This document shows, piece after piece, positions 1 through 64,000 of a DNA stretch of 64,000 nt. Location: contig JBAQFJ010000001.1 of NCBI GenBank assembly GCA_049287205.1, positions 842,505-906,504 of the forward strand, in the 5' to 3' direction. Under the pieces are notes generated by a model. That model was not told where the DNA came from, searched no databases, and saw only the letters and a program-made list of their open reading frames with translations. Origin of the DNA: Microgenomates group bacterium. GTDB lineage: Bacteria > Patescibacteriota > Microgenomatia > UBA10105 > UBA927. The position numbers and the translations under genes were made by a program. How positions within the stretch are numbered: position 1 is the stretch's first letter; every line of letters begins with the position of its first letter.

Positions 1-515
1 CATCCGTCGGCAAATCGCGATAGGTTCTAATTGGATAATGATTTGCATACCGAAGTCGTAATGCGGTAAATGCAACTTTTCCTTTTTCAGAAAATATTGA
101 ATATTCTTCAACTTCTTTAATATCAGCGCCCGGATATGCTCCGTGAATCTGTTTTTCCACAAGATCCTTGATATTTTTAGGAACTGAAACATAAAAACGG
201 ATATCTTCGCGTTTTGCCACCAATTCAAATGAAATATGATCCTGCGGTTTGATAAATGCCCACCACTTATTGTTATAAATACCGTATAAACTGGAAAACA
301 TCTGCTCAGCTGCGTCAATTTTAATTTCATTTTCCCGGGGAACGGCGATTTGGAGAAGCACGTAAGATAATGACCTAGCTTCCCGATCACGATATTTCCA
401 AAGTAAAAAAGCTATATAAACAAATCCAATAAACGCCGCGCCAAAAAATAACAGCAACAATACACTTGTGCCAAATACTTCCGCCTGTCCGATAATTTCT
501 GTAAATTGTTCCGGC
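1..515 (-). CDS. hypothetical membrane-anchored protein, N-terminal part only (CDS runs off the window start)
   Basis: Minus-strand ATG at 515. N-terminus MPEQFTEIIGQAEVFGTSVLLLLFFGAAFIGFVYIAFLLW has one TM helix. Open frame continues to position 1. Last gene of the riboswitch-1 operon. Confidence 0.45.
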
Positions 516-521
516 ATACTC

Positions 522-926
522 TTATTGTATCAATCCTAGCTTTTTAAGTTTATAGCGACACCATTCTGCGAGCCAACGGAATGAATTTGTGATATTGGTA
601 TGTAATCCTTCAGCAATCTGCACATCTGAAAGCGGCAGCACAACGGTTGTTGCAGAATGTATGGGGCTCTGTACTCCGGTAACCTTGACTCCCAAGTTCT
701 GCACAGGAGGAGGAATAGTAACTGTGGTCGGTCTCGCTCTTACGCCAGCGGCGACAACTTCTTTGGGAAGATCCATCTCTTTTCCCAAATCTTTTACCTG
801 TGATTCCGCGGCGCCTATAGGACTATGTTCCTGTTCCTTCCCAAATGAACCAATCGAAGGGGTTATCGTAGTTTTTTGAGTGGAACTATCCCCGTTATTA
901 GGCAGGTTATTCATACGTTTTATCAT
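522..926 (-). CDS. hypothetical protein (134 aa)
   Basis: Track ORF. Same strand and tightly spaced between the 561-aa gene and the downstream membrane protein. No recognisable motif. Confidence 0.4.
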   Translation of the reverse strand: MIKRMNNLPNNGDSSTQKTTITPSIGSFGKEQEHSPIGAAESQVKDLGKEMDLPKEVVAAGVRARPTTVTIPPPVQNLGVKVTGVQSPIHSATTVVLPLSDVQIAEGLHTNITNSFRWLAEWCRYKLKKLGLIQ

Positions 927-966
927 ACCACACTATGCGCTTCATTATGGGAATTTCGATGATGTA

Positions 967-2652
967 TTAACTCACCATCGCATACATATGTCTCCGCATA
1001 TGCTTTCTCTCCAACAAAGATAAATAGTATTCAATCTCCTCAAGATTTTCTTCCCGCACGTCTGTTTGTATAACCTGCATCTGCCTATGTAGGATGGTAT
1101 CTGTTCCAAACTGTTGTTTAATAACTTTTCTTAAAAAGTGCAACAGATTATGTATCCGCTGATTTTGATCTTTTGGCATTTCAACCTCAAACATTTCCGG
1201 CCGTTCGGTTGCCTCTGTAAGCGGCAAAATCCAACATAGTTTTCTAACTTTTTTTGCATCTTTTGGAGCTTTCTCCTGCGTCTGTACCTCTTCTTTCACT
1301 GGGTTGGCAAATAACTGATACACTTCAGCGGGTTCAATTTCTACAACAGATTCTTGTACGCCTGCTAAGAAATACTCTTCAAGTGTTTTCTGCACAACAA
1401 TATTTTCCTCACTATCTTCGTATTGCACTGCTTCAATGTGCTCCGATTGTATTTCCTTCATATAGGGTGGCACATCCGTCACTAATTGTGATACTTCAGA
1501 TTGAAATTCTTGGACACTTGGCCGCCAGTCTCCCACATACTCTTCCTGTAGTTTCATGTCTGCGTTTTGCACTTCCTGCATAATCACGGCATCATAGACA
1601 ATCTCCGCTTTTGTTGATTCACTAGGTACACTATCATATAGTGGTTGTAGCATTGTTGGCTCTATTTGATCGGATTGCTCATGTGTTTCTTTGTACTGAA
1701 ATAACACCGTTACCACAGAAGTCTTTTCTTGTTGCGATACGTGCGTGTCCTCCACTTCAACTATTTTCAGTACTTGCGGTTCTTCTTCCTCAATTTTTGT
1801 ATTTTTTATCATTTCTTCATTCACCGCTACTTGTTGATGTGTTTCTCCCTGACCAACAATGAAAGGAACACTGTATGGTTCTGAACCAGTATTTTCAACA
1901 ACCACATCTCTCACATCTGTTGCTGTGAAAGATACAAATGGCAAAGGAATATATGCCCTATCCCGTTCTTGTTCAATGCGGTATTTTTGCTGATTTGATT
2001 GTACAAATTGTTTTTTTGGAGCTGTAACAATATCTTTTAAAACAGGTCGGACAATTTCGTTCGCACGAGATACGGACAGTTCTTTGTCTGAAAAAATAAA
2101 TACGTTATTTGTCACAAAAACAGATGCAAGTACAGGAAAATATTCCTGCATAAACGCTTGTATAGTTTTCCCCTGCGCTTCTTGCGTCACAGCGGTATTT
2201 ATCATTGTTGTTTTTCCAACTTTTGTTATCGGGTCATACTCCATGATCACGATATCGCGACCGCCATAGCTTGTTGTAACTATCGTTGCACCCTCCTGAA
2301 ATTGGTTTTGGATTAACAGAGATGTCGCGTGTTCTTCCGGAGAATATTTTTCAGGCATTAACCGTTTTTGCCGCTCACTTAAATCCACTAATCCCACTCC
2401 CATACCATATTTCGGATACCACACTAATCCGGCATCGTCTACAGTAAACGCGGCTTCCGGAACTTCATATATCTGCAATCCTCTATTCTCCCGTTTTACA
2501 GTTACCTGCTCCGCTAAAAATTTCGGAAGTAAATCTTGTGCAGTATGCACACGAAGTTCATGCGGTTCCCATTCTGGATGGTCTTGTTGAAATGAAGCAA
2601 ATTTGTCTTTATATGCTGCGAGTGAATTTTCTTTTTCCGGTATACAGTACAT
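967..2652 (-). CDS. uncharacterised acidic (Glu/Gln-rich) cytoplasmic protein; first gene after riboswitch copy 1
   Basis: Track ORF 967..2703 begins with GTG. A better start is the internal ATG (M18, top 2652) directly preceded by AGGAGG. No signal peptide and no known domain recognised. Confidence 0.5.
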   Translation of the reverse strand: MYCIPEKENSLAAYKDKFASFQQDHPEWEPHELRVHTAQDLLPKFLAEQVTVKRENRGLQIYEVPEAAFTVDDAGLVWYPKYGMGVGLVDLSERQKRLMPEKYSPEEHATSLLIQNQFQEGATIVTTSYGGRDIVIMEYDPITKVGKTTMINTAVTQEAQGKTIQAFMQEYFPVLASVFVTNNVFIFSDKELSVSRANEIVRPVLKDIVTAPKKQFVQSNQQKYRIEQERDRAYIPLPFVSFTATDVRDVVVENTGSEPYSVPFIVGQGETHQQVAVNEEMIKNTKIEEEEPQVLKIVEVEDTHVSQQEKTSVVTVLFQYKETHEQSDQIEPTMLQPLYDSVPSESTKAEIVYDAVIMQEVQNADMKLQEEYVGDWRPSVQEFQSEVSQLVTDVPPYMKEIQSEHIEAVQYEDSEENIVVQKTLEEYFLAGVQESVVEIEPAEVYQLFANPVKEEVQTQEKAPKDAKKVRKLCWILPLTEATERPEMFEVEMPKDQNQRIHNLLHFLRKVIKQQFGTDTILHRQMQVIQTDVREENLEEIEYYLSLLERKHMRRHMYAMVS

Positions 2653-2818
2653 ACCTGCCTCCTGCTCGGGAATATATAAAGGGGAGTATCGGACTTTTCC
2701 CACTTCGCTAAAGCTTCGCGGGATTACACCGTTGCGGCACAGTGACTGAATTCCTCGCCCCGCGTAGCTTGTACTCGCGAAGTGGGGGCACAGTCTTCCT
2801 CATCCTTTATATTAGTTT
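2653..2818 (-). promoter_or_regulatory. putative cobalamin riboswitch (copy 1), RBS-sequestering type
   Basis: About 75% identical to copy 2. Contains CCACTGTGCCGCAACGG, GGGAAAAGTCCG (B12-box-like AGYCMGGA start) and CCCGAGCAGGAGGCAGG ending in SD plus ATG. Lies in a 5' leader on the coding strand. Confidence 0.45.
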
Positions 2819-3325
2819 TTAATGACCGACTTGACGCGTAGCATATTTTTTTCTGAAGGATTCCACAAGGGCAAATCCGCCAAAAAATACACCTGAATAC
2901 ATCAAATCGCCAACCAGTGTGTTTCTAAAAAATGGAATCGCCATTGCGTAACATTCCATGAGTCCTGAAAATGTTTTTGCATACATATAATTTGGAGCGA
3001 GCCATACTGCAAAATTTGTAACAACAAAAAACACAATAGACGATACCACTGTTGACCCAATAATCCACCCCGCACTATTCTTTGAAGCGATATATTTCCC
3101 GATAAATATTCCCACAATCAATGCACCATATGTCGCCCACATGACAGAATGCAGTCCTTTTATACTGTCAGCAATCAGCATGGTGGAAAGAAGGACAATA
3201 AGACTTTTTTTCACTCCATATTTTGCACCCATAAATAATGATACTGCCCCCACCGCCGTCAAATTTGGTGCATGTGGAGCGAGTCTTGAAACAACACCTA
3301 AAAGCGTAAAAATAAATAATTCCAT
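2819..3325 (-). CDS. ECF transporter S component, CbrT-like (probable cobalamin-specific substrate-binding membrane protein)
   Basis: About 170 aa, 5-6 TM helices, ECF-S-like. Immediately downstream of a DUF4430 gene and a B12-riboswitch-like leader. Internal ATG at 3325 preferred over the track's TTG at 3361. Confidence 0.5.
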   Translation of the reverse strand: MELFIFTLLGVVSRLAPHAPNLTAVGAVSLFMGAKYGVKKSLIVLLSTMLIADSIKGLHSVMWATYGALIVGIFIGKYIASKNSAGWIIGSTVVSSIVFFVVTNFAVWLAPNYMYAKTFSGLMECYAMAIPFFRNTLVGDLMYSGVFFGGFALVESFRKKYATRQVGH

Positions 3326-3329
3326 AGTT

Positions 3330-3758
3330 TTAAAAAATTGATTTTTCAAATTTCCACTCAACCTGATCCCCTGTTTTTAATTCATACACATCTGCCGCAA
3401 CGTTTCCTGATACAGTATTCACATAATAAATCCAACCATACTCTGCATTTGAAATAACATCATTAATTCCTGTAACAAATTTCCCAAAATCATATTGTTT
3501 TGTTAGCACCGTTTGTTTGTTTTGCTCCGCACCAATAATCAGTGCTTCGTATGGCGTGGTGGCGGAAACGGAAGCGGTAAACAGTTCTGTCGCCTTACCG
3601 GTGTCAATAGTGATAGAAACAGATGGTTTAGATACAGGCTTGGCAACGGCAATTTTCTCTGCATACTTTGTTTCTAATCCGTTTTTCACAAACAACACTC
3701 CGAGCACCACACACATAATAATGAGAAGAATTGTTCTGAAGTTTATTGTTTTTTTCAT
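3330..3758 (-). CDS. DUF4430-family putative cobalamin-binding lipoprotein-like protein
   Basis: N-terminal signal/TM helix, then AEYGWIYYVNTVSGNVAADVYELKTGDQVEWKF matching the DUF4430 signature (GW.Y.VN ... LK.GD.V.W.F). This family classically follows B12 riboswitches. Confidence 0.6.
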   Translation of the reverse strand: MKKTINFRTILLIIMCVVLGVLFVKNGLETKYAEKIAVAKPVSKPSVSITIDTGKATELFTASVSATTPYEALIIGAEQNKQTVLTKQYDFGKFVTGINDVISNAEYGWIYYVNTVSGNVAADVYELKTGDQVEWKFEKSIF

Positions 3759-3780
3759 AGTTTTTACATTTCCCCATTAA

Positions 3781-3968
3781 AAAACCTTCTCGTTTTTATA
3801 CATAAAACCCGAGAAGGCAGTACTCTCTATTTTTTCCTGCTCGGGATAGTCTCACAATAAAGAAAAAGTTCCGGACTTTCCTTCGACAATGCTCAGGATT
3901 ACCGTTGCGGCACAGTGGTTGAATTCCTCGCTCACGTAGCTTGACGCGAAGTGGGGGCACAACCTTCC
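3781..3968 (-). promoter_or_regulatory. putative cobalamin riboswitch (copy 2) with intrinsic-terminator expression platform
   Basis: Minus strand carries GGAATTCAACCACTGTGCCGCAACGG ... GAAGGAAAGTCCGGAAC (CACTG / GGGAAGTC-like / B12-box start). Then CCCGAGCAGG and CCTTCTCGGG, which overlaps a terminator hairpin CCTTCTCG-loop-CGAGAAGG + TTTTTT. Sits upstream of the DUF4430-CbrT operon. Confidence 0.5.
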
Positions 3969-4535
3969 TTATTCCTTATATTCGTGTCCGCTCCACACAA
4001 CATCTGGGACACCAACTGTTTTATTTATACCTCGCGCAATAATAAATAACAAGTCGGATAATCTGTTTACATACATCACCATAAGTGACATATGTTCTTT
4101 CGACACTGTACCGTTCATTTTTTTTGACCTGCTGTATGCAACCATCTGTCTTTCCACCCGCCTGGTAATACTCCGTACAATGTGAACAGTTGCCGACTCT
4201 TTTGTTCCGCCCGGCAAAACAAAATGAGAAAGAGGAGGGAGTTTTGTTTCAATCTCATCTATCCTTTTTTCCATTTCCCTAACCCGATGATTCAAAGATG
4301 ACACATCCCCTTTCCACCCCGCAAGTGTGCTACCGATAAGAAATAAGTCGTGCTGTACACAAACAAGCAGGTGTTTATTTTTCCCAATATGCGAAGTGTT
4401 GATTAATAATCCGATCCAACTATTTACCTCATCGATGGAACCGTATACTTCAACCAGACTATCGCATTTTACGACCCGTTTTCCACCAAAAAGCGCTGTA
4501 GTTCCATCGTCACCGGTCCGAGTATATACTGGCAT
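3969..4535 (-). CDS. pduO: ATP:cob(I)alamin adenosyltransferase, PduO type
   Basis: MPVYTRTGDDGTTALFGGKRV ... signature of PduO/MMAB-type adenosyltransferases. ATG at 4535 sits 2 nt after the nrdJ stop. Confidence 0.8.
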   Translation of the reverse strand: MPVYTRTGDDGTTALFGGKRVVKCDSLVEVYGSIDEVNSWIGLLINTSHIGKNKHLLVCVQHDLFLIGSTLAGWKGDVSSLNHRVREMEKRIDEIETKLPPLSHFVLPGGTKESATVHIVRSITRRVERQMVAYSRSKKMNGTVSKEHMSLMVMYVNRLSDLLFIIARGINKTVGVPDVVWSGHEYKE

Positions 4536-4537
4536 AC

Positions 4538-6958
4538 TTAACACTCACTGTATCCGCAGTTGTAGCATTTTTTACATGATTCTTCAAAAACAAGCGTGCC
4601 TTCACCGCACTTCGGACACAAATCAACCGTCACCATGCGATGCTCTTTTTCTTCAAGAGCTACCACTTTCGGTGTCGCTCCCATTTTTGCTAAAAGCGCC
4701 TGAATATCTTCTCCGGTTTTCTTTTCTTCATTGTTATTTCCTTTTTCCACCGTTACCCGATCTGGTTCTGTAACCGATGCATCAAGTCTGTGTTTTGCAA
4801 AAAATCCAAAATGCCGGTCGATAACTTTTGCAACCGCATCAGGCAAACTCCTCACACGATTTTCTCCAAATCCGAGTGACCTAGCTCCACCAATGCCGAT
4901 GAGTTCAGCGGCAACTTTTCGTGCCCTCTCCATTGGTGCAATTGGAGATGCCATACGGAGTATCAAAGAAATCAATCGTCCCATTGCCTCTGCCATTGCA
5001 GTAACATCACTTCCCGCTTTGCCAACATTGATGAATACCTCAATCGGTTGATTTCCGCCATTCGTATTTACCGTTACATATGCCTGCCCAACCGGCGTTT
5101 CCGCCCGATATGTTGACCCGTGCACTATATCCGGTCGCGGTTTCACTTCAGCGGCTTGTACAACCACTTCCTTTACCTCTTCTTTCTTTGGCTCTTCTTT
5201 TCTTGTTAAGACTCCCTGTCTGCTTCCTTCCCGCATATATGCAATTCCTTTGCATCCGAGATCATATGCGAGTGTATAAATCCGTTTTACATCCTCTACC
5301 GTGTGTACATTCGGTGCGTTTACCGTTTTACTGATAGATGCATCGACATATTTTTGAATTGCCGCCTGTACTTCAACATGATTTTCCGGTGTCAAATCAT
5401 TTGCTGATGCAAAATAGTCTGGTCTGTCTTCTTTAGTTGGTTCTCTCCCGTTTTCTGCCTTAAATTGTTCAAACCATGCGTCATACAGTTCATGCCGGAT
5501 CACATGATCACCTAACCTATCATGTCGCATGTATTCAAACTCATATACTGGTTCAATTCCACTGGAAACTCCAGACAACATAGATGTTGAACCAGTCGGG
5601 GCTTGCTGCAATAATAATGAATTTCTCACCCCGTATCTCCTCATTTTCTTTTTCAATTCATCAGGCAATTGGCTGGGAAAGTATCCTTCAACATGCTTCT
5701 TCTTATCAATTTTTGGGAACGGTCCTTTTTCTTTCGCAATCATGATGGATGACTCATAGGCCGCATCTCTGATTGTTTTATAAATTTTATCAATCACTGC
5801 CAAGCTTTCTTTTGATCCATAACGGATTTTCATCTTGATAAGTGCGTCACCCAAGCCCATGGTGCCAAGACCAATACGCCGTTCTCCTTCCAGTTGCACT
5901 TTTTTGATTTCATCAAATATATACACGTCAGCATCAACCACATTGTCCTGAAACCGAACACCGATTTTAGCAACTTCCGCAAGACGCTCATAATTCATCG
6001 TGCCATCAACACCCACAAGTGCAGCCAAATTGATGGAGCATAAATTACAAACGCCCCAATACGGCAAACCTTCCTCACCACACGGATTCACACAATTCAC
6101 AAATTCATAATAATAATTATTAAACTGTTTATTGTATCTCTCCATAAATACAACACCCGGCTCGGCACTTGTCCAAGCTGCTTTTGCAACCAAATCCCAT
6201 AATTCCCGCGCTTTTACCGTTTTAATTATTTTTGGCGTTTTCCCAAGTGCTAACCAGTTTGGCATATATCCATCCCATTTCGTGTCATAGTCAGGATCTT
6301 GCGTGTCAGGGAAAATCAGATTCCAATCTTCATCGTTTTTAACAGCGGTCATAAATGCATCAGATACACACACGGAAAGATTTGCACCGTTAATTTTTGT
6401 TAAATCTTGTTTCACTGTAATGAATTCTTCTATATCCGGATGCCAATCCCAAAGCATTAACATTAAAGCTCCACGGCGCGTTCCACCCTGCTGAATAATA
6501 TCTTTTGTTGCCACAGAAAACAATTCTGCCCAATTAATAGGACCGGAAGAAAAACCGTTCACTTTTTTTACTCGGGAGCCCCGAGGTCTCAATGTTGAAA
6601 GGTTAATTCCCACTCCTCCACCCCGCGCCATAATTTCCACCATGTTAGACAAGGTTGAAAGAATACCGCCTCTGGAGTCTTTTGGTGATGGGATGACAAA
6701 ACAGTTATAGAAGGTTACCTTATATCCGGTTCCAGCTCCTGAAAGAATTCTGCCACCTGGGACAAACACAAAGTCTTGCATGACATCGTAGAATTTTTCT
6801 TCCCAGTGTAATCGGGTTTCTGGTTTTTCGATTTTTGCCACCGCGTGAGCAACACGGTGCCACATATCCTCAGGAGTTTTTTCTATTGGAGCTCCCATCT
6901 CGTCTTTGAGTGCATATCGGTCCAAAAAGACCTTGCTACGAATTCCAGTAAGTTCCAT
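4538..6958 (-). CDS. nrdJ: ribonucleoside-triphosphate/diphosphate reductase, class II (adenosylcobalamin-dependent)
   Basis: 806 aa. RNR catalytic core motifs and a C-terminal Cys4 zinc ribbon (CPKCGEGTLVFEESCKKCYNCG) typical of NrdJ. Confidence 0.9.
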   Translation of the reverse strand: MELTGIRSKVFLDRYALKDEMGAPIEKTPEDMWHRVAHAVAKIEKPETRLHWEEKFYDVMQDFVFVPGGRILSGAGTGYKVTFYNCFVIPSPKDSRGGILSTLSNMVEIMARGGGVGINLSTLRPRGSRVKKVNGFSSGPINWAELFSVATKDIIQQGGTRRGALMLMLWDWHPDIEEFITVKQDLTKINGANLSVCVSDAFMTAVKNDEDWNLIFPDTQDPDYDTKWDGYMPNWLALGKTPKIIKTVKARELWDLVAKAAWTSAEPGVVFMERYNKQFNNYYYEFVNCVNPCGEEGLPYWGVCNLCSINLAALVGVDGTMNYERLAEVAKIGVRFQDNVVDADVYIFDEIKKVQLEGERRIGLGTMGLGDALIKMKIRYGSKESLAVIDKIYKTIRDAAYESSIMIAKEKGPFPKIDKKKHVEGYFPSQLPDELKKKMRRYGVRNSLLLQQAPTGSTSMLSGVSSGIEPVYEFEYMRHDRLGDHVIRHELYDAWFEQFKAENGREPTKEDRPDYFASANDLTPENHVEVQAAIQKYVDASISKTVNAPNVHTVEDVKRIYTLAYDLGCKGIAYMREGSRQGVLTRKEEPKKEEVKEVVVQAAEVKPRPDIVHGSTYRAETPVGQAYVTVNTNGGNQPIEVFINVGKAGSDVTAMAEAMGRLISLILRMASPIAPMERARKVAAELIGIGGARSLGFGENRVRSLPDAVAKVIDRHFGFFAKHRLDASVTEPDRVTVEKGNNNEEKKTGEDIQALLAKMGATPKVVALEEKEHRMVTVDLCPKCGEGTLVFEESCKKCYNCGYSEC

Positions 6959-6980
6959 ATAGAAACACCTCCTTTAAAGG

Positions 6981-7427
6981 TTACGAAATTTTTTTTACTT
7001 CTTTTGCTAAATCTTCAATATCAACAAATTGCTTAAATACACTCGAAAATCGAATATATGCAATCTTATCTAGTTTTTTTAATCGTTTTGCAACGAACAT
7101 ACCAATCGTATTACTTGTCACTTCATTGGTGTCTCCGCTAATAATCTCTTTCTCCACTTCATCAACAATTCTTGCTACATCAGGAGCTGTAATCGTTGTT
7201 TTCCCGCTTGCCCGCCAAATACCTCTGCTTAATTTTTCCCGATCAAATGTTTCCCGTCTATTGTCTTTTTTGATAACTGTTATCGGTACATGCTCAACGC
7301 GTTCATATGTTGTAAACCTTTTCTCACACTTTTGGCAAGCCCTTCTTCTTCGAGTAACCGTCAAATCCTCGCTGTCTCGCGTTTCAAGTACATCAGTATC
7401 TTTATTGTCGCAATAGGGACATTTCAT
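6981..7427 (-). CDS. nrdR: transcriptional repressor NrdR
   Basis: MKCPYCDNKDTDVLETRDSEDLTVTRRRRACQKCEKRFTTYERVE zinc ribbon plus ATP-cone. Lies 22 nt upstream of nrdJ. Confidence 0.9.
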   Translation of the reverse strand: MKCPYCDNKDTDVLETRDSEDLTVTRRRRACQKCEKRFTTYERVEHVPITVIKKDNRRETFDREKLSRGIWRASGKTTITAPDVARIVDEVEKEIISGDTNEVTSNTIGMFVAKRLKKLDKIAYIRFSSVFKQFVDIEDLAKEVKKIS

Positions 7428-7477
7428 AGTATTTTTATTAATTTTTTCTTTTTAATCGTGAACGTGTGTGAAAAGTA

Positions 7478-7526
7478 AAACGCTATATGTGGTGACATCA
7501 ATGATAGTAAAACACTAATTATAGGG
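7478..7526. promoter_or_regulatory. two candidate NrdR boxes upstream of nrdR-nrdJ
   Basis: aaaCGCTATATGTGGTG (7478-7494) and aACACTAATTATAGgg (7511-7526) resemble the acaCwAtATaTwGtgt consensus. Centres are about 33 bp apart, 50-100 bp upstream of the nrdR start. Confidence 0.35.
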
Positions 7527-7660
7527 GGTCAATAGAGTTCTTCTATATCAAAACCAGTCAATATTTCACTACAGCTTCAATTCAGTTTTTTTGAAGAAAT
7601 ACTACGGAAATAGTAGTACACGCGGTACACTTTTGTGTTCATTCATTGAAACTCGTCTGA

Positions 7661-8218
7661 TTATTGCAACTCTTTTGCTCGTTCGATCAATTGCGTGACC
7701 CGTGTTAAAGACTCTGTCAGTCCATTTTTTTGTTCTTCGCTCGCCGCAAGCAACATTTCAGAAAGGATCTCTTCATGCTTTGCAAGCGATACATGAAGAT
7801 GATCGATAACATACACCGGAATAGTTGCTCCGGTTTTTTGATACTCGAGCAATGTACTTACCGCCTTTTCCATATATTTTTCCGCTTTACTCGTTGTTGT
7901 TTCCGCAAGCTCATGCTTTCCCGATGTAATAAGTAGCACACTCATCTGTAACCGTTTATCTCCCTGCAAAATATAAAACTCTCCTTTTTTCACGGGCTCC
8001 GCGATAATCTGTTCCAAAATAAAATCTCTCAAGCGTTTCAGTATATATAATGGATGGTCTGGCAGTACTCCTGGATATGGCAATGCATATTCAATTTTTG
8101 TTTTTGTATTTTCAACAGTTTTTGTGTTTAATTCAGGATTTACAGCAAGCACCGTATGCCAAACGCCGGCGACAAGAAATAATATAATGGCGAAGATAAA
8201 AAGTATTCTTTGTTTCAT
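7661..8218 (-). CDS. secreted hypothetical protein (DUF5667-like)
   Basis: N-terminal TM/signal, LPYPGVLPDHPLYILKRLRD motif. Confidence 0.45.
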   Translation of the reverse strand: MKQRILFIFAIILFLVAGVWHTVLAVNPELNTKTVENTKTKIEYALPYPGVLPDHPLYILKRLRDFILEQIIAEPVKKGEFYILQGDKRLQMSVLLITSGKHELAETTTSKAEKYMEKAVSTLLEYQKTGATIPVYVIDHLHVSLAKHEEILSEMLLAASEEQKNGLTESLTRVTQLIERAKELQ

Positions 8219-8227
8219 ATTGCCTCC

Positions 8228-8791
8228 CTACTCTTGTTGTAGTATAGCGTTTTTACAAGTTTTTATCATTTCTTCTGTATCCATCCCCATCAAAGAACAT
8301 AATTCCGCCTCTATCTGCTTTGCTTTTGGATACGCTGCGCGCAATACTTTTTGTTCTTTAGGAGTTATGTGCTCTGCTTCCCACAAATGAAACCGTTCAT
8401 CTACAGAGATCACTTCATATTTAGTCATTTTATCCGCAAGATACACTATTTTTTCCTCAAGTGATTTTGGAGCAATGTTGGAATCAAGAATTGCGTGTAA
8501 TGGATGTGTACGAACGATACCCGCAACTTCATCATATCCAAGCTCAGTGAGTATCCTGACTCCACAATCAGGATGCGTTTCACCTGGAAGTCCCGATATG
8601 TTTTTATCTATGTCGTGCAACAGTCCCGCAACATATACCAGCTCTTTTGATATACAAATACCTTTTTTCTGTTCTATCTGCGTTGCTATCCACCTGGCAA
8701 CGCGGGCAACTAAAAGGGAATGTTTTTGCTTCTGTTCTGGCAACGCATACGTTTGCCACAAAGCGATCGCTTGATCAGATGTTGGAATCAT
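8228..8791 (-). CDS. HD-domain phosphohydrolase
   Basis: LLHDIDK and downstream H/D residues of the HD superfamily. Confidence 0.65.
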   Translation of the reverse strand: MIPTSDQAIALWQTYALPEQKQKHSLLVARVARWIATQIEQKKGICISKELVYVAGLLHDIDKNISGLPGETHPDCGVRILTELGYDEVAGIVRTHPLHAILDSNIAPKSLEEKIVYLADKMTKYEVISVDERFHLWEAEHITPKEQKVLRAAYPKAKQIEAELCSLMGMDTEEMIKTCKNAILQQE

Positions 8792-8797
8792 TGCTGT

Positions 8798-9433
8798 TTA
8801 TTCCTCTTTTGGTTGACCATTTGCCTGAAAATACCCAAGTGCTTGAAGAACAAGGTTCAGTGTTTCTTTTGGACCGTGTGAATATGTATTAATGATTAAA
8901 TCGTAATGTTTTGGATCCCAAAAGTCAGTTACCCCATACATCCGTTCCCATTTTCCAATATTTGCTTCTTCTCGTTCGCGTAAATGTTTCTTTGCTTCTT
9001 CGACTGATAAGCTATCACGATTGACCACTCGGTCAATACGAAGTGAATCATCGGTCATCAACAAGACCTTTAATACATGTGGCAACCCCCGCATATTCCA
9101 TCCGGCAATCCATGATTCGACTGCCACGTGGGTCTCAGGATCAGAAAGTTTTTCTCGCATGGCAGCATCAATTTGATGATCAATTTCATCACTATAATCT
9201 GTTGCTTTATGATGGGTCACATCATTTACATCATGTTTCCCGTTTTCAATTGCAAATTTTCTTGCCCAGTCGCCGCCGGAAAATATTTCCCACCCTAACG
9301 GCTCAACGATTTCTTTTAAATTTTTTAGAAGCGTCGACCTTCCCGCTCCCGGCCTGCCGGAAATTGCGACACTTGAATATTTTAGTTTAGCCGTTAAAGT
9401 GTTCATGTTCCTATTATAGAACGGGAGTTGCAA
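8798..9433 (-). CDS. cytidylate-kinase-like P-loop NTPase family protein
   Basis: Walker A GRPGAGRST, about 200 aa, Cytidylate_kin2-like layout. Confidence 0.5.
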   Translation of the reverse strand: MQLPFYNRNMNTLTAKLKYSSVAISGRPGAGRSTLLKNLKEIVEPLGWEIFSGGDWARKFAIENGKHDVNDVTHHKATDYSDEIDHQIDAAMREKLSDPETHVAVESWIAGWNMRGLPHVLKVLLMTDDSLRIDRVVNRDSLSVEEAKKHLREREEANIGKWERMYGVTDFWDPKHYDLIINTYSHGPKETLNLVLQALGYFQANGQPKEE

Positions 9434-9461
9434 TCGTCAAGTAATTGCTAGATACTAGGGT

Positions 9462-10040
9462 ATGGATATACAATATCTACCAATTACTTGGAATCGATAT
9501 CACGATCTTGCACGGAAAATTGCGGCAACCATTCTTCAACACCACGCGGAAGTCAATCAGATTGTTTCTATTTCCAGAGGCGGTCTAACGCTTGGACATT
9601 TACTCTCTGACTTTTTACGCATTCCTGTCGCAACATTTACGATTCAAAGCTATACCGATATTCAATCACAGGGAGAACTTGTGATTACAGAGCCATTAAA
9701 AACTCGCATTAACGATAAGCATGTCCTCTTGGTTGATGATGTTGCTGATTCCGGAAAAACACTGGTCCGCGCAACAAAATATTTATCACGATTTAAGCCG
9801 GCAAGTATTCGGGTTGTTACCATGTTTTATAAACCACACTCTGTGTTCCGTCCGGATTTCTTTGCCGAAAGCACAACAAAATGGATACTCTTCCCATATG
9901 AGCCGACAGAAATGATTTTAAATATTACCAAAACACTTACCTCACAGGGAAAATCGAAAAAAGACATTCAGGAACTTCTTAATTCTTTGGGGTACACAGC
10001 GGAAGAAATTCGATACGTCCGGAAATATTTTTTACCCTAA
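9462..10040 (+). CDS. purine phosphoribosyltransferase family protein
   Basis: PRPP-binding motif VLLVDDVADSGKTL. Confidence 0.7.
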   Translation: MDIQYLPITWNRYHDLARKIAATILQHHAEVNQIVSISRGGLTLGHLLSDFLRIPVATFTIQSYTDIQSQGELVITEPLKTRINDKHVLLVDDVADSGKTLVRATKYLSRFKPASIRVVTMFYKPHSVFRPDFFAESTTKWILFPYEPTEMILNITKTLTSQGKSKKDIQELLNSLGYTAEEIRYVRKYFLP

Positions 10041-10044
10041 CCTC

Positions 10045-11085
10045 TTATCCGTTAAATGCATGCATAAAGAGCGCAAGTTCAATAAGCCGACAGGAATACC
10101 CGTATTCATTATCATACCAAGCGCCGATGGAAATCATGTCGTCAGAGATCACTTTTGTCATACGGGAATCAATAATGCATGACGCATTGTCCCCAATAAT
10201 GTCTGACGACACTAATGGATCATAAGAAATCTTCATTTTTCCAACCAATGCTTTTGAAACACATGCATCTTCAATAATAGAATTCACTTCATCAATCGTT
10301 GTATTTCTCTTCATTTTAAATGTAAGGTCAGAATAAGAACCACAGATGACCGGCACTCTGATTGCAGACCCAGCAAATCTCCCTTTTGCCGGCGGGTATG
10401 CCGCAATCACCGCTTCCGCTGCGCCTGTTGCAGTTGGAACAATATTTACTGCACCAGCTCTCGCACGTCGTGGATCTTTTCCTGTTCCATCAACCATATT
10501 TTGATTGGTCGTATATGCATGGATCGTCGTCAGCACTCCTTCTTGGAAACCAATTTTTTCGTCAATAAGTTTGACGATCGGCGCCACACAATTTGTGGTA
10601 CAGGAACCGTTTGAAACCAGTGTTTCCCCATGATATGCTTCTTCATTCACTCCTAAAATATATGTTGGAATATGTGTATCTTTGGCTGGAGCAGAAATAA
10701 TAACTTTTTTTGCCCCTCCTTGTGTGTGTCCTGATGCTTTACTGTCTGTAAACTTTCCCGTGCACTCAAGGACAATATCAACACCATATTCCCCCCAAGG
10801 GATTTTCGTCGGATCATCAATTCCTAGAAGTGGAATCGATGACGTTCCGATTTCCAGTTTACCAATTTCAGCTGCTTTTTCGGGTTCAGCAAATCCAATA
10901 TGCACAGGCATGCGACCATACACAGAATCGTATTTGAATTGGAGAGCAATGCTTTCCGCTGTTGACTTCCCCCGGGTATTTATTGCCACTACCTCCGCAT
11001 CATATTTTTCTTTGATAAGCGCACGGAGAACAACAGTGCCAATTCTTCCAAATCCGTTGATGCCGATGTGCAATGTATTCCTCAT
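10045..11085 (-). CDS. gap: glyceraldehyde-3-phosphate dehydrogenase, type I
   Basis: INGFGRIGTVV NAD-binding motif and active-site SCTTNC. Track start at 11121 is TTG; the ATG at 11085 is preferred. Confidence 0.9.
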   Translation of the reverse strand: MRNTLHIGINGFGRIGTVVLRALIKEKYDAEVVAINTRGKSTAESIALQFKYDSVYGRMPVHIGFAEPEKAAEIGKLEIGTSSIPLLGIDDPTKIPWGEYGVDIVLECTGKFTDSKASGHTQGGAKKVIISAPAKDTHIPTYILGVNEEAYHGETLVSNGSCTTNCVAPIVKLIDEKIGFQEGVLTTIHAYTTNQNMVDGTGKDPRRARAGAVNIVPTATGAAEAVIAAYPPAKGRFAGSAIRVPVICGSYSDLTFKMKRNTTIDEVNSIIEDACVSKALVGKMKISYDPLVSSDIIGDNASCIIDSRMTKVISDDMISIGAWYDNEYGYSCRLIELALFMHAFNG

Positions 11086-11122
11086 ACTTTTATTGTATAC
11101 TTCATGAGATTTTCTTGCCAAG

Positions 11123-12157
11123 CTATTCCCACGCAGGCAGTGATTTTTTCGTTAACAGCTCAAGCATCATGCCGCCGCCTGAGGCAATAACAGTAATCTT
11201 TTCTTCTTCTCCTAGTCCAGAAACTGACGCTTCTGTATCCCCGCCTGCCAGAATTGTATATGCGCCACTTGCAACAACTGCTCGCGCTATCTTTTCTGTC
11301 CCCTCTCGATATTGTGGATTTTCAAAAAACCCCATTGCCCCCGCCCAGATAATAGTTTTCGATTCCTTTATGATGGAAGTAAATATTTCAATGTCATGTT
11401 TGTTTAAATCAAATCCGTCATCCGAAAGCGCGGCAATACAAAATTTATCTGTAATAATAGTGTCGCTTGATATAAGGTGCGGTAACTTCCCGCCAATTAA
11501 TACATGATCTGCAATCGCCGCTAACCCCGCCACATACGTTAGCTTGTCTTTTTTTGCTCCACCCAAAATTACTGTCACTGGGTGGGTGGGATTTTCCACA
11601 ACATGCATCAATTCCTGCACTTCCCGTATAAATGCAATGCCATAGCTTGTGGGTAAGTCATGGTGTAACTGCACAGAACGATGACGACGATGGGAAACGG
11701 CAAGTGCGTCATTCACATACCAGTCTGCGTTATGAATCAACGCCTGCAGAAACTGCGGATCATTCTGTTCTTCCCCTTCCCAAAAACGCACATTTTCAAA
11801 ACACAAAACAGAATACGTCTGACATGCAGCATGAATAGCTGCATCATCATGTACGTCTTCAATAAAAATATCAGAAACAGTCGTTGCTGTGGACTCACGG
11901 ATCAGCGGCAATAAAGCGCGATATATCGGACCTAACGAATATTGCGGATCTTTTCCTTTTGGCCTGCCAACATGACCGAGAAGCAAGAGGACACACTGTT
12001 TTTCAAGAAGCTCTTTTATTGTCGGAATGGATTTTTTTAACCGGTCGTCATCTGTAACACTACCATCTTTCATCGGCTCATCCATATCTATACGCACGAT
12101 CACATGTGCTTTTGGAGGGATATCGTGAATCGAACGCAAGACAGGTGTACGTATCAT
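11123..12157 (-). CDS. pgk: phosphoglycerate kinase
   Basis: LLLGHVGRPKG and GGGMMLELL motifs. Operonic with gap. Confidence 0.9.
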   Translation of the reverse strand: MIRTPVLRSIHDIPPKAHVIVRIDMDEPMKDGSVTDDDRLKKSIPTIKELLEKQCVLLLLGHVGRPKGKDPQYSLGPIYRALLPLIRESTATTVSDIFIEDVHDDAAIHAACQTYSVLCFENVRFWEGEEQNDPQFLQALIHNADWYVNDALAVSHRRHRSVQLHHDLPTSYGIAFIREVQELMHVVENPTHPVTVILGGAKKDKLTYVAGLAAIADHVLIGGKLPHLISSDTIITDKFCIAALSDDGFDLNKHDIEIFTSIIKESKTIIWAGAMGFFENPQYREGTEKIARAVVASGAYTILAGGDTEASVSGLGEEEKITVIASGGGMMLELLTKKSLPAWE

Positions 12158-12168
12158 ATATTCTTCTC

Positions 12169-12816
12169 CTATTTACTATAGCATCCATTTTGCAGCAACA
12201 ACACACTTCCTGTTGTCGATGGGAGTACTGCTTTTTTTGACTCGTTCAGAAAAGACACAATTTCTTCCCGCGGGAGTGACGCGAGCGAGCCAACGGCAAA
12301 CAGCAATGTGTCACCACTTGTAAAGGGGAAGGTCGCTGAAGCAAATGTCAGTGCATATCTGTCACTTCCTAATTTTGGCATCGCTTCATATTCCATATCT
12401 GCAACAATTCCCATGAGCCGTTGTTCCTGATTTTTTCGAATTTCAACAACACTTGCATCACCAAAACATCCGATCCACGCAGTTTTTTGCCCAATGATAC
12501 AACAGACACCATCAACAACCAATCCTTTGCTATATATTTTTTCCTTCCGTTTTTGCCATAGAGAAATGTTTGTCGTCCTGATAATTCTTGTTAGCAACGC
12601 TTTCTTGTCTATCCAATAACAGTGTCTTTTTCTGATTTCCTTATATCCCCAAACGGCAGTATCCGCGGCAAGTGCAGCCGCGACATATCCGTAGGAAAGA
12701 GATGCTCCATGCATAATACAGGCAAACTCTGATTGAAAATCGGATACCGCATTTGTCGGATGCTCACCAACATTTGGAAAAATTCTTGTGATCGTGATTG
12801 TTTGGGTACTTTCCAT
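12169..12816 (-). CDS. hypothetical protein (possible PPM/SpoIIE-like phosphatase fold)
   Basis: Weak resemblance (HGASLSYGYVAAALAA) to PPM-type phosphatases. Not conclusive. Confidence 0.3.
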   Translation of the reverse strand: MESTQTITITRIFPNVGEHPTNAVSDFQSEFACIMHGASLSYGYVAAALAADTAVWGYKEIRKRHCYWIDKKALLTRIIRTTNISLWQKRKEKIYSKGLVVDGVCCIIGQKTAWIGCFGDASVVEIRKNQEQRLMGIVADMEYEAMPKLGSDRYALTFASATFPFTSGDTLLFAVGSLASLPREEIVSFLNESKKAVLPSTTGSVLLLQNGCYSK

Positions 12817-12852
12817 AGGTTTTCTTTGCTTCTTCTATTATAATAGATAGAC

Positions 12853-15057
12853 ATGAACACCGAGACAAAAGAAAAAATTGGAAAGCTACGCACCACGCTA
12901 TGGAAACACCGCGCGTATAGCTTTTGGCTCATTCCTCTCTTTCTCACCCTTTTTGTCTATTTCACCCTACTCAAAGATCTTCCGTCACCAACCAAGCTTG
13001 GCGTCTATGATATACCGCTTGCAACCAAAATATATGACAGAAAAGGTGTTCTCTTGTTTGATATTTTCACTGACCAAAACAGGTCTCTTGTGCCATTGTC
13101 AGATATTCCAAAATATGTCCAGCAGGCAACGCTATCCATTGAGGACAAAGACTTCTATCATCATGGCGGTATTAATCCTATTGGGGGAATTCTTAGGGCT
13201 ATTTCAGCAACTATTCTTGGCAAACAACTGCAGGGTGGTTCAACGATTACGCAACAACTGGTAAAATCAGCGCTCCTCACCCCGCAGCAAACCATTATCC
13301 GCAAACTAAAGGAAATGATCCTCGCCTATTGGGTGGAGGCTTTATATTCCAAGGACAAAATTCTTGAAATGTATCTCAATCAAGTGCCGTATGGCGGAAC
13401 CGCTTGGGGAATTGGCACAGCGGCAGAAAAATATTTCGGCAAATCTGTTAAAGACCTGAATCTTGCCGAGGCAGCGCTTCTTGCCGGACTTCCCCAGGCA
13501 CCGACACTCTATTCCCCTTTTGGCAACAATCCGGAGCTTGCTGTTGCAAGACAGAAAGAGGTGCTTCGTCGAATGGAGGAAGATGGATACATTACTAAAG
13601 CACAAGAAGAAGAGGCAAAAAACACAACACTCACCTTTAAAAAACCAACAAATATCAAAGCGCCGCATTTTGTTATGTTCGTAAAAGAACAACTCGTCAA
13701 TCAATTTGGTGAACATACTGTGGAACGGGGCGGCCTGAAAGTGTACACAACACTTGATGCGGATCTGCAAGAATACGCACAAGCGACAGTGAGTGCAGAG
13801 GTGGCAAAACTGCAAGCCACCAATGTAACAAATGGAGCAGCGCTTATTACAAATCCTCCAACAGGAGAAATACTTGCCATGGTTGGATCAGTCGATTATT
13901 TTGCGACACCCTCCGGAGGATTTAATGTCACAACAGCCCTTCGTCAGCCAGGATCATCAATCAAACCTATTAACTACGCAATTGGCATTGACAAAAAACT
14001 TGTCACAGCGGCAACCACATTCTTAGATATTCCAACTTGTTTTGGCGTTGTAGGGCAACCTTCATATTGCCCAAAAAATTATGACGGAAAATTTCGCGGT
14101 CCGGTCCAGCTCCGCTTTGCACTTGGCAATTCTTTGAATATTCCTGCGGTTAAAATGCTGTATATCAATACTGTTTCTGATATGGTCGCATCAGCTTCCG
14201 CTTTTGGACTAACCACTATTCAAAATCCTGATAATTATGGCCTTTCTCTCACACTTGGCGGTGGTGAAGTACGAATGATTGATATGGCGGAAGCGTTCGG
14301 AGTACTTGCAAACGGCGGTATTCGAAAAAATCTAGTGGCAATTAAAAAAGTAGTTGACCGCGACGGAAAAACACTGAGCGAATATACTGATCCAAACATG
14401 GATAAAGAAGTTCCTTCACAATTGCTTTTAAAAGGTGACAGGGTTCTTTCCAATGAAACAACGTTTATTGTTTCTCATATACTTTTAGACAACAACGCAA
14501 GACAGGATGCATTCGGATCAAGCTCATCTCTTGTCATTCCAAATCACGCGGTTTCAGTCAAAACAGGAACAACGGATGATCTTCGGGACAACTGGACTAT
14601 CGGGTATACACCCAGCATGCTTGTGGCAACATGGGTTGGCAATAACGACAATTCACCAATGAATCGCTATCTTGTATCAGGTGTCACAGGAGCAGCACCC
14701 ATTTGGAATAAACTCATGACAAAAGCACTCGCTGGAAAACCTGATATTTGGCCAAAGCAGCCTGAAAATGTCGTTGGTGCGCAAATCTGCACCATCTCAG
14801 GACTCCTCCCACCAAATCCTGACGCAGGAGACAAAGGGTGCGCTACTCGATTTGAATATTTTATTAAAGGAACCGTACCGACAGAAAAAGAAAATCTAAA
14901 GCAATCGGTGGTTATTGATAAATCGACCGGTGACTTGGCGGCACCAGGTGTCACTGATAATACGGAGGTGACAGAAAAACAAATTGTAAAAGATCCGATA
15001 TCAAAATATTGTCTTGACTGTCAACATCCTGAGAATAAACCGACATTCATTCAATAA
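12853..15057 (+). CDS. class A penicillin-binding protein (glycosyltransferase + transpeptidase), PBP1A-like
   Basis: GT51 motifs EDKDFYHHGG and GGSTITQQL. Transpeptidase motifs SSIK (SxxK) and KTGT. N-terminal TM anchor. Confidence 0.9.
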   Translation: MNTETKEKIGKLRTTLWKHRAYSFWLIPLFLTLFVYFTLLKDLPSPTKLGVYDIPLATKIYDRKGVLLFDIFTDQNRSLVPLSDIPKYVQQATLSIEDKDFYHHGGINPIGGILRAISATILGKQLQGGSTITQQLVKSALLTPQQTIIRKLKEMILAYWVEALYSKDKILEMYLNQVPYGGTAWGIGTAAEKYFGKSVKDLNLAEAALLAGLPQAPTLYSPFGNNPELAVARQKEVLRRMEEDGYITKAQEEEAKNTTLTFKKPTNIKAPHFVMFVKEQLVNQFGEHTVERGGLKVYTTLDADLQEYAQATVSAEVAKLQATNVTNGAALITNPPTGEILAMVGSVDYFATPSGGFNVTTALRQPGSSIKPINYAIGIDKKLVTAATTFLDIPTCFGVVGQPSYCPKNYDGKFRGPVQLRFALGNSLNIPAVKMLYINTVSDMVASASAFGLTTIQNPDNYGLSLTLGGGEVRMIDMAEAFGVLANGGIRKNLVAIKKVVDRDGKTLSEYTDPNMDKEVPSQLLLKGDRVLSNETTFIVSHILLDNNARQDAFGSSSSLVIPNHAVSVKTGTTDDLRDNWTIGYTPSMLVATWVGNNDNSPMNRYLVSGVTGAAPIWNKLMTKALAGKPDIWPKQPENVVGAQICTISGLLPPNPDAGDKGCATRFEYFIKGTVPTEKENLKQSVVIDKSTGDLAAPGVTDNTEVTEKQIVKDPISKYCLDCQHPENKPTFIQ

Positions 15058-15125
15058 ACCGTTGTTTTCCTCCTTGTTTTTTTTACGCAGGCGAGATATA
15101 AATCAACTATTGGTTATTACAAAAT

Positions 15126-17222
15126 ATGGCACGTCCGCACGCTCCCAAAAAAACTTCTCTCTCACAAATCTTCTGTTCTGTTTGGCAATCTTTATATACA
15201 GTTCATACCAAATATAAAGAACATCTTACACAAATCAACAACCGAAACACGACTGGTAAGAAAAAATTCCATATGCAATCATTTTTGTTTGGCATACTCG
15301 CAGCCATTTTCTGCATCTTTATCCCATATACCATCAATGAATGGTTACATAATCTTCCGAACCCCTCTATGCTTTCCCGAAGAGATTTAGCTGTGTCAAC
15401 ACAAATCTTAGATCGGAATGGCGCACTATTATATGAAATTTATGCTGACCAAAACAGAACACCTATTCCCCTGACTGCCATGCCAAAGCATTTAAAGCAG
15501 GCAACACTCGCCATTGAAGATAGGGATTTTTATAAACATAACGGATTCTCCATAAAAGGAATTACAAGAGCTGCAACAGAAATTCTGTTTAATCACCAAA
15601 TTCAAGGTGGGTCAACCATCACGCAACAACTGATTAAATCTGCGCTCCTGACACCTGAAGTCTCAATCACCCGAAAAATTAAAGAGATCATCCTCGCGTT
15701 TTGGGCGGAACGAATGTACACCAAAGATGAAATACTCGAAATGTATCTCAATCAAGTGCCGTATGGAGGCACGTCATGGGGTATTGAATCAGCCAGCAAA
15801 ACATATTTCAATAAAGAACTGTCCGAATTAACCCTTGCTGAAACCGCGCTGCTTGCGGGACTTCCGGCAGCTCCCACTAATTACTCTCCATTTGGCAGCT
15901 CTCCTGAAAAAGCATTTGATCGGCAGGCAGAGGTTTTAAGGCGAATGGTTGAAGACGGATATATAACAAAAGAAGAAGCTGAAACCGCATATGCAGAAAA
16001 AATCCGCTTTGCAACTCCCGATATTTCTATTCGCGCTCCGCATTTTGTCATGTATATAAAAGACATATTAGAAAAAAGGTATGGAGCAAGAAAAGTTGAA
16101 CAGGGAGGGTTACGGGTTGTTACATCACTTGATGTTACCATGCAAGAAAAAGTGCAAAACATTGTCACTTCTAATATTGAAGGGCTTACAAATCTCAACG
16201 TCGGCAACGGTGCCGCGTTGGTAACAAATCCAAAAACCGGAGAGATTCTTGCAATGATCGGAAGTAAAAATTACTTTGACAATGAACACGATGGAAATGT
16301 AAATGTAACCACAGCACTCAGACAACCCGGTTCCTCCATAAAAGTTGTCACCTACGCCTTAGCACTGGAAAATGGATTTACTGCCGCTTCTATTTTGGAT
16401 GATTCCCCTGTTTCTTATACCATTCCCAATAACCCGGCATATACTCCGGTAAATTATGACGGAAAATTTCATGGAGCAACACCACTTCGCTATGCGCTCG
16501 CCAATTCATATAATATCCCGGCAGTAAAACTTGCTTCCCGTCTTGGTGTAAACGCAATCGTTTCTAAAGGGAAGCAAATGGGTATCACTTCATGGAACGA
16601 CGCATCCAATTATGGATTATCTATCACGCTTGGCGGTGGAGAGGTAACAATGCTTGATATGGCAAAAGTTTTTGGAACGCTCGCTAATAAAGGAATACGA
16701 CAAAATCTCCTACCGATTCTTGAAGTCACTGATTACACAGGAAAAGTGTATGAACGAAATACAGTTGATAATGGAACACTTGCTGTTAAAGAGGACGCTG
16801 CCTGGATTATGAGCAATATATTAAGCGATAACACAGCAAGAACCAACGCGTTTGGACCAAACTCAGCACTCGTTATTCAGGGAAAAACTGTTTCCGTAAA
16901 AACAGGAACAAGTAATGATAAACGAGATAATTGGACGGTTGGATATACACCTTCTCTCGTTACTACGGTGTGGGTTGGGAACAACGACAATACACCGATG
17001 AATCCTTATCTTTCCTCAGGTATTACCGGGGCAGCACCAATTTGGCATGATATCATGACAGAAATTCTAAAAGATAAACCGGAAGAAATCGCACCGAGAA
17101 GTGCAAATATCGTTTCACTCCCCTGTTATTTTGGACGAGCTGAATATTTTATTCGGGGATCAGAACCGGCAGGTGGAAGATGTCAAACAATTCCAACGCC
17201 GACACCAACAAATACTCCCTAA
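15126..17222 (+). CDS. class A penicillin-binding protein, second tandem paralogue
   Basis: EDRDFYKHNG, GGSTITQQL, SSIK, KTGT present. Start may be the ATG at 15273 (MQSFLFGILAAIF TM helix). Confidence 0.9.
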   Translation: MARPHAPKKTSLSQIFCSVWQSLYTVHTKYKEHLTQINNRNTTGKKKFHMQSFLFGILAAIFCIFIPYTINEWLHNLPNPSMLSRRDLAVSTQILDRNGALLYEIYADQNRTPIPLTAMPKHLKQATLAIEDRDFYKHNGFSIKGITRAATEILFNHQIQGGSTITQQLIKSALLTPEVSITRKIKEIILAFWAERMYTKDEILEMYLNQVPYGGTSWGIESASKTYFNKELSELTLAETALLAGLPAAPTNYSPFGSSPEKAFDRQAEVLRRMVEDGYITKEEAETAYAEKIRFATPDISIRAPHFVMYIKDILEKRYGARKVEQGGLRVVTSLDVTMQEKVQNIVTSNIEGLTNLNVGNGAALVTNPKTGEILAMIGSKNYFDNEHDGNVNVTTALRQPGSSIKVVTYALALENGFTAASILDDSPVSYTIPNNPAYTPVNYDGKFHGATPLRYALANSYNIPAVKLASRLGVNAIVSKGKQMGITSWNDASNYGLSITLGGGEVTMLDMAKVFGTLANKGIRQNLLPILEVTDYTGKVYERNTVDNGTLAVKEDAAWIMSNILSDNTARTNAFGPNSALVIQGKTVSVKTGTSNDKRDNWTVGYTPSLVTTVWVGNNDNTPMNPYLSSGITGAAPIWHDIMTEILKDKPEEIAPRSANIVSLPCYFGRAEYFIRGSEPAGGRCQTIPTPTPTNTP

Positions 17223-17228
17223 ACCAAT

Positions 17229-17480
17229 TTAGAGTTGTTTTGGGGTGCGTGCCACGTTTACTACTAATGGCCTTCCCTCAACAATAGTTCCATTAAAAAG
17301 TTCTATTGCTTTCTTGGCATCCTCCTCTGAACTCATTTCAACAAAACCAAATCCTCGGGATTTTCCGGAATATTTATCTGTCACAACTTGTGCTGATACA
17401 ACAGTTCCTGCCTGTGCAAACGTGCTTTTTAATGAAGCGTCATCAATAGTAAATGAAAGATTTCCAATAAATAAATTCAT
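17229..17480 (-). CDS. RRM-type RNA-binding protein
   Basis: RNP-2 LFIGNL and RNP-1 RGFGFVEM motifs. Confidence 0.85.
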   Translation of the reverse strand: MNLFIGNLSFTIDDASLKSTFAQAGTVVSAQVVTDKYSGKSRGFGFVEMSSEEDAKKAIELFNGTIVEGRPLVVNVARTPKQL

Positions 17481-17518
17481 ATCATATCCCTTTCTCTAGA
17501 ACGAGTATACCATAGAGG

Positions 17519-18130
17519 TTATTCCAGCACTTCTTCTTCATCATACTGACTACTATCATCTGTGCCAGTCTGAACATCCATATCTGATGTGGTTTCGGCA
17601 GCTGTAAATACAAATGTCTGTGTGATTCCTGAATGTATTTCAGTCCAATATGCTTCATCTGTTTGCATGTCTGCTTCGACAGTGATCAACACATCGACAT
17701 CAATTGCTCCAGTAATCATTTTTTTGGTTACTCCGGATAGTATGATTTTTTTAGCTTCTTTTCCACCAAGTGTTGTGTCAACTGATGGTGCCTTCTTCAC
17801 TGTACTATCCCCTTTTACCCACGCATCTATTGTCTGATACGTTGTATCTTTTGCCCAAATAATAATGTTTCCTGCATGCCCAGCACTTGTCAGTTCAACA
17901 TGCGCATAATTCTCTGTGTCTTCATCGTGTTTATTGACAGTCAAGTCGGCAGGATAGGTAAATGAAAAGCCTGCAGGATCTTCCCACAGTACCAATGCTT
18001 TCGGAGCAACAGTTACTGCAGGCTCTGTATTCTGCACACTACGTATAAATTTTGTTCTGTATACAAAAATACCGGCAACAATAATACATCCTGCAAAAAC
18101 GATACTTCCTATTACAATAGGCTTTTTCAT
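17519..18130 (-). CDS. hypothetical membrane-anchored/secreted protein
   Basis: N-terminal TM helix and acidic C-terminus. No known domain recognised. Confidence 0.4.
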   Translation of the reverse strand: MKKPIVIGSIVFAGCIIVAGIFVYRTKFIRSVQNTEPAVTVAPKALVLWEDPAGFSFTYPADLTVNKHDEDTENYAHVELTSAGHAGNIIIWAKDTTYQTIDAWVKGDSTVKKAPSVDTTLGGKEAKKIILSGVTKKMITGAIDVDVLITVEADMQTDEAYWTEIHSGITQTFVFTAAETTSDMDVQTGTDDSSQYDEEEVLE

Positions 18131-18160
18131 ATACCACTATTCTATCAAATTTCTCTCCTT

Positions 18161-18598
18161 ATGGTATATAATAGACTCAAATCTATGAAAACCTTTTTGA
18201 CTCTTTGTATTTGTATTGGTCTATTTTGTTCCACAGTGACTCCTGTGTTTGCCGCAAAAACACGGGTAAAAAAAACTACAACCTCTACAAAATCATTTTC
18301 CTATTCAACAGCGAAACTCTCACGTTCAACAAACAGTGTTATTGTGACATTTCAAAATCTTGGATCCGTTAAAAAAATTGGATACGAACTCAACTATACT
18401 GCGGGGGGTGTTTCGCAGGGTGCAATGGGCACGGTACAGACAGCAGGACTCGTCTCTGACTCAAGAGATCTTTACTTTGGTACATGCAGCCATGGTGTTT
18501 GTACACCACATCGCACTATTCAAAATGCCACACTCACCATCACTACCTATTTAACGAGTGGTGCTACAAACGTAAAACGGTATCGCATAAAAATATAA
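18161..18598 (+). CDS. hypothetical secreted protein
   Basis: Signal peptide ending VFA. No known domain recognised. Confidence 0.4.
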   Translation: MVYNRLKSMKTFLTLCICIGLFCSTVTPVFAAKTRVKKTTTSTKSFSYSTAKLSRSTNSVIVTFQNLGSVKKIGYELNYTAGGVSQGAMGTVQTAGLVSDSRDLYFGTCSHGVCTPHRTIQNATLTITTYLTSGATNVKRYRIKI

Positions 18599-18609
18599 GG
18601 AGAAATTTT

Positions 18610-18804
18610 ATGAATGTACATGTACAACAAGACAAATGTTTATCCTGTGGTATGTGTTCCTCTATTGCACCGGAACTCTTTTCCCTCGACACAGGACTGG
18701 TTACGATAAAAAAACAACCAGACACCTATATAGAAGAAGATAAAAAACTGGCGCGCGAAGCAGCAGCTGCTTGTCCTAATGACGTCATTACTGTAACGGA
18801 ATAA
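18610..18804 (+). CDS. small ferredoxin (single [4Fe-4S]/[3Fe-4S] cluster type)
   Basis: MNVHVQQDKCLSCGMCSSIAPE ... AAAACPNDVI (CxxCxxC ... CP). AGGAG RBS 8 nt upstream of ATG 18610. Shorter than track ORF 18484..18804. Confidence 0.7.
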   Translation: MNVHVQQDKCLSCGMCSSIAPELFSLDTGLVTIKKQPDTYIEEDKKLAREAAAACPNDVITVTE

Positions 18805-18814
18805 TTCCTTTTTT

Positions 18815-19588
18815 ATGAATCTTTTCCACGCTTTTATTCTTGGAATTATTGAAGGCATTACGGAATTTCTCCCTGTTTCTTCTACAGGACACATGATCCT
18901 CGCAGACACCCTTTTGTCTATTCCACAAACGGATTTTCTCACATCTTTTGAAATCATCATTCAACTGGGCGCAATTGCAGCTGTCGCCATTCTCTACGCG
19001 GACACACTTTTAAAAAAACGGTTTTTGATAAAACCACTTATTTATGCGTTTATTCCAACAGTCACTGTCGGGTTTATTTTTTATACAATCGTGAAACGCT
19101 ATCTTTTGGGGGACGCATTCATCGTCGTCTGTTCACTTGCAATTGGCGGATTAGCGTTTCTCATAATTGAACAGTATGTTAAAAAAAGAAAAACACCCAC
19201 AACATCACTTGAATCGATCACGCCAAAACAGGCAGTGTACATCGGACTTGGACAAACGTTATCCATGATTCCAGGCGTTTCCCGTTCAGCAGCTTCCATT
19301 TTTTCCGGTCTTCTTTCAGGGCTTTCAAAAGAAGCCGCGGTTGAATTTTCATTTCTTCTCGCCATTCCTACGATGCTGGCAGCCACCGGATATGACATCC
19401 TCAAAACACCTTTTCAAATTACTCCAACAACATTCCAACTCTTAAGTGTCGGTCTTATCACATCATTTGTAACTGCGCTCCTTGCAGTAAAATTATTTCT
19501 TCAGTTTGTAAAAAAACATTCTTTTTTACCGTTTGCCATCTATAGGATTCTTCTTGCGGGGCTCTTCTATTTCTATATTTTAAAATAA
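18815..19588 (+). CDS. uppP: undecaprenyl-diphosphate phosphatase
   Basis: MNLFHAFILGIIEGITEFLPVSSTGHMIL N-terminus characteristic of UppP/BacA. Confidence 0.85.
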   Translation: MNLFHAFILGIIEGITEFLPVSSTGHMILADTLLSIPQTDFLTSFEIIIQLGAIAAVAILYADTLLKKRFLIKPLIYAFIPTVTVGFIFYTIVKRYLLGDAFIVVCSLAIGGLAFLIIEQYVKKRKTPTTSLESITPKQAVYIGLGQTLSMIPGVSRSAASIFSGLLSGLSKEAAVEFSFLLAIPTMLAATGYDILKTPFQITPTTFQLLSVGLITSFVTALLAVKLFLQFVKKHSFLPFAIYRILLAGLFYFYILK

Positions 19589-19618
19589 ACATATTTACAT
19601 TCTTGCTATACTGTATAT

Positions 19619-20437
19619 ATGACAAATAAAAAAAGAATTGGATTGGCACTTGGCAGCGGCGGCCCTCGAGGACTTGCTCATATCGGCGTTATCAAAGCAC
19701 TTTTAGAACATCATATCCCCATTGATATTATCACCGGCTCAAGCGCCGGCGCGCTGATAGGTGGATTGTACGCATCACTTGGAAATATCGGGGAAGTTGA
19801 AAAAATTGCCACTTCACTTACAAAAAAAGATTTATTATGGGTTTTTTCGGATGTGGGATTGCCATCAGGAATACTCCATGGAAATAATGTTACTGAATTC
19901 ATTCAAAATTTCCTCCACCATATTCTCATAGAATCGCTTCCTCTACCATTCGCAGCAATTGCGACTGACCTTTCGTCTGGTGATCCTGTGGTGTTAACAA
20001 CCGGTAATTTAGCAACAGCCATTCATGCAAGTTTTGCAATTCCTGTTGTATTTGAACCGGTATTTTTAAACAATACCTACATGATTGACGGCGGTTGTTC
20101 ATCTCCGGTACCGGTGCGCCAAGCAAAACAACTTGGTGCTGATATCGTTATTGCAGTTAACCTTGATTTATATCCGTTACTTGACCGAGAGCAGGGAAAA
20201 GAAACAAAAAAACCAAGCGTTAAAGATGCGGGATTTGCCACAGTAAATTTTTTCCGATACAACCTTTCCAAAGAACTCTGCAAATCTGCAGATGTCACTA
20301 TTATCCCCGATGTCGCTACTGTATCATCACTTAATTTATTGCAGGTTTTTCAGGGGAGCAAGGTTATTCAAAAAGGGTATGATGCAACAATCACCCAACT
20401 GCCAGCAATAAAACGTTGCATTGGAATTTTAAAATAA
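19619..20437 (+). CDS. patatin-like phospholipase
   Basis: GSGGPRG oxyanion motif, GSSAG nucleophile elbow, DGG. Confidence 0.85.
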   Translation: MTNKKRIGLALGSGGPRGLAHIGVIKALLEHHIPIDIITGSSAGALIGGLYASLGNIGEVEKIATSLTKKDLLWVFSDVGLPSGILHGNNVTEFIQNFLHHILIESLPLPFAAIATDLSSGDPVVLTTGNLATAIHASFAIPVVFEPVFLNNTYMIDGGCSSPVPVRQAKQLGADIVIAVNLDLYPLLDREQGKETKKPSVKDAGFATVNFFRYNLSKELCKSADVTIIPDVATVSSLNLLQVFQGSKVIQKGYDATITQLPAIKRCIGILK

Positions 20438-21034
20438 TCCGATTTGCGGATTTTCTTTCTTCTTAGGATACGAAAAATCAATATCAATTGTTGTACTGTT
20501 GTTCCATTTATCAATATATTTTAACAAATTATTTTTTCTCCCAAAATCATACAGATCTCTTGTCAACGCAACATCTGCTTCACAATATGTCTGCAGTTTT
20601 TGAAGACTTACCGGATCCCCTTTTGCCCAATAAATAACCGCATTTGTTCCCACATCTGTTTTGTCATCTCCAATGGTTTCTTTTGCAAGTGCACTGAGTC
20701 CGATTCTTCTTCCCGTCTTTTGCCTGACAAGTTCCATGATGTCAAAATGATTTAATGAAAGAAAATTTATTTTGGTATACGGTTGAAGTGCCGGCACATC
20801 AAATTTTAAAGAATTGAACCCAATGATTCTATCTGCAGATTCAAAGAGTGGCCACATGTTGTCAAAGTCTTTTTCCCAAAAACTTTGCATCTCTCCGCTC
20901 AATTCATCAAACACATCATTCAGTTTTCTGCTATACACCGAGACGATAGACACTCCAAGATCTCCAGGATCATCAGTTGTGATATCGCTGAATAATTTTT
21001 TTGTCTCAACATCAAAGATAAGCTCGGAAATCAT
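20429..21034 (-). CDS. DEDD-family (DnaQ-like) 3'-5' exonuclease domain protein
   Basis: Exo I FDVET, Exo II-like NSLKFDVPAL, Exo III YCEADVALTRDLY. Confidence 0.55.
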   Translation of the reverse strand: MISELIFDVETKKLFSDITTDDPGDLGVSIVSVYSRKLNDVFDELSGEMQSFWEKDFDNMWPLFESADRIIGFNSLKFDVPALQPYTKINFLSLNHFDIMELVRQKTGRRIGLSALAKETIGDDKTDVGTNAVIYWAKGDPVSLQKLQTYCEADVALTRDLYDFGRKNNLLKYIDKWNNSTTIDIDFSYPKKKENPQIGLF

Positions 21035-21149
21035 ATAGGTAATTTTAAAAAGGTATGTTTTCTATCCTATCACACGAGTCACACGACTGTCGACGGAAAT
21101 AATTTTCCTCCATACATTTTTTTAAATATCCATGCTATAGTATGACAAT

Positions 21150-21641
21150 ATGAATACACAATCAAATGCAACCGGGTCTGAAGAGGTATGTCCAAAATGC
21201 GGAAGTAAACTCGGCGAAGTTGTTGTCACAAGTAGCGGCAAAAAACTTAAACGCTGCAGTGCGGGCATGTGGAACGCCGAAACAAAAAAAATTGACGGAT
21301 GCGACTATGTGCTGTGGCTTCCATTTGAACCGGAAACGCTTGATGAAAAATGCCCCAAGTGCGGTGCACCACTTGTGCTTACCATGACTCGATTTGGCAA
21401 AAAGATGAAAAAATGTTCCACGGGCGGATGGGATGCGACAAAAAAAGAGGCAACGGGATGTGACTTCGTCGAATGGATCAACGGAACAACCGAAGCACTT
21501 GAGGAAGAATGCCCGGATTGTGGTGCAAAACTCGTCCTTTACACGACTTCCTCTGGAAAAAAGATGAAAAAATGTTCCACCGCAGGATGGGATAGAGAAA
21601 AAAAACAAGCAACAGGATGCACCTATGTCCAGTGGCTCTAA
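21150..21641 (+). CDS. protein made of three tandem topoisomerase-type C4 zinc ribbons
   Basis: Three roughly 50-aa repeats CP(K/D)CG-x15-KKCS-x2-GW-x10-GC-x-(Y/F)V-x-W. Resembles the zf-C4_Topoisom ssDNA-binding ribbons. Confidence 0.6.
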   Translation: MNTQSNATGSEEVCPKCGSKLGEVVVTSSGKKLKRCSAGMWNAETKKIDGCDYVLWLPFEPETLDEKCPKCGAPLVLTMTRFGKKMKKCSTGGWDATKKEATGCDFVEWINGTTEALEEECPDCGAKLVLYTTSSGKKMKKCSTAGWDREKKQATGCTYVQWL

Positions 21642-22059
21642 CCCAACATCACCGATTAACAGCCCTTCAGTCATCGTAAAAGAGTCTGAATATAAAGGAC
21701 GCGGAGTATTTGCAGTCCAAACATTTGCAGCCGGCGAAATCATTGAAGCCTGCCCAGTGGTGTATATTGCACCAAAAGAACGAACGCATTTAGAAAAAAC
21801 GATTCTTGCCTATTACATCTATCCTTGGACAAGCACGCGGTGTGGTGTCATGGTGCTCGGATATGGTTCCATCTACAACCATTCCTTCACTCCTAATACC
21901 GAGTGGGTACAGGATTTCAAGGAAAAAACTATGATATATCGTGCGACGAAATCAATACAGATAGGAGAGGAAATTCTGGTAAATTACAATGGCTATGAAG
22001 ATAAAGATGCTCAAAAACCAATTGACTGGTTTAAGGAATTTGAAGAAAAATATCATTAA
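21625..22059 (+). CDS. SET-domain protein (putative protein lysine methyltransferase)
   Basis: GRGVFAV (GxG), YNHSFTPN (NHSCxPN) and EEILVNYNGY (ELxFDY) motifs in canonical order. Start overlaps the zinc-ribbon gene by 17 nt. Confidence 0.7.
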   Translation: MSSGSNPTSPINSPSVIVKESEYKGRGVFAVQTFAAGEIIEACPVVYIAPKERTHLEKTILAYYIYPWTSTRCGVMVLGYGSIYNHSFTPNTEWVQDFKEKTMIYRATKSIQIGEEILVNYNGYEDKDAQKPIDWFKEFEEKYH

Positions 22060-22062
22060 TAC

Positions 22063-22509
22063 TTACCATCCAAATTCAGAATAAAAAATAGATTTTGTAT
22101 GATTCAGAATAGCTTCTCTGATATAGGGAATCGTATTTTTTGGTAACGTATCAATAGGAAACCATTGGAGTCGACTACATTTGTCCGATTCCATGTTTTT
22201 TGGCTCTCCCTTCCACGCCTCAATAAGAAAGAAGAAATCCATACGGATATCATTGCTTTTCCTGTGCATGACATGGACCAGTTGTAGATCTTCCACCTGC
22301 ACAACAACCCCCACCTCTTCCTGAATTTCCCGTTTGGTTCCATATGTAATGGTTTCTCCGTCTTCTATATGTCCTGCGGGAAGACTAAACCAACCATCCA
22401 TATATCCGGTATTTTTCCTCTCGGAGAGTAAAATTTTATTTTTTTGATAAAAAATCCATATCCTGAAGCAATCATTCGAAATCGTTCCATATGGGAGAAA
22501 GTATAGCAT
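22063..22509 (-). CDS. NUDIX hydrolase
   Basis: Nudix box GHIEDGETITYGTKREIQEEVGV. Confidence 0.8.
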   Translation of the reverse strand: MLYFLPYGTISNDCFRIWIFYQKNKILLSERKNTGYMDGWFSLPAGHIEDGETITYGTKREIQEEVGVVVQVEDLQLVHVMHRKSNDIRMDFFFLIEAWKGEPKNMESDKCSRLQWFPIDTLPKNTIPYIREAILNHTKSIFYSEFGW

Positions 22510-22535
22510 ATCGATACTGATTTCCTTTTTTTACG

Positions 22536-23183
22536 TTATTCGATTCCATCACGAATATTCGTCAAAGACTGAAGATTGGATATGGTAATGTGTTTATAAG
22601 CAGATGAAACCAATCCCCGCTTCTGCAGATTATTCATTTCTATACTTATGGTTTCTCTTGCAACCCCAACAAAATTTGCAATGTCCTGATGTGAAATTGG
22701 CAGTTCAATATGAACCTTATTTTCTTTCAGCTGTCCAAATCTACCAGCTAACATAACAAGCGTCGCGATGGTTCGCTGGGTAACGGTACCAAATAACTGA
22801 TACTGAAGATTTTCTAATATTCCCTGCATACCTCTGCTTGTACGCCTGGTAAAATCAAGCAAAACTTCTTGATTATGATTCACAAAACCAAGTACATCAT
22901 CAACTGGAACTTGTTTCACAATGCTCTCTGTAAATGACTCAAAATAATAGGTGTTCGCACCAGCGTCTATTGCCAAAAATAATGGAAAAAATGATCTAGG
23001 TTTAAATATGGTAATTGTCAGCTCCTTGCCGCTTGCAAGAAGTTTATACATCCGGACATACCCGTTAACAAGATAAAAAATATGAGAGATATACAAATCC
23101 GGCTGCAAAATAAGTTCACCCTTTTTTACTTTTACCATCGGGTACGGATCAAAAAATGCCGTCAATTCATTTTGTACTGTCAT
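22536..23183 (-). CDS. Crp/Fnr-family transcriptional regulator
   Basis: N-terminal cNMP-binding fold plus C-terminal HTH (SHQDIANFVGVARETISIEMNNLQKRGLV). Confidence 0.8.
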   Translation of the reverse strand: MTVQNELTAFFDPYPMVKVKKGELILQPDLYISHIFYLVNGYVRMYKLLASGKELTITIFKPRSFFPLFLAIDAGANTYYFESFTESIVKQVPVDDVLGFVNHNQEVLLDFTRRTSRGMQGILENLQYQLFGTVTQRTIATLVMLAGRFGQLKENKVHIELPISHQDIANFVGVARETISIEMNNLQKRGLVSSAYKHITISNLQSLTNIRDGIE

Positions 23184-23192
23184 ACCTATATT

Positions 23193-23208
23193 TGTGAGAT
23201 TTCTTACA
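23193..23208. promoter_or_regulatory. CRP-like palindrome TGTGA-N6-TTACA
   Basis: TGTGAGATTTCTTACA lies in the 97-bp divergent region between the crp-family gene and the cupredoxin gene. One mismatch to TGTGA-N6-TCACA. Confidence 0.35.
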
Positions 23209-23280
23209 GATAGTGCACCTTATTATAGTTACTATTTATTTAGAGTCAAAAGTATACATACATTTTTTTCAATAGATACT

Positions 23281-23712
23281 ATGAATAAAACAACAAGTAT
23301 TATTATCGCATTTATCGTTATTATCGGTGGTATTTGGTATATATCTACTAGAAAGGCGTCCGTGACAAACAACATAGTAAAACAGGAAGTTCAACCAGTT
23401 GTTGTGACGCAAGCTACTTCTTTGCCAATGGCAACTAACGTAAGGGCATTTACCGTTGAAGGAGGAAATTTCAAATTTACCCCGAATACGATTTCAGTAA
23501 ATCAGGGAGATACTGTAAAAATAACGTTTAAAAATACGGAAGGGTTTCATGACTTCGTCTTAGACGAATATCAACTACGTACCAAACAAATTCCCGCCGG
23601 ACAAGAAGAGACAATGGAGTTTGTTGCCGACAAAGTCGGAACATTTGAATTCTATTGTTCAGTAGGAACGCATAGAAAAATGGGTATGGTAGGCACATTG
23701 GAGGTGAAGTAA
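23281..23712 (+). CDS. cupredoxin (plastocyanin/azurin-like blue copper protein), membrane-anchored
   Basis: Type-1 Cu ligands FHDF ... YCSVGTHRKMGM (H, C, H, M). N-terminal TM helix. ATG 23281 preferred over track start 23194. Confidence 0.7.
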   Translation: MNKTTSIIIAFIVIIGGIWYISTRKASVTNNIVKQEVQPVVVTQATSLPMATNVRAFTVEGGNFKFTPNTISVNQGDTVKITFKNTEGFHDFVLDEYQLRTKQIPAGQEETMEFVADKVGTFEFYCSVGTHRKMGMVGTLEVK

Positions 23713-23826
23713 TATGTCATGTCCAACATAAACTATATTAGTGTATCTACGAATAGCGGGTTGTTGACTCCATATCAATAACCCAAAGAACTTATTAACA
23801 ATTATACAAAAGGAGGTGAAGTGTAC

Positions 23827-23925
23827 ATGAGCTATAAAGAACAACAAAAAATTCTGCAACCAAAAGGTCGACGACCGATTCTTGCAATTTGGAGAAAACT
23901 TCAACATATTCAACAAGACAAGTAA
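23827..23925 (+). CDS. candidate small basic protein (32 aa) MSYKEQQKILQPKGRRPILAIWRKLQHIQQDK
   Basis: Not in ORF track (under 60 aa). Strong SD AAGGAGGTGAA 7 nt upstream of ATG. Lies in the 364-bp gap before sodA. Confidence 0.3.
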   Translation: MSYKEQQKILQPKGRRPILAIWRKLQHIQQDK

Positions 23926-24076
23926 ATAACCTCCCAACCGCTGCTTTTCTGTTTCCCCTTTTCCCCCCTCTTTCTTTTGTCGGGGAAGATTGTAAGGATT
24001 CTTACGGAATCAGTGGAGCACATACACTAGACTATATATGGATACGTAAAATGAAGTTTTTCTATCCATAGTACCT

Positions 24077-24658
24077 ATGTTTCAATTACCAAAACTGGCA
24101 TATTCATTTGACGCACTCGAACCTTCCATTGACCATACCACAATGGAGATACATTACAAAAAACACCATCAAGCGTATGTCGATAATCTCAATACTGTAT
24201 TGGAACGCTATCCAAACTTATCAACGCTTCCCATCCAAACACTCCTGTCCACAATATTCAACGAAGAAATGCCAGAAACAGATAAAATAAAAATAAGAAA
24301 TTTTGGTGGCGGACACGCAAATCATACATTCTTCTGGTCAATTATGGGAAATAAAAAAACTCCTGATACAGATGTAGTGAAACGAATTCTTGATTCATAT
24401 GGGTCACTGGAACACTTCAAGGAACAGTTCACCAAGTCTGCGCTTGGGCTGTTTGGAAGCGGATGGGTGTGGCTCGTAGAAAACAATGAGAAATCTCTTG
24501 AGCTATATACGTTGCCAAATCAGGATTCTCCATATCTCCTTGGACATACACCAATTCTTGGATTAGACCTCTGGGAACACGCCTATTACCTAAAATACCA
24601 GAACAAAAAAGCGGACTACATCAACAACTGGTGGAGTATCGTAACACTGTTACCTTAA
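24077..24658 (+). CDS. sodA: Fe/Mn superoxide dismutase
   Basis: LPKLAYSFDALEPSIDHTTMEIHYKKHHQAYV and DLWEHAYY motifs. Confidence 0.9.
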   Translation: MFQLPKLAYSFDALEPSIDHTTMEIHYKKHHQAYVDNLNTVLERYPNLSTLPIQTLLSTIFNEEMPETDKIKIRNFGGGHANHTFFWSIMGNKKTPDTDVVKRILDSYGSLEHFKEQFTKSALGLFGSGWVWLVENNEKSLELYTLPNQDSPYLLGHTPILGLDLWEHAYYLKYQNKKADYINNWWSIVTLLP

Positions 24659-24664
24659 CAGGAC

Positions 24665-24898
24665 TTACAACTGCAGGTAAGTCAACAACTTAAACATAAG
24701 GATTGCCGGCCAAAAGATTGACTTCCCAATGCCAATCATCACCGCTCCAAATGTCGTTGCATTCTGGAGAAAATAAAACAAAGCTCCGATAACACCAAGT
24801 CCATAGATCGAACATGGTTGTCCGCCCAGATGGTGACAACGAGGTTTACAAACTGACTTTTCCTGACAACATGTTTCTTGCGTTTCTTCTTTTTTCAT
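24665..24898 (-). CDS. small Cys-rich membrane protein (hypothetical)
   Basis: Track ORF. N-terminal CC-x6-C-x3-C-x8-C then two hydrophobic helices. Uncertain. Confidence 0.3.
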   Translation of the reverse strand: MKKEETQETCCQEKSVCKPRCHHLGGQPCSIYGLGVIGALFYFLQNATTFGAVMIGIGKSIFWPAILMFKLLTYLQL

Positions 24899-25090
24899 AT
24901 AGTTCTATTTTACATTACTCAATTATGACGTGCAAACCACAAGTAAAAAGTGATATACTACCCATTGGATGTATCATTCAAATGCTTCACATAAGGATTT
25001 TGTCTTCGTCAGACATCTTTCAGGTGTCTGACTTGTCATGCCATCATTTCCAATACTTCCATAGGAACCAAACACCGTAATCATTGTCCT

Positions 25091-25411
25091 TTGTGTCTCT
25101 GGTCGAAGCATGTTGATCAACATATTCCTGGAGACAGAAAGTCATCTTGCGGCGCAAAGATGAAACCTATCGGACTCACATATAAATCTAATGATGAATT
25201 GATGATGGTACACCTATGTCTCAATTGTGGAAAAATCTCAATAAACAGAATTGCAGGTGATGATAATCCATATACTATTACGTGTTTACTTGATGCATCT
25301 CGCGATATCGAGAAGTCTATTGCTTCTCGATTTGCTCATCGTGGAATAACGTTATTAACTCAAGAGGATCGACATGATGTTCTCACTGTTCTTTATGGCA
25401 ATACCCAATGA
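25091..25411 (+). CDS. RNHCP-like zinc-ribbon protein (hypothetical)
   Basis: CGAK ... HLCLNCGKIS Cys pairs. Start may be the internal ATG at 25160. Confidence 0.4.
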   Translation: MCLWSKHVDQHIPGDRKSSCGAKMKPIGLTYKSNDELMMVHLCLNCGKISINRIAGDDNPYTITCLLDASRDIEKSIASRFAHRGITLLTQEDRHDVLTVLYGNTQ

Positions 25412-25479
25412 AGACTATATGCAAACAAATGACTGTAAATTATAATTCGTTGCTCCCCCCAGAAAACGGATAAGGATTG

Positions 25480-26052
25480 CTATTTAAGAACTGCATTGAG
25501 CAATTCAGGAAATTTTGTTGTTTTCATGTCTTCAAAACAGAAGTGACCGAAATTGTGAAACTCCTTATATTCAATTCCTTGTATTTGTTGTTTGATAATA
25601 TCAACTGTTTTCAAAACACTTTTCTGATCGTCATCTGAATAGAAAACAGTTATTCCAGCGGTTCTTGATACGATATTTGGATCAATTTTAAAGTCGTCAA
25701 AAAAGTTTTTGGTATGTTCATGATCCGGATCAAGCCATGGAGCAACTAATATGACTTTTCCTACTTTTAGATCCGGATGAATACTTACATATTTAATCCA
25801 AAATCCTGCACCGGTACTATGACCTACAAGAATTGTTTCTGATGTAATCTCAAATCGTTCAACTTCTCTATTCCAAACAGGCCAATTTCTATCAAATGCA
25901 TGTGGAACCTCAGGAGTAGCAGCAGATATTTCGTTTTTCAGAAGTTGCCCTTGTAACCATGGAATCCAATGTGCATTGCTCATACTTGGCGCTTCCGGAT
26001 CATAATACTCTTCTTTGGATGGGCCACCATGAAGGATGATTGCATTTTTCAT
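25480..26052 (-). CDS. alpha/beta serine hydrolase, RBBP9/YdeN-like
   Basis: ILHGG ... HW ... VGHSTG nucleophile elbow. About 190 aa, typical of the family. Confidence 0.65.
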   Translation of the reverse strand: MKNAIILHGGPSKEEYYDPEAPSMSNAHWIPWLQGQLLKNEISAATPEVPHAFDRNWPVWNREVERFEITSETILVGHSTGAGFWIKYVSIHPDLKVGKVILVAPWLDPDHEHTKNFFDDFKIDPNIVSRTAGITVFYSDDDQKSVLKTVDIIKQQIQGIEYKEFHNFGHFCFEDMKTTKFPELLNAVLK

Positions 26053-26213
26053 ATGGACATTATATCAAAAGTTCAAGCATCCTCAATGAGGTTTTAGATT
26101 AATATACTCGAGAATCGTAACTCTAATATAACCTCGCAATTAGCCTGTATTATCAAGACTTTCTTTAACTTTAGGCTTGTAGCTCACATTAGAGAGGAAA
26201 TAAAAAAATGAAC

Positions 26214-27020
26214 CTATTTATTGCTGTTGATAATTAGTTGCAGTTGTTTATGTAAATTTGGAGCGGCAGCGCAAAAAGTAAAGTTCTGCTTTTCTTTTCC
26301 TAAAGGGTTTGAGTAATCGATCGGTTTTCCAAAAAAATCGGTGTATATTCCACCCGCTTCTTCTATGATTAATTGCGGTGCTACATTATCCCAAATTTTA
26401 CTAGTTCGATTTAAATACGCACCATATTTCCCCTTTGCTACCATCATATAGTCAAAAACACTATTGCTTGCTCTAAGATTGCGAATGTTTAAAACTACTT
26501 CAGATAGTAAATCACATTCATCTTTTGTTATATTAGGATTTTCTTGGTGCCCATCAATCCCATAAGCGACAAGAGTATTTATTAATTTGTTTTCTGTAGA
26601 AATATGTAGTGCTTCTTCGTTACAAAAAGCGCCTTTACCCTTCTCGGCAAAATATATTTCGGAATATTCAGGCATACTAACACCACCAATAAGAGGTGTA
26701 TCACCGTCTAACAAACCAACTAATATACCGTATGTAGGTATTCCGTTAGCAAAATTACTTGTACCATCTATTGGATCAACAACCCAAGTATATTGGGATT
26801 TATTGTCAATAATCCCTGCTTCTTCATCAATAATATTGTGATTGGGATATTTTTTATATAGAGAGGATACAATTAATTTTCCGATTTCTATATCAGTTTT
26901 GGTTAATACTTGGTTTGAGTCATTTGATTTCGAAGTGCCCGACACTTTTCCAAAGTTATTTTTAGCAATATCAGAAGCCTTTTTTAAAATTTCAATAACA
27001 AAATTTTTATAGTCGGTCAT
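26214..27020 (-). CDS. inositol monophosphatase family protein
   Basis: WVVDPIDGTSNF metal-binding motif. Confidence 0.85.
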   Translation of the reverse strand: MTDYKNFVIEILKKASDIAKNNFGKVSGTSKSNDSNQVLTKTDIEIGKLIVSSLYKKYPNHNIIDEEAGIIDNKSQYTWVVDPIDGTSNFANGIPTYGILVGLLDGDTPLIGGVSMPEYSEIYFAEKGKGAFCNEEALHISTENKLINTLVAYGIDGHQENPNITKDECDLLSEVVLNIRNLRASNSVFDYMMVAKGKYGAYLNRTSKIWDNVAPQLIIEEAGGIYTDFFGKPIDYSNPLGKEKQNFTFCAAAPNLHKQLQLIINSNK

Positions 27021-27054
27021 GCTGATTATTATAGTATATTAAGTGCCAACTCTG

Positions 27055-27126
27055 CTCCCCCGCGAGGATTCGAACCTCGAACCTTCTTCTTAACAGGAAG
27101 CCGCTCTACCATTGAGCTACAGGGGA
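27055..27126 (-). tRNA. tRNA-Asn (GTT)
   Basis: Cloverleaf UCCCCUG/CGGGGGA acceptor, D arm GCUC/GAGC, anticodon loop CUGUUAA, T loop UUCGAAU. Confidence 0.85.
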
Positions 27127-27214
27127 ATGTTAAGAATACTTTGGTATTATACCACGGCTATTTTGATTTTGGCAGTGAAAAAGTATACCCTTACTATATA
27201 AGGAGGACACCCCT

Positions 27215-27532
27215 ATGAACGGTTGTCTTACAATTGGCGGTATTATTTTTTTACTCCCCTTCATTGCGTTTATCGCATTTATCATTAAACTCATTGTCAA
27301 AGGAAAAAATGAGGCGTGGAAAGGAACGATTACTGATAAATCTCACAATACAAAACGAGGCAGTTTTGAGGATAGTCATAAAACCGAAAGTTTCTACTCC
27401 TTAAAAGTAAAAATGACTGACGGTAAAGAACGCAATATTGCTGTCTCCAGTAAATTTTGGACGGAATGTAAGGTTGGAGATACAATCGAAAAACCAAAAG
27501 GTGCGATGTATCCAACTAAATTAGTTGGATAA
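27215..27532 (+). CDS. small membrane-anchored protein (hypothetical)
   Basis: AAGGAGGA RBS. N-terminal TM helix. Confidence 0.45.
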   Translation: MNGCLTIGGIIFLLPFIAFIAFIIKLIVKGKNEAWKGTITDKSHNTKRGSFEDSHKTESFYSLKVKMTDGKERNIAVSSKFWTECKVGDTIEKPKGAMYPTKLVG

Positions 27533-27545
27533 CTTCCTTTACAGC

Positions 27546-28700
27546 TTAAAACGAAAGTAAATACTCCGCTGCACGAACCAATAAATGCGGGGAGGAAACT
27601 TTATTTTGTTGGAATTCCTCTTTCCATGCTCCATTTTTCCATACTGTAAGCGCTTTTGTGATACGTTTTATTTTTTCTTTATTCATATGAAATCCTAATG
27701 GAAAAAACAAAATATCACGAGTAGTTGACCATTTGCTGTCTGGAAATTTTGACCAAACAACAATATTTTTACGTTTAAGATAGGAAAGTAACGTTCCATC
27801 CATTTTTTTCTTCAACCCAACCGGATATACGTGTAATTTGCCATAATTACTTCGCTTCATCATGATTCGATAAAAAGGTGAGGATTTTGTATAGAGTGGC
27901 TTGAACATATGTTCGTAAATCTTTGTCTGCTCCCTCTTCACCCGCTCTACCGCTTCCCGATTAAGCCATTGCGAAACCCATGCGATCCCCCATATTCCGC
28001 GATGCGCCACAGTGTCGCCCATAATGTCGTCATGATTCTTCAAGATTTTTTTATGTGCAAACACTGCTATTGATGGTTTATTTAACACATATGACGCGAC
28101 TAATACCATCCTGAATAACATATATAAAAGCGTTGTATGTATTGTATACATAGACCAAAAACGTTTTGTCTGTGAAAATTGCATGCCCTTTTTTGTTCCA
28201 TACAGAAAACTTCCATATAACGGGGTCACTTTTCGGAGACTATCCATCAAAAAATGCTTTTCGTTTACAGGTTTCACTGTTTGCGGATCCAATAATTGTT
28301 GAACACAGTCTTCAATAAGGAGCGCCTTTTTTGTTATTTTTTGTATAACAGACAACGTACCAATTACAGTGCTCGCGATTCCTGCCGCATGAAAAATAAT
28401 GACAACTGCGGGGTGGTGACGCTGTACACTTCGAAGTAGCGCTTGTTTTTTAATCTGGAAATGCTTATCCAGCTTATAAAATGCCACGATATATCCATGT
28501 GAGCGCATATTATTAATCACGTCCGTACAATAAAAATCAGGAAGCAAGATAGTGCTCCCCTTTTCTATTTGTTTTTTTTGAAGCAAATCCCATAACCCGT
28601 CTTCCCAAGACCAGTAATAATATCGTTTTGTGAAGACATTCGGAAGACTCACGCGAGAGCTTAAAAAAGGAAATAAAAACGGTTGATAATGTTCAATCAT
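27546..28700 (-). CDS. hypothetical protein (384 aa)
   Basis: Track ORF. Weak resemblance to the DegT-like aminotransferase fold only. Unassigned. Confidence 0.4.
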   Translation of the reverse strand: MIEHYQPFLFPFLSSRVSLPNVFTKRYYYWSWEDGLWDLLQKKQIEKGSTILLPDFYCTDVINNMRSHGYIVAFYKLDKHFQIKKQALLRSVQRHHPAVVIIFHAAGIASTVIGTLSVIQKITKKALLIEDCVQQLLDPQTVKPVNEKHFLMDSLRKVTPLYGSFLYGTKKGMQFSQTKRFWSMYTIHTTLLYMLFRMVLVASYVLNKPSIAVFAHKKILKNHDDIMGDTVAHRGIWGIAWVSQWLNREAVERVKREQTKIYEHMFKPLYTKSSPFYRIMMKRSNYGKLHVYPVGLKKKMDGTLLSYLKRKNIVVWSKFPDSKWSTTRDILFFPLGFHMNKEKIKRITKALTVWKNGAWKEEFQQNKVSSPHLLVRAAEYLLSF

Positions 28701-28725
28701 ACGTTTTGAAAATAATAAGAAAGCA

Positions 28726-29859
28726 CTATTCGAGGTAGTCTTTCAACTTCTTACTCCGTGACGGATGGCGAAGTTTTCGTAAGGCTTTTGCCTCAATTTG
28801 TCTGATACGTTCACGGGTGACTCCAAACATGGCTCCCACTTCTTCCAATGTTCTCGGTTTTCCATCCTCCAGCCCGAAACGCAAAATAAGTACTTTTTTT
28901 TCTCTATCTGAAAGTGTTGTCAGTACTTCTTCCATGTGCTCTTTCAACAGTTGTTTGCTGGTCTGATCATACGGGGTTGGCCCCGGGTCGGAAATAAAAT
29001 CTCCTAAATGACTGTCTTCCTCATCGCCTACCGGTGTTTCCAGACTGGTTGGTTCCTGAGAGACTTTCATAATCTCCCGTACTTTTGTCACGTCGACTTC
29101 CATTGCTTTTGCAATTTCCTCTGGAAACGGTTCACGGCCAAGATCCTGCATGAGACGCCTTGAAATTCTTGCAAACCTGTTAATCGTTTCCACCATGTGC
29201 ACAGGAATACGAATGGTACGCGCCTGATCTGCAATTGCTCTCGTTATTGCCTGTCTAATCCACCACGTTGCGTATGTGGAAAATTTATATCCCTTTCGCC
29301 AATCATATTTTTCAACTGCTCGTATTAGCCCCTGATTTCCCTCTTGAATAAGATCCAAAAGACTCATACCACGCCCGATATATTTCTTTGCGATAGACAC
29401 AACAAGCCGAAGATTCGATTCTGTTAACTTACGTTTTGCTTTTTTATCCCCTTTTTCATACCGTTTTGCAAGATATATTTCATCTTCAAATTTAAGAAGC
29501 GGAATACGTCCAATTTCTTTTAAATACATGCGAACCGGATCTGATACGGGCTCAACACTGGAAGTTGCGAGTGATTCAATTTCCTTTTCGAGCTCTTCAA
29601 TACTTTTTCCTGCTTCTTTTTCCACATCAGCTGACGTTGTTTCAAACACGTCAACACCCGCGCGAATCAATTTATCGTATAAACTATCTATCTCAATGAT
29701 GTGTTCTTCCGGTTTTGGATAAAGGAACAGGATATCTTCCTGAGAAATGAAGCCGTTTTCTTTTCCTTCTTTTAAGAGGTCTTCTGCACTAGAAACATTT
29801 TTTGCTTTTGCCATAATTGTACCGTGAGTCCCTGCAGGCAAATGAGTACTCATTTGCAA
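28726..29859 (-). CDS. rpoD: RNA polymerase sigma factor RpoD (sigma-70)
   Basis: Region 2 [37 protein letters not shown], plus regions 3 and 4. Start may be at MAKAK (29814). Confidence 0.9.
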
Positions 29860-29898
29860 ACAATGAACTTCGCTTGGATTAGTAGGATTATAACAGAA

Positions 29899-31686
29899 CT
29901 ACGAGCTTTTTTCCAGCATGGTAAACTCTGTGGTAAGCCGAGCAAGATCTTCTTGAATGGTAGCCTCATCTTCAACGCTCGCTGTTTTCATACGGTCAGT
30001 AACATCCCGCATCTTCCTTTTTAGAATCGCTTTCTGTACTTCCTTGAGTGTTTTTAGCCATTCTTTTTTAAACAGGTCGCTTTTATCCGAATGTACAGCC
30101 AAATCCCAAAGATACGCCTCATCTAACACCGGCAAGAGTTCCTTTGGCAATGTTTTTGCAAATTCAATAACTGAAAAATCATCGTCTGGTACACCATAGT
30201 TCTTTATCTGTTCCATGATTCTCCGAACCCCCATATGTTTAAGCTCCGTAGGAGTAATCACTGAAAAAAATTCATTTGCCAACGTCTTTGTATCCCCTTG
30301 TAGTAGTAATCCAAGGCAATACAACTCCAATCGTTCCGGACCAGAAATAGCAAAGCTTTCTTTTTTACCTTCCGGCTCTTTTGATACCCGAAACGATTCA
30401 AGTGCCGGTTTTACCTTTTTCATTCCATCAATGATTGTTTCTTCTGAAACGCTTAGCTCTGTGGCAACTTTTTTAATGTAATGCCCCTGTACAATACTAT
30501 TTTCAATTTTGGAAAGTATCGGCAATAATTCTTCGCTCGCTTTCTTTTTTCCGAAGGCTGTGGTCGTGTCAAATCTTTTTTTGGATGAACTGATAAAATA
30601 ATCGTAAATTGGAACAGCGTTTTTCATTGCTTTTTTCAGCCCCACAGGATCTTCTCTTGCTGCTTCATCCGGATCTTTCCCCATTGGCATCACCGCTACC
30701 TTCATATCCATCCCTTCACGTTCCGCAATATCAATGCCGCGCCTCGCAGCCGCATCTCCCGCCACATCACTATCAAGCGCAAAAATAAGCCGTTCTGTAT
30801 ACCGTTTTAATAAATGGACGTGTCCTTCTGTAAGCGCCGCACCTTTAATTGCAACAACATTCGCAACACCTGATTGAAAAGAAGAGATAACATCAATTTC
30901 TCCTTCCATAAGAATCGCTTCATTGGCTTTTACAATTGCGTCCTGTGTAACATCCAGCCCAAAAAGCACATTACTTTTACTGTACACGGGGGTTTCTGAG
31001 GTATTGATATATTTTGCCTCTTTTATAGTAGGGTCTAACACCCGACCGGAAAATCCGACGACTTTCCCCCGATGATCACGAAGTGTAAACATCAGTCTTC
31101 CGCGAAAGCGATCATACAGTCCGCGATTACCGCGAAGCGCAAGTCCCGCTTTTTCAATAAGCGCATCACTATACTGTTTCTTTTTTAAGAATTGATACAA
31201 TGCCTCCCAACTGTTTGGACTGTATCCTAACCCAAATGTTTTAATTGATTTATCAGTTATCCCGCGGTTTTTCACATACAAAAGCGCTTTTTCTCCAAGC
31301 GGATGCTTGGTTAAAAGATATGTAAAATATGAACTTGCAAGTTCATTTATCTCATACATCGATTCTTTTAATTTTTTATCCGGAGAATCATTTTTTCTTT
31401 CCTGCAGTGCTACTCCCGCACGATTTGCCAGCTCCTCTAGCGCCTCGGGAAATTCCATATGTGTATACTCCATGACAAAATCAATGACTGATCCTCCTTT
31501 ACCGCATCCGAAACAATGGAACACTTGACGGTCAGGAGACACCATAAATGACGGGGTTTTTTCGTTATGAAAGGGACACAGTCCTTTGAAGTTTCGGCCG
31601 GATTTTTTCAGTGTTACTTTTTCACCAATAACATCAATAATATTTAATCTTGATTTAACTTCATCTGCATCGCCCATATGTGACAC
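29899..31686 (-). CDS. dnaG: DNA primase
   Basis: CHC2 zinc finger CPFHNEKTPSFMVSPDRQVFHCFGCGKGG. Toprim domain. Classic dnaG-rpoD arrangement. Confidence 0.9.
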   Translation of the reverse strand: MSHMGDADEVKSRLNIIDVIGEKVTLKKSGRNFKGLCPFHNEKTPSFMVSPDRQVFHCFGCGKGGSVIDFVMEYTHMEFPEALEELANRAGVALQERKNDSPDKKLKESMYEINELASSYFTYLLTKHPLGEKALLYVKNRGITDKSIKTFGLGYSPNSWEALYQFLKKKQYSDALIEKAGLALRGNRGLYDRFRGRLMFTLRDHRGKVVGFSGRVLDPTIKEAKYINTSETPVYSKSNVLFGLDVTQDAIVKANEAILMEGEIDVISSFQSGVANVVAIKGAALTEGHVHLLKRYTERLIFALDSDVAGDAAARRGIDIAEREGMDMKVAVMPMGKDPDEAAREDPVGLKKAMKNAVPIYDYFISSSKKRFDTTTAFGKKKASEELLPILSKIENSIVQGHYIKKVATELSVSEETIIDGMKKVKPALESFRVSKEPEGKKESFAISGPERLELYCLGLLLQGDTKTLANEFFSVITPTELKHMGVRRIMEQIKNYGVPDDDFSVIEFAKTLPKELLPVLDEAYLWDLAVHSDKSDLFKKEWLKTLKEVQKAILKRKMRDVTDRMKTASVEDEATIQEDLARLTTEFTMLEKSS

Positions 31687-31753
31687 TCCTCAAATTTATT
31701 GATACACAGCTCTTGGTTTAGAGAATACCACAAAACATAAAAATGGCAACTAT

Positions 31754-32224
31754 CTAAAGAAGAATTGGCAAAAGAAATGGAGTTTTCCGGTATTCGAGAT
31801 ATTGTCTGATCGTTTCTCCGTGGTCGAATGCGAATTCATCAAACGGAAGAAGTTTTTCAATTGGAATCCATTCCACTTTGGAAGATTCCCAATCTTTTTC
31901 GCCAGTTTTTTTAAGCGGTTTAACAATAAATTCTATGGTAATATTTTGCCTGTCTTCATGAGGCCTATTTGGATTCGTATTAATTTTAAAAAGTCGCACA
32001 ACTTCCCCTTCCCACCCTGTCTCCTCTTTGAGTTCCCGTATGGCACACTCCGCAGCTGTCTCATCACGCTCTAAAAATCCCGCAGGCAAACTCCATTTCC
32101 CTGTTTCAAGTATCGGCCCATCTCGTTTTTCCAAAAGTAAACATCCATCTTTCTCTACAACCATGTGCACGACAACATGACGAAGTGAAGCATTATTTCC
32201 GTTTTCAAAAGTACAAGTCAACAT
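31754..32224 (-). CDS. NUDIX hydrolase
   Basis: Nudix box GFLERDETAAECAIRELKEETG. Confidence 0.75.
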   Translation of the reverse strand: MLTCTFENGNNASLRHVVVHMVVEKDGCLLLEKRDGPILETGKWSLPAGFLERDETAAECAIRELKEETGWEGEVVRLFKINTNPNRPHEDRQNITIEFIVKPLKKTGEKDWESSKVEWIPIEKLLPFDEFAFDHGETIRQYLEYRKTPFLLPILL

Positions 32225-32239
32225 ATACGTAGTATAGAA

Positions 32240-33475
32240 CTATTTCTGTAGCTTTCCAGCAACCCACCCTGATGCCCACGCCCAAGACAAATTATATCCG
32301 CCAACATCGCCATCTACATCTAGCAGTTCACCTGCAATATACAAATGTGGAGCTTTTGTGGACGCAAGAGTGGATACATCAACTTCATCAGCAGATATAC
32401 CCCCTGAAGTAAATTCCGCTTCATTCCATCCACGAGTCCCTGTAATGATTAATTCGTACCTTGTCAGTGTTTCAACTAGTCTCATTTTTTCTTCACTCGT
32501 TATAGTACTTGCTGTGGTTTCTTTTTGTATATTTGAGGCTGCGCATAGTGCATTTGCAACTTTTACGGTAAACAATCCCCATAAACTTCTTGCGATAGAC
32601 TGGTTTGGATCTCTTAATAATCGCTTTTCCACGCGGTCACGAATTTCTTCTTTTCCAACACCGGGGAAAAATGACAAATACAGTGGAATGCTTTGTTCAT
32701 GCTCTCTGTTTATTTGTATAGAAATATCCCGCGAAATATCAAAAACTGCAGAACCTGAAATACCATATTGTGTAAACAACACATCACCCACACACATATG
32801 TTCCTTTGTGGATATTTCCATCGTTACCCGTTCCCCCTGAAGAAAATGACATAATACATTTTTTGTAACCAAGGGCACTGCGCTTGGAACCGGCTCTATG
32901 ATTGTGTGCCCGACACTACGCGCCAACACATATCCTGAACCATTTGACCCAAGGGACGGATATGTCATCCCGCCACAAGTAAGAATAATGCTCTGAGAAA
33001 CAATGGTAGTGTTATCAGTACTAATGTTCCAACCATTATCTTTTTGAGAAATTCCAGTTACTTCTGTGGAAATACGTATATCAATCTTATTTTTCTGCAA
33101 TTCATCGACTAGAATGTCGCGAACTGTTTTTGCGTTATCAATAACCGGAAATATTTTTCCTCTTCCTGTCTTTTGTTCCTCATAGAGCGGAATACCCATA
33201 TCTACAAAAAAGGACTTAATTTTTTTTCCGTCATATTGAGAAAATACTTCTTTCATCAAAGCTGATTTTCCATGAAAATGAGCAAGGATGTTGTCATCTA
33301 AATTGGCGTTAGTGAGATTCCCTCTTCCGGCTCCCGCCACAAGTATTTTTCTCCCCAATTCAAACGTATGGTCAATAATACAAATTGTTGCTTCTTTATG
33401 ATGCTGACGGGCTGAAAAGGCCGCCATCATACCGGCAGCTCCACCCCCAATAATACAAATAGTATAGGTATCCAT
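32240..33475 (-). CDS. HI0933/BaiN-family FAD-dependent flavoprotein
   Basis: N-terminal ICIIGGGAAGMMAA dinucleotide-binding motif. Family-typical length. Confidence 0.75.
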   Translation of the reverse strand: MDTYTICIIGGGAAGMMAAFSARQHHKEATICIIDHTFELGRKILVAGAGRGNLTNANLDDNILAHFHGKSALMKEVFSQYDGKKIKSFFVDMGIPLYEEQKTGRGKIFPVIDNAKTVRDILVDELQKNKIDIRISTEVTGISQKDNGWNISTDNTTIVSQSIILTCGGMTYPSLGSNGSGYVLARSVGHTIIEPVPSAVPLVTKNVLCHFLQGERVTMEISTKEHMCVGDVLFTQYGISGSAVFDISRDISIQINREHEQSIPLYLSFFPGVGKEEIRDRVEKRLLRDPNQSIARSLWGLFTVKVANALCAASNIQKETTASTITSEEKMRLVETLTRYELIITGTRGWNEAEFTSGGISADEVDVSTLASTKAPHLYIAGELLDVDGDVGGYNLSWAWASGWVAGKLQK

Positions 33476-33542
33476 TGCATTTGATTATAAATCAAATATA
33501 ACTTCTATACACATAGGCGTTTCCTTTGTATAATCAAACTCT

Positions 33543-34178
33543 ATGAATATCATCATGAATCTGGTCAATTTTATATTGCATATTGACACACATCTCGTTC
33601 AATTAGTTTCCACATATGGCGTCATCACCTATGCAATCATTTTCGGAATTATTTTTATAGAAACAGGTCTTGTGCTGACACCATTTTTACCGGGAGACTC
33701 ACTTCTTTTTGCAACAGGTGCTCTTGCTGCACTCGGATCATTTAATGTTTGGCTTATTCTTCCTTTAATGATCCTTGCCGCAATATTAGGCGATACATCC
33801 AACTATTGGATTGGACATTTTTTTGGAGAAAAAATGATCGCGAATCCAAAAATCCCCATCAAAAAAGAACACATCGAAAAAACGAACGCATTCTTTGAAA
33901 AATACGGAGGCAAAACAATTATTCTTGCCAGATTTGTTCCTATTGTCAGAACATTTGCGCCGTTTGTTGCGGGTGTCGGAAAAATGCACTACGGAAAATT
34001 TATTTCCTATAACATTATCGGCGGCATTGCATGGGTTTCAATATTTATTCTTGCAGGATATTTCTTCGGCAATATGGAATCTATTAAGGAAAACTTTTCA
34101 ATAGTTGTCATGGCAATTATCTTGATCTCTGTTATACCGATGGTGTTTGAAGCGGTGAAGCACAAGCTAAAAAAATAA
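33543..34178 (+). CDS. DedA/VTT-domain membrane protein
   Basis: [24 protein letters not shown] motif. Confidence 0.85.
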
Positions 34179-34187
34179 CGCTCGTTT

Positions 34188-34969
34188 TTATTTTTTCAAC
34201 TTTCGATATATATCCTCATCAATCATTGACGCTTTACAAGGGGAAACCGCGATATGACCCCTTTGTATCACTTGAACATCCGTATCCGCATCACCCATGG
34301 TCAGCATATGATCGCCTGATACATAAGAAAACATACCTGTTTTTTTATTTAACTCCATCGGTGGCCACAATCCACGCATAATTTCAAGCGGTTTAGCAAA
34401 TTCTACGATGGTCGTATGATGTGCAGGAATATTAATATTGGCAATACTTGCCCCCCAACACTTTGTACGAAATGCTTCATCTAAAATATTCTTTGCTGAC
34501 ATTCCCGGATGTTTAATGAATGCTTCAATCCCGTCTGTTTTGGTATGCCGGGTAAAATGATGTTTGGAGGAAATATCCCAACTAATAGCGATAGCCCGCG
34601 GAGCAAGACCGAGATTTATTCCGTAAAACGCTGCCGAAAATGTTCCGGAGCTACATAAACTACCACCAACATTAATACCCCAATTCATGCCGGAGACAAT
34701 ATAGTCAAATGGATGTGTATACCATGATTTAGCCGCTTCGATTGCATCAACCGGCGTACCGTTCACCCATAATGCAGGAACTCCATCAACTTTTTCCACT
34801 CCCCATTCTCCCGTTCCTGTAATTGATTTATGTCCGCCAACCCCGCTTTGTTGTTTTTTTGTTCCTGCAATAGAAAGCTTATGTGAGTTTTTCAATATAT
34901 GAATCAGGACACGAGTCCCTAAAGAATCATACCCATCATCACCGGTTAAAAGTATTGATTTTTTATTCA
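34188..34969 (-). CDS. surE: 5'/3'-nucleotidase SurE
   Basis: MNKKSILLTGDDGYDS N-terminus (SurE DDG motif). The track ORF continues upstream through the tRNA-Ser gene from a TTG and is not credible there. Confidence 0.8.
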
Positions 34970-34972
34970 TAA

Positions 34973-35061
34973 GCGGAGGAGACAGGATTCGAACCTGCGA
35001 TGAGGTTGCCCCCAAACAGACTTTCCAGGTCTGCGCCATAAACCAACTAGGCGACTCCTCC
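34973..35061 (-). tRNA. tRNA-Ser (GGA)
   Basis: GGAGGAG acceptor, anticodon loop CUGGAAA, long variable arm, T loop UUCGAAU. Confidence 0.8.
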
Positions 35062-35066
35062 AAATA

Positions 35067-35315
35067 TTAAAATTGCGAAACTATCTTTTTCTTTTCTAAA
35101 TATCCTTTTGGATGTTTTAAAAACCACTCCCTTGTATACGCCTCTTTTTTATTCTCAAAACTTTCTATATATTTCAAAACCCACGGTCTATACGGTTTCG
35201 TCGATTTTGATTTTCCTTTGTTATGTTCCTCCAACCTTCTCTCAATATTATCTGAAACACCAATATACCATCTCTTATAGATGTCGCTTTTCAAAAAATA
35301 AACAATCCAAGCCAT
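35067..35315 (-). CDS. GIY-YIG nuclease family protein (YhbQ/UPF0213-like)
   Basis: WYIGVSDNIERRLEEHNKG matches the GIY-YIG core (Y-x-G ... R ... E-H). Confidence 0.75.
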   Translation of the reverse strand: MAWIVYFLKSDIYKRWYIGVSDNIERRLEEHNKGKSKSTKPYRPWVLKYIESFENKKEAYTREWFLKHPKGYLEKKKIVSQF

Positions 35316-35359
35316 AAACCAAAGCCGACGGCTGCCCTTCGGGCCTAGGCGACTCCTCC
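35311..35359. repeat. duplicated 5' fragment of tRNA-Ser(GGA) interrupted by a 22-nt GC hairpin
   Basis: gccataaaccaa + [agccgacggctgcccttcgggc] + ctaggcgactcctcc repeats nt 1-27 of the tRNA at 35035-35061. The GIY-YIG ATG lies inside the copy. Confidence 0.5.
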
Positions 35360-35406
35360 TTGGAAAAACTTATCGAATTATATCATTCTTGCGATATAAT
35401 CGGAGT

Positions 35407-36312
35407 ATGTCGAAAAAACATCTCGCGTTCCTCGCAATTTTTGTCGCCTCTCTTCTCTGGTCAACTTCAGGTGTTTCAGCAAAAATTCTTGTTGCCGATG
35501 TTAACCCGATTGTTATCAGCATGTATCGATTTTTTATCGCCTCGTTATGCATCCTACCGTTTTTTATCAGACAAAAACATAAACACTTTCCATGGAAACA
35601 ACTGCTCATGCCGACAATTATTGGAGGACTGAGCGCTCCATTGTTTTTTCTTGGCATCAAAACAACGCTCGCTAATTCAGGAACACTCATCTATACCGCC
35701 ACTCCTCTTGTCACCGCAATACTTGCATATTTCCTTATCCGTGAAAAAAATTCCTTGTCAAAATGGATAGGGATTCTTATCGGACTCATCGGAGTTATTC
35801 TCATAATCCTGCTCCCAACTTATGAAACAAAAACTGCTATGACGGGCAATCTTCAAGGCAATATGCTTATCACAGCGGGAATGCTTTGTTGGACTGTATA
35901 TGCAATTTTATGCCGAAAACTCAGACTGAATAATCAGGTATCTTCAATTACAACGACATCAATATATTTTTTTGTATCCACCATTCTCTGTTTTCTATTT
36001 TTAACAGTCACAAACGAACCGTTATTCCCCGCCGCACTTTTTTCATCACCAACACATCTCGGGGTACTTATCTATTTAGCAATAGGATTAACGCTCATCA
36101 CATTTTCTCTTTACCAGTGGGCTATCGGTTATCTTAGCGCCACCACTGCATCATTTAAACAATATATTGAGGTGGTGTTTGCCATTATCGTCAATGGAAT
36201 ATTTCTTGGAGAAAAAATGACCACCGGATTTCTCATTGGAGCCTCTCTTGTTGTTTTAGGTCTTATTGTCGCAACGGTCGGAAAAATGAACAGTTTAAGA
36301 AGAAATAAATAA
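35407..36312 (+). CDS. EamA/DMT-family transporter
   Basis: 10 TM helices. WSTSGVSAKILV EamA-like motif. ATG 35407 preferred over 35389. Confidence 0.75.
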   Translation: MSKKHLAFLAIFVASLLWSTSGVSAKILVADVNPIVISMYRFFIASLCILPFFIRQKHKHFPWKQLLMPTIIGGLSAPLFFLGIKTTLANSGTLIYTATPLVTAILAYFLIREKNSLSKWIGILIGLIGVILIILLPTYETKTAMTGNLQGNMLITAGMLCWTVYAILCRKLRLNNQVSSITTTSIYFFVSTILCFLFLTVTNEPLFPAALFSSPTHLGVLIYLAIGLTLITFSLYQWAIGYLSATTASFKQYIEVVFAIIVNGIFLGEKMTTGFLIGASLVVLGLIVATVGKMNSLRRNK

Positions 36313-36314
36313 CT

Positions 36315-36389
36315 TGGCGCTCCTGTGCAGAGTCGAACTGCAATTACAGCCTCCGGAGGGCCGCGTTCTATCCATTGAACTACAGAAGC
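36315..36389 (-). tRNA. tRNA-Arg (CCG)
   Basis: Acceptor GCUUCUG/CAGGAGC, anticodon loop CUCCGGA, T loop UUCGACU. CCA encoded. Confidence 0.85.
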
Positions 36390-36395
36390 AAATTT

Positions 36396-36821
36396 TTACG
36401 CTATTTTTGTGATATCCCGATCAATAACCATCGGCTGCATGGAATACATCTCAATCGAATAATTCATATCAGGAACAGGATTCATCAAAAAAATCTTTTT
36501 TCCAAGTCCATAAGCATGCCCCATCTCTAAAAATGTATTCCCACCGATATAACCTTCAATGCCTTTTTTTTCGTAGTTAAGAACGAGGATTGCGTCCGAC
36601 TCCTCAATCTTCCTGAAATGTTCCCGTATAAAATCGTACTCAATTTTTGCGCTTATCTTTACTTCATCTGCAATATCCGTTCTTGCCTCAATAGGCATTT
36701 CATCACTGAATGTATCAATTGGCACTAACACTTCATGTCCGAGAATTTCTAGTCCGTCTTTCACCGCACGCATTTCCATCCAAAATGACATACTTCCACA
36801 AATAGTAATTTTCATAATCAC
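36396..36821 (-). CDS. hypothetical protein (possible nucleoside 2-deoxyribosyltransferase-like fold)
   Basis: KITICGSMSF N-terminus typical of that Rossmann-like family. Weak. Confidence 0.3.
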   Translation of the reverse strand: MIMKITICGSMSFWMEMRAVKDGLEILGHEVLVPIDTFSDEMPIEARTDIADEVKISAKIEYDFIREHFRKIEESDAILVLNYEKKGIEGYIGGNTFLEMGHAYGLGKKIFLMNPVPDMNYSIEMYSMQPMVIDRDITKIA

Positions 36822-36885
36822 CTCTCTCCTTCGCGATCCGAATGCCGACTGCGTCCGCCGTAGTCCAGCTTAAGGCGAGCGAAGG

Positions 36886-36971
36886 CGGAGGATGCAGGAT
36901 TCGAACCTGCGCCTCCCTTTCGGGAGAACAGTTTTCGAGACTGTCGCCGTAAACCACTTGGCTAATCCTCC
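36886..36971 (-). tRNA. tRNA-Ser (CGA)
   Basis: GGAGGAU acceptor, anticodon loop CUCGAAA, long variable arm, T loop UUCGAAU. Confidence 0.85.
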
Positions 36972-36980
36972 TTGTAGCAT

Positions 36981-37008
36981 GTGCGTCGCGTCAAACGCGA
37001 CAGCCACG
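36981..37008. repeat. 28-bp palindrome-containing repeat, copy 1 (gtgcgtcgcgtcaaacgcgacagccacg)
   Basis: Exact 28/28 match to 37689-37716. Contains GTCGCG-tcaaa-CGCGAC inverted repeat. Located between tRNA-Arg(GCG) and tRNA-Ser(CGA). Confidence 0.6.
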
Positions 37009-37015
37009 TTTGACG

Positions 37016-37090
37016 TGGCGCTCTCGCACAGAATCGAACTGTGATCAGAGCTTCCGCAAAGCCCTATTCTATCCGTTGAACTACGAGAGC
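37016..37090 (-). tRNA. tRNA-Arg (GCG)
   Basis: Acceptor GCUCUCG/CGAGAGC, anticodon loop UUGCGGA, T loop UUCGAUU. CCA encoded. Confidence 0.8.
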
Positions 37091-37126
37091 TAATATGCGC
37101 ATTTTACTACGAAACGAGACCTGAGG

Positions 37127-37648
37127 CTACACACCGGGTTTTTCCAGAGGAATTTTTTTAGAAAGCCAAGATGACGCATTCTCCACCCATGACCGTTCCG
37201 GATGTTCTCGGAATGGAATATACTTTTCCAACACTTCCTGCACGCTTTTTTTATCTTGTTCGCCCAATAGAATAATAATACGCGGCCCAATCATTGGTTG
37301 CAGCAACAACAACTGCTGATCCCACTGCGCCTCAAACCAAAATGCGGCTATCTCTTCCCACCGATAATAGTGTCCCGCGCTTTCAATTCCTAAACTTGTT
37401 ACCCGATGCGCAACATCTTCCGGAGGGACAGTTGATAATACATAAATCAGAAACACAATGGAAAGCACTGCGGCAACCAACACAAATTCACGGGCAAAAA
37501 TAAGAATAACAACGAGAAGAAAAACAATCGCGCCAATATTAGTAAAATACTCTTTATTCCGCCGTTTAAACAGCCTTGAGGGAGATGTCCAGCTTATATA
37601 TACTTCTTCTTTTGGATTTTTGTTTTCGGAGGCAGACGATTGATCCAT
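37127..37648 (-). CDS. hypothetical membrane protein
   Basis: Internal ATG at 37648 (MDQSSASENK...). The track's upstream extension crosses tRNA-Ser(TGA). Two TM helices. Confidence 0.45.
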   Translation of the reverse strand: MDQSSASENKNPKEEVYISWTSPSRLFKRRNKEYFTNIGAIVFLLVVILIFAREFVLVAAVLSIVFLIYVLSTVPPEDVAHRVTSLGIESAGHYYRWEEIAAFWFEAQWDQQLLLLQPMIGPRIIILLGEQDKKSVQEVLEKYIPFREHPERSWVENASSWLSKKIPLEKPGV

Positions 37649-37688
37649 ACAGTCAGTATATACTACAAAATAAAAAAGTAGAAGTAAC

Positions 37689-37716
37689 GTGCGTCGCGTC
37701 AAACGCGACAGCCACG
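37689..37716. repeat. 28-bp palindrome-containing repeat, copy 2
   Basis: Identical to 36981-37008. Lies between the start of gene 37127-37648 and the 3' end of tRNA-Ser(TGA). Confidence 0.6.
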
Positions 37717-37727
37717 GCGGACGAAGG

Positions 37728-37809
37728 CGGAGGATACAGGGGTCGAACCTGTTAGGGATTGCTCCCACGAGTTTTCAAGACTCGCGCATTACCGTCCTGC
37801 CCACCCTCC
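37728..37809 (-). tRNA. tRNA-Ser (TGA)
   Basis: GGAGGGU acceptor, anticodon loop CUUGAAA, long variable arm, T loop UUCGACC. Confidence 0.85.
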
Positions 37810-37847
37810 AGTGGTTTTTCTTACATCTCTCTTTCACGATCTACAAG

Positions 37848-37935
37848 CGGAGGAGACAGGATTTGAACCTGCGCGAGCTATTACTAGCTCAAGGGTTTAG
37901 CAAACCCTCGCAATGGACCACTATGCGACTCCTCC
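37848..37935 (-). tRNA. tRNA-Ser (GCT)
   Basis: GGAGGAG acceptor, anticodon loop UUGCUAA, long variable arm, T loop UUCAAAU. Confidence 0.85.
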
Positions 37936-38050
37936 AAAAAAATTCAGCTTACAATAACGCATTATATCAAGATTTGCCTTATTCTGGCGACTATTGTTTC
38001 TTTACCCTTCCCCTTCTGCTAGACTGTACTAAAGAAAGGAACAACCTTAT

Positions 38051-38431
38051 ATGCAACAACGTCATCAAATCTATCAATGTTCCGTCTGCAAAAATGTTGT
38101 AGAGATCTTGCGTCCAGGGAGTGAAATCACTGAAGTGTGTCATAAACCGCTCCTTGTCCCTACAAAAACAGATGACGTGGGACAAGAAAAACATATTCCC
38201 GTTGTAACAAAATCTGAATATGGCATTCATGTTGCAATCGGTTCTGTGCCTCATCCTATGGAAGAGACTCATTTTATTGAATGGATAGAAATCATCGCTG
38301 GTAAAAAAACCTATCGGGTATATTTATCGCCTGGCGAAAAACCGGAGGCAGATTTTCCAAAAATCGAAGAACCATTTATTGTCCGAGAGTTCTGTAATAT
38401 TCACGGACTTTGGGAAACAACTGTTGAATAA
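38051..38431 (+). CDS. dfx: desulfoferrodoxin / superoxide reductase (2Fe-SOR type)
   Basis: N-terminal desulforedoxin-like Cys cluster (YQCSVCKNV ... VCHKP). SOR domain EKHIPV ... HPM ... HFIEWIE ... EFCNIHGLW. Confidence 0.8.
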   Translation: MQQRHQIYQCSVCKNVVEILRPGSEITEVCHKPLLVPTKTDDVGQEKHIPVVTKSEYGIHVAIGSVPHPMEETHFIEWIEIIAGKKTYRVYLSPGEKPEADFPKIEEPFIVREFCNIHGLWETTVE

Positions 38432-38436
38432 TTCAT

Positions 38437-39123
38437 TTACTGCGCTATCGTCAACCCCCATACGGTGGGTATACCTTTTCGTTTTAATACGGAAGCCGCA
38501 CTTCTCATTGTTGCACCCGTTGTAAACACATCATCAATCAATAAAACAACGGAATGATGAGATGATATATAAATGTTCGATACATCGAAAACATCCTTCA
38601 TGTTGCCCAGTCTCTCACTTCGATTTTTCATATCGACTTGCGGCAGTGTTTTCTTCATGCGAAAAAGAGTGTGCCCTTCTACCTGTATATCTAATTGTTT
38701 TCCAATATAGTTAGCAACAATTTCGCTTTGATTAAATCCACGATAATAAAGACGTGATGCATGCAAAGGAATCGGAATAATGAGTATGTTTTTTCCCTCC
38801 ATCTTCTGTTTCCAATCCGTTACACTATCTACATTTGCAGTGTCTAATACATCTTTTACTACACGAAAGGCAAAACGATATTTCATCTGCTTTATTGCAC
38901 GCTGAATAATGCCTGTATATGGATACAGGCTCAGTAACCCATCAAGTCCGTACCTTTTTTTACATCTTGGATGTGTCTGCCCATCCATTGCAGGTTTTCC
39001 GCACTCTGGACAGGTAAGATGGTGAAGTTTTGGCATCTTTTGTACACATTGTCTGCAACAATAGATGCCAAATTTCCCACAGCCTAAACAAAACTTGGGA
39101 TACAGATAATCGAAGATGGACAT
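38437..39123 (-). CDS. comFC: ComF/GntX-family phosphoribosyltransferase-domain protein
   Basis: N-terminal CxxC-x-CxxC zinc ribbon and C-terminal PRT motif VVLLIDDVFTTGATM. Confidence 0.75.
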   Translation of the reverse strand: MSIFDYLYPKFCLGCGKFGIYCCRQCVQKMPKLHHLTCPECGKPAMDGQTHPRCKKRYGLDGLLSLYPYTGIIQRAIKQMKYRFAFRVVKDVLDTANVDSVTDWKQKMEGKNILIIPIPLHASRLYYRGFNQSEIVANYIGKQLDIQVEGHTLFRMKKTLPQVDMKNRSERLGNMKDVFDVSNIYISSHHSVVLLIDDVFTTGATMRSAASVLKRKGIPTVWGLTIAQ

Positions 39124-39210
39124 ATTAAATTAAATGTTTATTACGAAATGCAAAACCAGCACTACTGTGGCCTGCCACGCGAAGCCCTGATGCAAAATCA
39201 AGGCGGAGTG

Positions 39211-39620
39211 TGGAGATGCCGGGGGTGAGCCCGGGTCCAAAAACGTAAATAACAAACGTCTACAAGCGTAGTCTATGTGATTTCCTACTTACCTTAGAAC
39301 ATAGACAAAAAAGTAAATAGGGTGTGACTGAAATAAACTCCGAAATCGAGCCAGTCGTCTCGATCTCTGACGCTCCAGCTATATTTTCACCCAAAAATTA
39401 CTCGCTGGAAAACAGTAAAATCCGGATGATTCCTTATGCTCGTGCGAATGCAAAAGCAGGGGAATTCTTGAAAGCTAATGCCTGTTCAAGTTGAGCAAGT
39501 TTCGCTTCAAGCTTACTGAGGGTTGTATCAGCATGTATTTTTTGATACCTGATTAACGACAATGTATCCATGTCGGCTTGCTGTTTGTCAAAGTGCATTC
39601 CTGTCGAATCGTACATCCCC
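39211..39620 (-). ncRNA. ssrA: tmRNA (SsrA)
   Basis: 5' end GGGGAUGUACGAUUCGACAGG matches the tmRNA consensus. PK1 CGACA/UGUCG + GGAUAC/GUAUC. GCU resume codon 11 nt after PK1. In-frame tag ending NSPAFAFARA-UAA. 3' CAUCUCC pairs with the 5' GGGGAUG. Directly downstream of smpB. Confidence 0.65.
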
Positions 39621-39634
39621 AAAAATGAGTATCC

Positions 39635-40078
39635 TCACTTCACCTTTCCCCGAAAATCAACCTCAAGTTCCCGTTTGATATCAGCGTTTTTCTTCAATTC
39701 CCGTTTTTCGTACTGTTTTTTCCCACGCGCAAGGCCAACTTCGAGCTTAATGTGAGGACCTTTAGTATACCAAGAAAGCGGTATGAGGGTCAATTTAGCG
39801 CTATCTAGCCTGCTTGCAAGAGAAACGAGCTCACGCTTATGCACAAGCAGCTTTCTTGTCCGTTGAGGCTCAAAACTGTCGGGATCGGCGTATGTATACG
39901 GAGAAATGGTCGCATTAATAAGATATGCTTCCCCGCCCATAATCTTGACGAATGCCCCCTCTAACTTTCCGTGTCCTAATCGAAGTGATTGCACCTCTGC
40001 ACCCACAAGAGCAACTCCGGCTTCGATCCGGTCAACAATGGTATATTCAAATGAAGCTTTTTTGTTTTGTATCAACAT
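39635..40078 (-). CDS. smpB: SsrA-binding protein
   Basis: FEYTIVDRIEAGVALVGAEVQSLR ... typical SmpB sequence. Confidence 0.9.
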   Translation of the reverse strand: MLIQNKKASFEYTIVDRIEAGVALVGAEVQSLRLGHGKLEGAFVKIMGGEAYLINATISPYTYADPDSFEPQRTRKLLVHKRELVSLASRLDSAKLTLIPLSWYTKGPHIKLEVGLARGKKQYEKRELKKNADIKRELEVDFRGKVK

Positions 40079-40082
40079 ATAC

Positions 40083-41924
40083 CTACTTAATATCTAGGCT
40101 ATACACTGTGTCATTGCCAAGAAGCAGTATTTTACCGTGTTTTTCAGAAACTGCCAAATGAGTGAATGGTATTTCACTCTCCCAGATATATTGCGACATA
40201 TACATTCCATCTTTATCTAAGACAACAACCCGCTTATTATTGTTATCCAAAACATAGATATTATTCACTTCATCACTGGTGTATATTACCAGTTGTAAAC
40301 CAAATGCAGGATCTACTCCTTTGGGATAAAATGAGTTCTCTTTTCCCTGCGTAAATCTCATAATCTTCCCGTCATTCGTACCAATCCAAACCGATCCGTC
40401 AATGACCATACTCGTACTTTTTGATAAATCAGGAAGTGTATCTGGATTTAAGTATTCTCGGATTTCAGAAAACCCTGTTTCTGTCGCAACATATTTCCAA
40501 ATTCTGCTTTTCCCAGAATCAAGCAAATATATATTCCCTCCAAAAGAAACCATCGAAGAAATAACTCCCCAATCCTCACTTTTTTTTATAACATTTTGTT
40601 TTGTTTGCTTTTGATTTATAGCAATCGCATTCACTCCTTCAGAAAGAAGCGCATATCCGGTTGCTCCGTGTACTGCAACTAGCTGCACCGTTTCATATCC
40701 TGTACCACCACCAATAATTGATCCATTTTTCCCAGGAAGCGAAAGACTATATATTGCTTTTTGTTTTGCGTCTCCTAAAAGTACAGTATCATTTTCAATT
40801 GCTATCCCTGATACCGCTCCATCACTTTTTAGAAGTCCTGCGTCGTAAAACATCTGTGGTTCACCGCTATACGCATGCATTGCAGCAATAAGTGCATCAT
40901 CAATTTGACTATATAGTTCAAGAACCCGCCGACCTTCTTTTGTTTTATTGGTCACTGCATCTTTTGCAGGTTGCAGTGTTGTTTTTGCACTCACTAATCG
41001 CTCTCTTCCTTTTACCGGATTGAGTTCCATCAGCGCCGTTCCCTCCTCAAACATCCGATTTGCCTCTGTCATAACGGAGGTAATCTGCTTATCTTGTTTT
41101 GTCGTCAACTCCTTTTGCACTCCAAATAATACGCTTATTCCGAAACAAATAAGAAGAATCATGGTAATACTTACTTTTGGATTTTTTAACCGGTGACGCC
41201 ACAAGACAACGTGTCTATGCATTGTCGACAATTTATCCTTGGAATTAGCATGAATAAATCGATGAATCTTTCCCGCACCAGTATTCAGCTGAATCCTATC
41301 CACTAATACACCCAGTCTTGACGTTTGCTTTATTGGTGTTTGCGATACTGTGCTCATCTGTTCAGAAGCAATAATCGCGTCCACTTCCAGTAATATTGCT
41401 GCACACCCCGACGAATCTGACTCCTCATTGAGCACCATTGCCAGTTTTTCTGCCGATTCAATTGCAGACGTTTGCTCTACAAGAGCAATAAGTTTACTTT
41501 CCTCAATCACATGTCCAAATGCCCCTGAAATAAGAATAACAATGTCTCCTATAGATCCCTGCCCCGATATACTTCCTTCGTGGTCAAGAAGTTTTGCGTA
41601 TTGCCCATTCCGTTTTAGAAAAACAGTTCCAGATCCGCGAACAACAATATAGAACACTGATCCGACCGGAACAACGAGCACAATAGACTGGATACCGTCA
41701 TGGACTCCTTCATTTGCTATTAGTTCAACTTCATGTAGACCAACCGGCGCTCGCTCCAACGCTCTTGTTATTTTTCCAATAGCCTGCATACCGACGGTTT
41801 GGGCAATCCCCGCGTCATCTGTTACTTCCACAATTCCATAAGCGTTGGGAGTTTTAATTGTTTGCGCCCAATGAACAGAAGAATTCGTTCCTACTACCGA
41901 CCCGATGGATGTTTGAATCTGCAT
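40083..41924 (-). CDS. multidomain membrane protein: N-terminal cytoplasmic domain (possible PPM-like), one TM helix, C-terminal beta-propeller-like repeats
   Basis: Central TM helix ITMILLICFGISVLFGV. C-terminal repeats with NIYLLD / NIYVLD (NHL/YVTN-like). Domain assignment tentative. Confidence 0.4.
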   Translation of the reverse strand: MQIQTSIGSVVGTNSSVHWAQTIKTPNAYGIVEVTDDAGIAQTVGMQAIGKITRALERAPVGLHEVELIANEGVHDGIQSIVLVVPVGSVFYIVVRGSGTVFLKRNGQYAKLLDHEGSISGQGSIGDIVILISGAFGHVIEESKLIALVEQTSAIESAEKLAMVLNEESDSSGCAAILLEVDAIIASEQMSTVSQTPIKQTSRLGVLVDRIQLNTGAGKIHRFIHANSKDKLSTMHRHVVLWRHRLKNPKVSITMILLICFGISVLFGVQKELTTKQDKQITSVMTEANRMFEEGTALMELNPVKGRERLVSAKTTLQPAKDAVTNKTKEGRRVLELYSQIDDALIAAMHAYSGEPQMFYDAGLLKSDGAVSGIAIENDTVLLGDAKQKAIYSLSLPGKNGSIIGGGTGYETVQLVAVHGATGYALLSEGVNAIAINQKQTKQNVIKKSEDWGVISSMVSFGGNIYLLDSGKSRIWKYVATETGFSEIREYLNPDTLPDLSKSTSMVIDGSVWIGTNDGKIMRFTQGKENSFYPKGVDPAFGLQLVIYTSDEVNNIYVLDNNNKRVVVLDKDGMYMSQYIWESEIPFTHLAVSEKHGKILLLGNDTVYSLDIK

Positions 41925-41952
41925 ACTTCTTCCATCGTATCACGTTCTTTGC

Positions 41953-42174
41953 TTACAGTAAGATAAGCGCAAGAATGATAACAAATACTGCTGCAACAAG
42001 GTGTATGATGGTGAGCAAACGCAGTACCGCTTCAGAAGTTTCAGCTAATACTTTTGACATCAACTGTTCTTGTCTCACCATAATCCATGCATAAATCGCA
42101 TATAAAACCAAGCTGATTACGATAAAAACTTTCGCTATTAAAAACCCGATGCTGGTATAGTCTTGCGGTATCAT
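41953..42174 (-). CDS. small two-TM membrane protein (hypothetical)
   Basis: Track ORF with two hydrophobic helices. Confidence 0.35.
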   Translation of the reverse strand: MIPQDYTSIGFLIAKVFIVISLVLYAIYAWIMVRQEQLMSKVLAETSEAVLRLLTIIHLVAAVFVIILALILL

Positions 42175-42728
42175 ACTTGCTTTTTATTTTTTGTTTTTGC
42201 CTCATCGCTGATGATGTCAACAACTTCACTCGGTTTTGGGACACGTTCAAACATAAAATTTGGCATTTCTCCTGCGGTCTGTATAGTCACATCTCCAAAA
42301 TTAAACATGGTGGCAAGAATGCCGCTCGTCTTATATGAAATGTCCTGAACCCGTTCGAGTTGCGTTTCTGAAATATCTTTATGCAGTAAATTCACAAAAT
42401 CAATATCCACGATGCGTTCGTTCGTCACGATAAAAATATTAAAAAACCAGAATAAAAATTTTGAAAGAACAAACCCAAACGCTAAGACGTACCAAAATAC
42501 GGTACCGACAATCATATATCCGGTTGGTATACTCCATGACTGAGAGAAAAATCTGTATAACACCGGAAAAAGAATTGTCGGCGTGAAAAACAAAATAACT
42601 CCGATAATGAGCCATGGCACCAATACAATAAGATGTTGCCTAAGAAAAAGAATAATCACTTCTTGTTTTTCCTGCGTTTCAAAACGAAGATGTTTTGGGG
42701 TTTTGGCAAATGCAGTTAATAGATTCAT
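42171..42728 (-). CDS. membrane protein with bacterial PH (bPH_2/YdbS-like) domain
   Basis: Two N-terminal TM helices followed by a PH-like domain. Confidence 0.45.
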   Translation of the reverse strand: MNLLTAFAKTPKHLRFETQEKQEVIILFLRQHLIVLVPWLIIGVILFFTPTILFPVLYRFFSQSWSIPTGYMIVGTVFWYVLAFGFVLSKFLFWFFNIFIVTNERIVDIDFVNLLHKDISETQLERVQDISYKTSGILATMFNFGDVTIQTAGEMPNFMFERVPKPSEVVDIISDEAKTKNKKQV

Positions 42729-42766
42729 GGGCGTATTAGTTTGGGCACTCTAGTAACAGTATTGTA

Positions 42767-44521
42767 CTACTTCCGTTCAACATTGAACAATGGTCCGACT
42801 ATTTGAATATTTGCAGGTGCCCGCAAGTTGAAATAGGTTTTAAATTCATCACCGGCAAATGAATTCGATTTTCCGTCCCCTGATACATTTACTGAGGTAA
42901 CACGACCAATACCAAAATCTGCGCTGACAGAAATATTGGAAACTGAATTATATGGTGTTACACCCCGTGAACTTAATTCACTTCGAACCCGACCTGCATC
43001 CCACGTGTCGGTACCATCAGGATTCGTTTTATCCGTCTGTACCAAATGACTTTGTGTGCCGCCGTCAGCTTTTGCCAATAACATAACGTTAATTATGTCA
43101 GCAACCTCTTCAGGTCTAAGCCATGCAGTTCCACCAGCGCTACTTCGTCCTCCCCAATCACAGTAAAACCACGGACTATCTTTATCATACGCGGTATTTT
43201 TAAGATCAGAGAAGCTCGAAACAGACCCAGACGTCGTGTCTACCACGCGTTTTGTATATGGTGTTTGCGTCCACCCTGACAGATCACCAGTGTTAAATAC
43301 ATATCCTCCATGCGTTGAAGAAAAGAACGCTTTAATTGGGTTGCCTCCTTGAATCATTACCAATCCAGCTGTCGCATCAACGGCATTTATCCAAGCATTA
43401 TTATTATCGGTTTTTGGCTCAGGTTTGAACACCTGACACTGTTGCGTGGTACATATGGAGCCCTGACCGTTATTCGTATAGGCAAGAGCATAAGATCTAA
43501 TCGCAATAGCTTGAGCTTTGAGTGCGGCGGATTCGTGGTCTGTCCATGAAGCAGGAACTTCATAAACACGTTTGACATAATCATCAAGGGAATAACCTTG
43601 ATATCCCTGAACATTAATCGTTGCATCTCGACGCTCTATAGAATCAAAACTATAATAGGCTTTAAGTATTGTGTCATAATCCTGATTTTGTTTTGCGCGT
43701 CCCCAAGCTCCATATTGGTTAAGCCCTACACGATTAGGCACTCCAAATGTAAAAAATCCAAATCCTCCGCTAAACCCAGGGTCTTTCCCATTCGTCAGAT
43801 CACTCGAGCACCCGCCACCACTCATCGCATACAAAGGAATACCGAGACCTGCTAGTTTTGCGCCTAAAAAGGCCTGTTGCTTTGCGCTAAGTGATGCAAT
43901 TGTACTTGAAAGTTGTGCCTCATATGCATTTGCATCGGCAACCAATTTACGCACAGATACAGCCCGTTTATCCACATCCTCTTTCATTGCTGCAAGTGTC
44001 GCTCGCTCACCTTCCAGTTTTTTCTTCTTATCTTCCAAATCTTTCACCATAACAGCAGTCTGTGTGATTACCCGTTTATCCTCGTTTGTAATTGCCTGCT
44101 GGTATCCATAATTTCGTAAGGTTGCGCCAATATCAGATGACGTCAAAAGTGATGCCAACAGGTTAATATTTGATGAACGTATATAGAATGACCGAATACG
44201 ACGATTTGCAACAATTAGCAATGCGCCTAGTTCTTTTTCCCCTTCTGCAATTGCTTTACTTTTTATCACCATTTCAACTTCAATTGTCTTAATTCTATTT
44301 AAAAATGCGGCAATATCCGCTTCCATCTTTCTGAGGGCGTCAACATGCGGTTTTTTTGCCACCTCCATCTGATCCCACGCTTCCTGACATTTTGCCATTT
44401 TTAACTTGCATTCCTCAGTGCTTGAACAGGAAGAATCACATGATTGTGCATACACTGGTCGTGTCGACCATAATAATACGAAGGAAAAACAAAAGCTAAT
44501 TACAATACGAAGAAATTTCAT
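42767..44521 (-). CDS. secreted coiled-coil protein with C-terminal SpoIID/LytB (lytic transglycosylase-like) domain
   Basis: Signal peptide and long coiled-coil. C-terminal ALKAQAIAIRSYALAYT ... SICTTQQCQVF motif of SpoIID/LytB. Confidence 0.55.
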   Translation of the reverse strand: MKFLRIVISFCFSFVLLWSTRPVYAQSCDSSCSSTEECKLKMAKCQEAWDQMEVAKKPHVDALRKMEADIAAFLNRIKTIEVEMVIKSKAIAEGEKELGALLIVANRRIRSFYIRSSNINLLASLLTSSDIGATLRNYGYQQAITNEDKRVITQTAVMVKDLEDKKKKLEGERATLAAMKEDVDKRAVSVRKLVADANAYEAQLSSTIASLSAKQQAFLGAKLAGLGIPLYAMSGGGCSSDLTNGKDPGFSGGFGFFTFGVPNRVGLNQYGAWGRAKQNQDYDTILKAYYSFDSIERRDATINVQGYQGYSLDDYVKRVYEVPASWTDHESAALKAQAIAIRSYALAYTNNGQGSICTTQQCQVFKPEPKTDNNNAWINAVDATAGLVMIQGGNPIKAFFSSTHGGYVFNTGDLSGWTQTPYTKRVVDTTSGSVSSFSDLKNTAYDKDSPWFYCDWGGRSSAGGTAWLRPEEVADIINVMLLAKADGGTQSHLVQTDKTNPDGTDTWDAGRVRSELSSRGVTPYNSVSNISVSADFGIGRVTSVNVSGDGKSNSFAGDEFKTYFNLRAPANIQIVGPLFNVERK

Positions 44522-44580
44522 GCGTATTCCTATTCTATCATGCTCTTTTCTTTAAACTCACGCTTTGGTACACTTAAGAG

Positions 44581-45144
44581 GTGAAAAAAGCCATCTCTAT
44601 TATCTTTTTCATTCTTGCAACGTTTCTTTTTGTGCCAAAATTCTCTCCTATATATGCGGAGTGCATCCAAACCGGATCATGTAAAATGGTCGGACAAGAA
44701 TGTTGCAATGGCAAAGCTCCTATATCTGCTAATGAATGTTATCAAAAAATGAAATGTTCTGACGCAGGCGCCGTGTTGACACCTACACCAGTAGCAACAG
44801 CCAACACATGTTCGCTCCTGAGTGGTACAGCAAAAACAACCTGTGAAGGTTGTATGAATGACGACAAACATGTGTGGACTGCCATCGGATGTGTTGAGGC
44901 AACATCAACAGGACTCCTCAATAAATTCCTTCCATTTGCTATCGGTATTGCAGGAGGAATCGCATTCTTGCTCATTCTCTTTGGCGCACTCCAAATGATG
45001 ATGTCTGCAGGAAATCCCGAGAAATTAAATGCCGGAAAAGAGCTAGTCACTGCAGCTATTACAGGGTTGCTGCTTATCATCTTTTCCATTTTCATTTTGC
45101 AGCTTGTCGGCGTAACAATATTAAAAATTCCTGGATTTTCATAA
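44581..45144 (+). CDS. VirB2/TrbC-like pilin-like protein (signal peptide + Cys-rich ectodomain + helical hairpin)
   Basis: Signal peptide. Ectodomain with about 11 Cys. C-terminal hydrophobic helix - SAGNPEKLNAGK - hydrophobic helix. Confidence 0.45.
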   Translation: MKKAISIIFFILATFLFVPKFSPIYAECIQTGSCKMVGQECCNGKAPISANECYQKMKCSDAGAVLTPTPVATANTCSLLSGTAKTTCEGCMNDDKHVWTAIGCVEATSTGLLNKFLPFAIGIAGGIAFLLILFGALQMMMSAGNPEKLNAGKELVTAAITGLLLIIFSIFILQLVGVTILKIPGFS

Positions 45145-45145
45145 T

Positions 45146-45484
45146 ATGCACCTTTTAGCACAAAAATTAACATTGCCGGGAAGTGAAATAAATCCAACTC
45201 CAATCGTAGGGCCATTGGGAGATAAAACAATTACACTTGGAGGAATTGTTTCTTCACTCTTTACCATTGCGCTTCCTCTTGCAGGTATTGGATTGTTAAT
45301 CATGATCTTAAGTGCAGGTTTTACTTTGCTTACCAGTGCAGGAGACGCAAAAAAAATGGAAAAAGGGAAACAAACACTTACCTATGGCATCGTCGGATTT
45401 TTAGTAATTTTTGTCGCGTATTGGATAACACAATTTTTTGGAACTGTATTTGGTATCACTGCGATTACCGAAATTTTCAAATAA
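45146..45484 (+). CDS. VirB2/TrbC-like pilin-like helical-hairpin membrane protein
   Basis: TM - TSAGDAKKMEKGK - TM hairpin. Same family as the six-gene array at 54.7-57.0 kb. Confidence 0.45.
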   Translation: MHLLAQKLTLPGSEINPTPIVGPLGDKTITLGGIVSSLFTIALPLAGIGLLIMILSAGFTLLTSAGDAKKMEKGKQTLTYGIVGFLVIFVAYWITQFFGTVFGITAITEIFK

Positions 45485-45487
45485 CAA

Positions 45488-46174
45488 TTATTTTCCAAAC
45501 CTTCGCTGTCTTGTTTGATACTCTTCAATCAGCTCATCCAATTTTTCGGGTGTGAAGTCCGGCATATACCACGTCGGAAATGCAAACTCCGCATATTCTA
45601 TTTGCCAAAGTAAAAATCCCGAAAGACGCTGTTCTCCGCCGGTTCTGATGACAAATTCCGGATCTGGAATTCCTGCCGTATCCAACTTTTCTTCGAGCAT
45701 TTTTTCAGTCACAACATCCACGTCCCGCAATATATTTATTGCTCGCACTATTTCATCCCGCCCTCCATAATTTAACGCAAAAATTGTTGTAATCTTTGTG
45801 TTATTTTTTGATTGTTCCACTACGTTTCTTAATGATTCCTGAATGTCCTCAGGAAACCGAGACAGATCACCAATTACCCGAATGCGCACTCCTTTTTCCT
45901 GCAGTCGTTGCCATCGTTTGTTAATAACGTGCCGAAATATTGACATGATTCCTTTTATTTCTGCTTCTGATCTATTCCAATTCTCTGTTGAGAATGCCCA
46001 AAATGTCATATACTTCACTCCTAATTTTGCGGCGTGTTCTATAAGAGGCTCCAGCGTCTCTTCCGCTACTTTTCTGTGCCCTTCAACAGATGGAAGCCCA
46101 TGTTCATGAGCCCACCTGCGATTCCCATCCATGATAACGGCGATATGTTGCGGAACTGAAATTTTTTTATCCAT
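45488..46174 (-). CDS. uppS: undecaprenyl-diphosphate synthase (cis-isoprenyl transferase)
   Basis: HIAVIMDGNRRWA motif. ATG 46174 is 2 nt after the MVD stop. Confidence 0.9.
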   Translation of the reverse strand: MDKKISVPQHIAVIMDGNRRWAHEHGLPSVEGHRKVAEETLEPLIEHAAKLGVKYMTFWAFSTENWNRSEAEIKGIMSIFRHVINKRWQRLQEKGVRIRVIGDLSRFPEDIQESLRNVVEQSKNNTKITTIFALNYGGRDEIVRAINILRDVDVVTEKMLEEKLDTAGIPDPEFVIRTGGEQRLSGFLLWQIEYAEFAFPTWYMPDFTPEKLDELIEEYQTRQRRFGK

Positions 46175-46175
46175 A

Positions 46176-47156
46176 TTAAAATAAATGTTGCTGTATACAA
46201 TGTGTTCCACGAGCCGGAGCATTGACTATAACTGATTGTACACCAAACACATTTTTCAGTGCGCTATGTACAATTTCCTCATTTTTCTCTTCACACAGAA
46301 TGTGCACATTTGGACCGGCATCCATTGTGTAATATGCGGGCGTTCCATTTTTCCGTAACTCATAAACCGCATCCATCACACGAAGTGTTGCGTCGTTCCA
46401 GTAAAACAGTGGCGGTTTCTGCGTCATCATGACACAGTGCATAGAAATTGCATCTTCCTCAATGAGTGCTCCAAACGCGTGTATATTTTTCGTTGTGAGT
46501 GCCTCTTGCATCGCAATAATTTTCTCAGGAATTTGCTGTACACGAGTGCGCCAATTTGGACTTGTCTTTATGGCATCCATCCCTTCGGTACTTGATATTT
46601 TTTTCGTCTCTTTTGAAACAACACAAACCATATCGCACATATTCCACCATGTAGAAGGGAACAAGGATTCAGCATATGAATCAGCAGATTTTTTTCCTGC
46701 ATGCCACCAAACAAATCCATCAGGGATACTTCTTGCCGCAGAACCTGAACCGATTCGTGCGAGTATTGTCAATTCTTTTTCAGAAAGAGCTAATCCAATG
46801 GCACGAGAAGCAGCGAATGAAAGTGCTGCAAATCCAGATGCGGATGAAGCAATCCCCGTCCCTTTTGGAAATGAATTTTTTGTCACAACATGAGCGTATA
46901 TTTTTTTTCGCGCGAGTCGTCGAAGCCGGTCAAGATGATTTTTAATCCGTTTACTTTCACTTTCAGAAATTGATTCGCCAACAAACGAAATATCGTCGCG
47001 GGTAAACGCCGAGGAAAATTCCACCGTTGTCATTGTCACTGCTCCGCTTAAATTCATAGAAATTGAATCGTTCAGCGGCAGACGAAATTTACCCGATCGT
47101 TTTCCCCAATATTTGATGAATGCGATATTTGCAGGAGCTACAGCAGTTATTTTCAT
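46176..47156 (-). CDS. mvaD: diphosphomevalonate decarboxylase
   Basis: GHMP-fold, MKITAVAPANIAFIKYWGKR N-terminus typical of MVD. Confidence 0.85.
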   Translation of the reverse strand: MKITAVAPANIAFIKYWGKRSGKFRLPLNDSISMNLSGAVTMTTVEFSSAFTRDDISFVGESISESESKRIKNHLDRLRRLARKKIYAHVVTKNSFPKGTGIASSASGFAALSFAASRAIGLALSEKELTILARIGSGSAARSIPDGFVWWHAGKKSADSYAESLFPSTWWNMCDMVCVVSKETKKISSTEGMDAIKTSPNWRTRVQQIPEKIIAMQEALTTKNIHAFGALIEEDAISMHCVMMTQKPPLFYWNDATLRVMDAVYELRKNGTPAYYTMDAGPNVHILCEEKNEEIVHSALKNVFGVQSVIVNAPARGTHCIQQHLF

Positions 47157-48577
47157 ACGAGTACCCCCGCCTGACGAAGTGATATGAGAGCGCCTTCCGT
47201 AAGTATCATTGCGCCTGATGCCACTTTAAACTTCAATTCTCTGGTGTCAAAAAAATCCACCTCCTCCACCTCATCTTTACTTATAATAAAGGGGCCTTCT
47301 GATTTTGCAGTATATAGACACGCCATTTCAGTTTCATTTGTTCCTTCAACAATAAATTTTTTAAAAAATATAATCGGCATATCAACACCAAGCTCTTCCA
47401 ATAACTCACGATGCATCGCCTCTTCATTTGTCTGCCCTTTCGTCACATGACCCGCGGAAGAAATTCCCCATTTACCCGGTTCCATGTCTTTTGTATGACT
47501 TCGTTTCTGCAACAATAATTTCCCTTGTTTATTATAAATAAGTACTCCAACCGTTCGGTGCATCAATGATTTATCATGATGGCATACATACCGAGACGCA
47601 TATCTGATAACAGTATCATCTGTATCCACAACAATGAACTGTTCTGACTGGTCATCCGTCGTATCGACACGAACTCCTTCTGTATTTACCGAAACTGATA
47701 CAACTGTTCCAATTTGAGCGATTGCCTTTTCTACTGCTTCTTTTTTTTCTTTCGAAACCAGTGCAATCATACAATCTCCTCCACCCGCCCCTGATAATTT
47801 TGCTCCAAACGCACCTGCCTGTTTTGCCGCATAAATCATGCTTTCCAACTTCTCTGTGCTCACACCAAGATCACGCAAATATTCCTGATTAAAGTTCATT
47901 AATTTCCCGACTGTTTCCCAATCTTTTTTGTCCCCTGCAACTTTTGCCTGCAGCACCAATTTTCCTATTGCTTCAAAAATTCGGTTTACCAATTCCGGCT
48001 GCGCATCTTTTTTCTTAGCGATATCTTTCACAATCGACGGAGTGTCAGCTTTTATACCGCTATATCCGACTACGAGCGATACATCGTCGTTCATATCCCA
48101 TGATAATTGCTGCAGTGTATCTCCGCCTTTGGTATACAGCAATGTACCCCCATGTGTTGCGGCGGCAACATCAAATCCGGAACCAACACCCTGTATTGTT
48201 AACACCGTCTTGTACGCTTGTTCAAACAAATTTTTTTTATCAATATTCTTATGAAACGTTGTTGCTAATGCCTCAAGTGTCGCAACTGTAACCGCAGAGG
48301 ATGATCCGAATCCGTAACAATTGGAAAAATTGCTATGCGTTTTTATGTGCAAACCATGGTGGGTAATTCCAAACGCACGACACCCATCAAAAATAGCCTG
48401 ATCAACAAACCGTGTGTCTTTCACTTGTGGTGCATCAATCGTGATTTTATTATCTTGTGTCTCTTCAATGGAAACAGCAAGTCGTTCAGACACTGCAGTC
48501 ACAAGACACGGGTACCCATACACTACCGCGTGCTCTCCCATAAGCATAAGTTTTCCCGGTGCAGAAATTGTCATCAT
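47153..48577 (-). CDS. GHMP kinase (mevalonate/phosphomevalonate kinase family) fused to type-1 IPP isomerase-like Nudix domain
   Basis: N-terminal SAPGKLMLMGEHAVVYG. C-terminal domain parallels E. coli Idi (HRTVGVLIYNKQGKLLLQKRS ... PGKWGISSAGH ... NEEAMHRELLEELGV) but has Ala where the catalytic Cys aligns. Confidence 0.7.
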   Translation of the reverse strand: MMTISAPGKLMLMGEHAVVYGYPCLVTAVSERLAVSIEETQDNKITIDAPQVKDTRFVDQAIFDGCRAFGITHHGLHIKTHSNFSNCYGFGSSSAVTVATLEALATTFHKNIDKKNLFEQAYKTVLTIQGVGSGFDVAAATHGGTLLYTKGGDTLQQLSWDMNDDVSLVVGYSGIKADTPSIVKDIAKKKDAQPELVNRIFEAIGKLVLQAKVAGDKKDWETVGKLMNFNQEYLRDLGVSTEKLESMIYAAKQAGAFGAKLSGAGGGDCMIALVSKEKKEAVEKAIAQIGTVVSVSVNTEGVRVDTTDDQSEQFIVVDTDDTVIRYASRYVCHHDKSLMHRTVGVLIYNKQGKLLLQKRSHTKDMEPGKWGISSAGHVTKGQTNEEAMHRELLEELGVDMPIIFFKKFIVEGTNETEMACLYTAKSEGPFIISKDEVEEVDFFDTRELKFKVASGAMILTEGALISLRQAGVLV

Positions 48578-48578
48578 A

Positions 48579-49514
48579 TTATTTTTTTTCGAGTTTTACC
48601 CCGTCTCCCCCCAACAATACCGGTTGTGTGGCATATCCGAACTTTTTCCCGATTTCTTCCACTACACTCTGTTCTTTATGATAGCAAAGCAGAAATCCTA
48701 CGCCATCTCTTTTCCCTCCGCCACCTAAAATTTTTGTAGCACCTCCATTTTTTTCAACCGCTCGTATAAAAGGAATAACTTTTTTTCCGACTACACCCAT
48801 TCGTTCAAGCGTCTCCTCACCCTTACTCATTGCGTTTAGTAATTGTTCTTCGTTTTGATCCTTAAGAGCTATTGTGATATTTTTTGCTTGTTCTTCGTTC
48901 TGAAAAAATACGTTTCTCATTTTTCTTCTATTTTTTTCAAACCGTTTTCTTACCAGCGCCACCATATCACCTGTTGTTTCTGTTGGCCTACCAGTATTTA
49001 TCAGAAAAAAATGGTTGACTGATGATGGTATCTTTATATCCAATTGCCACATGCTCTTCAAAAATTCCAATTCCTTCCGAAACCACAATATCCCCCCCAT
49101 TGTTACAATTGTATTATCGCCGCCGGATGGATTTCCATGTTGTTTTTTTTCCGCTTCATACGCTATCTGGTTAAACAATGTGGGATTCCAAATTTTTTTC
49201 AAAAAATATGTTACTGCGGCAACGGTTGCAACGGCTGTGGCGGCGGACGATCCCAAATGAAACCCCGCCGGAATATCTGAATCAACAGTAATTCGCATAG
49301 CGGGAATGGACGAGAGATGAAAATGTTCCTTCACTTTTTGCACTGCATACAATACATATTCAGGTGATTCAGTTGAAATAACTTCCATTTTCTCAGATGC
49401 TTCGACAGCAACCCGCATACGAAGATTTATTGCGGCAAGAAGCGCAGGTGTACCATATACAACTGCATGCTCTCCCATCAAATGGATTTTTCCCGGAACG
49501 GAAACAGTAATCAT
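48579..49514 (-). CDS. mevalonate kinase-like GHMP kinase
   Basis: SVPGKIHLMGEHAVVYG. Ser/Gly-rich ATP loop. Confidence 0.75.
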   Translation of the reverse strand: MITVSVPGKIHLMGEHAVVYGTPALLAAINLRMRVAVEASEKMEVISTESPEYVLYAVQKVKEHFHLSSIPAMRITVDSDIPAGFHLGSSAATAVATVAAVTYFLKKIWNPTLFNQIAYEAEKKQHGNPSGGDNTIVTMGGILWFRKELEFLKSMWQLDIKIPSSVNHFFLINTGRPTETTGDMVALVRKRFEKNRRKMRNVFFQNEEQAKNITIALKDQNEEQLLNAMSKGEETLERMGVVGKKVIPFIRAVEKNGGATKILGGGGKRDGVGFLLCYHKEQSVVEEIGKKFGYATQPVLLGGDGVKLEKK

Positions 49515-49810
49515 ATTGGTTTTACTTTAATGCCGTATGGAATAACCCCATCTGCTGCCGCGTCAATAGTTCTGCGAACAACAGTGAATACTTTTTGGTT
49601 TGTCCTAAGTTGGTCTTTTTCCCAATCAACAACTTGCGCTGTTATTTGCATACCACCATCCAGACGCACCACTGCAAGTGGATATGGTGCCTGTTCACTA
49701 AACCCATCAGGCGGCACCCGAATCATCGTCCACGAAACAATGCGTCCCGTTTTACCGATCAGCTTTGTAAAATGTTTTTGATTACGCCAAATTTTAACAG
49801 GACTAATCAT
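49511..49810 (-). CDS. DUF35 OB-fold/Zn-ribbon protein (archaeal thiolase-HMGS complex scaffold-like)
   Basis: About 100 aa OB-fold protein between thiolase and the kinases, as in archaeal-type mevalonate clusters. Confidence 0.65.
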   Translation of the reverse strand: MISPVKIWRNQKHFTKLIGKTGRIVSWTMIRVPPDGFSEQAPYPLAVVRLDGGMQITAQVVDWEKDQLRTNQKVFTVVRRTIDAAADGVIPYGIKVKPI

Positions 49811-49814
49811 AAAA

Positions 49815-50960
49815 TTATTTTTTTAAAATATGCACTACTGCTGTTGCACCGGACCCTCCAACATTATGAGCAAGTCCCAGCCTCGCATTTTTTACCTGCC
49901 GTTTTCCACACACTCCCCTGAGTTGATTTGTAATTTCCACAATTTGTTTTACACCTGTTGCACCAATCGGATGCCCACATCCTTTCAGGCCCCCTGAGGA
50001 ATTAATAACAATATGCTCAGCAGTTCCAAGTGTGTATGCTCCTTTTTCCATGCGCATCCCCACATCACCTTTTTTTTCAAATCCCATATCTTCAATTGCT
50101 AAAATTTCCGCAATGGTAAAACAATCATGCACCTCTGCAAGATGTATATCTTTTTGTCCGACACCCGCTTGAGTAAACGCTTGGAAAGCTGCCTGTTTTG
50201 TAGCCTGAAGTTCCGTTAAATTTTTTCGTCCGGCAAGTCCCAATGTGTCTGTTGCGACGGCGGAAGCAATAATATATACGCCGGATTTTTTACTTTGGTG
50301 TTTTGTAAGAATAATTGCTGCGGCACCGTCTGTAACAGGAGAACAATCAAGAAGCTTTAAGGGATCAGCAACGCAGGAACTTTTCATTACTTGCTCTACC
50401 GTAATTGGATGCGTAAATTGTGCAAGAGCGTTTAAACTTGCATGAAAATGATTTTTAACTGCTACACTTGCGAGTTGTTGTTCTGTGGTTCCATATTTTT
50501 CCATATGACTTCTGGCAAGAATTGCATACAGCCCGGGAAATGTTGCGCCTGCCAACCGCTCTTCATTAGATCCTGCTCCCATAAGCGCGGAGCTGACAAG
50601 CTCTGGTTTATGATCTGTCATCTTCTCTACTCCTAATACACACACCGTGTCATATTGACCCGACAAAATACTCATGATACCCGCGTGCACTGCAAGACCA
50701 CCGGACGCACATGCTCCTTCCACTGTATATGCAGGAATGCCAGATAAACCTAGCTCTTCTGCAAGAAGTGCACCTAAGTGCCCCTGCATACCAAGCATTC
50801 CCGATAACATGTTTGCAACAAATAATCCTTGAATTGATTTTTTCTCTATTCCACTGTCTTTTATCGCGGCTGCAACTGCAACACTTGCCAACCATCGTGG
50901 TGATGCCGCCCACAGCTCTCCAAATTTTGTCATTCCAATTCCTGCAACAGTTATGTTCAT
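49815..50960 (-). CDS. acetyl-CoA acetyltransferase (archaeal-type thiolase)
   Basis: Thiolase fold, active-site Cys region GACASGG ... CGHPIGATG. Confidence 0.85.
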   Translation of the reverse strand: MNITVAGIGMTKFGELWAASPRWLASVAVAAAIKDSGIEKKSIQGLFVANMLSGMLGMQGHLGALLAEELGLSGIPAYTVEGACASGGLAVHAGIMSILSGQYDTVCVLGVEKMTDHKPELVSSALMGAGSNEERLAGATFPGLYAILARSHMEKYGTTEQQLASVAVKNHFHASLNALAQFTHPITVEQVMKSSCVADPLKLLDCSPVTDGAAAIILTKHQSKKSGVYIIASAVATDTLGLAGRKNLTELQATKQAAFQAFTQAGVGQKDIHLAEVHDCFTIAEILAIEDMGFEKKGDVGMRMEKGAYTLGTAEHIVINSSGGLKGCGHPIGATGVKQIVEITNQLRGVCGKRQVKNARLGLAHNVGGSGATAVVHILKK

Positions 50961-52000
50961 ACTTTGTGTGTTTGTTTTAAATACCCAAGATAATCAACGT
51001 AGGTTTTATTTGCTATTTGTTGACTCACTAACCCCCGTAGGTTTTTTCGTTTTTTTTGAATCGTTACTAATGCATCTGTTGTCTTCCAAACAAAGGCGTC
51101 GCTTCCCGCCCCTGATCCATAGGAAACCATGCAGATTTTTTTATTTGGTTTTACCACATCAAGAACCGCTGAGAGACCCATCATAGAAGAAGCAGAATAG
51201 GGATTTCCAATATGATCAACGGTAAGTGAGGCGCTAAGTTGTTCACTGGTAAACCCCAACCGTTTTGCAACCTCCCGTGGAAATTTTCCATTTGGCATAT
51301 GAAACACACAATAATCAAAATCTTTTGGCTGCAGTTTTGACTTTTGAAACAGTAGTGTCGCCGCGCCCATAACATGTGCAAAATACGCAGGTTCTCCTGT
51401 AAATCTTCCTGCATGTGATGGATATCTGATCCCGTCTCTTCGCCAAAAATCAGGTGTATCTGATGAATAAGATGTGTATGAAAGAAGTGAGGCAATTACA
51501 TTTGTACTTCCCATCAACAAGGCAGATCCCGCTGACGCTGATGTATATTCAAGTGCATCATGCGGCTTACTCTGTGCAGTATCTGCACCAATCGCCATAC
51601 CGTAGGTAATTTGTTTTGCAGACAATAACCCTGCAATCATTTGCACTCCGGCAGTGCCTGCTTTACATGCAAACTCAAGGTCTGCCGCAAGATATGACGT
51701 TCCGACTCCTAAAAGTTCACCGATAATAGTCGAGCTTGGGTTCACGGCATACGGATGACTTTCTGATCCGACAAATAACGCCTCTATTGCTGATGGTTTA
51801 CCTTTAAAATACGACAGACTTTGAAGTGCGGCCTCAAGCGCAATCGTTACCGCGTCTTCATCAACACCCGGAACTGTTTTTTCGGTTACTCCCAAGGCTC
51901 CAATAATTTCCATGGGGTTTTTCTTCCACGCAGTGGCAATATCCTCTGTGTGCACCCGATATTTGGGAATATATGTTCCATATGACACAATGCCCATCAT
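50957..52000 (-). CDS. hydroxymethylglutaryl-CoA synthase (archaeal-type)
   Basis: MGIVSYGTYIPKYRV N-terminus. HMGS/KAS-III-like fold. Confidence 0.85.
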   Translation of the reverse strand: MMGIVSYGTYIPKYRVHTEDIATAWKKNPMEIIGALGVTEKTVPGVDEDAVTIALEAALQSLSYFKGKPSAIEALFVGSESHPYAVNPSSTIIGELLGVGTSYLAADLEFACKAGTAGVQMIAGLLSAKQITYGMAIGADTAQSKPHDALEYTSASAGSALLMGSTNVIASLLSYTSYSSDTPDFWRRDGIRYPSHAGRFTGEPAYFAHVMGAATLLFQKSKLQPKDFDYCVFHMPNGKFPREVAKRLGFTSEQLSASLTVDHIGNPYSASSMMGLSAVLDVVKPNKKICMVSYGSGAGSDAFVWKTTDALVTIQKKRKNLRGLVSQQIANKTYVDYLGYLKQTHKV

Positions 52001-53148
52001 AGTTGTTTCCCCCGTGCTAATTTTTGATGTGCCCGAGCAAGTGACCCTTCTGAAAGACTTGCAAGAAGCGAAATCTCGCCTGCAAGTACGGAAGCGCCAA
52101 GAATTTCCACAAATTTATTTTTATTTTTTTCTCCGTAGCACCCAAGAATTTGCAACGCCTCTTTTTGCGCACCAAGCCCTGTTCCTCCACCCACAGTTCC
52201 CACCATAAGATCAGGCATATACACACTCATATACAACTCTTTTTTGCGTACTTCTGCCGTCGTGACTCCAATGCTACATTCTCCAACGTGTGCAATATCC
52301 TGACCTGTTGCCAAAAAAACTGCCGCAAGCACATTTGCAAATTGCGCATTATTTCCCATTGATCCGCTCATAACACTTCCCAACATGCATTTAGAAATCC
52401 AAACATCATAGAATTTTTGCGCTGTTGTTTTCAACGTTTCCTGTAATACTTCTTCAGTCAACACAACTTCTGCCCACACTTTTGCTCCTCGTCCTTCTAT
52501 AAAATTCATCCATGATGGTTTTTTGTCCGTACAATAATTTCCGGAAAGTGCAACACATGAAATATGTGTCTGTTCTTGAATATACCGAGCGATTGCTTCT
52601 GTTGCGATAGTTACCATGTTGAGTCCCATTGCGTCTTTCGTATCATATTGAAACCGAACATACCGATATTGGCCAACGCCTCGGGAAAATATCTTAGTAA
52701 GTGTTATGTGATTGGAGGTAAACGCTGCAATTTTTTGCATTGCAGCCAAATGTGTATCCAAAAAGATACTTAACCTATCATTTTCAGCAAGACTTCCCAC
52801 GTAAAATACCGGTCCGCGCGTTGCGCCGACACTATACGAATCAACAATTGCACCACCACTTTGTGCAATGGCTTTACATCCCCGATTCACTGATGCTACG
52901 AGCGCGCCCTCTGTGGTTGCAAGCGGAATATATGCGGAGTGTTTTTTTGAGGATTTAATCGTTTGATACACAATGGGACCCGCAATACCAAGCGGCACTT
53001 GTGTTACTCCAATCATATTTTCGCAATGTCTCGTTGATGCAACAAATTCATCTATTGCACCCTCACTTATAGCGGACAATGGAATCTGTAATTCATGTTC
53101 CAGTTTTCTTCGCCTAACTGCAACTGCATCGTTTTTATCAAGCGTCAT
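51997..53148 (-). CDS. hydroxymethylglutaryl-CoA reductase catalytic domain (class I-like)
   Basis: DAMGLNMV and GTVGGGT motifs. Confidence 0.85.
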   Translation of the reverse strand: MTLDKNDAVAVRRRKLEHELQIPLSAISEGAIDEFVASTRHCENMIGVTQVPLGIAGPIVYQTIKSSKKHSAYIPLATTEGALVASVNRGCKAIAQSGGAIVDSYSVGATRGPVFYVGSLAENDRLSIFLDTHLAAMQKIAAFTSNHITLTKIFSRGVGQYRYVRFQYDTKDAMGLNMVTIATEAIARYIQEQTHISCVALSGNYCTDKKPSWMNFIEGRGAKVWAEVVLTEEVLQETLKTTAQKFYDVWISKCMLGSVMSGSMGNNAQFANVLAAVFLATGQDIAHVGECSIGVTTAEVRKKELYMSVYMPDLMVGTVGGGTGLGAQKEALQILGCYGEKNKNKFVEILGASVLAGEISLLASLSEGSLARAHQKLARGKQL

Positions 53149-53151
53149 ATA

Positions 53152-53769
53152 TTAAATAAATGGAATTTTAAATATTCCTAAGTGGTACATGCCAATGCTA
53201 TAAAATAGCATACTTCCTCCGACAACACCAAATACAGCGATAATACGCCATAAATCTAATTTCATCCCAAACCGTATGGTCAAATACGTCAACATCGCTT
53301 TCCAAAAAAATAATACTGAGGAAAAAATTAAAAATATTGCGCTGAATACCATACCTAATGGCCTACCGGTTCTTGGTGGAGGAAACAACACATACAAAAT
53401 TGATGTACCCAAAAACCATAAAAGCGTTGGAAGTAATGTGTACCCCCATGAAAGAGCAAGAACACGAAGACTTCCTTTTCCACCCATACATTTTCCAACA
53501 ATGAAAAGAAGCGATACTATCACGGCATACGTCACCACCACAGAAAGCGCGATGAGGATAAATTGTTTGGTTAAGACAAAGGGTCTGAATGCAGCAGTTT
53601 TTACCAATGACGCAATCGCAAAATAACAGGAAAGCAACACCCCAAGCGGAACAAGTTCCCATAAAGAACCGTGGTGAACAATACGTCTATATGCTTCGTA
53701 TGGTTTTGTCGCCAGTCCTACACTTGACCTGAAAAACGCAACACATCCGATAAGGAGTGAACCCGTCAT
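53152..53769 (-). CDS. polytopic membrane protein (Yip1-like, hypothetical), last gene of mevalonate operon
   Basis: 5 TM helices. 3-nt gap to the HMGR gene. Confidence 0.4.
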   Translation of the reverse strand: MTGSLLIGCVAFFRSSVGLATKPYEAYRRIVHHGSLWELVPLGVLLSCYFAIASLVKTAAFRPFVLTKQFILIALSVVVTYAVIVSLLFIVGKCMGGKGSLRVLALSWGYTLLPTLLWFLGTSILYVLFPPPRTGRPLGMVFSAIFLIFSSVLFFWKAMLTYLTIRFGMKLDLWRIIAVFGVVGGSMLFYSIGMYHLGIFKIPFI

Positions 53770-53794
53770 ACTGAATTAGTCGTACAAATTCGCT

Positions 53795-53859
53795 AAAACC
53801 CTCGCCCGCCTGCATCGCTTATGCGAAGCATTGCAGGCAGGCCCCGCCTGCTCTCGAGG
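53795..53859 (-). terminator. GC-rich intrinsic terminator hairpin after sigma/anti-sigma pair
   Basis: Minus strand CCTCGAGAGCAGGCGGGGCCTGCCTGCAATGCTTCGCATAAGCGATGCAGGCGGGCGAGGG followed by TTTT. Confidence 0.45.
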
Positions 53860-53876
53860 CAAGTTGTAGATGGAGA

Positions 53877-54107
53877 CTAAAAACCCTTTTGTAATAAGGT
53901 CACGATCGTTGTTATAGAAGGACCAAACCACAATACAAGCACAATGACCAACAATGCACTAATGATTACGAGTGCGGGAATAGGCATGATTTTCAGCTGA
54001 TGGGTGATGCGTTTATACAATCCGGTAAACGGCCCCACTGTCTGTGGAGACAATTCCATTGTTTCTTTCCATCTGGATACCAGCTTATGATAATTAGCTT
54101 TGGACAT
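53877..54107 (-). CDS. putative anti-sigma factor (single-TM small protein)
   Basis: 76 aa with one TM helix. Overlaps the 3' end of the ECF sigma gene. Confidence 0.4.
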   Translation of the reverse strand: MSKANYHKLVSRWKETMELSPQTVGPFTGLYKRITHQLKIMPIPALVIISALLVIVLVLWFGPSITTIVTLLQKGF

Positions 54108-54633
54108 GGTGTTTTACAAACGCTTTTTTTGCCCGAAACAGCATAGATTCAGCGCCTTTGAGAGTAATTGCTAATTTACGCGCAATTTCAGCAACCGGCA
54201 TGTTTAAAATATATCTGGCGTATAAGACTGTTTTATATTGCGGAATGAGTTTATTCAACGTTTTATGCAACTCTTCCTTCAATACTCGCTCATCAAGCGC
54301 AGCTTCAGGATTTAACAGTGGAGACACTAATTCTTCAATCTCAGGCATTTGGGAAAATACAAGTTGTTTTATCTTCTTTTTCCGATAAAAATCAATAATC
54401 TTATGATTGCAGATGGATTGCAAAAATGTACGAAGGTTGCAATTCCCCCGAAAATCACGGAGCGCATCTAAAAATGCATACAGCGTTTCCTGCATGATGT
54501 CCTCAACATCATGCGGATTCTGCACTTTCATCTGAATAAACCGTTTTAACGGCGGGGTGTACGTATGGTAAAACTCATACAGCGCCCGTTCATCCCGAGC
54601 CAGAATTCGCTGCAATAACTCAGATTCTTCCAT
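54094..54633 (-). CDS. ECF-type RNA polymerase sigma factor
   Basis: Sigma-70 region 2 (DVEDIMQETLYAFLDAL ... IIDFYRKKK) and region 4 HTH (LNMPVAEIARKLAITLKGAESMLFRAKK). Internal ATG 54633 preferred. Confidence 0.75.
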   Translation of the reverse strand: MEESELLQRILARDERALYEFYHTYTPPLKRFIQMKVQNPHDVEDIMQETLYAFLDALRDFRGNCNLRTFLQSICNHKIIDFYRKKKIKQLVFSQMPEIEELVSPLLNPEAALDERVLKEELHKTLNKLIPQYKTVLYARYILNMPVAEIARKLAITLKGAESMLFRAKKAFVKHHVQS

Positions 54634-54722
54634 ATATATGCTGTAACTATACCATGGAACGAAAAACCAAGGCAATAAAGCCAAGCCTTGTGTTTACCTG
54701 CAATATTTCGTACACTTTTCCT

Positions 54723-55043
54723 ATGGAACGCATTTTCGCGCAAGATTCGGTCGACATAAAAGACATTTTTCAACCTGCAGGTTCATTTGCGACACTTGGA
54801 GATCTTGTTTCTGTCCTACTAAAGAATGCGTTCACTATTGCAGGGGTTATTTTTTTCGTTTTGTTGATTTTTGGCGGATTTACATTTATAGTATCAGCAG
54901 GTGGTGGCGATGCAAAAAAGGCAGAACAGAGCAAAAAGACCATTACAGCAGCTGCCACAGGGCTTGTTCTCATTTTTGCATCCTATTGGATCATTCAACT
55001 CATTGAAATTATTACAGGTGTACCAATTTTAAATTTGAACTAA
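54723..55043 (+). CDS. VirB2/TrbC-like pilin-like helical-hairpin protein (array member 1)
   Basis: LLIFGGFTFIVSAGGGDAKKAEQSKKTITAAATGLVLIF core. ATG 54723 preferred over track start 54654. Confidence 0.45.
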   Translation: MERIFAQDSVDIKDIFQPAGSFATLGDLVSVLLKNAFTIAGVIFFVLLIFGGFTFIVSAGGGDAKKAEQSKKTITAAATGLVLIFASYWIIQLIEIITGVPILNLN

Positions 55044-55044
55044 T

Positions 55045-55419
55045 ATGCATTTTTTAGAAAAAGTTTTTGCTGAAGGTGCAACCGATATCATTGGGACGGT
55101 CACCAATCCTATTACTCCAAAATATGGAGGTCTTGAAACAGGACTTATCCCTTTTTTCAGCAATGTGCTTCGGTTAGTATTTGCGGTTGCAGGTGTGTAT
55201 GCCTTCATTAACCTTATCCTTGCAGGATACGGCTACATGAGCGCAGGTGGAGACGCAAAAGCAGTTTCCAAAGCATGGGACAAAATCTGGCAAACACTTA
55301 TTGGACTTGCCATCATCGCAGGATCATTTGTCATTGCCGCATTGTTTGGTTACCTCATCTTTGGTGATCCGATGTTTATGTTAAAACCAACAATTTATGG
55401 CCCAGGTGTAACACAATAA
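55045..55419 (+). CDS. VirB2/TrbC-like pilin-like helical-hairpin protein (array member 2)
   Basis: LILAGYGYMSAGGDAKAVSKAWDKIWQTLIGLAII core. Confidence 0.45.
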   Translation: MHFLEKVFAEGATDIIGTVTNPITPKYGGLETGLIPFFSNVLRLVFAVAGVYAFINLILAGYGYMSAGGDAKAVSKAWDKIWQTLIGLAIIAGSFVIAALFGYLIFGDPMFMLKPTIYGPGVTQ

Positions 55420-55420
55420 T

Positions 55421-55795
55421 ATGAAAACGCTTGCAGACGTACAATTACAACAAATAGGTGAAGGCGGCGGCGGTTTAGGAACTTTCGGCGGACAAACTTT
55501 TACAGCTGACAGTGCCCTCTCATCATTTACCCATACGATATCCGCAATCATCGGTCTTTTAACAGCTGTAGCTGCAGTGTGGTTTCTTGTACAAATTACC
55601 TTGGGTGGCATCAGCTGGATAACTGCTGCAGGAGAAAAATCAAAACTTACAGAGGCACGTGACAAAATCACTCATGCGTTTATTGGACTTATCATTGTCG
55701 TTGCAGGCTGGGGAATTCTCGCGCTTGCAGGACAATTCTTTGGATGGGACACCATATTATTACCGTCGTCTGTCGGAGAATTAATTAAATTCTAA
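55421..55795 (+). CDS. VirB2/TrbC-like pilin-like helical-hairpin protein (array member 3)
   Basis: ITLGGISWITAAGEKSKLTEARDKITHAFIGLIIV core. Confidence 0.45.
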   Translation: MKTLADVQLQQIGEGGGGLGTFGGQTFTADSALSSFTHTISAIIGLLTAVAAVWFLVQITLGGISWITAAGEKSKLTEARDKITHAFIGLIIVVAGWGILALAGQFFGWDTILLPSSVGELIKF

Positions 55796-55800
55796 TTTCT

Positions 55801-56142
55801 ATGAACCGCATACTTGCACAAATCACCAATCCGGTTCTTCCAGCCAGTCTTGGCACAGGAACTGTGGAACAAGGCGGAACAGTTATCGGCAAACTCATCA
55901 GCAACATCGTTGGACTGTTGTTTATGTTTTCTTTTCTTTTAACACTACTCTATTTAATCATGGGTGGTCTTCAGTGGATCACAGCAGGCGGAGACAAAAC
56001 ACACTTGGAATCAGCGCGTAATAAAATTACAAATGCAATCGTCGGACTTATTATAGTTGCCGCCGCGTATGCGATATTCACCCTTGTCGGAGAATTTTTG
56101 GGACTTGATGTTGCAAACCTGCAAATTCCTTCTTTTAAGTAA
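55801..56142 (+). CDS. VirB2/TrbC-like pilin-like helical-hairpin protein (array member 4)
   Basis: LIMGGLQWITAGGDKTHLESARNKITNAIVGLIIV core. Confidence 0.45.
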   Translation: MNRILAQITNPVLPASLGTGTVEQGGTVIGKLISNIVGLLFMFSFLLTLLYLIMGGLQWITAGGDKTHLESARNKITNAIVGLIIVAAAYAIFTLVGEFLGLDVANLQIPSFK

Positions 56143-56289
56143 AAAGGCGGATTGATTGTAGATTTGCCACACGTACCGTATAATTAACATAGTATAAATT
56201 ATCTTCCTCAGCCCATGAAGGTTGTTGGAAGATTCAAGAAATTGATTTACTCGTACTAACTCGTAAGCAATTTCTAGAGGAGGTGACGT

Positions 56290-56622
56290 ATGTTAGAAAA
56301 ACTATTCGCAGCAGATTTGACAATTGCACAACCAAGTAATGTTAAAATTACTGACGTTGGACAACTTATCAGTGCAGCAGTTGGCACAATCCTTATTCTT
56401 GCGGCACTTCTCGCATTTATATTTTTGATCTTAGGCGGTATTCAGTGGATTACTTCCGGTGGAGACAAAGCAGCTATGGAAGCGGCACGGAATAAGATTA
56501 CACATGCAATCGTCGGACTTATTATTGTCGGAGCAGCATGGGCAATCATGATGTTGGTACAGAATTTCTTAGGCGTCAGCATCATTGGTTCACAAGGAGT
56601 TACACTCCCGAAACCATTCTAA
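56290..56622 (+). CDS. VirB2/TrbC-like pilin-like helical-hairpin protein (array member 5)
   Basis: LILGGIQWITSGGDKAAMEAARNKITHAIVGLIIV core. GGAGGTG RBS. Confidence 0.45.
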   Translation: MLEKLFAADLTIAQPSNVKITDVGQLISAAVGTILILAALLAFIFLILGGIQWITSGGDKAAMEAARNKITHAIVGLIIVGAAWAIMMLVQNFLGVSIIGSQGVTLPKPF

Positions 56623-56647
56623 TTTTTTGAAAATATATTGTATATTC

Positions 56648-56672
56648 AAAAGCCCCCTTTGGGGGGTTTTTG
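56648..56672 (+). terminator. intrinsic terminator
   Basis: AAAAGCCCCCtttGGGGGGTTTTT directly after the array-member-5 stop. Confidence 0.6.
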
Positions 56673-56699
56673 ATTTCTGGTATACTTATCAGTACACAT

Positions 56700-57050
56700 A
56701 TGCGTCTACTTGCAGCAACAAATTGGCAAAACCTTGAAAAAGCGAGTCCAACGGACAGCACTGCTGATGTTGCGACCATCGGATCACTCGTTACTGTATT
56801 TTCTAATGTCATTCAAGCGGTCACTGCGCTCGCGGGTATTGTGCTATTTATTATGCTTGTGACAGGCGGCTTCACGTTTCTTTTCTCAGGCGGCGATCAG
56901 AAAAAGTTGGAAAAGGCAAAAGGAACACTGACAAGCGCAATCATCGGACTTGTTGTTTTGATATGCAGCTATCTCATCCTTATGCTTATCCAAAAAGCGA
57001 CAGGAACAACGGCAGATCTTACTAAATTTCAATTGAATATCGGACAGTAG
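56700..57050 (+). CDS. VirB2/TrbC-like pilin-like helical-hairpin protein (array member 6)
   Basis: LVTGGFTFLFSGGDQKKLEKAKGTLTSAIIGLVVL core. ATG 56700 preferred because the track start overlaps the terminator. Confidence 0.45.
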   Translation: MRLLAATNWQNLEKASPTDSTADVATIGSLVTVFSNVIQAVTALAGIVLFIMLVTGGFTFLFSGGDQKKLEKAKGTLTSAIIGLVVLICSYLILMLIQKATGTTADLTKFQLNIGQ

Positions 57051-57088
57051 CTGTTGACGCATAACAAAAAGTAACGGATAATACCAGT

Positions 57089-58504
57089 ATGAAACGGGTG
57101 TTTCTCTCATTATTTTTAAGCTTCGTTACCTCTTTTTGTTTCCTCTCGCCTATCCACGCTTCCTGGGTAGATGAAGGATATGACGAAGCCATGAAGGCTG
57201 CGGAAAACGGCGATGTAAATTCAGCAGCATATATCTCAAACGCTGACAATAACACAAAACTAAATCTTGTAAGACAAGTTTTTGGCGCAGTGGAAGGATT
57301 AACCGTCATGAAAGGCGACTTGAATGAACCCTACGCCAAGAAAATGAATAACCAAAGCGCAATATCAGGATTGTCTACATATATCGGCTACATGTACACC
57401 AATCCTCCAGCTTCCACATATGCATTCGTCCAAGATATGGGGCAAACACTCGGATTTATTCCAAAACAAGCCTATGCACAAGGTATAGGTTTTTCAGGTC
57501 TTTCTCCCCTGCTTCCAATTTGGAAAATGTTTCGCAATATTAGCTATGCCATTCTTGCTCTTGTTATGGTTGCTATTGGATTTATGGTCATGTTCCGAAA
57601 AAAAATTGACCCAAAAACTGTTGTGACTGTACAAAATGCACTTCCAAAAGTTGTGGTTACACTCATTCTTATCACTTTTTCTTATGCAATTGTGGGTCTT
57701 ATGATTGATTTAATGTATATCGTTCTCTATGCAGCGCTACAATTAATCGTCACATCAGCTCCAAGTGGCATGTTTGATGCAGATCATGTTTCAGTATTTA
57801 CGAGCAGTAGCTTTGGCGCAGTGTGGAAAGGAATGTTTGGAGGATTTGAAACCTTCCCAATAATGATTAACAGTATCATGCCGGGAGAAGCATCTTGGAT
57901 TACTAAATTAACTCTTGCTACTATTTTCAGCGGCGGCGTGGCTGGGGTACTCAGTATTTTAGTTGCCCTTATTATGGCTATTGCATTTCTTTTTGGTGTT
58001 GTTCGATTATTTTTTATGCTGCTATCCGCATATATTCAAATTATTGTTGCAGTACTTATAGGACCCATTCAAATTTTGTTAGACGCAGTTCCTGGTGGAC
58101 AAGGATTTTCAGGATGGATAAAAAACCTTCTATCCAATCTCGTCGTATTTCCTATAACATCTGTTATGCTAACTCTTGCATATTTTTTAATTAAATCAGC
58201 AGATAAAACCTGGACGCCACCACTACTTGGCTCAGGTTCAAGTGGTATCAGTTCACTCATAGGATTAGGATTTCTTTTTATCATTCCAAACACAGTCAAA
58301 GGGCTCCAAGAAGCACTCAAGGCAAAACCAATGGTTAATGCTGGACTTGGGGCAATTGCAGGACCAATGGGTTCAGGCGTAGGACAGGGCATGCAACTTG
58401 TTTACCAAGGGGCTATGATCAAAGAAGGACTATTTGCAAGAAAACCAAACACAAATACATTGCAAAGTACCATTGATTCAGCAAAAGCGGCTGAAAAAGG
58501 TTAA
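57089..58504 (+). CDS. VirB6/TrbL-like polytopic membrane protein (putative)
   Basis: Cleavable signal peptide and about 100-aa periplasmic domain. Five or six TM segments. C-terminal tail. Topology typical of T4SS VirB6/TrbL. No sequence signature verified. Confidence 0.4.
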   Translation: MKRVFLSLFLSFVTSFCFLSPIHASWVDEGYDEAMKAAENGDVNSAAYISNADNNTKLNLVRQVFGAVEGLTVMKGDLNEPYAKKMNNQSAISGLSTYIGYMYTNPPASTYAFVQDMGQTLGFIPKQAYAQGIGFSGLSPLLPIWKMFRNISYAILALVMVAIGFMVMFRKKIDPKTVVTVQNALPKVVVTLILITFSYAIVGLMIDLMYIVLYAALQLIVTSAPSGMFDADHVSVFTSSSFGAVWKGMFGGFETFPIMINSIMPGEASWITKLTLATIFSGGVAGVLSILVALIMAIAFLFGVVRLFFMLLSAYIQIIVAVLIGPIQILLDAVPGGQGFSGWIKNLLSNLVVFPITSVMLTLAYFLIKSADKTWTPPLLGSGSSGISSLIGLGFLFIIPNTVKGLQEALKAKPMVNAGLGAIAGPMGSGVGQGMQLVYQGAMIKEGLFARKPNTNTLQSTIDSAKAAEKG

Positions 58505-58508
58505 CACT

Positions 58509-61500
58509 TCATTTCTTCTTCTTCTCATCATTTATGGACTCCATCGTTGCTAATGTAACGGTTGCTACTGGTATCACCCACCAGTATTTCCGAGGCAATC
58601 CATATAATACTCTCCATGGCATTGTCGAGTGCGTTTCCCTCCGTAACTTATTCAATAAATGAGGAGAATTGTCAAATAAACCAGCTCGTTGAATTTTATT
58701 CAGAAATGCTGCCATTTTAAATTCATCCCACGCATTGCCCTCTGGCCCCTGGAACCGAACAGAAAGTGAAACGAGCTCAGAAAGACTCAATGGGACGTCT
58801 TTAATTTTTCTTCCAAAAAGTTTATTTTTGTCCGCCCATTTTTCAAGAGCATTTACCCCACCCCTCTTCTTTTTCCCAATCTCGCCAAGTAAATGAAACG
58901 GCTGTAAATGATCGATTTCTACTTCACCAATATTTTTTAACAACGATGTCATACCCGGAATCCAACCAATAGGATTTAAAAATCTTGTGCCTCGATTTTC
59001 ATTAAATAAGCAAATTACTTTTAATAAACTATAGGTGGCTTGTTCCGCTCCATCACGGGTTGAGTAATTGTTAATGGCTGATTTATATTCTTTCAATTTT
59101 TTAACCAGATCATCAAATTTTTCCGGGCCCAAAAGATCAGCATCAGTAATAATTTGAAGCATTGTGTCGCGAGCCTGTGCCATATTCATCATATCTCTCC
59201 CACGACGATCAAGCGCAGCAGTACCAAGTTTAGCAAAATTCGAATCTGACCAATCAATCCCTGACAAAGCCAACGATATTGGGAATTTACTTTTAGACCA
59301 CTGAGGAATTACCTTTTTTGCCTCCGCTTGAACATCTAGGAGTACGGCTCGGAACAATTCCTTTTTCCCTGCGGTCACTGGACCTAATTTATCCATAAAT
59401 GGAGCAATCACTTCATTAAAATCATCTACCTTACTCAAATTTATTGTTCTCTCAAGGTACTTCTTATCATGCCACAATTTCGTTTGTCCTTTTGCTAATA
59501 ATTCTTGAAACAGTCGTTGATCTTTCACGCTTAGACCGTGACGTGCAAACACTTCATTCATTCGTTTTCCAGCCATCACTTCAATATAAGTAAGCGGCAT
59601 ACGATCAACCATTTTTTCTAAAATCCGCTGTCGAGCTGTCGCATTAGGTGCAATAAGTAGCTGTAACCCTAATGCAGCATTTTCCCAAGCCTCAGGCGAA
59701 AGCTTTGATTCAATCATTGCATGCTGAATTTGTGTAAGTAATCCTTCATCCAGTCGCCAAGCCGTCGCATCAAAATCTGCTCCTGTTCTCATAAAACCAG
59801 ACCCAAGCATTTCACTAAAAGAAATACCCATATCCTGTTCCGCAACTTCCATAAATCGGCGCAGACGCAGCGCTTCTGGATTTTCCTCTCCTTCCCAAGC
59901 TGAGAACCAATCTTTCGTGGTTGTTAACTTGGTCCCCTCTGGATATTGCGATGTTCGCAACATCGAAAGGACACGTTCTCCCATCGCGCCTCCAGTTTTA
60001 AATCTATATGCAAACAGTTCTGGATTGATAATCCGTTGAATATCCTCCATAAAAGGAGATACCATAACATATTTTCCGGATTGGTTATCTGTATATTTAT
60101 AGGATTTTAATTCCACATTTCTTGGACGAGTCACCATGAATGCTCCTCTGTCTACCATATATCCGGATCCAATTGTATGCAGACGAGCTGCCCATATTGC
60201 GTCTCTTAATTTCCAATGAATTTTTGCCAAATCATCTTCACTCATATTTTTCTGAACAGATAGATATTCTTCCATCATGTCAAACACTCGTGCCTCAAGT
60301 GGAGAAAACTCTTGATATCGCTCAACAGTAGACATTTTCGTCGGATCTTCTAATCGATCTCTTTCCTTAAGCCGGGTTTGTTGTTCAGCTTTTTTTGCGA
60401 TAAAATCTGGAAGTCTTTCCAATTCCTGCAGCTGGTTAGGTGTCAACTTATCCAAAGGAATTGATTTCAACTCTTCGAGATGGTGCGTAGCTTCAATCCA
60501 AGAAATACGCGCTTCACTGTACACAAGCACATCGTCGTCGTATAATCCAACCCCAAAGCCCACTGTATCAATGCCATCTTTTACCGTAGAGTTCATTTTA
60601 GTTTTGAATGCGTCTAATTCTGCTTTTTGCCCGAGTGCAAGATTTATTATTTGATTCCCTTCAAGTTTTCCTGCAATCGTTGCCTCCATATATCGACAAT
60701 ATAACTCATCAAAATTTAACACTTCATTCTTTTTAATAAGCAATCGTTCTTGAAGCCACTCCGGAATTGTTTGAAGATCCACATTACTCAAAATAAATTG
60801 TAATCTTTCGTTATACACCCCTTGTTTATCTCCTAACAACATTGGCGTCGCTTCATTCATAAATCCAATTGCTAATGAGGAATATTCATTATAATTGGCG
60901 TATGAATCCAAATCTGCACCCAATAATTTTCGGTAGGCCAATAACTTATCTTTAATATCACCCGGTATATAAGCCAACGCTTTTAATGTATATTCTTGTT
61001 TTCCACGATCTGACCATGCCATTTCAAATGGAACTTTTATTACTTTTGCTTTTTCTCCAAATATCCATTCAAGCGCTGTTTTAAATCGATCATATTTTGT
61101 CTGATCAGGTAGTTCTGGATGTTTTTGCTCTCTTCCGACTCCATAAATGTCCGCAATAAAGTCAGAAAAAAACTCTTTTATTTTTTCTAAATCTCCAGAC
61201 AGTAATAATTCTTGTTCTCTTGGATTAAATCCATATAAATTTAACGGTTCGCTGTCTGGATGCTGTGTAATTTTTTGCTGTTGCTCTTTAGATAATTGCG
61301 ACCAAACAACATCTCTTCTCTCTTGTGACAAATTTTTGTCGTTTTGCAACTCTTTCACTCTTCTGTTTGTCCTGTCGATATATTTTTTCAACTCCTCTTT
61401 CTTAACCTTAAAAAATTTCCTTTTCCCCTCATCATCAATCTTTACTCCATCTCCTTTTGTCATTTCTTTTGCAATATCCTCAAGATATCTAATTTCTTGA

Positions 61501-62246
61501 TCAAGCGTTATGTCTCCACGAAAATCAATTCTTTCCTGATATTCTTGTAAAAATCCATGTAAGTCTGAACTCATTCCACCACCATCTAACATTTCATCGT
61601 ATAGACGGAATCCCCGAAGCGAATATGTTAAATCTTCATCATTCAAGGGGAATGCGACGTTTTTATTTGTTTCTTTCAAATCCCGTATGTGCAAAATTGC
61701 CTTATTTACTAAGTTGATTTCTTCGGCTCTTGCCTTTACGTTGTCGCTCATTGACGCAGAAAGCTCTGACGTCAAATGAAAAAGAACATTGGGATCTTTA
61801 GCAAGATCTTCTGGTAACAAAGAAACCTTCTCAACAAATTTCGCGGCAGCTGCGCTATTTTCTATTTCCGCGGGTGTAAATGTCGAACCTAACCAATCAG
61901 GTTTATCCTTTGCCAAATTCCAAGCCGTTTCACACCGTTTATGCATCGTTTCAAATGAAGATAAATTTTTATAACGCAACGTTTCATTCAATTCTTTCAT
62001 CGCCATTGAAACATTGCCCTGATTAACATTAACTATTTCTGTGAGTTGCTTCGCTTTTAGCTGTTCTTGTTGAATGTATGTTTCATCACTTTCAATTGGA
62101 GTATGCTTTCTTTCAGCTAATTTCTGAATTTTCTCTTTCAGATATTCAGGCTTAACCTTCTCAATTTTTTTTGGTTCAGCGTCTGCGATTGCGGCGACCC
62201 ATTTTGACACTATCTCCGGAAGTGGTTGTTGACTACGTTCTGACAT
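58509..62246 (-). CDS. very large uncharacterised protein (1245 aa)
   Basis: Single uninterrupted ORF. No signal peptide. C-terminal hydrophobic segment WWVIPVATVTLATM. No motif recognised. Confidence 0.5.
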   Translation of the reverse strand: MSERSQQPLPEIVSKWVAAIADAEPKKIEKVKPEYLKEKIQKLAERKHTPIESDETYIQQEQLKAKQLTEIVNVNQGNVSMAMKELNETLRYKNLSSFETMHKRCETAWNLAKDKPDWLGSTFTPAEIENSAAAAKFVEKVSLLPEDLAKDPNVLFHLTSELSASMSDNVKARAEEINLVNKAILHIRDLKETNKNVAFPLNDEDLTYSLRGFRLYDEMLDGGGMSSDLHGFLQEYQERIDFRGDITLDQEIRYLEDIAKEMTKGDGVKIDDEGKRKFFKVKKEELKKYIDRTNRRVKELQNDKNLSQERRDVVWSQLSKEQQQKITQHPDSEPLNLYGFNPREQELLLSGDLEKIKEFFSDFIADIYGVGREQKHPELPDQTKYDRFKTALEWIFGEKAKVIKVPFEMAWSDRGKQEYTLKALAYIPGDIKDKLLAYRKLLGADLDSYANYNEYSSLAIGFMNEATPMLLGDKQGVYNERLQFILSNVDLQTIPEWLQERLLIKKNEVLNFDELYCRYMEATIAGKLEGNQIINLALGQKAELDAFKTKMNSTVKDGIDTVGFGVGLYDDDVLVYSEARISWIEATHHLEELKSIPLDKLTPNQLQELERLPDFIAKKAEQQTRLKERDRLEDPTKMSTVERYQEFSPLEARVFDMMEEYLSVQKNMSEDDLAKIHWKLRDAIWAARLHTIGSGYMVDRGAFMVTRPRNVELKSYKYTDNQSGKYVMVSPFMEDIQRIINPELFAYRFKTGGAMGERVLSMLRTSQYPEGTKLTTTKDWFSAWEGEENPEALRLRRFMEVAEQDMGISFSEMLGSGFMRTGADFDATAWRLDEGLLTQIQHAMIESKLSPEAWENAALGLQLLIAPNATARQRILEKMVDRMPLTYIEVMAGKRMNEVFARHGLSVKDQRLFQELLAKGQTKLWHDKKYLERTINLSKVDDFNEVIAPFMDKLGPVTAGKKELFRAVLLDVQAEAKKVIPQWSKSKFPISLALSGIDWSDSNFAKLGTAALDRRGRDMMNMAQARDTMLQIITDADLLGPEKFDDLVKKLKEYKSAINNYSTRDGAEQATYSLLKVICLFNENRGTRFLNPIGWIPGMTSLLKNIGEVEIDHLQPFHLLGEIGKKKRGGVNALEKWADKNKLFGRKIKDVPLSLSELVSLSVRFQGPEGNAWDEFKMAAFLNKIQRAGLFDNSPHLLNKLRRETHSTMPWRVLYGLPRKYWWVIPVATVTLATMESINDEKKKK

Positions 62247-62300
62247 AACTTTCGCTTTCTTACAAGAAGTATACTATACACAAGATGGCTTCAACAAGCA

Positions 62301-63035
62301 TCATTCCTCAATTTTAAATGGAAGATGCTGTTTAAAATCAGTGTTGTCTTTTCTTTGTATTATCTTTTTTTCTTTCGCATCTGTTGCGTTTCCGTTTTCC
62401 AATACCTCATCTGCCTCACTATATGTAAACCCTAATTCATTTTCATCCGTCTGCTCCGGCCACAAATCTGCTGATGGTGGCTTTGTGATAATCACTTCAG
62501 GAATCAGTAGATATTTGGCGAGCTCAAACACTTGTGTTTTGTATAAATGCACAATCGGCTCTACATCACTTGCCTCATCGCCAAACCGGGTAAAATATCC
62601 AAGTTCATGTTCACTTTTGTTTTCCGTCCCCATGACGAGTGCATGGTGTTTTTTTGCATGATCAAATAGGTAAGTCATACGAACACGCGCCATGATGTTT
62701 CCTTTTCTTATACGATCCATAAATGGATCGATTCTGACAATTTGATCTACTGTAGGTTTAATATCAATCCGTACAATATGACTTATGGGAATTTTTATCT
62801 TCTCGACAAGCTCCATCGCGTCTATGACTCCTTTTGTATTTAATGGTCCATACGGCAACAGTATCGGGTAAACGTGTTCTAGCCCTAATGCGCGAACCGC
62901 AAGGACACAGGAAATAGCTGAGTCAACACCACCTGATAGACCGATCACAGCGTCTGTAAATCCGGCTGTTTGAAATGATTGTTTAATAAATGCGATGATG
63001 CGTTCGACTTCTTGCTCTGGATTAATCTGTTTCAT
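62301..63035 (-). CDS. nadE: NH3-dependent NAD+ synthetase
   Basis: PP-loop SGGVDSA motif. Confidence 0.85.
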   Translation of the reverse strand: MKQINPEQEVERIIAFIKQSFQTAGFTDAVIGLSGGVDSAISCVLAVRALGLEHVYPILLPYGPLNTKGVIDAMELVEKIKIPISHIVRIDIKPTVDQIVRIDPFMDRIRKGNIMARVRMTYLFDHAKKHHALVMGTENKSEHELGYFTRFGDEASDVEPIVHLYKTQVFELAKYLLIPEVIITKPPSADLWPEQTDENELGFTYSEADEVLENGNATDAKEKKIIQRKDNTDFKQHLPFKIEE

Positions 63036-63586
63036 ACATATAATTTGTGTTCTTTAATATATTCACTGACACCTTTTGGCACAAAGTTTTCAATGGATAG
63101 CCCACGTTTTACCCGCTCCCTGATTTTTGTGGAAGAAAGATTGGAGGCAATGAGTGCCGTGTTTGACAACACACGCATATGTTCATAAACCGGTTCATTC
63201 GGATACCCATAGCGCGGGAAAATAATAAAAGGCAATTGTTTTAACAGTTCTTTATATTCTCCCCATAAATGAAACGTTGCGAGCTGATCAGAGCCAATAA
63301 TGAATGTGTATTCATGTTCTTTTGGAAGGTGTGGTAACAAATGAATTGTTTTCCCATCTAGTTTATTATCAATTTCAATCGTGGATATCTTTGTGCGTGC
63401 AAGCGTCAAACACTGCGTCATCGCAAGTCTGTCTACAACAGACGCAACGGGTTCATGAAAACTCTGCCCATAATTTGGCACAAACCATATCTCGTCAAAC
63501 CCGCCAAAATCCAAACACTGCTGGGCGATGAATATGTGTCCTATATGTGGCGGATTAAATTTTCCTCCGAAGAGTCCTATCTTCAT
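63032..63586 (-). CDS. nadD: nicotinate-nucleotide adenylyltransferase
   Basis: MKIGLFGGKFNPPHIGHI (HxGH nucleotidyltransferase motif). Confidence 0.85.
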   Translation of the reverse strand: MKIGLFGGKFNPPHIGHIFIAQQCLDFGGFDEIWFVPNYGQSFHEPVASVVDRLAMTQCLTLARTKISTIEIDNKLDGKTIHLLPHLPKEHEYTFIIGSDQLATFHLWGEYKELLKQLPFIIFPRYGYPNEPVYEHMRVLSNTALIASNLSSTKIRERVKRGLSIENFVPKGVSEYIKEHKLYV

Positions 63587-63609
63587 AATGGCTAAGTATA
63601 GAGGATTAC

Positions 63610-64000
63610 TTACGACTTCTCAATTGTTTTAGTATAGCGCTCACGGCTAGACCTGATCACCTTTTCCCTGCTTTGGTTGTGGCTTCTTGGAAGCGGTAGA
63701 GTTGTGGCCGAAAATGGGCTTGACGTGTGATTATCAATCGAAAGCTTTAACACGATCTGATAATTGCCAAGTTGCACCAATTCTTCTTCTTTATATTTGA
63801 GCCCGAACTCACGGGCAAGCGGTCTGGCATCCGTGGCTCCCACACAAAACGAAATGATAGATCCTGCATTTCCAAAAATAGCATTTTGCACATCCTCATC
63901 GATTTGCCCGATATATTGGTTGGCAAGTGTCAGATTCAACCGATATTTTCTTGCTTCAGAAAGAATTTTGATAAATGAACTCGTTGCAAAATTTTGGAAT
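63610..64000 (-). CDS. FtsK/HerA/VirD4-superfamily ATPase, C-terminal fragment (CDS continues beyond window end)
   Basis: Frame stays open to position 64000. ARKYRLNLTLANQYIGQ ... AIFGNAGSIISFCVGATDARPLAREFG resembles the C-terminal RecA-fold segment of FtsK and T4SS coupling/VirB4 ATPases. Confidence 0.45.
   Translation of the reverse strand, partial: FQNFATSSFIKILSEARKYRLNLTLANQYIGQIDEDVQNAIFGNAGSIISFCVGATDARPLAREFGLKYKEEELVQLGNYQIVLKLSIDNHTSSPFSATTLPLPRSHNQSREKVIRSSRERYTKTIEKS

Follow-up and report, generated by a model that had tools for sequence, protein, structure and literature searches.

What is built by an array of six tandem genes for small hairpin membrane proteins, and why does a Gottesmanbacteria-like member of Microgenomatia keep so many of them side by side? 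An earlier note on this 64,000-nucleotide stretch of DNA (the window) had listed eight pilin open reading frames, a 471-amino-acid (471-aa) protein, an ECF sigma factor, a 76-aa protein, a 1245-aa open reading frame, and an ATPase fragment, all of which were found where it had placed them. We assign the region, with a probability of roughly 85 to 90%, to the pilin-plus-channel module of a chromosomal Patescibacteria-type type IV secretion system (T4SS), a kin of the monoderm conjugation machinery of the MPF-FATA class. The novelty hinted at in the note did not hold up, as systems of this kind were described in 2023 to 2025: ultra-small Patescibacteria (CPR) carry T4SSs on the chromosome, and their pilin arrays are covered in PMC10633639, PMC12102498, and PMC12857230. 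VirB2-like arrays were published as "especially abundant in Microgenomatia," with 441 arrays of 2 to 11 genes catalogued that are Microgenomatia-enriched, often near dnaA, and without relaxase (PMC12102498), and in the Saccharibacterium Southlakia epibionticum both the T4SS and the series of pilins proved essential (PMC10633639). What is new here is organizational detail in Gottesmanbacteria-like lineages.

The eight pilin-like genes all lie on the plus strand and were scored against the Pfam family PF18895 (T4SS_pilin; gathering score, 26.6 bits). Pilin 1 (54723..55043; 106 aa, VirB2-like two-helix) scored 29.8 bits and has orthologues in four other genomes that are 49 to 78% identical. It is followed by pilin 2 (55045..55419; 124 aa; 21.5 bits, below the gathering score; orthologues 50 to 81% identical), pilin 3 (55421..55795; 124 aa; 29.1 bits; 43 to 79%), pilin 4 (55801..56142; 113 aa; 29.8 bits; 53 to 83%), pilin 5 (56290..56622; 110 aa; 38.3 bits; 70 to 95%), and pilin 6 (56700..57050; 116 aa; 45.7 bits; 49 to 58%), the last of which probably starts at ATG 56700, the reading frame itself opening at TTG 56670. 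Pilin 7 (44581..45144; 187 aa; 32.0 bits) and pilin 8 (45146..45484; 112 aa; 38.3 bits) stand apart, with orthologues in the related locus L005 that are 62% and 51% identical, respectively; that of pilin 7 shares its SpoIID/UppS neighborhood. Seven of the eight paralogues thus passed the gathering score, and pilins 2 and 4 gave weak TrbC/VirB2 matches under threshold (E values of 0.016 and 0.027), so that the VirB2/TrbC-like assignment of the note was borne out. Sub-threshold matches to NF045849 ("Mbov_0395 family pilin-like conjugal transfer protein") were obtained for seven paralogues, with E values from 8e-8 (pilin 8) to 1e-2.

A hidden Markov model built from the eight pilins retrieved exactly those eight among the 618 open reading frames of the window (E values of 3e-38 to 4e-32; next match, 0.25). 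In the alignment, all have two hydrophobic helices joined by a loop rich in G and in K/R; the core motif proposed earlier survives as a loose consensus, in which only three glycines plus one alanine and one isoleucine are invariant. The other paralogues are 23 to 40% identical to pilin 1, and divergence is greatest in the N-terminal parts, which are presumably exposed. The two-helix hairpin is a generic structure, and a fold search with the AlphaFold2 model of pilin 5 (a hairpin of helices 20-55 and 60-94) was non-discriminating, with a top match at an E value of 1.9 and an archaeal conjugation pilus in 12th place only, as might be expected if the proteins were holins or transporter accessory subunits with T4SS neighbors by coincidence. 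Against that stand the specific above-threshold PF18895 matches, a VirB6-like gene next to the array in 17 of 18 loci, VirB3/VirB4 genes within 10 kb of the pilins in 5 of 5 genomes, and the same arrangement on a Firmicute plasmid. The profile matches and synteny effectively refute such unrelated proteins.

Immediately downstream of the array lies the gene for the 471-aa polytopic membrane protein (57089..58504, plus strand), which is predicted to begin with a signal peptide and to have an extracellular domain as well as a bundle of membrane helices. Its structural model is of medium confidence (pLDDT 71, pTM 0.55), and when this was searched against the PDB with Foldseek, the top six matches were all TrwI/VirB6 (E values of 3e-3 to 7e-2, probability 1.0). 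No match came from the Pfam TrbL profile, from profile searching of PDB sequences, or from an hhalign comparison with a Pontibacillus VirB6-like protein. Compared with TrwI/VirB6 of plasmid R388 and DotA of the Legionella Dot/Icm system (PDB 7o3v, 8rt9, and 9ngy), the protein is 10 to 15% identical, lacks a TrbL profile match, and has an extra N-terminal extracellular domain of ~110 aa. The model and the gene position support the VirB6-like assignment made in the earlier note. In contrast to other Patescibacteria T4SSs, the VirB6 homologue here is too divergent for HMM detection; the published survey calls VirB6 "scarce" in Microgenomatia (PMC12102498).

The note had found no VirB4 and considered the system possibly non-canonical, but VirB4 is real and nearby, just past the window. 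The ATPase fragment at the window edge (63610..64000, minus strand) covers the last 129 codons of the gene for a VirD4-like coupling ATPase of 728 aa, which continues to window-equivalent position 65796. The overlapping contig L001, identical to the window (0 mismatches in 1,764 nt), prolongs it with the full VirD4-like gene, whose product carries DUF8128, DUF87, TrwB_AAD_bind, and TraG-D_C, and then with genes for PrgI (VirB3-like), a TraC/TrsD-like protein, and the VirB4 ATPase, all within 10 kb; the T4SS-like character of the locus is thereby upheld. These neighbors are likewise present in L002 to L006, and in close relatives an M23 cell wall hydrolase, dnaN, and dnaA come next in line. Across 77 genomic loci, VirB6-like, PrgI, TraC-like, and VirB4 genes occur in common, often with the M23 hydrolase too, and the architecture as a whole recurs in dozens of genomes. 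Between the VirD4-like gene and the rest stand nadD, nadE, and the 1245-aa gene, and Patescibacteria T4CP homologues may serve other roles (PMC12102498). The 1245-aa protein (58509..62246, minus strand) has a C-terminal membrane helix, no signal peptide, and no Pfam match. It is fast-evolving and confined to the clade, with conserved position; syntenic copies in L002 to L005 are 27 to 37% identical, each with a C-terminal hydrophobic helix. With 89 representative relatives among 1.84 billion proteins, it is no orphan, as had been supposed.

Homology of the VirB4, VirD4-like, and VirB6-like components to conjugation machinery might suggest that the locus belongs to an integrated conjugative element for cell-to-cell DNA transfer. 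VirB4 is nearest to "CD1110-family" VirB4 of Firmicutes and Actinobacteria (28 to 37% identity); these closest relatives are plasmid-borne, and a conjugative type is recorded for most of the matches. The surroundings, however, are housekeeping genes (a mevalonate operon, nadD/nadE, and dnaN/dnaA), synteny is kept across genomes in which identity of the VirB6-like protein falls to 39 to 52%, GC content is uniform at 0.40 to 0.42, and the annotated genes of the loci included neither a relaxase nor an integrase. Most Patescibacteria T4SS clusters are likewise reported to lack relaxases (PMC12102498). We consider a conjugative element very unlikely.

The closest described counterparts of the chromosomal secretion system that we favor are those of Saccharibacteria and other Patescibacteria (S. 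epibionticum SEML1_0006-0019, Wang et al. 2023, PMC10633639; survey by Quinonero-Coronel et al. 2025, PMC12102498). Both are chromosomal with no relaxase seen, and share an MPF-FATA-like VirB4 with TrsD-like and PrgI/VirB3-like partners, a downstream peptidase or hydrolase, and dnaA nearby; S. epibionticum also has tandem, sequence-divergent VirB2-like pilins, six in both. The present locus differs in being split, with the 1245-aa gene, nadE, nadD, and an inverted VirD4-like gene between pilins/VirB6-like and VirB3/TrsD/VirB4. Among monoderm conjugative elements with Mbov_0395-family/PF18895 proteins (NF045849), the Pontibacillus sp. ALD_SL1 plasmid NZ_CP062975 shows the same Pfam family and the same gene order (pilin-like, TrbL/VirB6-like, VirB3-like, a 274-aa TrsD-like protein, VirB4, and M23 hydrolase), and its VirB4 is 36% identical to that found here. 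That system is plasmid-borne rather than chromosomal, has two pilin-like genes against six plus two, and encodes a 779-aa VirB6-like protein that is still detectable with the TrbL profile (E value of 2e-4), unlike the 471-aa protein; the window pilins score below the NF045849 cutoff.

Like the VirB2/TrbC/TraA conjugative pilins of diderm T4SSs (PF04956; T-pilus and F-pilus), the proteins here are ~100 to 125 aa long, have two hydrophobic helices with a short basic loop between them, show the weak TrbC profile matches of pilins 2 and 4, and are encoded beside VirB6 and near VirB3 and VirB4. Diderm systems have one pilin, whereas eight paralogues occur here; VirB5, VirB7, VirB9, and VirB10 are absent, and the envelope is of monoderm type. 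Only pilin 7, whose N-terminal extension is Cys-rich, has a Sec-type signal peptide; the other seven lack the long cleaved signal peptide that VirB2, TrbC, and TraA typically carry, and differ in this from the TM7x array, described as Sec-secreted. The scarcity of signal peptides would suit proteins that stay in the membrane as subunits of a monoderm-type T4SS channel, without an extracellular pilus, like the Mbov_0395 family or PrgF-type proteins of Gram-positive/Mycoplasma conjugative elements, the six orthogroups forming a hetero-oligomeric ring or lining the channel with VirB6. The NF045849 matches, the PF18895 proteins of a Firmicute plasmid whose T4SS genes follow the same order, the stoichiometric-looking six-gene sets in fixed order, and the general view that Gram-positive T4SSs are without pili (PMC12102498, PMC12857230) favor this arrangement. 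The family is nevertheless profile-related to TrbC/VirB2, the published view prefers pilins (PMC10633639, PMC12857230), and the strong promoter, Shine-Dalgarno sequence, and terminator that pilin 5 has to itself fit a filament subunit made in bulk better than one member of an equimolar ring. We therefore regard pilus-free channel subunits as rather unlikely, while an extracellular filament with pilin 5 as its major pilin stands at about even odds.

Paralogue multiplicity had also been read as antigenic or functional variation. In a repertoire for antigenic or host-range change, recent and rapidly diversifying duplicates of a surface subunit would be used alternately. The low identity among paralogues and their N-terminal divergence would fit such a repertoire, and an analogy to the VirB2 arrays of Bartonella and Anaplasma has been drawn (PMC12102498). 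For pilins 1 to 6, however, the best cross-genome match was the gene at the same position in 30 of 30 comparisons, and the order 1-2-3-4-5-6 was retained in 31 of 31 complete arrays. Orthologues are 43 to 95% identical, far closer than paralogues, and dN/dS was 0.03 to 0.13 in the five of six orthologue pairs that could be estimated, the pilin 6 pair giving no estimate. By their sequences, the six pilins are ancient, position-specific orthogroups under purifying selection. This new point argues against antigenic variation, which we consider highly improbable.

A second new point concerns pilin 5. The note had placed the six genes 1 to 4 nt apart, which is true of the first two junctions (1 nt each); pilins 3 and 4 are separated by 5 nt, pilins 4 and 5 by 147 nt, and pilins 5 and 6 by 47 to 77 nt. 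The 147-nt gap contains a promoter and 5' untranslated region (UTR) (56156..56289, plus strand), where TTGTAG (56156-61) and TATAAT (56179-84), 17 nt apart, can be read directly. The 5' UTR of ~100 nt has two hairpins and a GGAGG Shine-Dalgarno sequence, the only one within the array, and a folding energy of -26.4 kcal/mol (z score, -2.7); no Rfam family matched. TTGACA...TATAAT with GGAGG is kept upstream of pilin 5 in most of 41 loci. An intrinsic terminator (56646..56673, plus strand; 12-bp stem with 6 GC pairs and a T-run) follows the gene, as in L003, L084, L085, and L088, and directly 3' of it lies the extended -10 element of the pilin 6 promoter, TGGTATACT (56678-56686, plus strand). 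Pilin 5, for which 1,200 homologues were found, is also the most conserved gene of the locus (dN = 0.039), its 70 to 95% identity comparing with 42 to 52% for the VirB6-like protein in the same four genomes. Its own strong promoter, sole Shine-Dalgarno sequence, terminator, and top conservation indicate that pilin 5 is likely the major subunit.

From the genes alone, we infer that these organisms may form pili. Pilins would form hairpins of helices in the membrane, the K/R-rich loop facing the cytoplasm and both ends outside, be extracted by VirB4, itself anchored by the VirB3-like protein, and polymerize on the VirB6 platform into a pilus or conduit through the thin CPR envelope to a host cell. 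Such a structure could serve adhesion, or export or uptake of macromolecules, rather than conjugation. Besides pilin 5 as major subunit, pilins 1 to 4, 6, 7, and 8 would be specialized minor ones (initiation, tip, or adaptor) and may replace the absent VirB5. We judge the explanation as a whole to be likely, the identity of the system being its firmest part.

The divergent genes beside the array provide a third new point. An ECF-type sigma-70 family factor (54094..54684, minus strand; Sigma70_r2 and Sigma70_r4_2; TIGR02937 sigma70-ECF, 84 bits with the cutoff at 42.9) is probably translated from ATG 54633 rather than TTG 54684; its extended -10 element, TGGTATAGT (minus strand; plus-strand positions 54646-54654), is kept across loci. 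The earlier ECF sigma/anti-sigma pair holds for the sigma factor; the 76-aa single-pass membrane protein (53877..54107, minus strand), whose gene overlaps the sigma stop codon by 14 nt, has no Pfam match and no recognized anti-sigma domain, and is a putative anti-sigma partner by position. The upstream ECF-type promoter envisaged for 54723 gave way to a pilin 1 promoter read directly as TTGTGT-17 nt-TACACT (54688..54716, plus strand), of a family with the consensus TTGACA-17-(C/G)TACACT-6/7 nt-ATG in ~45 loci; with 6 nt between its end and the ATG, a leaderless mRNA is probable. The promoters of pilins 1, 5, and 6, like that of the VirB6-like gene, match the consensus for housekeeping sigma-70 rather than the GAAC...CGT ECF pattern, so that co-location of the ECF sigma gene is not evidence of array regulation, and its direct control of the locus is doubtful. 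In Brucella melitensis, an ECF sigma/anti-sigma pair is likewise linked to a T4SS (PMC8315932); that link is regulatory and experimentally shown, whereas the one here is conserved adjacency, with sigma-70-like pilin promoters and a partner lacking a recognized anti-sigma domain.

The unit ends with the gene for a 205-aa polytopic membrane protein with a Yip1 domain (53152..53769, minus strand; Pfam Yip1, E value of 3e-9). The Patescibacteria T4SS literature consulted for comparison (PMC10633639, PMC12102498) makes no mention of such a unit, which distinguishes the present locus from published ones; it may be a dedicated envelope-signaling module tied to the system. About 60 loci have it in divergent orientation to the array, although the promoters of the pilins are sigma-70-like. 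When loci were collected with the 76-aa gene as seed, 60 of 61 had the sigma gene right beside it, 42 of 45 had one or more divergent pilins, and 22 of 24 had a set of exactly six. The Yip1 gene follows the 76-aa gene in 40 of the 53 metagenomic loci with enough flank and in L002 to L005, and the 76-aa protein has the same length in all five genomes, with 24 invariant residues.

The window lies on a CPR/Patescibacteria chromosome, as its CPR-specific DUFs, mevalonate operon and even GC content (0.40 to 0.42) establish, and most related loci carry the label Gottesmanbacteria. The array of six tandem VirB2-like pilin genes, p1 to p6, occupies the plus strand (p1, 54723-55043; p2, 55045-55419; p3, 55421-55795; p4, 55801-56142; p5, 56290-56622; p6, 56670/56700-57050) and is followed on that strand by the gene for a 471-aa polytopic, VirB6-like protein (57089-58504). 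The minus strand encodes a sigma factor of the ECF type (54094-54684, probably starting at ATG 54633), a 76-aa single-pass membrane protein (53877-54107), and a Yip1-domain membrane protein (53152-53769). Convergent to the pilin and VirB6-like genes are a 1245-aa ORF (58509-62246), nadE and nadD, and an ATPase gene cut by the window end, with its C-terminal 129 codons inside (63610-64000). Two distal pilin paralogues, p7 and p8, map to 44581-45144 and 45146-45484. The 471-aa protein is identical to WAV51_04700, and the 1245-aa protein to WAV51_04705. The array was previously described as having its genes 1 to 4 nt apart; this holds for p1-p2 and p2-p3 (1 nt each), but p3-p4 are separated by 5 nt, p4-p5 by 147 nt and p5-p6 by 47 to 77 nt, and both of the wider gaps hold regulatory signals. 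We consider it highly probable (roughly 0.85 to 0.9) that this locus is the pilin/VirB6 module of a Patescibacteria-type type IV secretion system (T4SS). Holin and ICE readings of the locus were also weighed and were rejected.

The eight small proteins align over two hydrophobic helices and the loop between them, which is rich in Gly and in Lys/Arg, with identities to p1 of 23 to 40%; in the paralogue alignment, the loop motif GGD-x-KK-x-E-x-AK-x-K between the helices describes a two-helix hairpin with a basic loop. An HMM built from the eight paralogues recovered exactly those eight among 618 window ORFs (E values of 3e-38 to 4e-32, the next match being at 0.25); therefore, the paralogy is real. 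Seven of the eight passed the gathering threshold (26.6 bits) of the T4SS_pilin family PF18895 (p1, 29.8 bits; p3, 29.1; p4, 29.8; p5, 38.3; p6, 45.7; p7, 32.0; p8, 38.3). The sole paralogue under this threshold is p2 (21.5 bits), which is assigned to the family like the others by its orthologues and position. The TrbC threshold (PF04956, 27.9 bits) was missed, the best scores being 15.8 bits for p2 (E = 0.016) and 15.1 bits for p4 (E = 0.027), so that the relationship of the window pilins to VirB2/TrbC is a remote one. Matches to the NCBIfam Mbov_0395 family pilin-like conjugal transfer protein were also sub-threshold (best E = 8e-8). An AlphaFold2 model of p5 predicts a two-helix hairpin (residues 20 to 55 and 60 to 94) with pLDDT above 90 in the helices. 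A Foldseek search with p5 did not discriminate for such a generic helical hairpin (best E = 1.9, an archaeal conjugation pilus at rank 12); the assignment of the pilins to the VirB2 superfamily is thus based on profiles, architecture and context.

Seven of the eight paralogues lack the long N-terminal signal peptide that VirB2/TrbC pilins lose on maturation, a hydrophobic N-terminal signal sequence being found in p7 only, and longer N termini for p2 to p4 are excluded by the limits of their upstream ORFs. The pilins that have no signal peptide instead open with a Sec-like motif, M-x(0-7)-(V/I/L)-(F/L/Y)-A-(Q/A/E/D), seen in p1 to p5 (54723-56310) and p8 (45146) and also in pilin orthologues of the four relatives with the same synteny (L002-L005) and of loci L083-L162. 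Counted over distinct N termini, the motif was present in 34/35 for p5, 29/40 for p2, 30/45 for p3, 26/44 for p4, 25/52 for p1, and 10/33 for p6. It resembles both the cleavage (c-) region of Sec signal peptides and the A|Q site at which VirB2 is processed, and in p7 the motif closes a full signal peptide; it may serve as a processing site or an assembly signal, or be a relic. In p7, the signal peptide is separated from the pilin core by a Cys-rich extension about 80 aa long with 10 Cys. The p7 gene is divergent to a gene for a 584-aa secreted SpoIID-domain protein (42767-44521), and L005 shows the two genes paired in the same way, again with UppS on the far side.

The 471-aa protein had been proposed to be VirB6/TrbL-like, and this proposal drew support from structure comparison and gene position but from none of the sequence-level searches. 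No match of any kind, TrbL (PF04610) included, was obtained in Pfam/NCBIfam at E values up to 0.1, a profile of the family returned nothing from PDB sequences at E values up to 10, and hhalign against the TrbL-like protein of a Pontibacillus plasmid gave a probability of 1.8%. In CPR, the family has more than 880 members. A structure model derived from 33 homologues (pLDDT 71, pTM 0.55) was compared by Foldseek with 350,542 PDB chains, and the top six matches were all TrwI/VirB6 of plasmid R388 (E values of 3e-3 to 7e-2, probability 1.0, TM[target] 0.40 to 0.52), which indicates a VirB6-type polytopic helical fold for the predicted model. Including Foldseek, two independent methods picked channel proteins of T4SSs. 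The gene lies directly behind the pilin array in 17/18 loci, a VirB6-like gene stands upstream of the PrgI, TraC-like and VirB4 genes in most of 77 loci from a genome scan, and in Pontibacillus the same slot is taken by a TrbL-matching protein. Taken together, model and synteny suggest that the 471-aa protein is VirB6-like. VirB6 has been described as "scarce" in Microgenomatia, with extreme divergence suggested (PMC12102498), and the 471-aa family is a good candidate for the VirB6 missing from HMM surveys of this class.

The remainder of the secretion system was found in overlapping and related sequences. A Logan contig (L001) overlaps the window end by 1,764 nt with no mismatch and adds 4.8 kb, completing the ATPase as a 728-aa VirD4-like protein with DUF8128, DUF87, TrwB_AAD_bind and TraG-D_C domains. 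Divergent from this gene, L001 encodes a 421-aa PrgI/VirB3-like protein, a 218-aa TraC-like protein that corresponds to "TrsD" of a published survey (PMC12102498), and the start of VirB4. In L006, where the TraC-like protein is 93% identical, VirB4 is complete (622 aa, P-loop_TraG and AAA_10); next come genes for a 726-aa M23 peptidase and a 363-aa protein, and then dnaN and dnaA, about 3 to 6 kb beyond VirB4. This VirB4 is closest to "VirB4-like, CD1110 family" ATPases of Firmicutes and Actinobacteria plasmids (28 to 37% identity over about 90% of the length). L001, which continues the same genome just beyond the window, and L002-L006 all have an AAA_10/P-loop_TraG VirB4 with adjoining TrsD-like and PrgI/VirB3-like genes; among the genes annotated in the examined loci, no relaxase was noted. 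At the opposite end of the window, a C-terminal fragment of a second VirD4/T4CP-like paralogue (2-529, minus strand) scored 42 against a T4CP-family HMM and had no Pfam match.

The complete gene order is common to four genomes and runs from the mevalonate operon through Yip1, the 76-aa protein, sigma, six pilins, the VirB6-like protein, an approximately 1200-aa protein, (nadE) plus nadD, the VirD4-like, PrgI-like and TraC-like proteins to VirB4, and VirB6-like identity there is just 39 to 52% by BLAST (42 to 52% in the family alignment). A scan of GTDB genomes with the TraC-like protein as query yielded the 77 loci, nearly all of which combine VirB6-like with PrgI, TraC-like and VirB4 genes, often together with an M23 hydrolase. 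One of these, from the more distant Shapirobacteria (L073), has six pilins, a GH5 hydrolase and a VirB6-like gene upstream of VirB3/VirB4. In L073, the GH5 (cellulase-family) glycoside hydrolase (809 aa, 2375-4804) separates the pilin genes from the VirB6-like gene; as an accessory of the system, it could degrade the cell wall or host glycans.

These features fit the published Patescibacteria T4SS in the MPF-FATA-related VirB4 and the VirB2-like array, and the locus is a known system correctly recognized and not a new kind. That T4SS has been described as related to MPF-FATA, lacking a relaxase, encoded close to the replication origin and equipped with arrays of VirB2-like genes (PMC12102498). 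No T4SS before it had been shown to be essential to the bacterium that carries it, and it is a suspected conduit by which ultra-small episymbionts exploit their hosts (PMC10633639, PMC12857230); a 2025 review stresses six divergent VirB2-like pilins and speculates on a pilus conduit in a monoderm (PMC12857230). A search of the accessible literature found no mention of the ECF sigma/76-aa/Yip1 association, this VirB6-like family, the positional orthology, or p5-specific expression signals.

A counterpart outside CPR was found on a plasmid of Pontibacillus sp. ALD_SL1 (NZ_CP062975, 351362-361354), which encodes two PF18895 pilin-like proteins. The order on this megaplasmid is the same as in CPR, with pilins, a 779-aa TrbL/VirB6-like protein (sub-threshold TrbL/VirB6 match, E = 2e-4), a VirB3-like protein, a 274-aa TrsD-like protein, VirB4 (36% identity to its CPR counterpart) and, last, an M23/NlpC hydrolase. 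VirB2-like proteins thus occur beyond diderms and Patescibacteria, and a monoderm system of the same order weakens the idea that CPR borrowed its pilins from diderms; the pilins may have arrived together with monoderm-type machinery, with diderm co-option not required. The presence of pilin-like proteins in this monoderm system also keeps alive a different view of their role, namely, that they are subunits of a membrane channel and not of an extracellular filament.

The earlier note had suggested that the multiplicity of pilins reflects antigenic or functional variation, and comparison across genomes speaks against the antigenic reading. In five genomes, the best cross-genome match of every pilin was the gene at the same position (30/30), with orthologues 43 to 95% identical compared to 23 to 40% for paralogues, and the orthologues of p7 and p8 lie in the same SpoIID/UppS neighborhood. 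Orthogroup-specific HMMs returned the order 1-2-3-4-5-6 in all 31 complete arrays, and truncated arrays all fit this order save one ("446"). The dN/dS ratios of orthologues between the window and L003 were 0.03 to 0.13 for p1 to p5, values that are approximate since dS is about 0.9 or more and near or beyond saturation; for the p6 pair, no estimate was obtained. A dN/dS analysis among paralogues, which had been proposed earlier, was dropped as meaningless at 23 to 40% identity in favor of the orthologue comparison. Such old and fixed orthogroups argue that the pilin paralogues are distinct subunits required together, and speak against a variable repertoire for antigenic variation. The most conserved gene of the locus is p5 (70 to 95% identity, dN 0.039).

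Expression signals were judged by conservation across about 45 loci. Ahead of p1 is a promoter with the consensus TTGACA-17-(C/G)TACACT ending 6 to 7 nt before the ATG (in the window, TTGTGT at 54688-54693 and TACACT at 54711-54716, plus strand), and its mRNA is probably leaderless. The next three genes, p2 to p4, begin 1 to 5 nt behind the preceding gene without a Shine-Dalgarno sequence. By comparison within the array, p5 alone has a GGAGG Shine-Dalgarno sequence, and it has its own TTGACA...TATAAT promoter (TTGTAG at 56156-61 and TATAAT at 56179-84, plus strand) and, in the window lineage, an intrinsic terminator (56646-56673). The p6 and VirB6-like genes each have a -10 element 6 to 13 nt ahead of the ATG, and the sigma gene has an extended -10 (TGGTATAGT) back-to-back with the -35 of p1. 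The distance from the -10 hexamer to the start codon is 6 to 7 nt for p1 (54711-54725) and the VirB6-like gene (57077-57091) and about 12 nt for the sigma gene (54633-54654), and no Shine-Dalgarno sequence was found ahead of these three genes; leaderless or near-leaderless mRNAs appear to be common in this organism.

The p5-specific promoter, Shine-Dalgarno sequence and terminator, together with its top conservation, make p5 the best candidate for the major, abundantly made subunit, and thus a clear target for antibodies, cryo-ET and structural work. Whether this subunit would build an extracellular pilus with p5 as its major component is, in our estimation, an even bet. Two further features were noted around the p5 promoter. 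Between its TTGACA and TATAAT hexamers, many loci (L002, L004, L019, L040, L045, L052, L089, L093 and others) share a conserved element, TTGCGCAACAAT, a form not present in the window; candidate roles are those of an operator, of a further promoter overlapping the first, or of an ECF -35 of the GCAAC type. In the window, L003 and L084, the 5' UTR of p5 (56185-56289 in the window) exceeds that of most related loci by about 80 nt. Its predicted fold has two hairpins (-26.4 kcal/mol; z = -2.7), with a first stem that differs in sequence between the window and L003 but keeps its pairing, and an Rfam search of 53000-59000, including this UTR, matched no known RNA family.

The sigma factor matched Sigma70_r2 (E = 1e-11), Sigma70_r4_2 (E = 6e-12) and TIGR02937 (84.4 bits, cutoff 42.9), whereas region 3 had no match among Pfam/NCBIfam profiles; by these profiles, it qualifies as an ECF (group 4) sigma factor with regions 2 and 4 only. 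As for the ECF sigma/anti-sigma pair claimed previously, the sigma factor and the single transmembrane helix were borne out, but a recognizable anti-sigma domain was not: the 76-aa protein had no Pfam match at E values up to 0.01 and no HxxxCxxC motif. The anti-sigma label is therefore putative, with co-transcription, gene overlap and the single helix in its favor. A metagenome scan seeded on the 76-aa protein yielded 80 loci, and in those with enough flank to be counted, the 76-aa gene was adjacent to sigma in 60/61, accompanied by at least one divergent pilin in 42/45, by exactly six pilins in 22/24 and by a VirB6-like gene in 17/18, and followed downstream by Yip1 in 40/53. This conserved sigma-factor module could be the regulatory input of the system. 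An ECF-type promoter had been anticipated before p1; no GAAC...CGT pattern was found upstream of p1 or p5, and the conserved elements are sigma-70-like. Direct control of the locus by the adjacent ECF sigma is listed here as a somewhat doubtful proposal.

The 1245-aa protein, previously called an orphan, instead belongs to a clade-restricted family: a full HMMER scan with its C-terminal 911 aa found 89 representatives among 1.84 billion proteins. A word-indexed search had returned three matches only, as low-complexity words saturated the candidate list. The protein has no signal peptide and no Pfam domain, has near its C terminus a hydrophobic helix with a charged tail behind it, and is syntenic yet fast-evolving (27 to 37% identity); none of six relatives tested contained a known Pfam domain.

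A more elaborate arrangement, less likely than not, would be a heteromeric pilus or conduit in the monoderm envelope of Gottesmanbacteria-like CPR, built from the six VirB2-like orthogroups fixed in ancient times. Here p5 would form the shaft, p1 to p4 and p6 would be base, tip or adaptor subunits replacing VirB5, and p7 and p8 would be further distal paralogues, all assembled on a hyper-divergent VirB6. The structure would be coupled to a dedicated ECF sigma/mini-anti-sigma/Yip1 envelope sensor, the clade-specific 1200-aa protein with its C-terminal membrane anchor would be a new component, and pilin insertion or processing would be independent of signal peptides and marked by the short motif M-x-x-(V/I/L)-(F/L)-A-(Q/A) at the N terminus. 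A T4SS pilin/VirB6 module is unsurprising to a specialist; the locus offers testable handles in an uncultured clade, namely, a VirB6 candidate, fixed pilin subunits and a sigma module for a large branch of Microgenomatia.

Several minor observations concern the surroundings and the records. A complete-looking mevalonate operon (46176-53148) adjoins the sigma/Yip1 unit and is syntenic in L002-L004; it comprises HMG-CoA reductase and synthase, thiolase, GHMP kinases with a NUDIX fusion, and diphosphomevalonate decarboxylase. Six tRNA genes, four different tRNA-Ser and two tRNA-Arg, are clustered at 34973-37935 on the minus strand. Many TPA MAGs with the CPR locus (L006, L008, L009 and others) have the record title "uncultured Gammaproteobacteria bacterium," and one record with an unmistakably CPR locus is titled "Clostridia bacterium"; these titles are probably taxonomic mislabels in public records.

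Follow-up and report, generated by a model that had tools for sequence, protein, structure and literature searches.

A 143-kDa protein of a fast-diverging, all-helical family encoded in a T4SS-like gene cluster of Microgenomates-type CPR bacteria

Gene content of the locus

The longest open reading frame of the window, by which we mean the whole 64-kb stretch of DNA that was analyzed, encodes a protein that we label BIG (143 kDa; pI 6.1, values calculated from the sequence). The next longest frames are 806, 734, and 698 aa, in agreement with an earlier note on this DNA that counted BIG among the largest genes in the window. Also as described there, the gene is convergent with a pilin operon and sits between the hairpin array and nadE, nadD, and an ATPase fragment. 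The latter three lie upstream on its own strand (Table 1). On the plus strand, six genes for pilin hairpins are followed by a gene for a polytopic membrane protein, whose stop codon is 4 nt from that of BIG. Two of the three window pilins scanned with PF18895 pass the gathering score (29.4 and 29.1 bits) and the third falls below it (21.5 bits); the orthologous arrays in related loci also carry PF18895. The term "VirB6-like" that had been applied to the polytopic neighbor reflects its position and topology; an 11-sequence profile matched no VirB6 family or structure in Pfam and the PDB.

The intergenic gaps between BIG, nadE, nadD, and the VirD4-like gene are 54, -4, and 23 nt, and VirD4, nadD, nadE, and BIG probably form one transcription unit; promoter and terminator scans around the BIG gene gave scores no better than those of shuffled sequence. 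A full-length ortholog of the truncated VirD4-like protein, found in the related locus L001, has 728 aa and contains the domains DUF8128, DUF87, and TrwB_AAD_bind; for the VirD4-like gene, DNA identity is 77 to 82%. On the far side of the pilin array, the sigma factor/76-aa/Yip1 block is syntenic in most of the related loci that reach past the array.

Table 1. Coordinates of BIG, its parts, and the neighboring genes in the window
Feature	Position	Strand	Remarks and basis
ECF-type sigma factor, 76-aa single-TM protein, Yip1-family protein	53152..54684	-	Divergent from pilin array
Six VirB2-like T4SS pilin genes (two-TM hairpins)	54654..57050	+	PF18895, TM hairpins
Polytopic membrane protein, 471 aa	57089..58504	+	Signal-like N terminus and about 5 TM segments
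BIG	58509..62246	-	ATG start, 1245 aa; ORF list
Polar C-terminal tail of BIG, ESINDEKKKK	58512..58541	-	Acidic, then basic
C-terminal hydrophobic helix of BIG, YWWVIPVATVTLATM	58542..58586	-	aa 1221-1235, preceded by PRK
Helical body of BIG	58632..60851	-	About aa 466-1205; conservation profile, hhalign
Constant N-terminal module of BIG	60852..62084	-	About aa 55-465; hhalign
nadE	62301-63035	-	Upstream of BIG, same strand
nadD	63032-63586	-	Upstream of BIG, same strand
VirD4-like coupling ATPase, C-terminal fragment	63610..64000	-	Cut by window edge; translation

Homologs of BIG and conservation of the gene order

Scanned as a single sequence, BIG had no match in Pfam, NCBIfam, PHROGs, PADLOC, or the PDB sequences, and none of 37 diverse members of its family (0/37) matched Pfam or NCBIfam. 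PDB sequence searches with BIG itself and with a 63-sequence profile returned only coiled-coil and helical noise (E of 0.014 or worse), and tblastn against plasmids found nothing. The absence of a detectable motif, which the earlier note had remarked on, thus extends to the family, and the clear housekeeping homology that it had named as grounds for giving up its proposal did not appear in family, PDB, or profile searches. Its description of BIG as an orphan, on the other hand, is wrong. A word-indexed search recovered three full-length proteins only, namely, BIG itself (100%) and relatives at 66% and 57%, and the same search with the 63-sequence alignment gave these three close proteins and no further ones. 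An exhaustive HMMER profile search of 1.84 billion representatives yielded 109 representative clusters; 70 had E<1e-30, most of these being full-length. This search detected no homolog beyond the BIG family, which means that BIG is not universal among CPR T4SSs. The protein belongs to an undescribed, unnamed family of the ultra-small Microgenomates-type CPR bacteria, with more than 100 clusters at 50% identity and no Pfam entry, whose members have 1000 to 1590 aa and are all-alpha and solenoid-like.

The arrangement of BIG convergent with the polytopic gene, itself preceded by the pilin array, recurs in the window and in L001/L005, L002, L003, L004, L006, L007, L008, L009, L011, L017, and L018, while the contigs of L015 and L019 carry the convergent BIG/polytopic pair and then end. 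Linkage to the hairpin array, on which the earlier note had made its proposal depend, therefore holds in every related locus with sufficient flank, and it persists in members at 22 to 30% identity and in sister subfamilies. The gap between BIG and the polytopic gene is always small (about 3 to 45 nt), and BIG is always present, single-copy, of constant size, and in the same slot. BIG also has a VirD4-like gene upstream of it, in the same orientation, in the window and in L001, L002, L006, L009, L017, L018, and L019. The surrounding cluster, which is chromosomal and in L018 near dnaN, encodes VirB4, TrsD/TraC-like, PrgI/VirB3-like, and VirD4-like proteins, an M23 hydrolase, and 3 to 6 pilins. 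Judged by gene content and order, the BIG family is a fixed, single-copy component of a chromosomal T4SS-like cluster in Microgenomates-type CPR.

In most loci nadD/nadE, the sigma factor and Yip1 genes, and isoprenoid genes are all syntenic with the T4SS genes, so that linkage alone cannot single out the T4SS. The synteny is broken in L011 and L018, which lack nadD/nadE but keep the BIG/polytopic/pilin grouping, in L017 and L018, where TA and Fic genes are inserted, and in L017, where the MEP pathway replaces the mevalonate genes.

Predicted fold and internal architecture

The AF2 model of BIG (pLDDT, 87.8; pTM, 0.76) is built of helices apart from one small hairpin. A fold search with this model gave generic helical or solenoid similarities and no fold match, and a search with the model of a sister allele gave sub-threshold matches of the karyopherin, CAND1, and FANCI type and no enzyme fold. 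As modeled, BIG is an alpha-solenoid-like protein whose all-alpha fold has no known relative and which is free of enzyme or toxin folds in two allele classes. The likeness to karyopherin, CAND1, and FANCI scaffolds is a class resemblance and not homology, with E-values above 1e-3, TM-scores of 0.1 or less, and no sequence repeats. Repeat detection, a check proposed along with remote homology in the earlier note, found neither internal repeats (self-BLAST) nor tandem repeats, and no Pfam repeat family of the HEAT/ARM kind matched BIG.

BIG has a three-part architecture. The N-terminal module (motif KPDWLG...SAAAAKFVEKVSLLPEDLAKDPNVLF) is the sole part that the main family shares by homology with three sister subfamilies, to which it aligns in hhalign with probabilities of 99.3 to 99.9% and E-values of 4e-20 to 4e-32; the aligned range stops at about aa 362 to 465 of the window BIG. 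The helical body cannot be aligned to the sister subfamilies by hhalign. Within the main family it retains the motifs PFMEDIQRIINPELF, DATAWR, DRRGRD, GWIPG, and GNAWDE, and the residues E734, R738, F749, G756, R831, R1014, D1018, and P1097 are invariant. The third part is the C-terminal helix with its charged tail.

BIG could not be placed in any of several known classes of T4SS protein. VirB6/TrbL proteins, including extended VirB6 and TraG-N, have a polytopic domain of at least five TM helices and match PF04610 or a VirB6 structure; BIG has no segment at the TM cut-off, no Pfam match, and no fold match. Conjugative relaxases (MOB) possess a HUH, Rep_trans, PD-(D/E)XK, or tyrosine-recombinase catalytic fold with its motifs, whereas BIG matches no Pfam or NCBIfam family, is modeled as all-alpha bar the small hairpin, and has no His or Tyr among its family-wide invariant residues. 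Nor does it combine an SLT, lysozyme, CHAP, or M23 domain with an export signal, as a VirB1-like cell-wall hydrolase would. A Fic-like motif (GPEGNAW, compared with HPFxxGNGR) lacks the catalytic His, and neither fold nor profile searches support an SLT-like LGLQ or a terpene-synthase-like DDD.

The C-terminal helix and tail

There is no hydrophobic segment at the N terminus of BIG and hence no Sec-type signal, as the earlier note had stated. The C-terminal hydrophobic, anchor-like segment that it had also described exists and is strongly conserved, but its hydrophobicity is weak: the Kyte-Doolittle mean is 0.86 over 19 residues, below the cut-off of 1.6 used here for TM segments, and 1.53 over 15. 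In its C-terminal position and the missing signal BIG resembles tail-anchored proteins; its uncharged run, however, is short, at 12 to 19 residues in all subfamilies (the main-family median is 15, and two subfamilies have only about 12), so that, below the cut-off, membrane spanning is doubtful. Helix and charged tail are present across all BIG subfamilies, and the blocks over aa 1201 to 1245 are among the best conserved of the family (2.28 and 2.09 bits); within the main family the helix sequence itself is kept (RKYWWVVPVATIALA). The helix has conserved small residues and a Pro (VPVATIALA), features typical of helix-helix packing. The charges that flank the helix, RK before and acidic residues after, are compatible with an N-in orientation. 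The tail of most relatives is EEEKK, and a Gly run with a final His often comes after it. The helix is a candidate short tail anchor or docking helix.

Allelic divergence

BIG diverges faster than all other genes of the T4SS cluster, which strongly supports the earlier description of it as fast evolving. The divergence is extreme and allele-like: alleles are replaced as whole genes between near-identical backgrounds, allele classes are out of step with genome and flank relatedness, and the differences span the entire gene rather than a C-terminal patch. The hypervariable tract spans both convergent genes, in that it takes in the C-terminal ~110 aa of the polytopic neighbor. These residues are 67 to 72% identical to those of L001, which has the same BIG allele, and 17 to 40% identical to those of L018 and L019, which have a different one, while the TM core is 72 to 92% identical across the same comparisons. 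This co-variation could reflect a recombination tract running on into the adjacent gene.

Diversity-generating retroelements (DGRs) are frequent in CPR genomes, and one of these, or recombination of internal repeats as in CagY, might be thought to generate such variability. We consider this barely credible for BIG: no direct template/variable repeat pair in the 64-kb window touches positions 58509 to 62246, the genes called in the related loci include no reverse transcriptase, and the protein lacks tandem and internal repeats and varies over its whole length, which largely refutes a DGR origin.

Possible functions of BIG

The earlier note had suggested that BIG is a substrate or effector or else a structural tether, and from the sequence we too would infer a role of this kind. 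The reading that we prefer, with somewhat less than even confidence, is that BIG is a membrane-held specificity or adaptor subunit of the T4SS-like machine. Lacking a signal peptide, it would be made in the cytoplasm and then be held at the membrane, N-in, through its C-terminal helix, with positive RK before and the acidic stretch after it, beside the VirD4-like coupling ATPase and the polytopic (VirB6-like) product of the convergent gene. The N-terminal module of ~400 aa, which is constant, would serve for docking, and the fast-replaced helical body of ~750 aa would offer a broad surface for protein-protein interactions and would determine what the machine can bind or let through. BIG would thus stand in the role of the ARM-like helical extensions that are fused to VirB6-like proteins in Saccharibacteria T4SSs, and it may be what fits the machine to individual partner cells. 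Several observations suggest that BIG is tethered to the membrane, acts together with the VirB6-like and VirD4-like proteins, and serves as an adaptor: the linkage of BIG to the polytopic and pilin genes, even where nadD/nadE are absent; the confident all-alpha model, with solenoid-type similarities and no enzyme fold; the conservation of helix and tail in every subfamily; and the co-variation of the neighbor's C terminus with the BIG allele over a conserved TM core. Against it, allele classes independent of relatedness are unusual in a resident cytoplasmic scaffold and better fit a host-exposed or translocated factor, the helix is short and below the TM cut-off, the co-variation is explicable by the recombination tract, and HMMER detects no BIG homolog outside the one family.

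A precedent is provided by SEML1_0011 (998 aa) and SEML1_0013 (1088 aa) of S. epibionticum, essential T4SS proteins with VirB6/permease-like TM regions and ARM-repeat helical domains (PMC10633639 Table S2). Like BIG, they are large and unannotated, their genes adjoin an array of six pilin genes within a CPR T4SS cluster, and they have long helical hydrophilic regions, which in their case are attached to the membrane (PMC10633639). They differ in their N-terminal polytopic domain, where BIG has only one short C-terminal hydrophobic helix, and HMMER finds no relative of BIG outside the BIG family; the proteins may have analogous functions, each providing a helical platform at the channel. The gene set around BIG matches the MPF-FATA-like T4SS with VirB2 pilin arrays of Patescibacteria, including the abundant pilin arrays and scarce recognizable VirB6 of Microgenomatia, and the gene-repertoire results of that study do not mention a large conserved protein in the BIG slot (PMC12102498). 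BIG would be an additional, lineage-specific component of these systems.

A real, if doubtful, possibility is that BIG is instead a dedicated translocated T4SS substrate, a CagA-like scaffold effector. The VirD4-like coupling protein would recognize its conserved C-terminal element, which consists of the moderately hydrophobic helix and the Glu-rich/Lys-rich tail. BIG would then be passed to a host bacterium, either into or onto the cell; there its variable body would engage targets specific to that host, and the tail may fix it in the host membrane. Large non-enzymatic effectors exist. One of them is CagA, encoded in the cag T4SS island of Helicobacter pylori; it is a highly polymorphic, largely helical protein of ~130 kDa with a unique fold, no enzymatic activity, and a basic secretion signal at its C terminus. 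BIG, known here from sequence and model, can be likened to it in size, helicity, polymorphism, and location, but there is no sequence or fold similarity, and CagA targets eukaryotic cells, is not known to have a hydrophobic tail, and requires the chaperone CagF. The substrate reading also gains from the rapid whole-gene allele swaps in near-identical backgrounds, the independence of allele classes from flank relatedness, the encoding of BIG within the T4SS locus downstream of and on the same strand as the VirD4-like gene, and the missing signal peptide. T4SS signals are C-terminal, as is the conserved end of BIG, and are positively charged for VirD4-type systems and a Glu-rich E-block for DotM; directly secreted transmembrane effectors, some of them tail anchored, share with BIG a moderately hydrophobic segment in the last ~65 residues, a charged C terminus, and the absence of a Sec signal (PMC12981334). 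Those effectors, of Legionella, Coxiella, Brucella, and similar bacteria, are defined by demonstrated translocation (PMC12981334), and the segment of BIG is shorter and sequence-conserved within the subfamily (RKYWWVVPVATIALA), while conservation in known T4SS signals is confined to their physicochemical character. The Se T4SS has been proposed as a protein exporter, being without a recognizable relaxase (PMC10633639). However, translocation is not known for any CPR T4SS, no CPR signal is defined, and the resemblance of ...EEEKK or ESINDEKKKK to an E-block or positive tail is a pattern match; in addition, a single-copy protein that is invariably present, of constant size, and in a fixed slot looks more like a machine part than a member of an effector repertoire.

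A function of BIG unrelated to the T4SS, as a cytoplasmic scaffold encoded in a long, vertically inherited syntenic block of one lineage, appears unlikely. The synteny of most loci and the lack of any T4SS family match to BIG would agree with it, but where synteny is broken it is the polytopic gene and pilin array, not nadDE, that BIG accompanies (L011 and L018), the insertions and pathway replacement in L017 and L018 likewise interrupt the block, and the tight convergent pairing is universal and the hypervariable tract crosses both genes. A polymorphic toxin, in which a constant N-terminal trafficking domain carries exchangeable C-terminal toxins accompanied by immunity genes, would account for an N-terminal ~400 aa that is constant ahead of a remainder unalignable between subfamilies, and TA modules and a Fic gene do adjoin BIG in some loci. 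We nevertheless regard it as very improbable: sequence scans of 37 members and fold searches with two allele classes revealed neither a toxin nor an enzyme domain, the bodies are all-alpha, solenoid-like, and of similar length, the C-terminal tail architecture is kept, unlike that of toxin tips, and BIG is followed not by a small immunity-like gene but by that for the polytopic T4SS protein.

Possible implications for Microgenomates episymbiosis

Among T4SSs, only that of Patescibacteria is known to be required for the growth of its owner, on the host, and neither its cargo nor its mode of host recognition is known in the field (PMC10633639, PMC12857230, PMC12102498). BIG is new here as a conserved 143-kDa component of the Microgenomatia T4SS with a predicted novel fold, and its family adds to the parts list of CPR T4SSs. 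Fastest diversification together with allele swaps between near-identical clusters is the pattern expected of an element that meets the partner cell or selects cargo, and BIG and its 40-residue C-terminal element are concrete candidates for translocation, membrane insertion, and partner binding. It is conceivable, although improbable, that BIG is the host-range determinant of Microgenomates episymbiosis, a hypervariable alpha-solenoid exported through the pilus-bearing T4SS and planted by its helix in the partner membrane as a translocated receptor or tether; ancient allele classes would then be kept or exchanged between lineages because each would fit a different host. If this were true, no CPR T4SS would have had a candidate substrate or a specificity factor before BIG.

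Family and architecture of BIG

The gene for the 1245-aa protein BIG lies where the earlier note placed it and begins with ATG. It is the longest open reading frame of the window (the next are 806, 734, and 698 aa), belongs to a Microgenomates-group MAG (1.02-Mb contig), and encodes a product of 143 kDa with a pI of 6.1. The absence of a signal peptide and of any detectable motif was borne out, with no N-terminal hydrophobic segment in BIG and no match in Pfam, NCBIfam, PHROGs, PADLOC, or PDB sequences. BIG had also been called an orphan, and a word-indexed search returned three full-length proteins, namely BIG itself (100%) and relatives at 66% and 57%. That label is wrong: an exhaustive HMMER profile search that covered 1.84 billion cluster representatives yielded 109 clusters, 98 of them with E<1e-10 and 70 with E<1e-30; most are full length. 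Aligned members range from 1078 to 1590 aa, and those with a named source come from CPR (Microgenomates group, Patescibacteria group, and Candidatus Gottesmanbacteria). No credible Pfam or NCBIfam domain was present in any of the 37 diverse members scanned, a 63-sequence family profile had no match among PDB sequences, and tblastn against 72,556 plasmids gave no BIG match.

The most conserved blocks of the main family are aa 721 to 750 (PFMEDIQRIINPELF), 811 to 840 (DATAWR), 991 to 1020 (DRRGRD), and the C-terminal end. Residues E734, R738, F749, G756, R831, R1014, D1018, and P1097 are invariant family-wide, and because His, Cys, and Tyr are never invariant, there is no hint of a catalytic center. 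Hits to the N-terminal part of the profile alone revealed at least three or four sister subfamilies, including the groups of P0049 (~985 aa), P0084 (~1150 to 1220 aa), and P0103 (~1340 to 1385 aa). Profile-profile comparison of these with the main family confined homology to the first ~300 to 430 residues (probability, 99.3 to 99.9%), and all subfamilies end in a hydrophobic run of 12 to 19 residues followed by an acidic/basic tail of 5 to 24 residues; these proteins are thus built of three parts, with an N-terminal module that stays constant, a helical body that diverges, and a tail that is conserved.

The universal C-terminal signature is [RK][RK]YWW-VVPxATIAxA-xQxxEEEKK, and BIG ends in YWWVIPVATVTLATM-ESINDEKKKK. 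The C-terminal hydrophobic segment described as an anchor is present but weak by standard measures (Kyte-Doolittle mean, 0.86 over 19 residues and 1.53 over 15 residues). Of 63 main-family members, 35 end in His, and 9 have a GGG run within the last 15 residues. Several members, for example P0007, P0014, P0017, and P0030, carry a GGGGG(H)H tail after EEEKK; in the subgroup to which the window's protein belongs, the terminus is KKKK, not His.

Linkage to a T4SS gene cluster

Gene order in the window (see the table) is the same in both close relatives of BIG. The related locus L001 reaches past the window edge and reveals the rest of the cluster, with genes for an M23 peptidase, a VirB4-like ATPase (DUF87/AAA_10/P-loop_TraG), and TraC-like and PrgI-like proteins on one strand and VirD4-like, nadD, nadE, and BIG, in that order, on the other. 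This order is kept in the species representatives L006, L008, and L009, where BIG is merely 26 to 37% identical. In L011 (BIG, 22% identical), nadDE are missing, and BIG faces a 497-aa gene preceded by six pilins. Among loci of the sister subfamilies, L017 and L018 hold BIG, the convergent polytopic gene, and the six-pilin array, and the contigs of L015 and L019 run out after BIG and the convergent gene. L018 reads dnaN, M23, VirB4, TraC-like, and PrgI-like and then VirD4, a toxin-antitoxin pair, and BIG, converging with a 475-aa gene that is preceded by AAA_14 and six pilins; it has no nadDE. Across these loci, BIG thus keeps as constant partners the pilin array and the polytopic gene, which is always convergent with it, and usually VirD4 as well.

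Table. Positions of BIG, its neighbors, and other features
Feature	Window position	Strand	Position in related loci	Remarks
BIG	58509-62246	-
471-aa polytopic protein	57089-58504	+		convergent with BIG; stop codons 4 nt apart
nadE, nadD (NAD salvage)	62301-63586	-	L001 8623-9941; L019 8643-9931	between VirD4-like gene and BIG
VirD4-like ATPase, C-terminal fragment		-		upstream of BIG; cut by window edge
Fifth pilin gene	56290-56622	+
ECF-type sigma factor, 76-aa single-TM protein (anti-sigma-like), Yip1-family membrane protein	53152-54684	-		divergent from pilin array
Mevalonate-pathway genes	~46200-53150			by synteny and one GHMP kinase match
MEP-pathway genes (LytB, Dxr, IspD, IspF)			L017 19361-22955	same position as mevalonate genes
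Toxin-antitoxin pairs (NTase/HEPN, NTase/HepT), Fic-domain gene			L017 7725-9922; L018 9323-9959	inserted immediately upstream of BIG
AAA_14/DUF4143 ATPase gene			L017 14478-15716; L018 15471-16694	inserted between polytopic gene and pilin array
M23 peptidase, C-terminal half			L001 280-1288; L019 176-1250	second hypervariable tract
Direct repeat, 41 nt, 85% identity	2776-2816, 3945-3985			1.2 kb apart; unrelated to BIG
Near-tandem repeat, 147 nt, 73%	21333-21479, 21492-21638			unrelated to BIG

Six small two-TM hairpin proteins precede the polytopic protein; two of three scanned against Pfam passed the gathering score of PF18895 (T4SS_pilin), and the third was subthreshold. The cluster is the Patescibacteria MPF-FATA-like T4SS of PMC12102498, which describes pilin arrays as abundant and recognizable VirB6 as scarce in Microgenomatia; its gene-repertoire section mentions no large protein in the BIG slot. 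The polytopic protein is VirB6-like by position only, and a relation to VirB6, TrbL, or PrgH was not detectable by sequence, even with an 11-sequence profile.

The fifth pilin is 72 to 95% identical in most related loci and 57% in L011, the most distant, and the other five are mostly 43 to 65% identical; the fifth may be the major structural pilin and the others variable. The block with the sigma factor is syntenic in most related loci reaching that far, and its three products might regulate the pilin/T4SS genes. Overlaps or short gaps of nadD and nadE with the VirD4-like gene and BIG suggest one operon; their association with the T4SS in most loci (L018 and L011 excepted) has no obvious reason. 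Judging from the insertions in L017 and L018, the BIG cassette appears to have hot spots for insertion at its borders. After Yip1, L001 and L003 carry genes for HMG-CoA reductase, a synthase-like protein, thiolase, and GHMP kinases, and L017 has the MEP genes at this position, where related CPR genomes thus differ by an exchange of one isoprenoid pathway for the other. Several public MAG contigs with the CPR T4SS cluster (L005, L007, L008, and L009) are titled "uncultured Gammaproteobacteria bacterium" and are almost certainly mislabeled bins.

Hypervariability and allele classes

The suggestion that BIG evolves fast was upheld by comparing each cluster gene of L019, whose genome of origin is very closely related to those of the window and L001, with its window or L001 reference. 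Amino acid identity was 94% for VirB4-like, 87% for VirD4-like, 85% for nadD, 79% for nadE, 51% for the polytopic protein, 48% for the M23 peptidase, and 25% for BIG, the lowest of the seven. At the DNA level, the window and L019 are 81.6% identical from the end of VirD4 through nadD and nadE; no similarity can be detected over the entire BIG gene and ~340 nt of the convergent gene (its C-terminal ~110 aa) and then returns at 76 to 78%. Those C-terminal ~110 aa are 67 to 72% identical where the BIG allele is the same (L001) and 17 to 40% where it differs (L018 and L019), which may reflect coadaptation or simply a recombination tract. The TM core of the polytopic protein (aa 120 to 200) is extremely conserved, mostly at 72 to 92% identity across the loci compared, and aa 200 to 280 form a variable loop. 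The M23 peptidase gene (~730 aa) likewise lacks DNA similarity between L001 and L019 in its C-terminal half, next to a VirB4 that is 94% identical as protein.

The window's allele class occurs in the more distant L006, L008, and L009 (VirB4, 76 to 79% identical), and the nearest genomes, L019 and L017, have other classes. Allele class is thus incongruent with background relatedness, which points to cassette exchange or to ancient alleles maintained across lineages.

Predicted structure

An AlphaFold2 model of residues 46 to 1245, built on the 63-sequence alignment, has a mean pLDDT of 87.8 and a pTM of 0.76 and consists of helices essentially throughout. Self-BLAST found no internal repeats, and Foldseek against PDB gave a best E of 0.09, with TM-scores of <=0.1. 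The model thus predicts a fold with confidence, apparently an irregular alpha-solenoid or helical rod, with no solved relative recognizable in PDB. The L019 allele (P0084) was modeled because a toxin body might reveal an enzyme fold in a sister allele. This model (6-sequence alignment; modest confidence, with pLDDT of 68 and pTM of 0.55) is also all helices, and its Foldseek matches in PDB are all subthreshold, to solenoids of the importin-beta/CRM1, CAND1, FANCI, and huntingtin types (best E, 3e-3; TM, about 0.08).

Possible roles of BIG

Two readings are compatible with these results. We slightly favor the first, in which BIG would be a resident, membrane-tethered alpha-solenoid subunit, accessory or specificity determining, docked near the polytopic protein and VirD4, a prediction that falls somewhat short of even odds. 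It is based on the universal, single-copy presence of BIG in a fixed slot, on a tail whose sequence is conserved within the main family and which has RK-YWW interface residues and packing motifs of small residues, and on precedent: in the Saccharibacteria T4SS, SEML1_0011 and SEML1_0013, which are essential and VirB6-like, carry fused ARM-like helical domains (PMC10633639, Table S2). A cytoplasmic scaffold would not readily account for the hypervariability, which speaks instead for the second reading, a dedicated translocated substrate, as does the location of BIG downstream of the coupling-protein gene. The C-terminal element of BIG is also moderately hydrophobic and has both a Glu-rich stretch and basic residues, features listed for T4SS signals and for transmembrane or tail-anchored effectors that are secreted directly (PMC12981334). 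BIG is a candidate for such a substrate, which we regard as only somewhat less likely than a resident subunit.

That the linkage of BIG to the cluster is mere synteny seems improbable. A polymorphic toxin is very unlikely, as no toxin or enzyme fold is visible in either modeled allele class, and variation driven by DGR or repeats is less likely still, with no DGR-type or tandem repeats found to involve the BIG gene. The remaining probability goes to explanations outside those considered.

Tests for the features that define VirB6, VirB1, relaxases, polymorphic toxins, and DGR targets had negative outcomes, and BIG therefore belongs to none of these families. In its mode of action, it would most resemble the helical extension found in extended VirB6 proteins or else a scaffold effector of the CagA type. 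The surrounding T4SS and pilin arrays are already known; no description of the family of this 1245-aa protein, or of its fold, architecture in three parts, and cassette-like hypervariability, was found in the literature examined. We rate BIG as a lineage-specific component or substrate of the T4SS.
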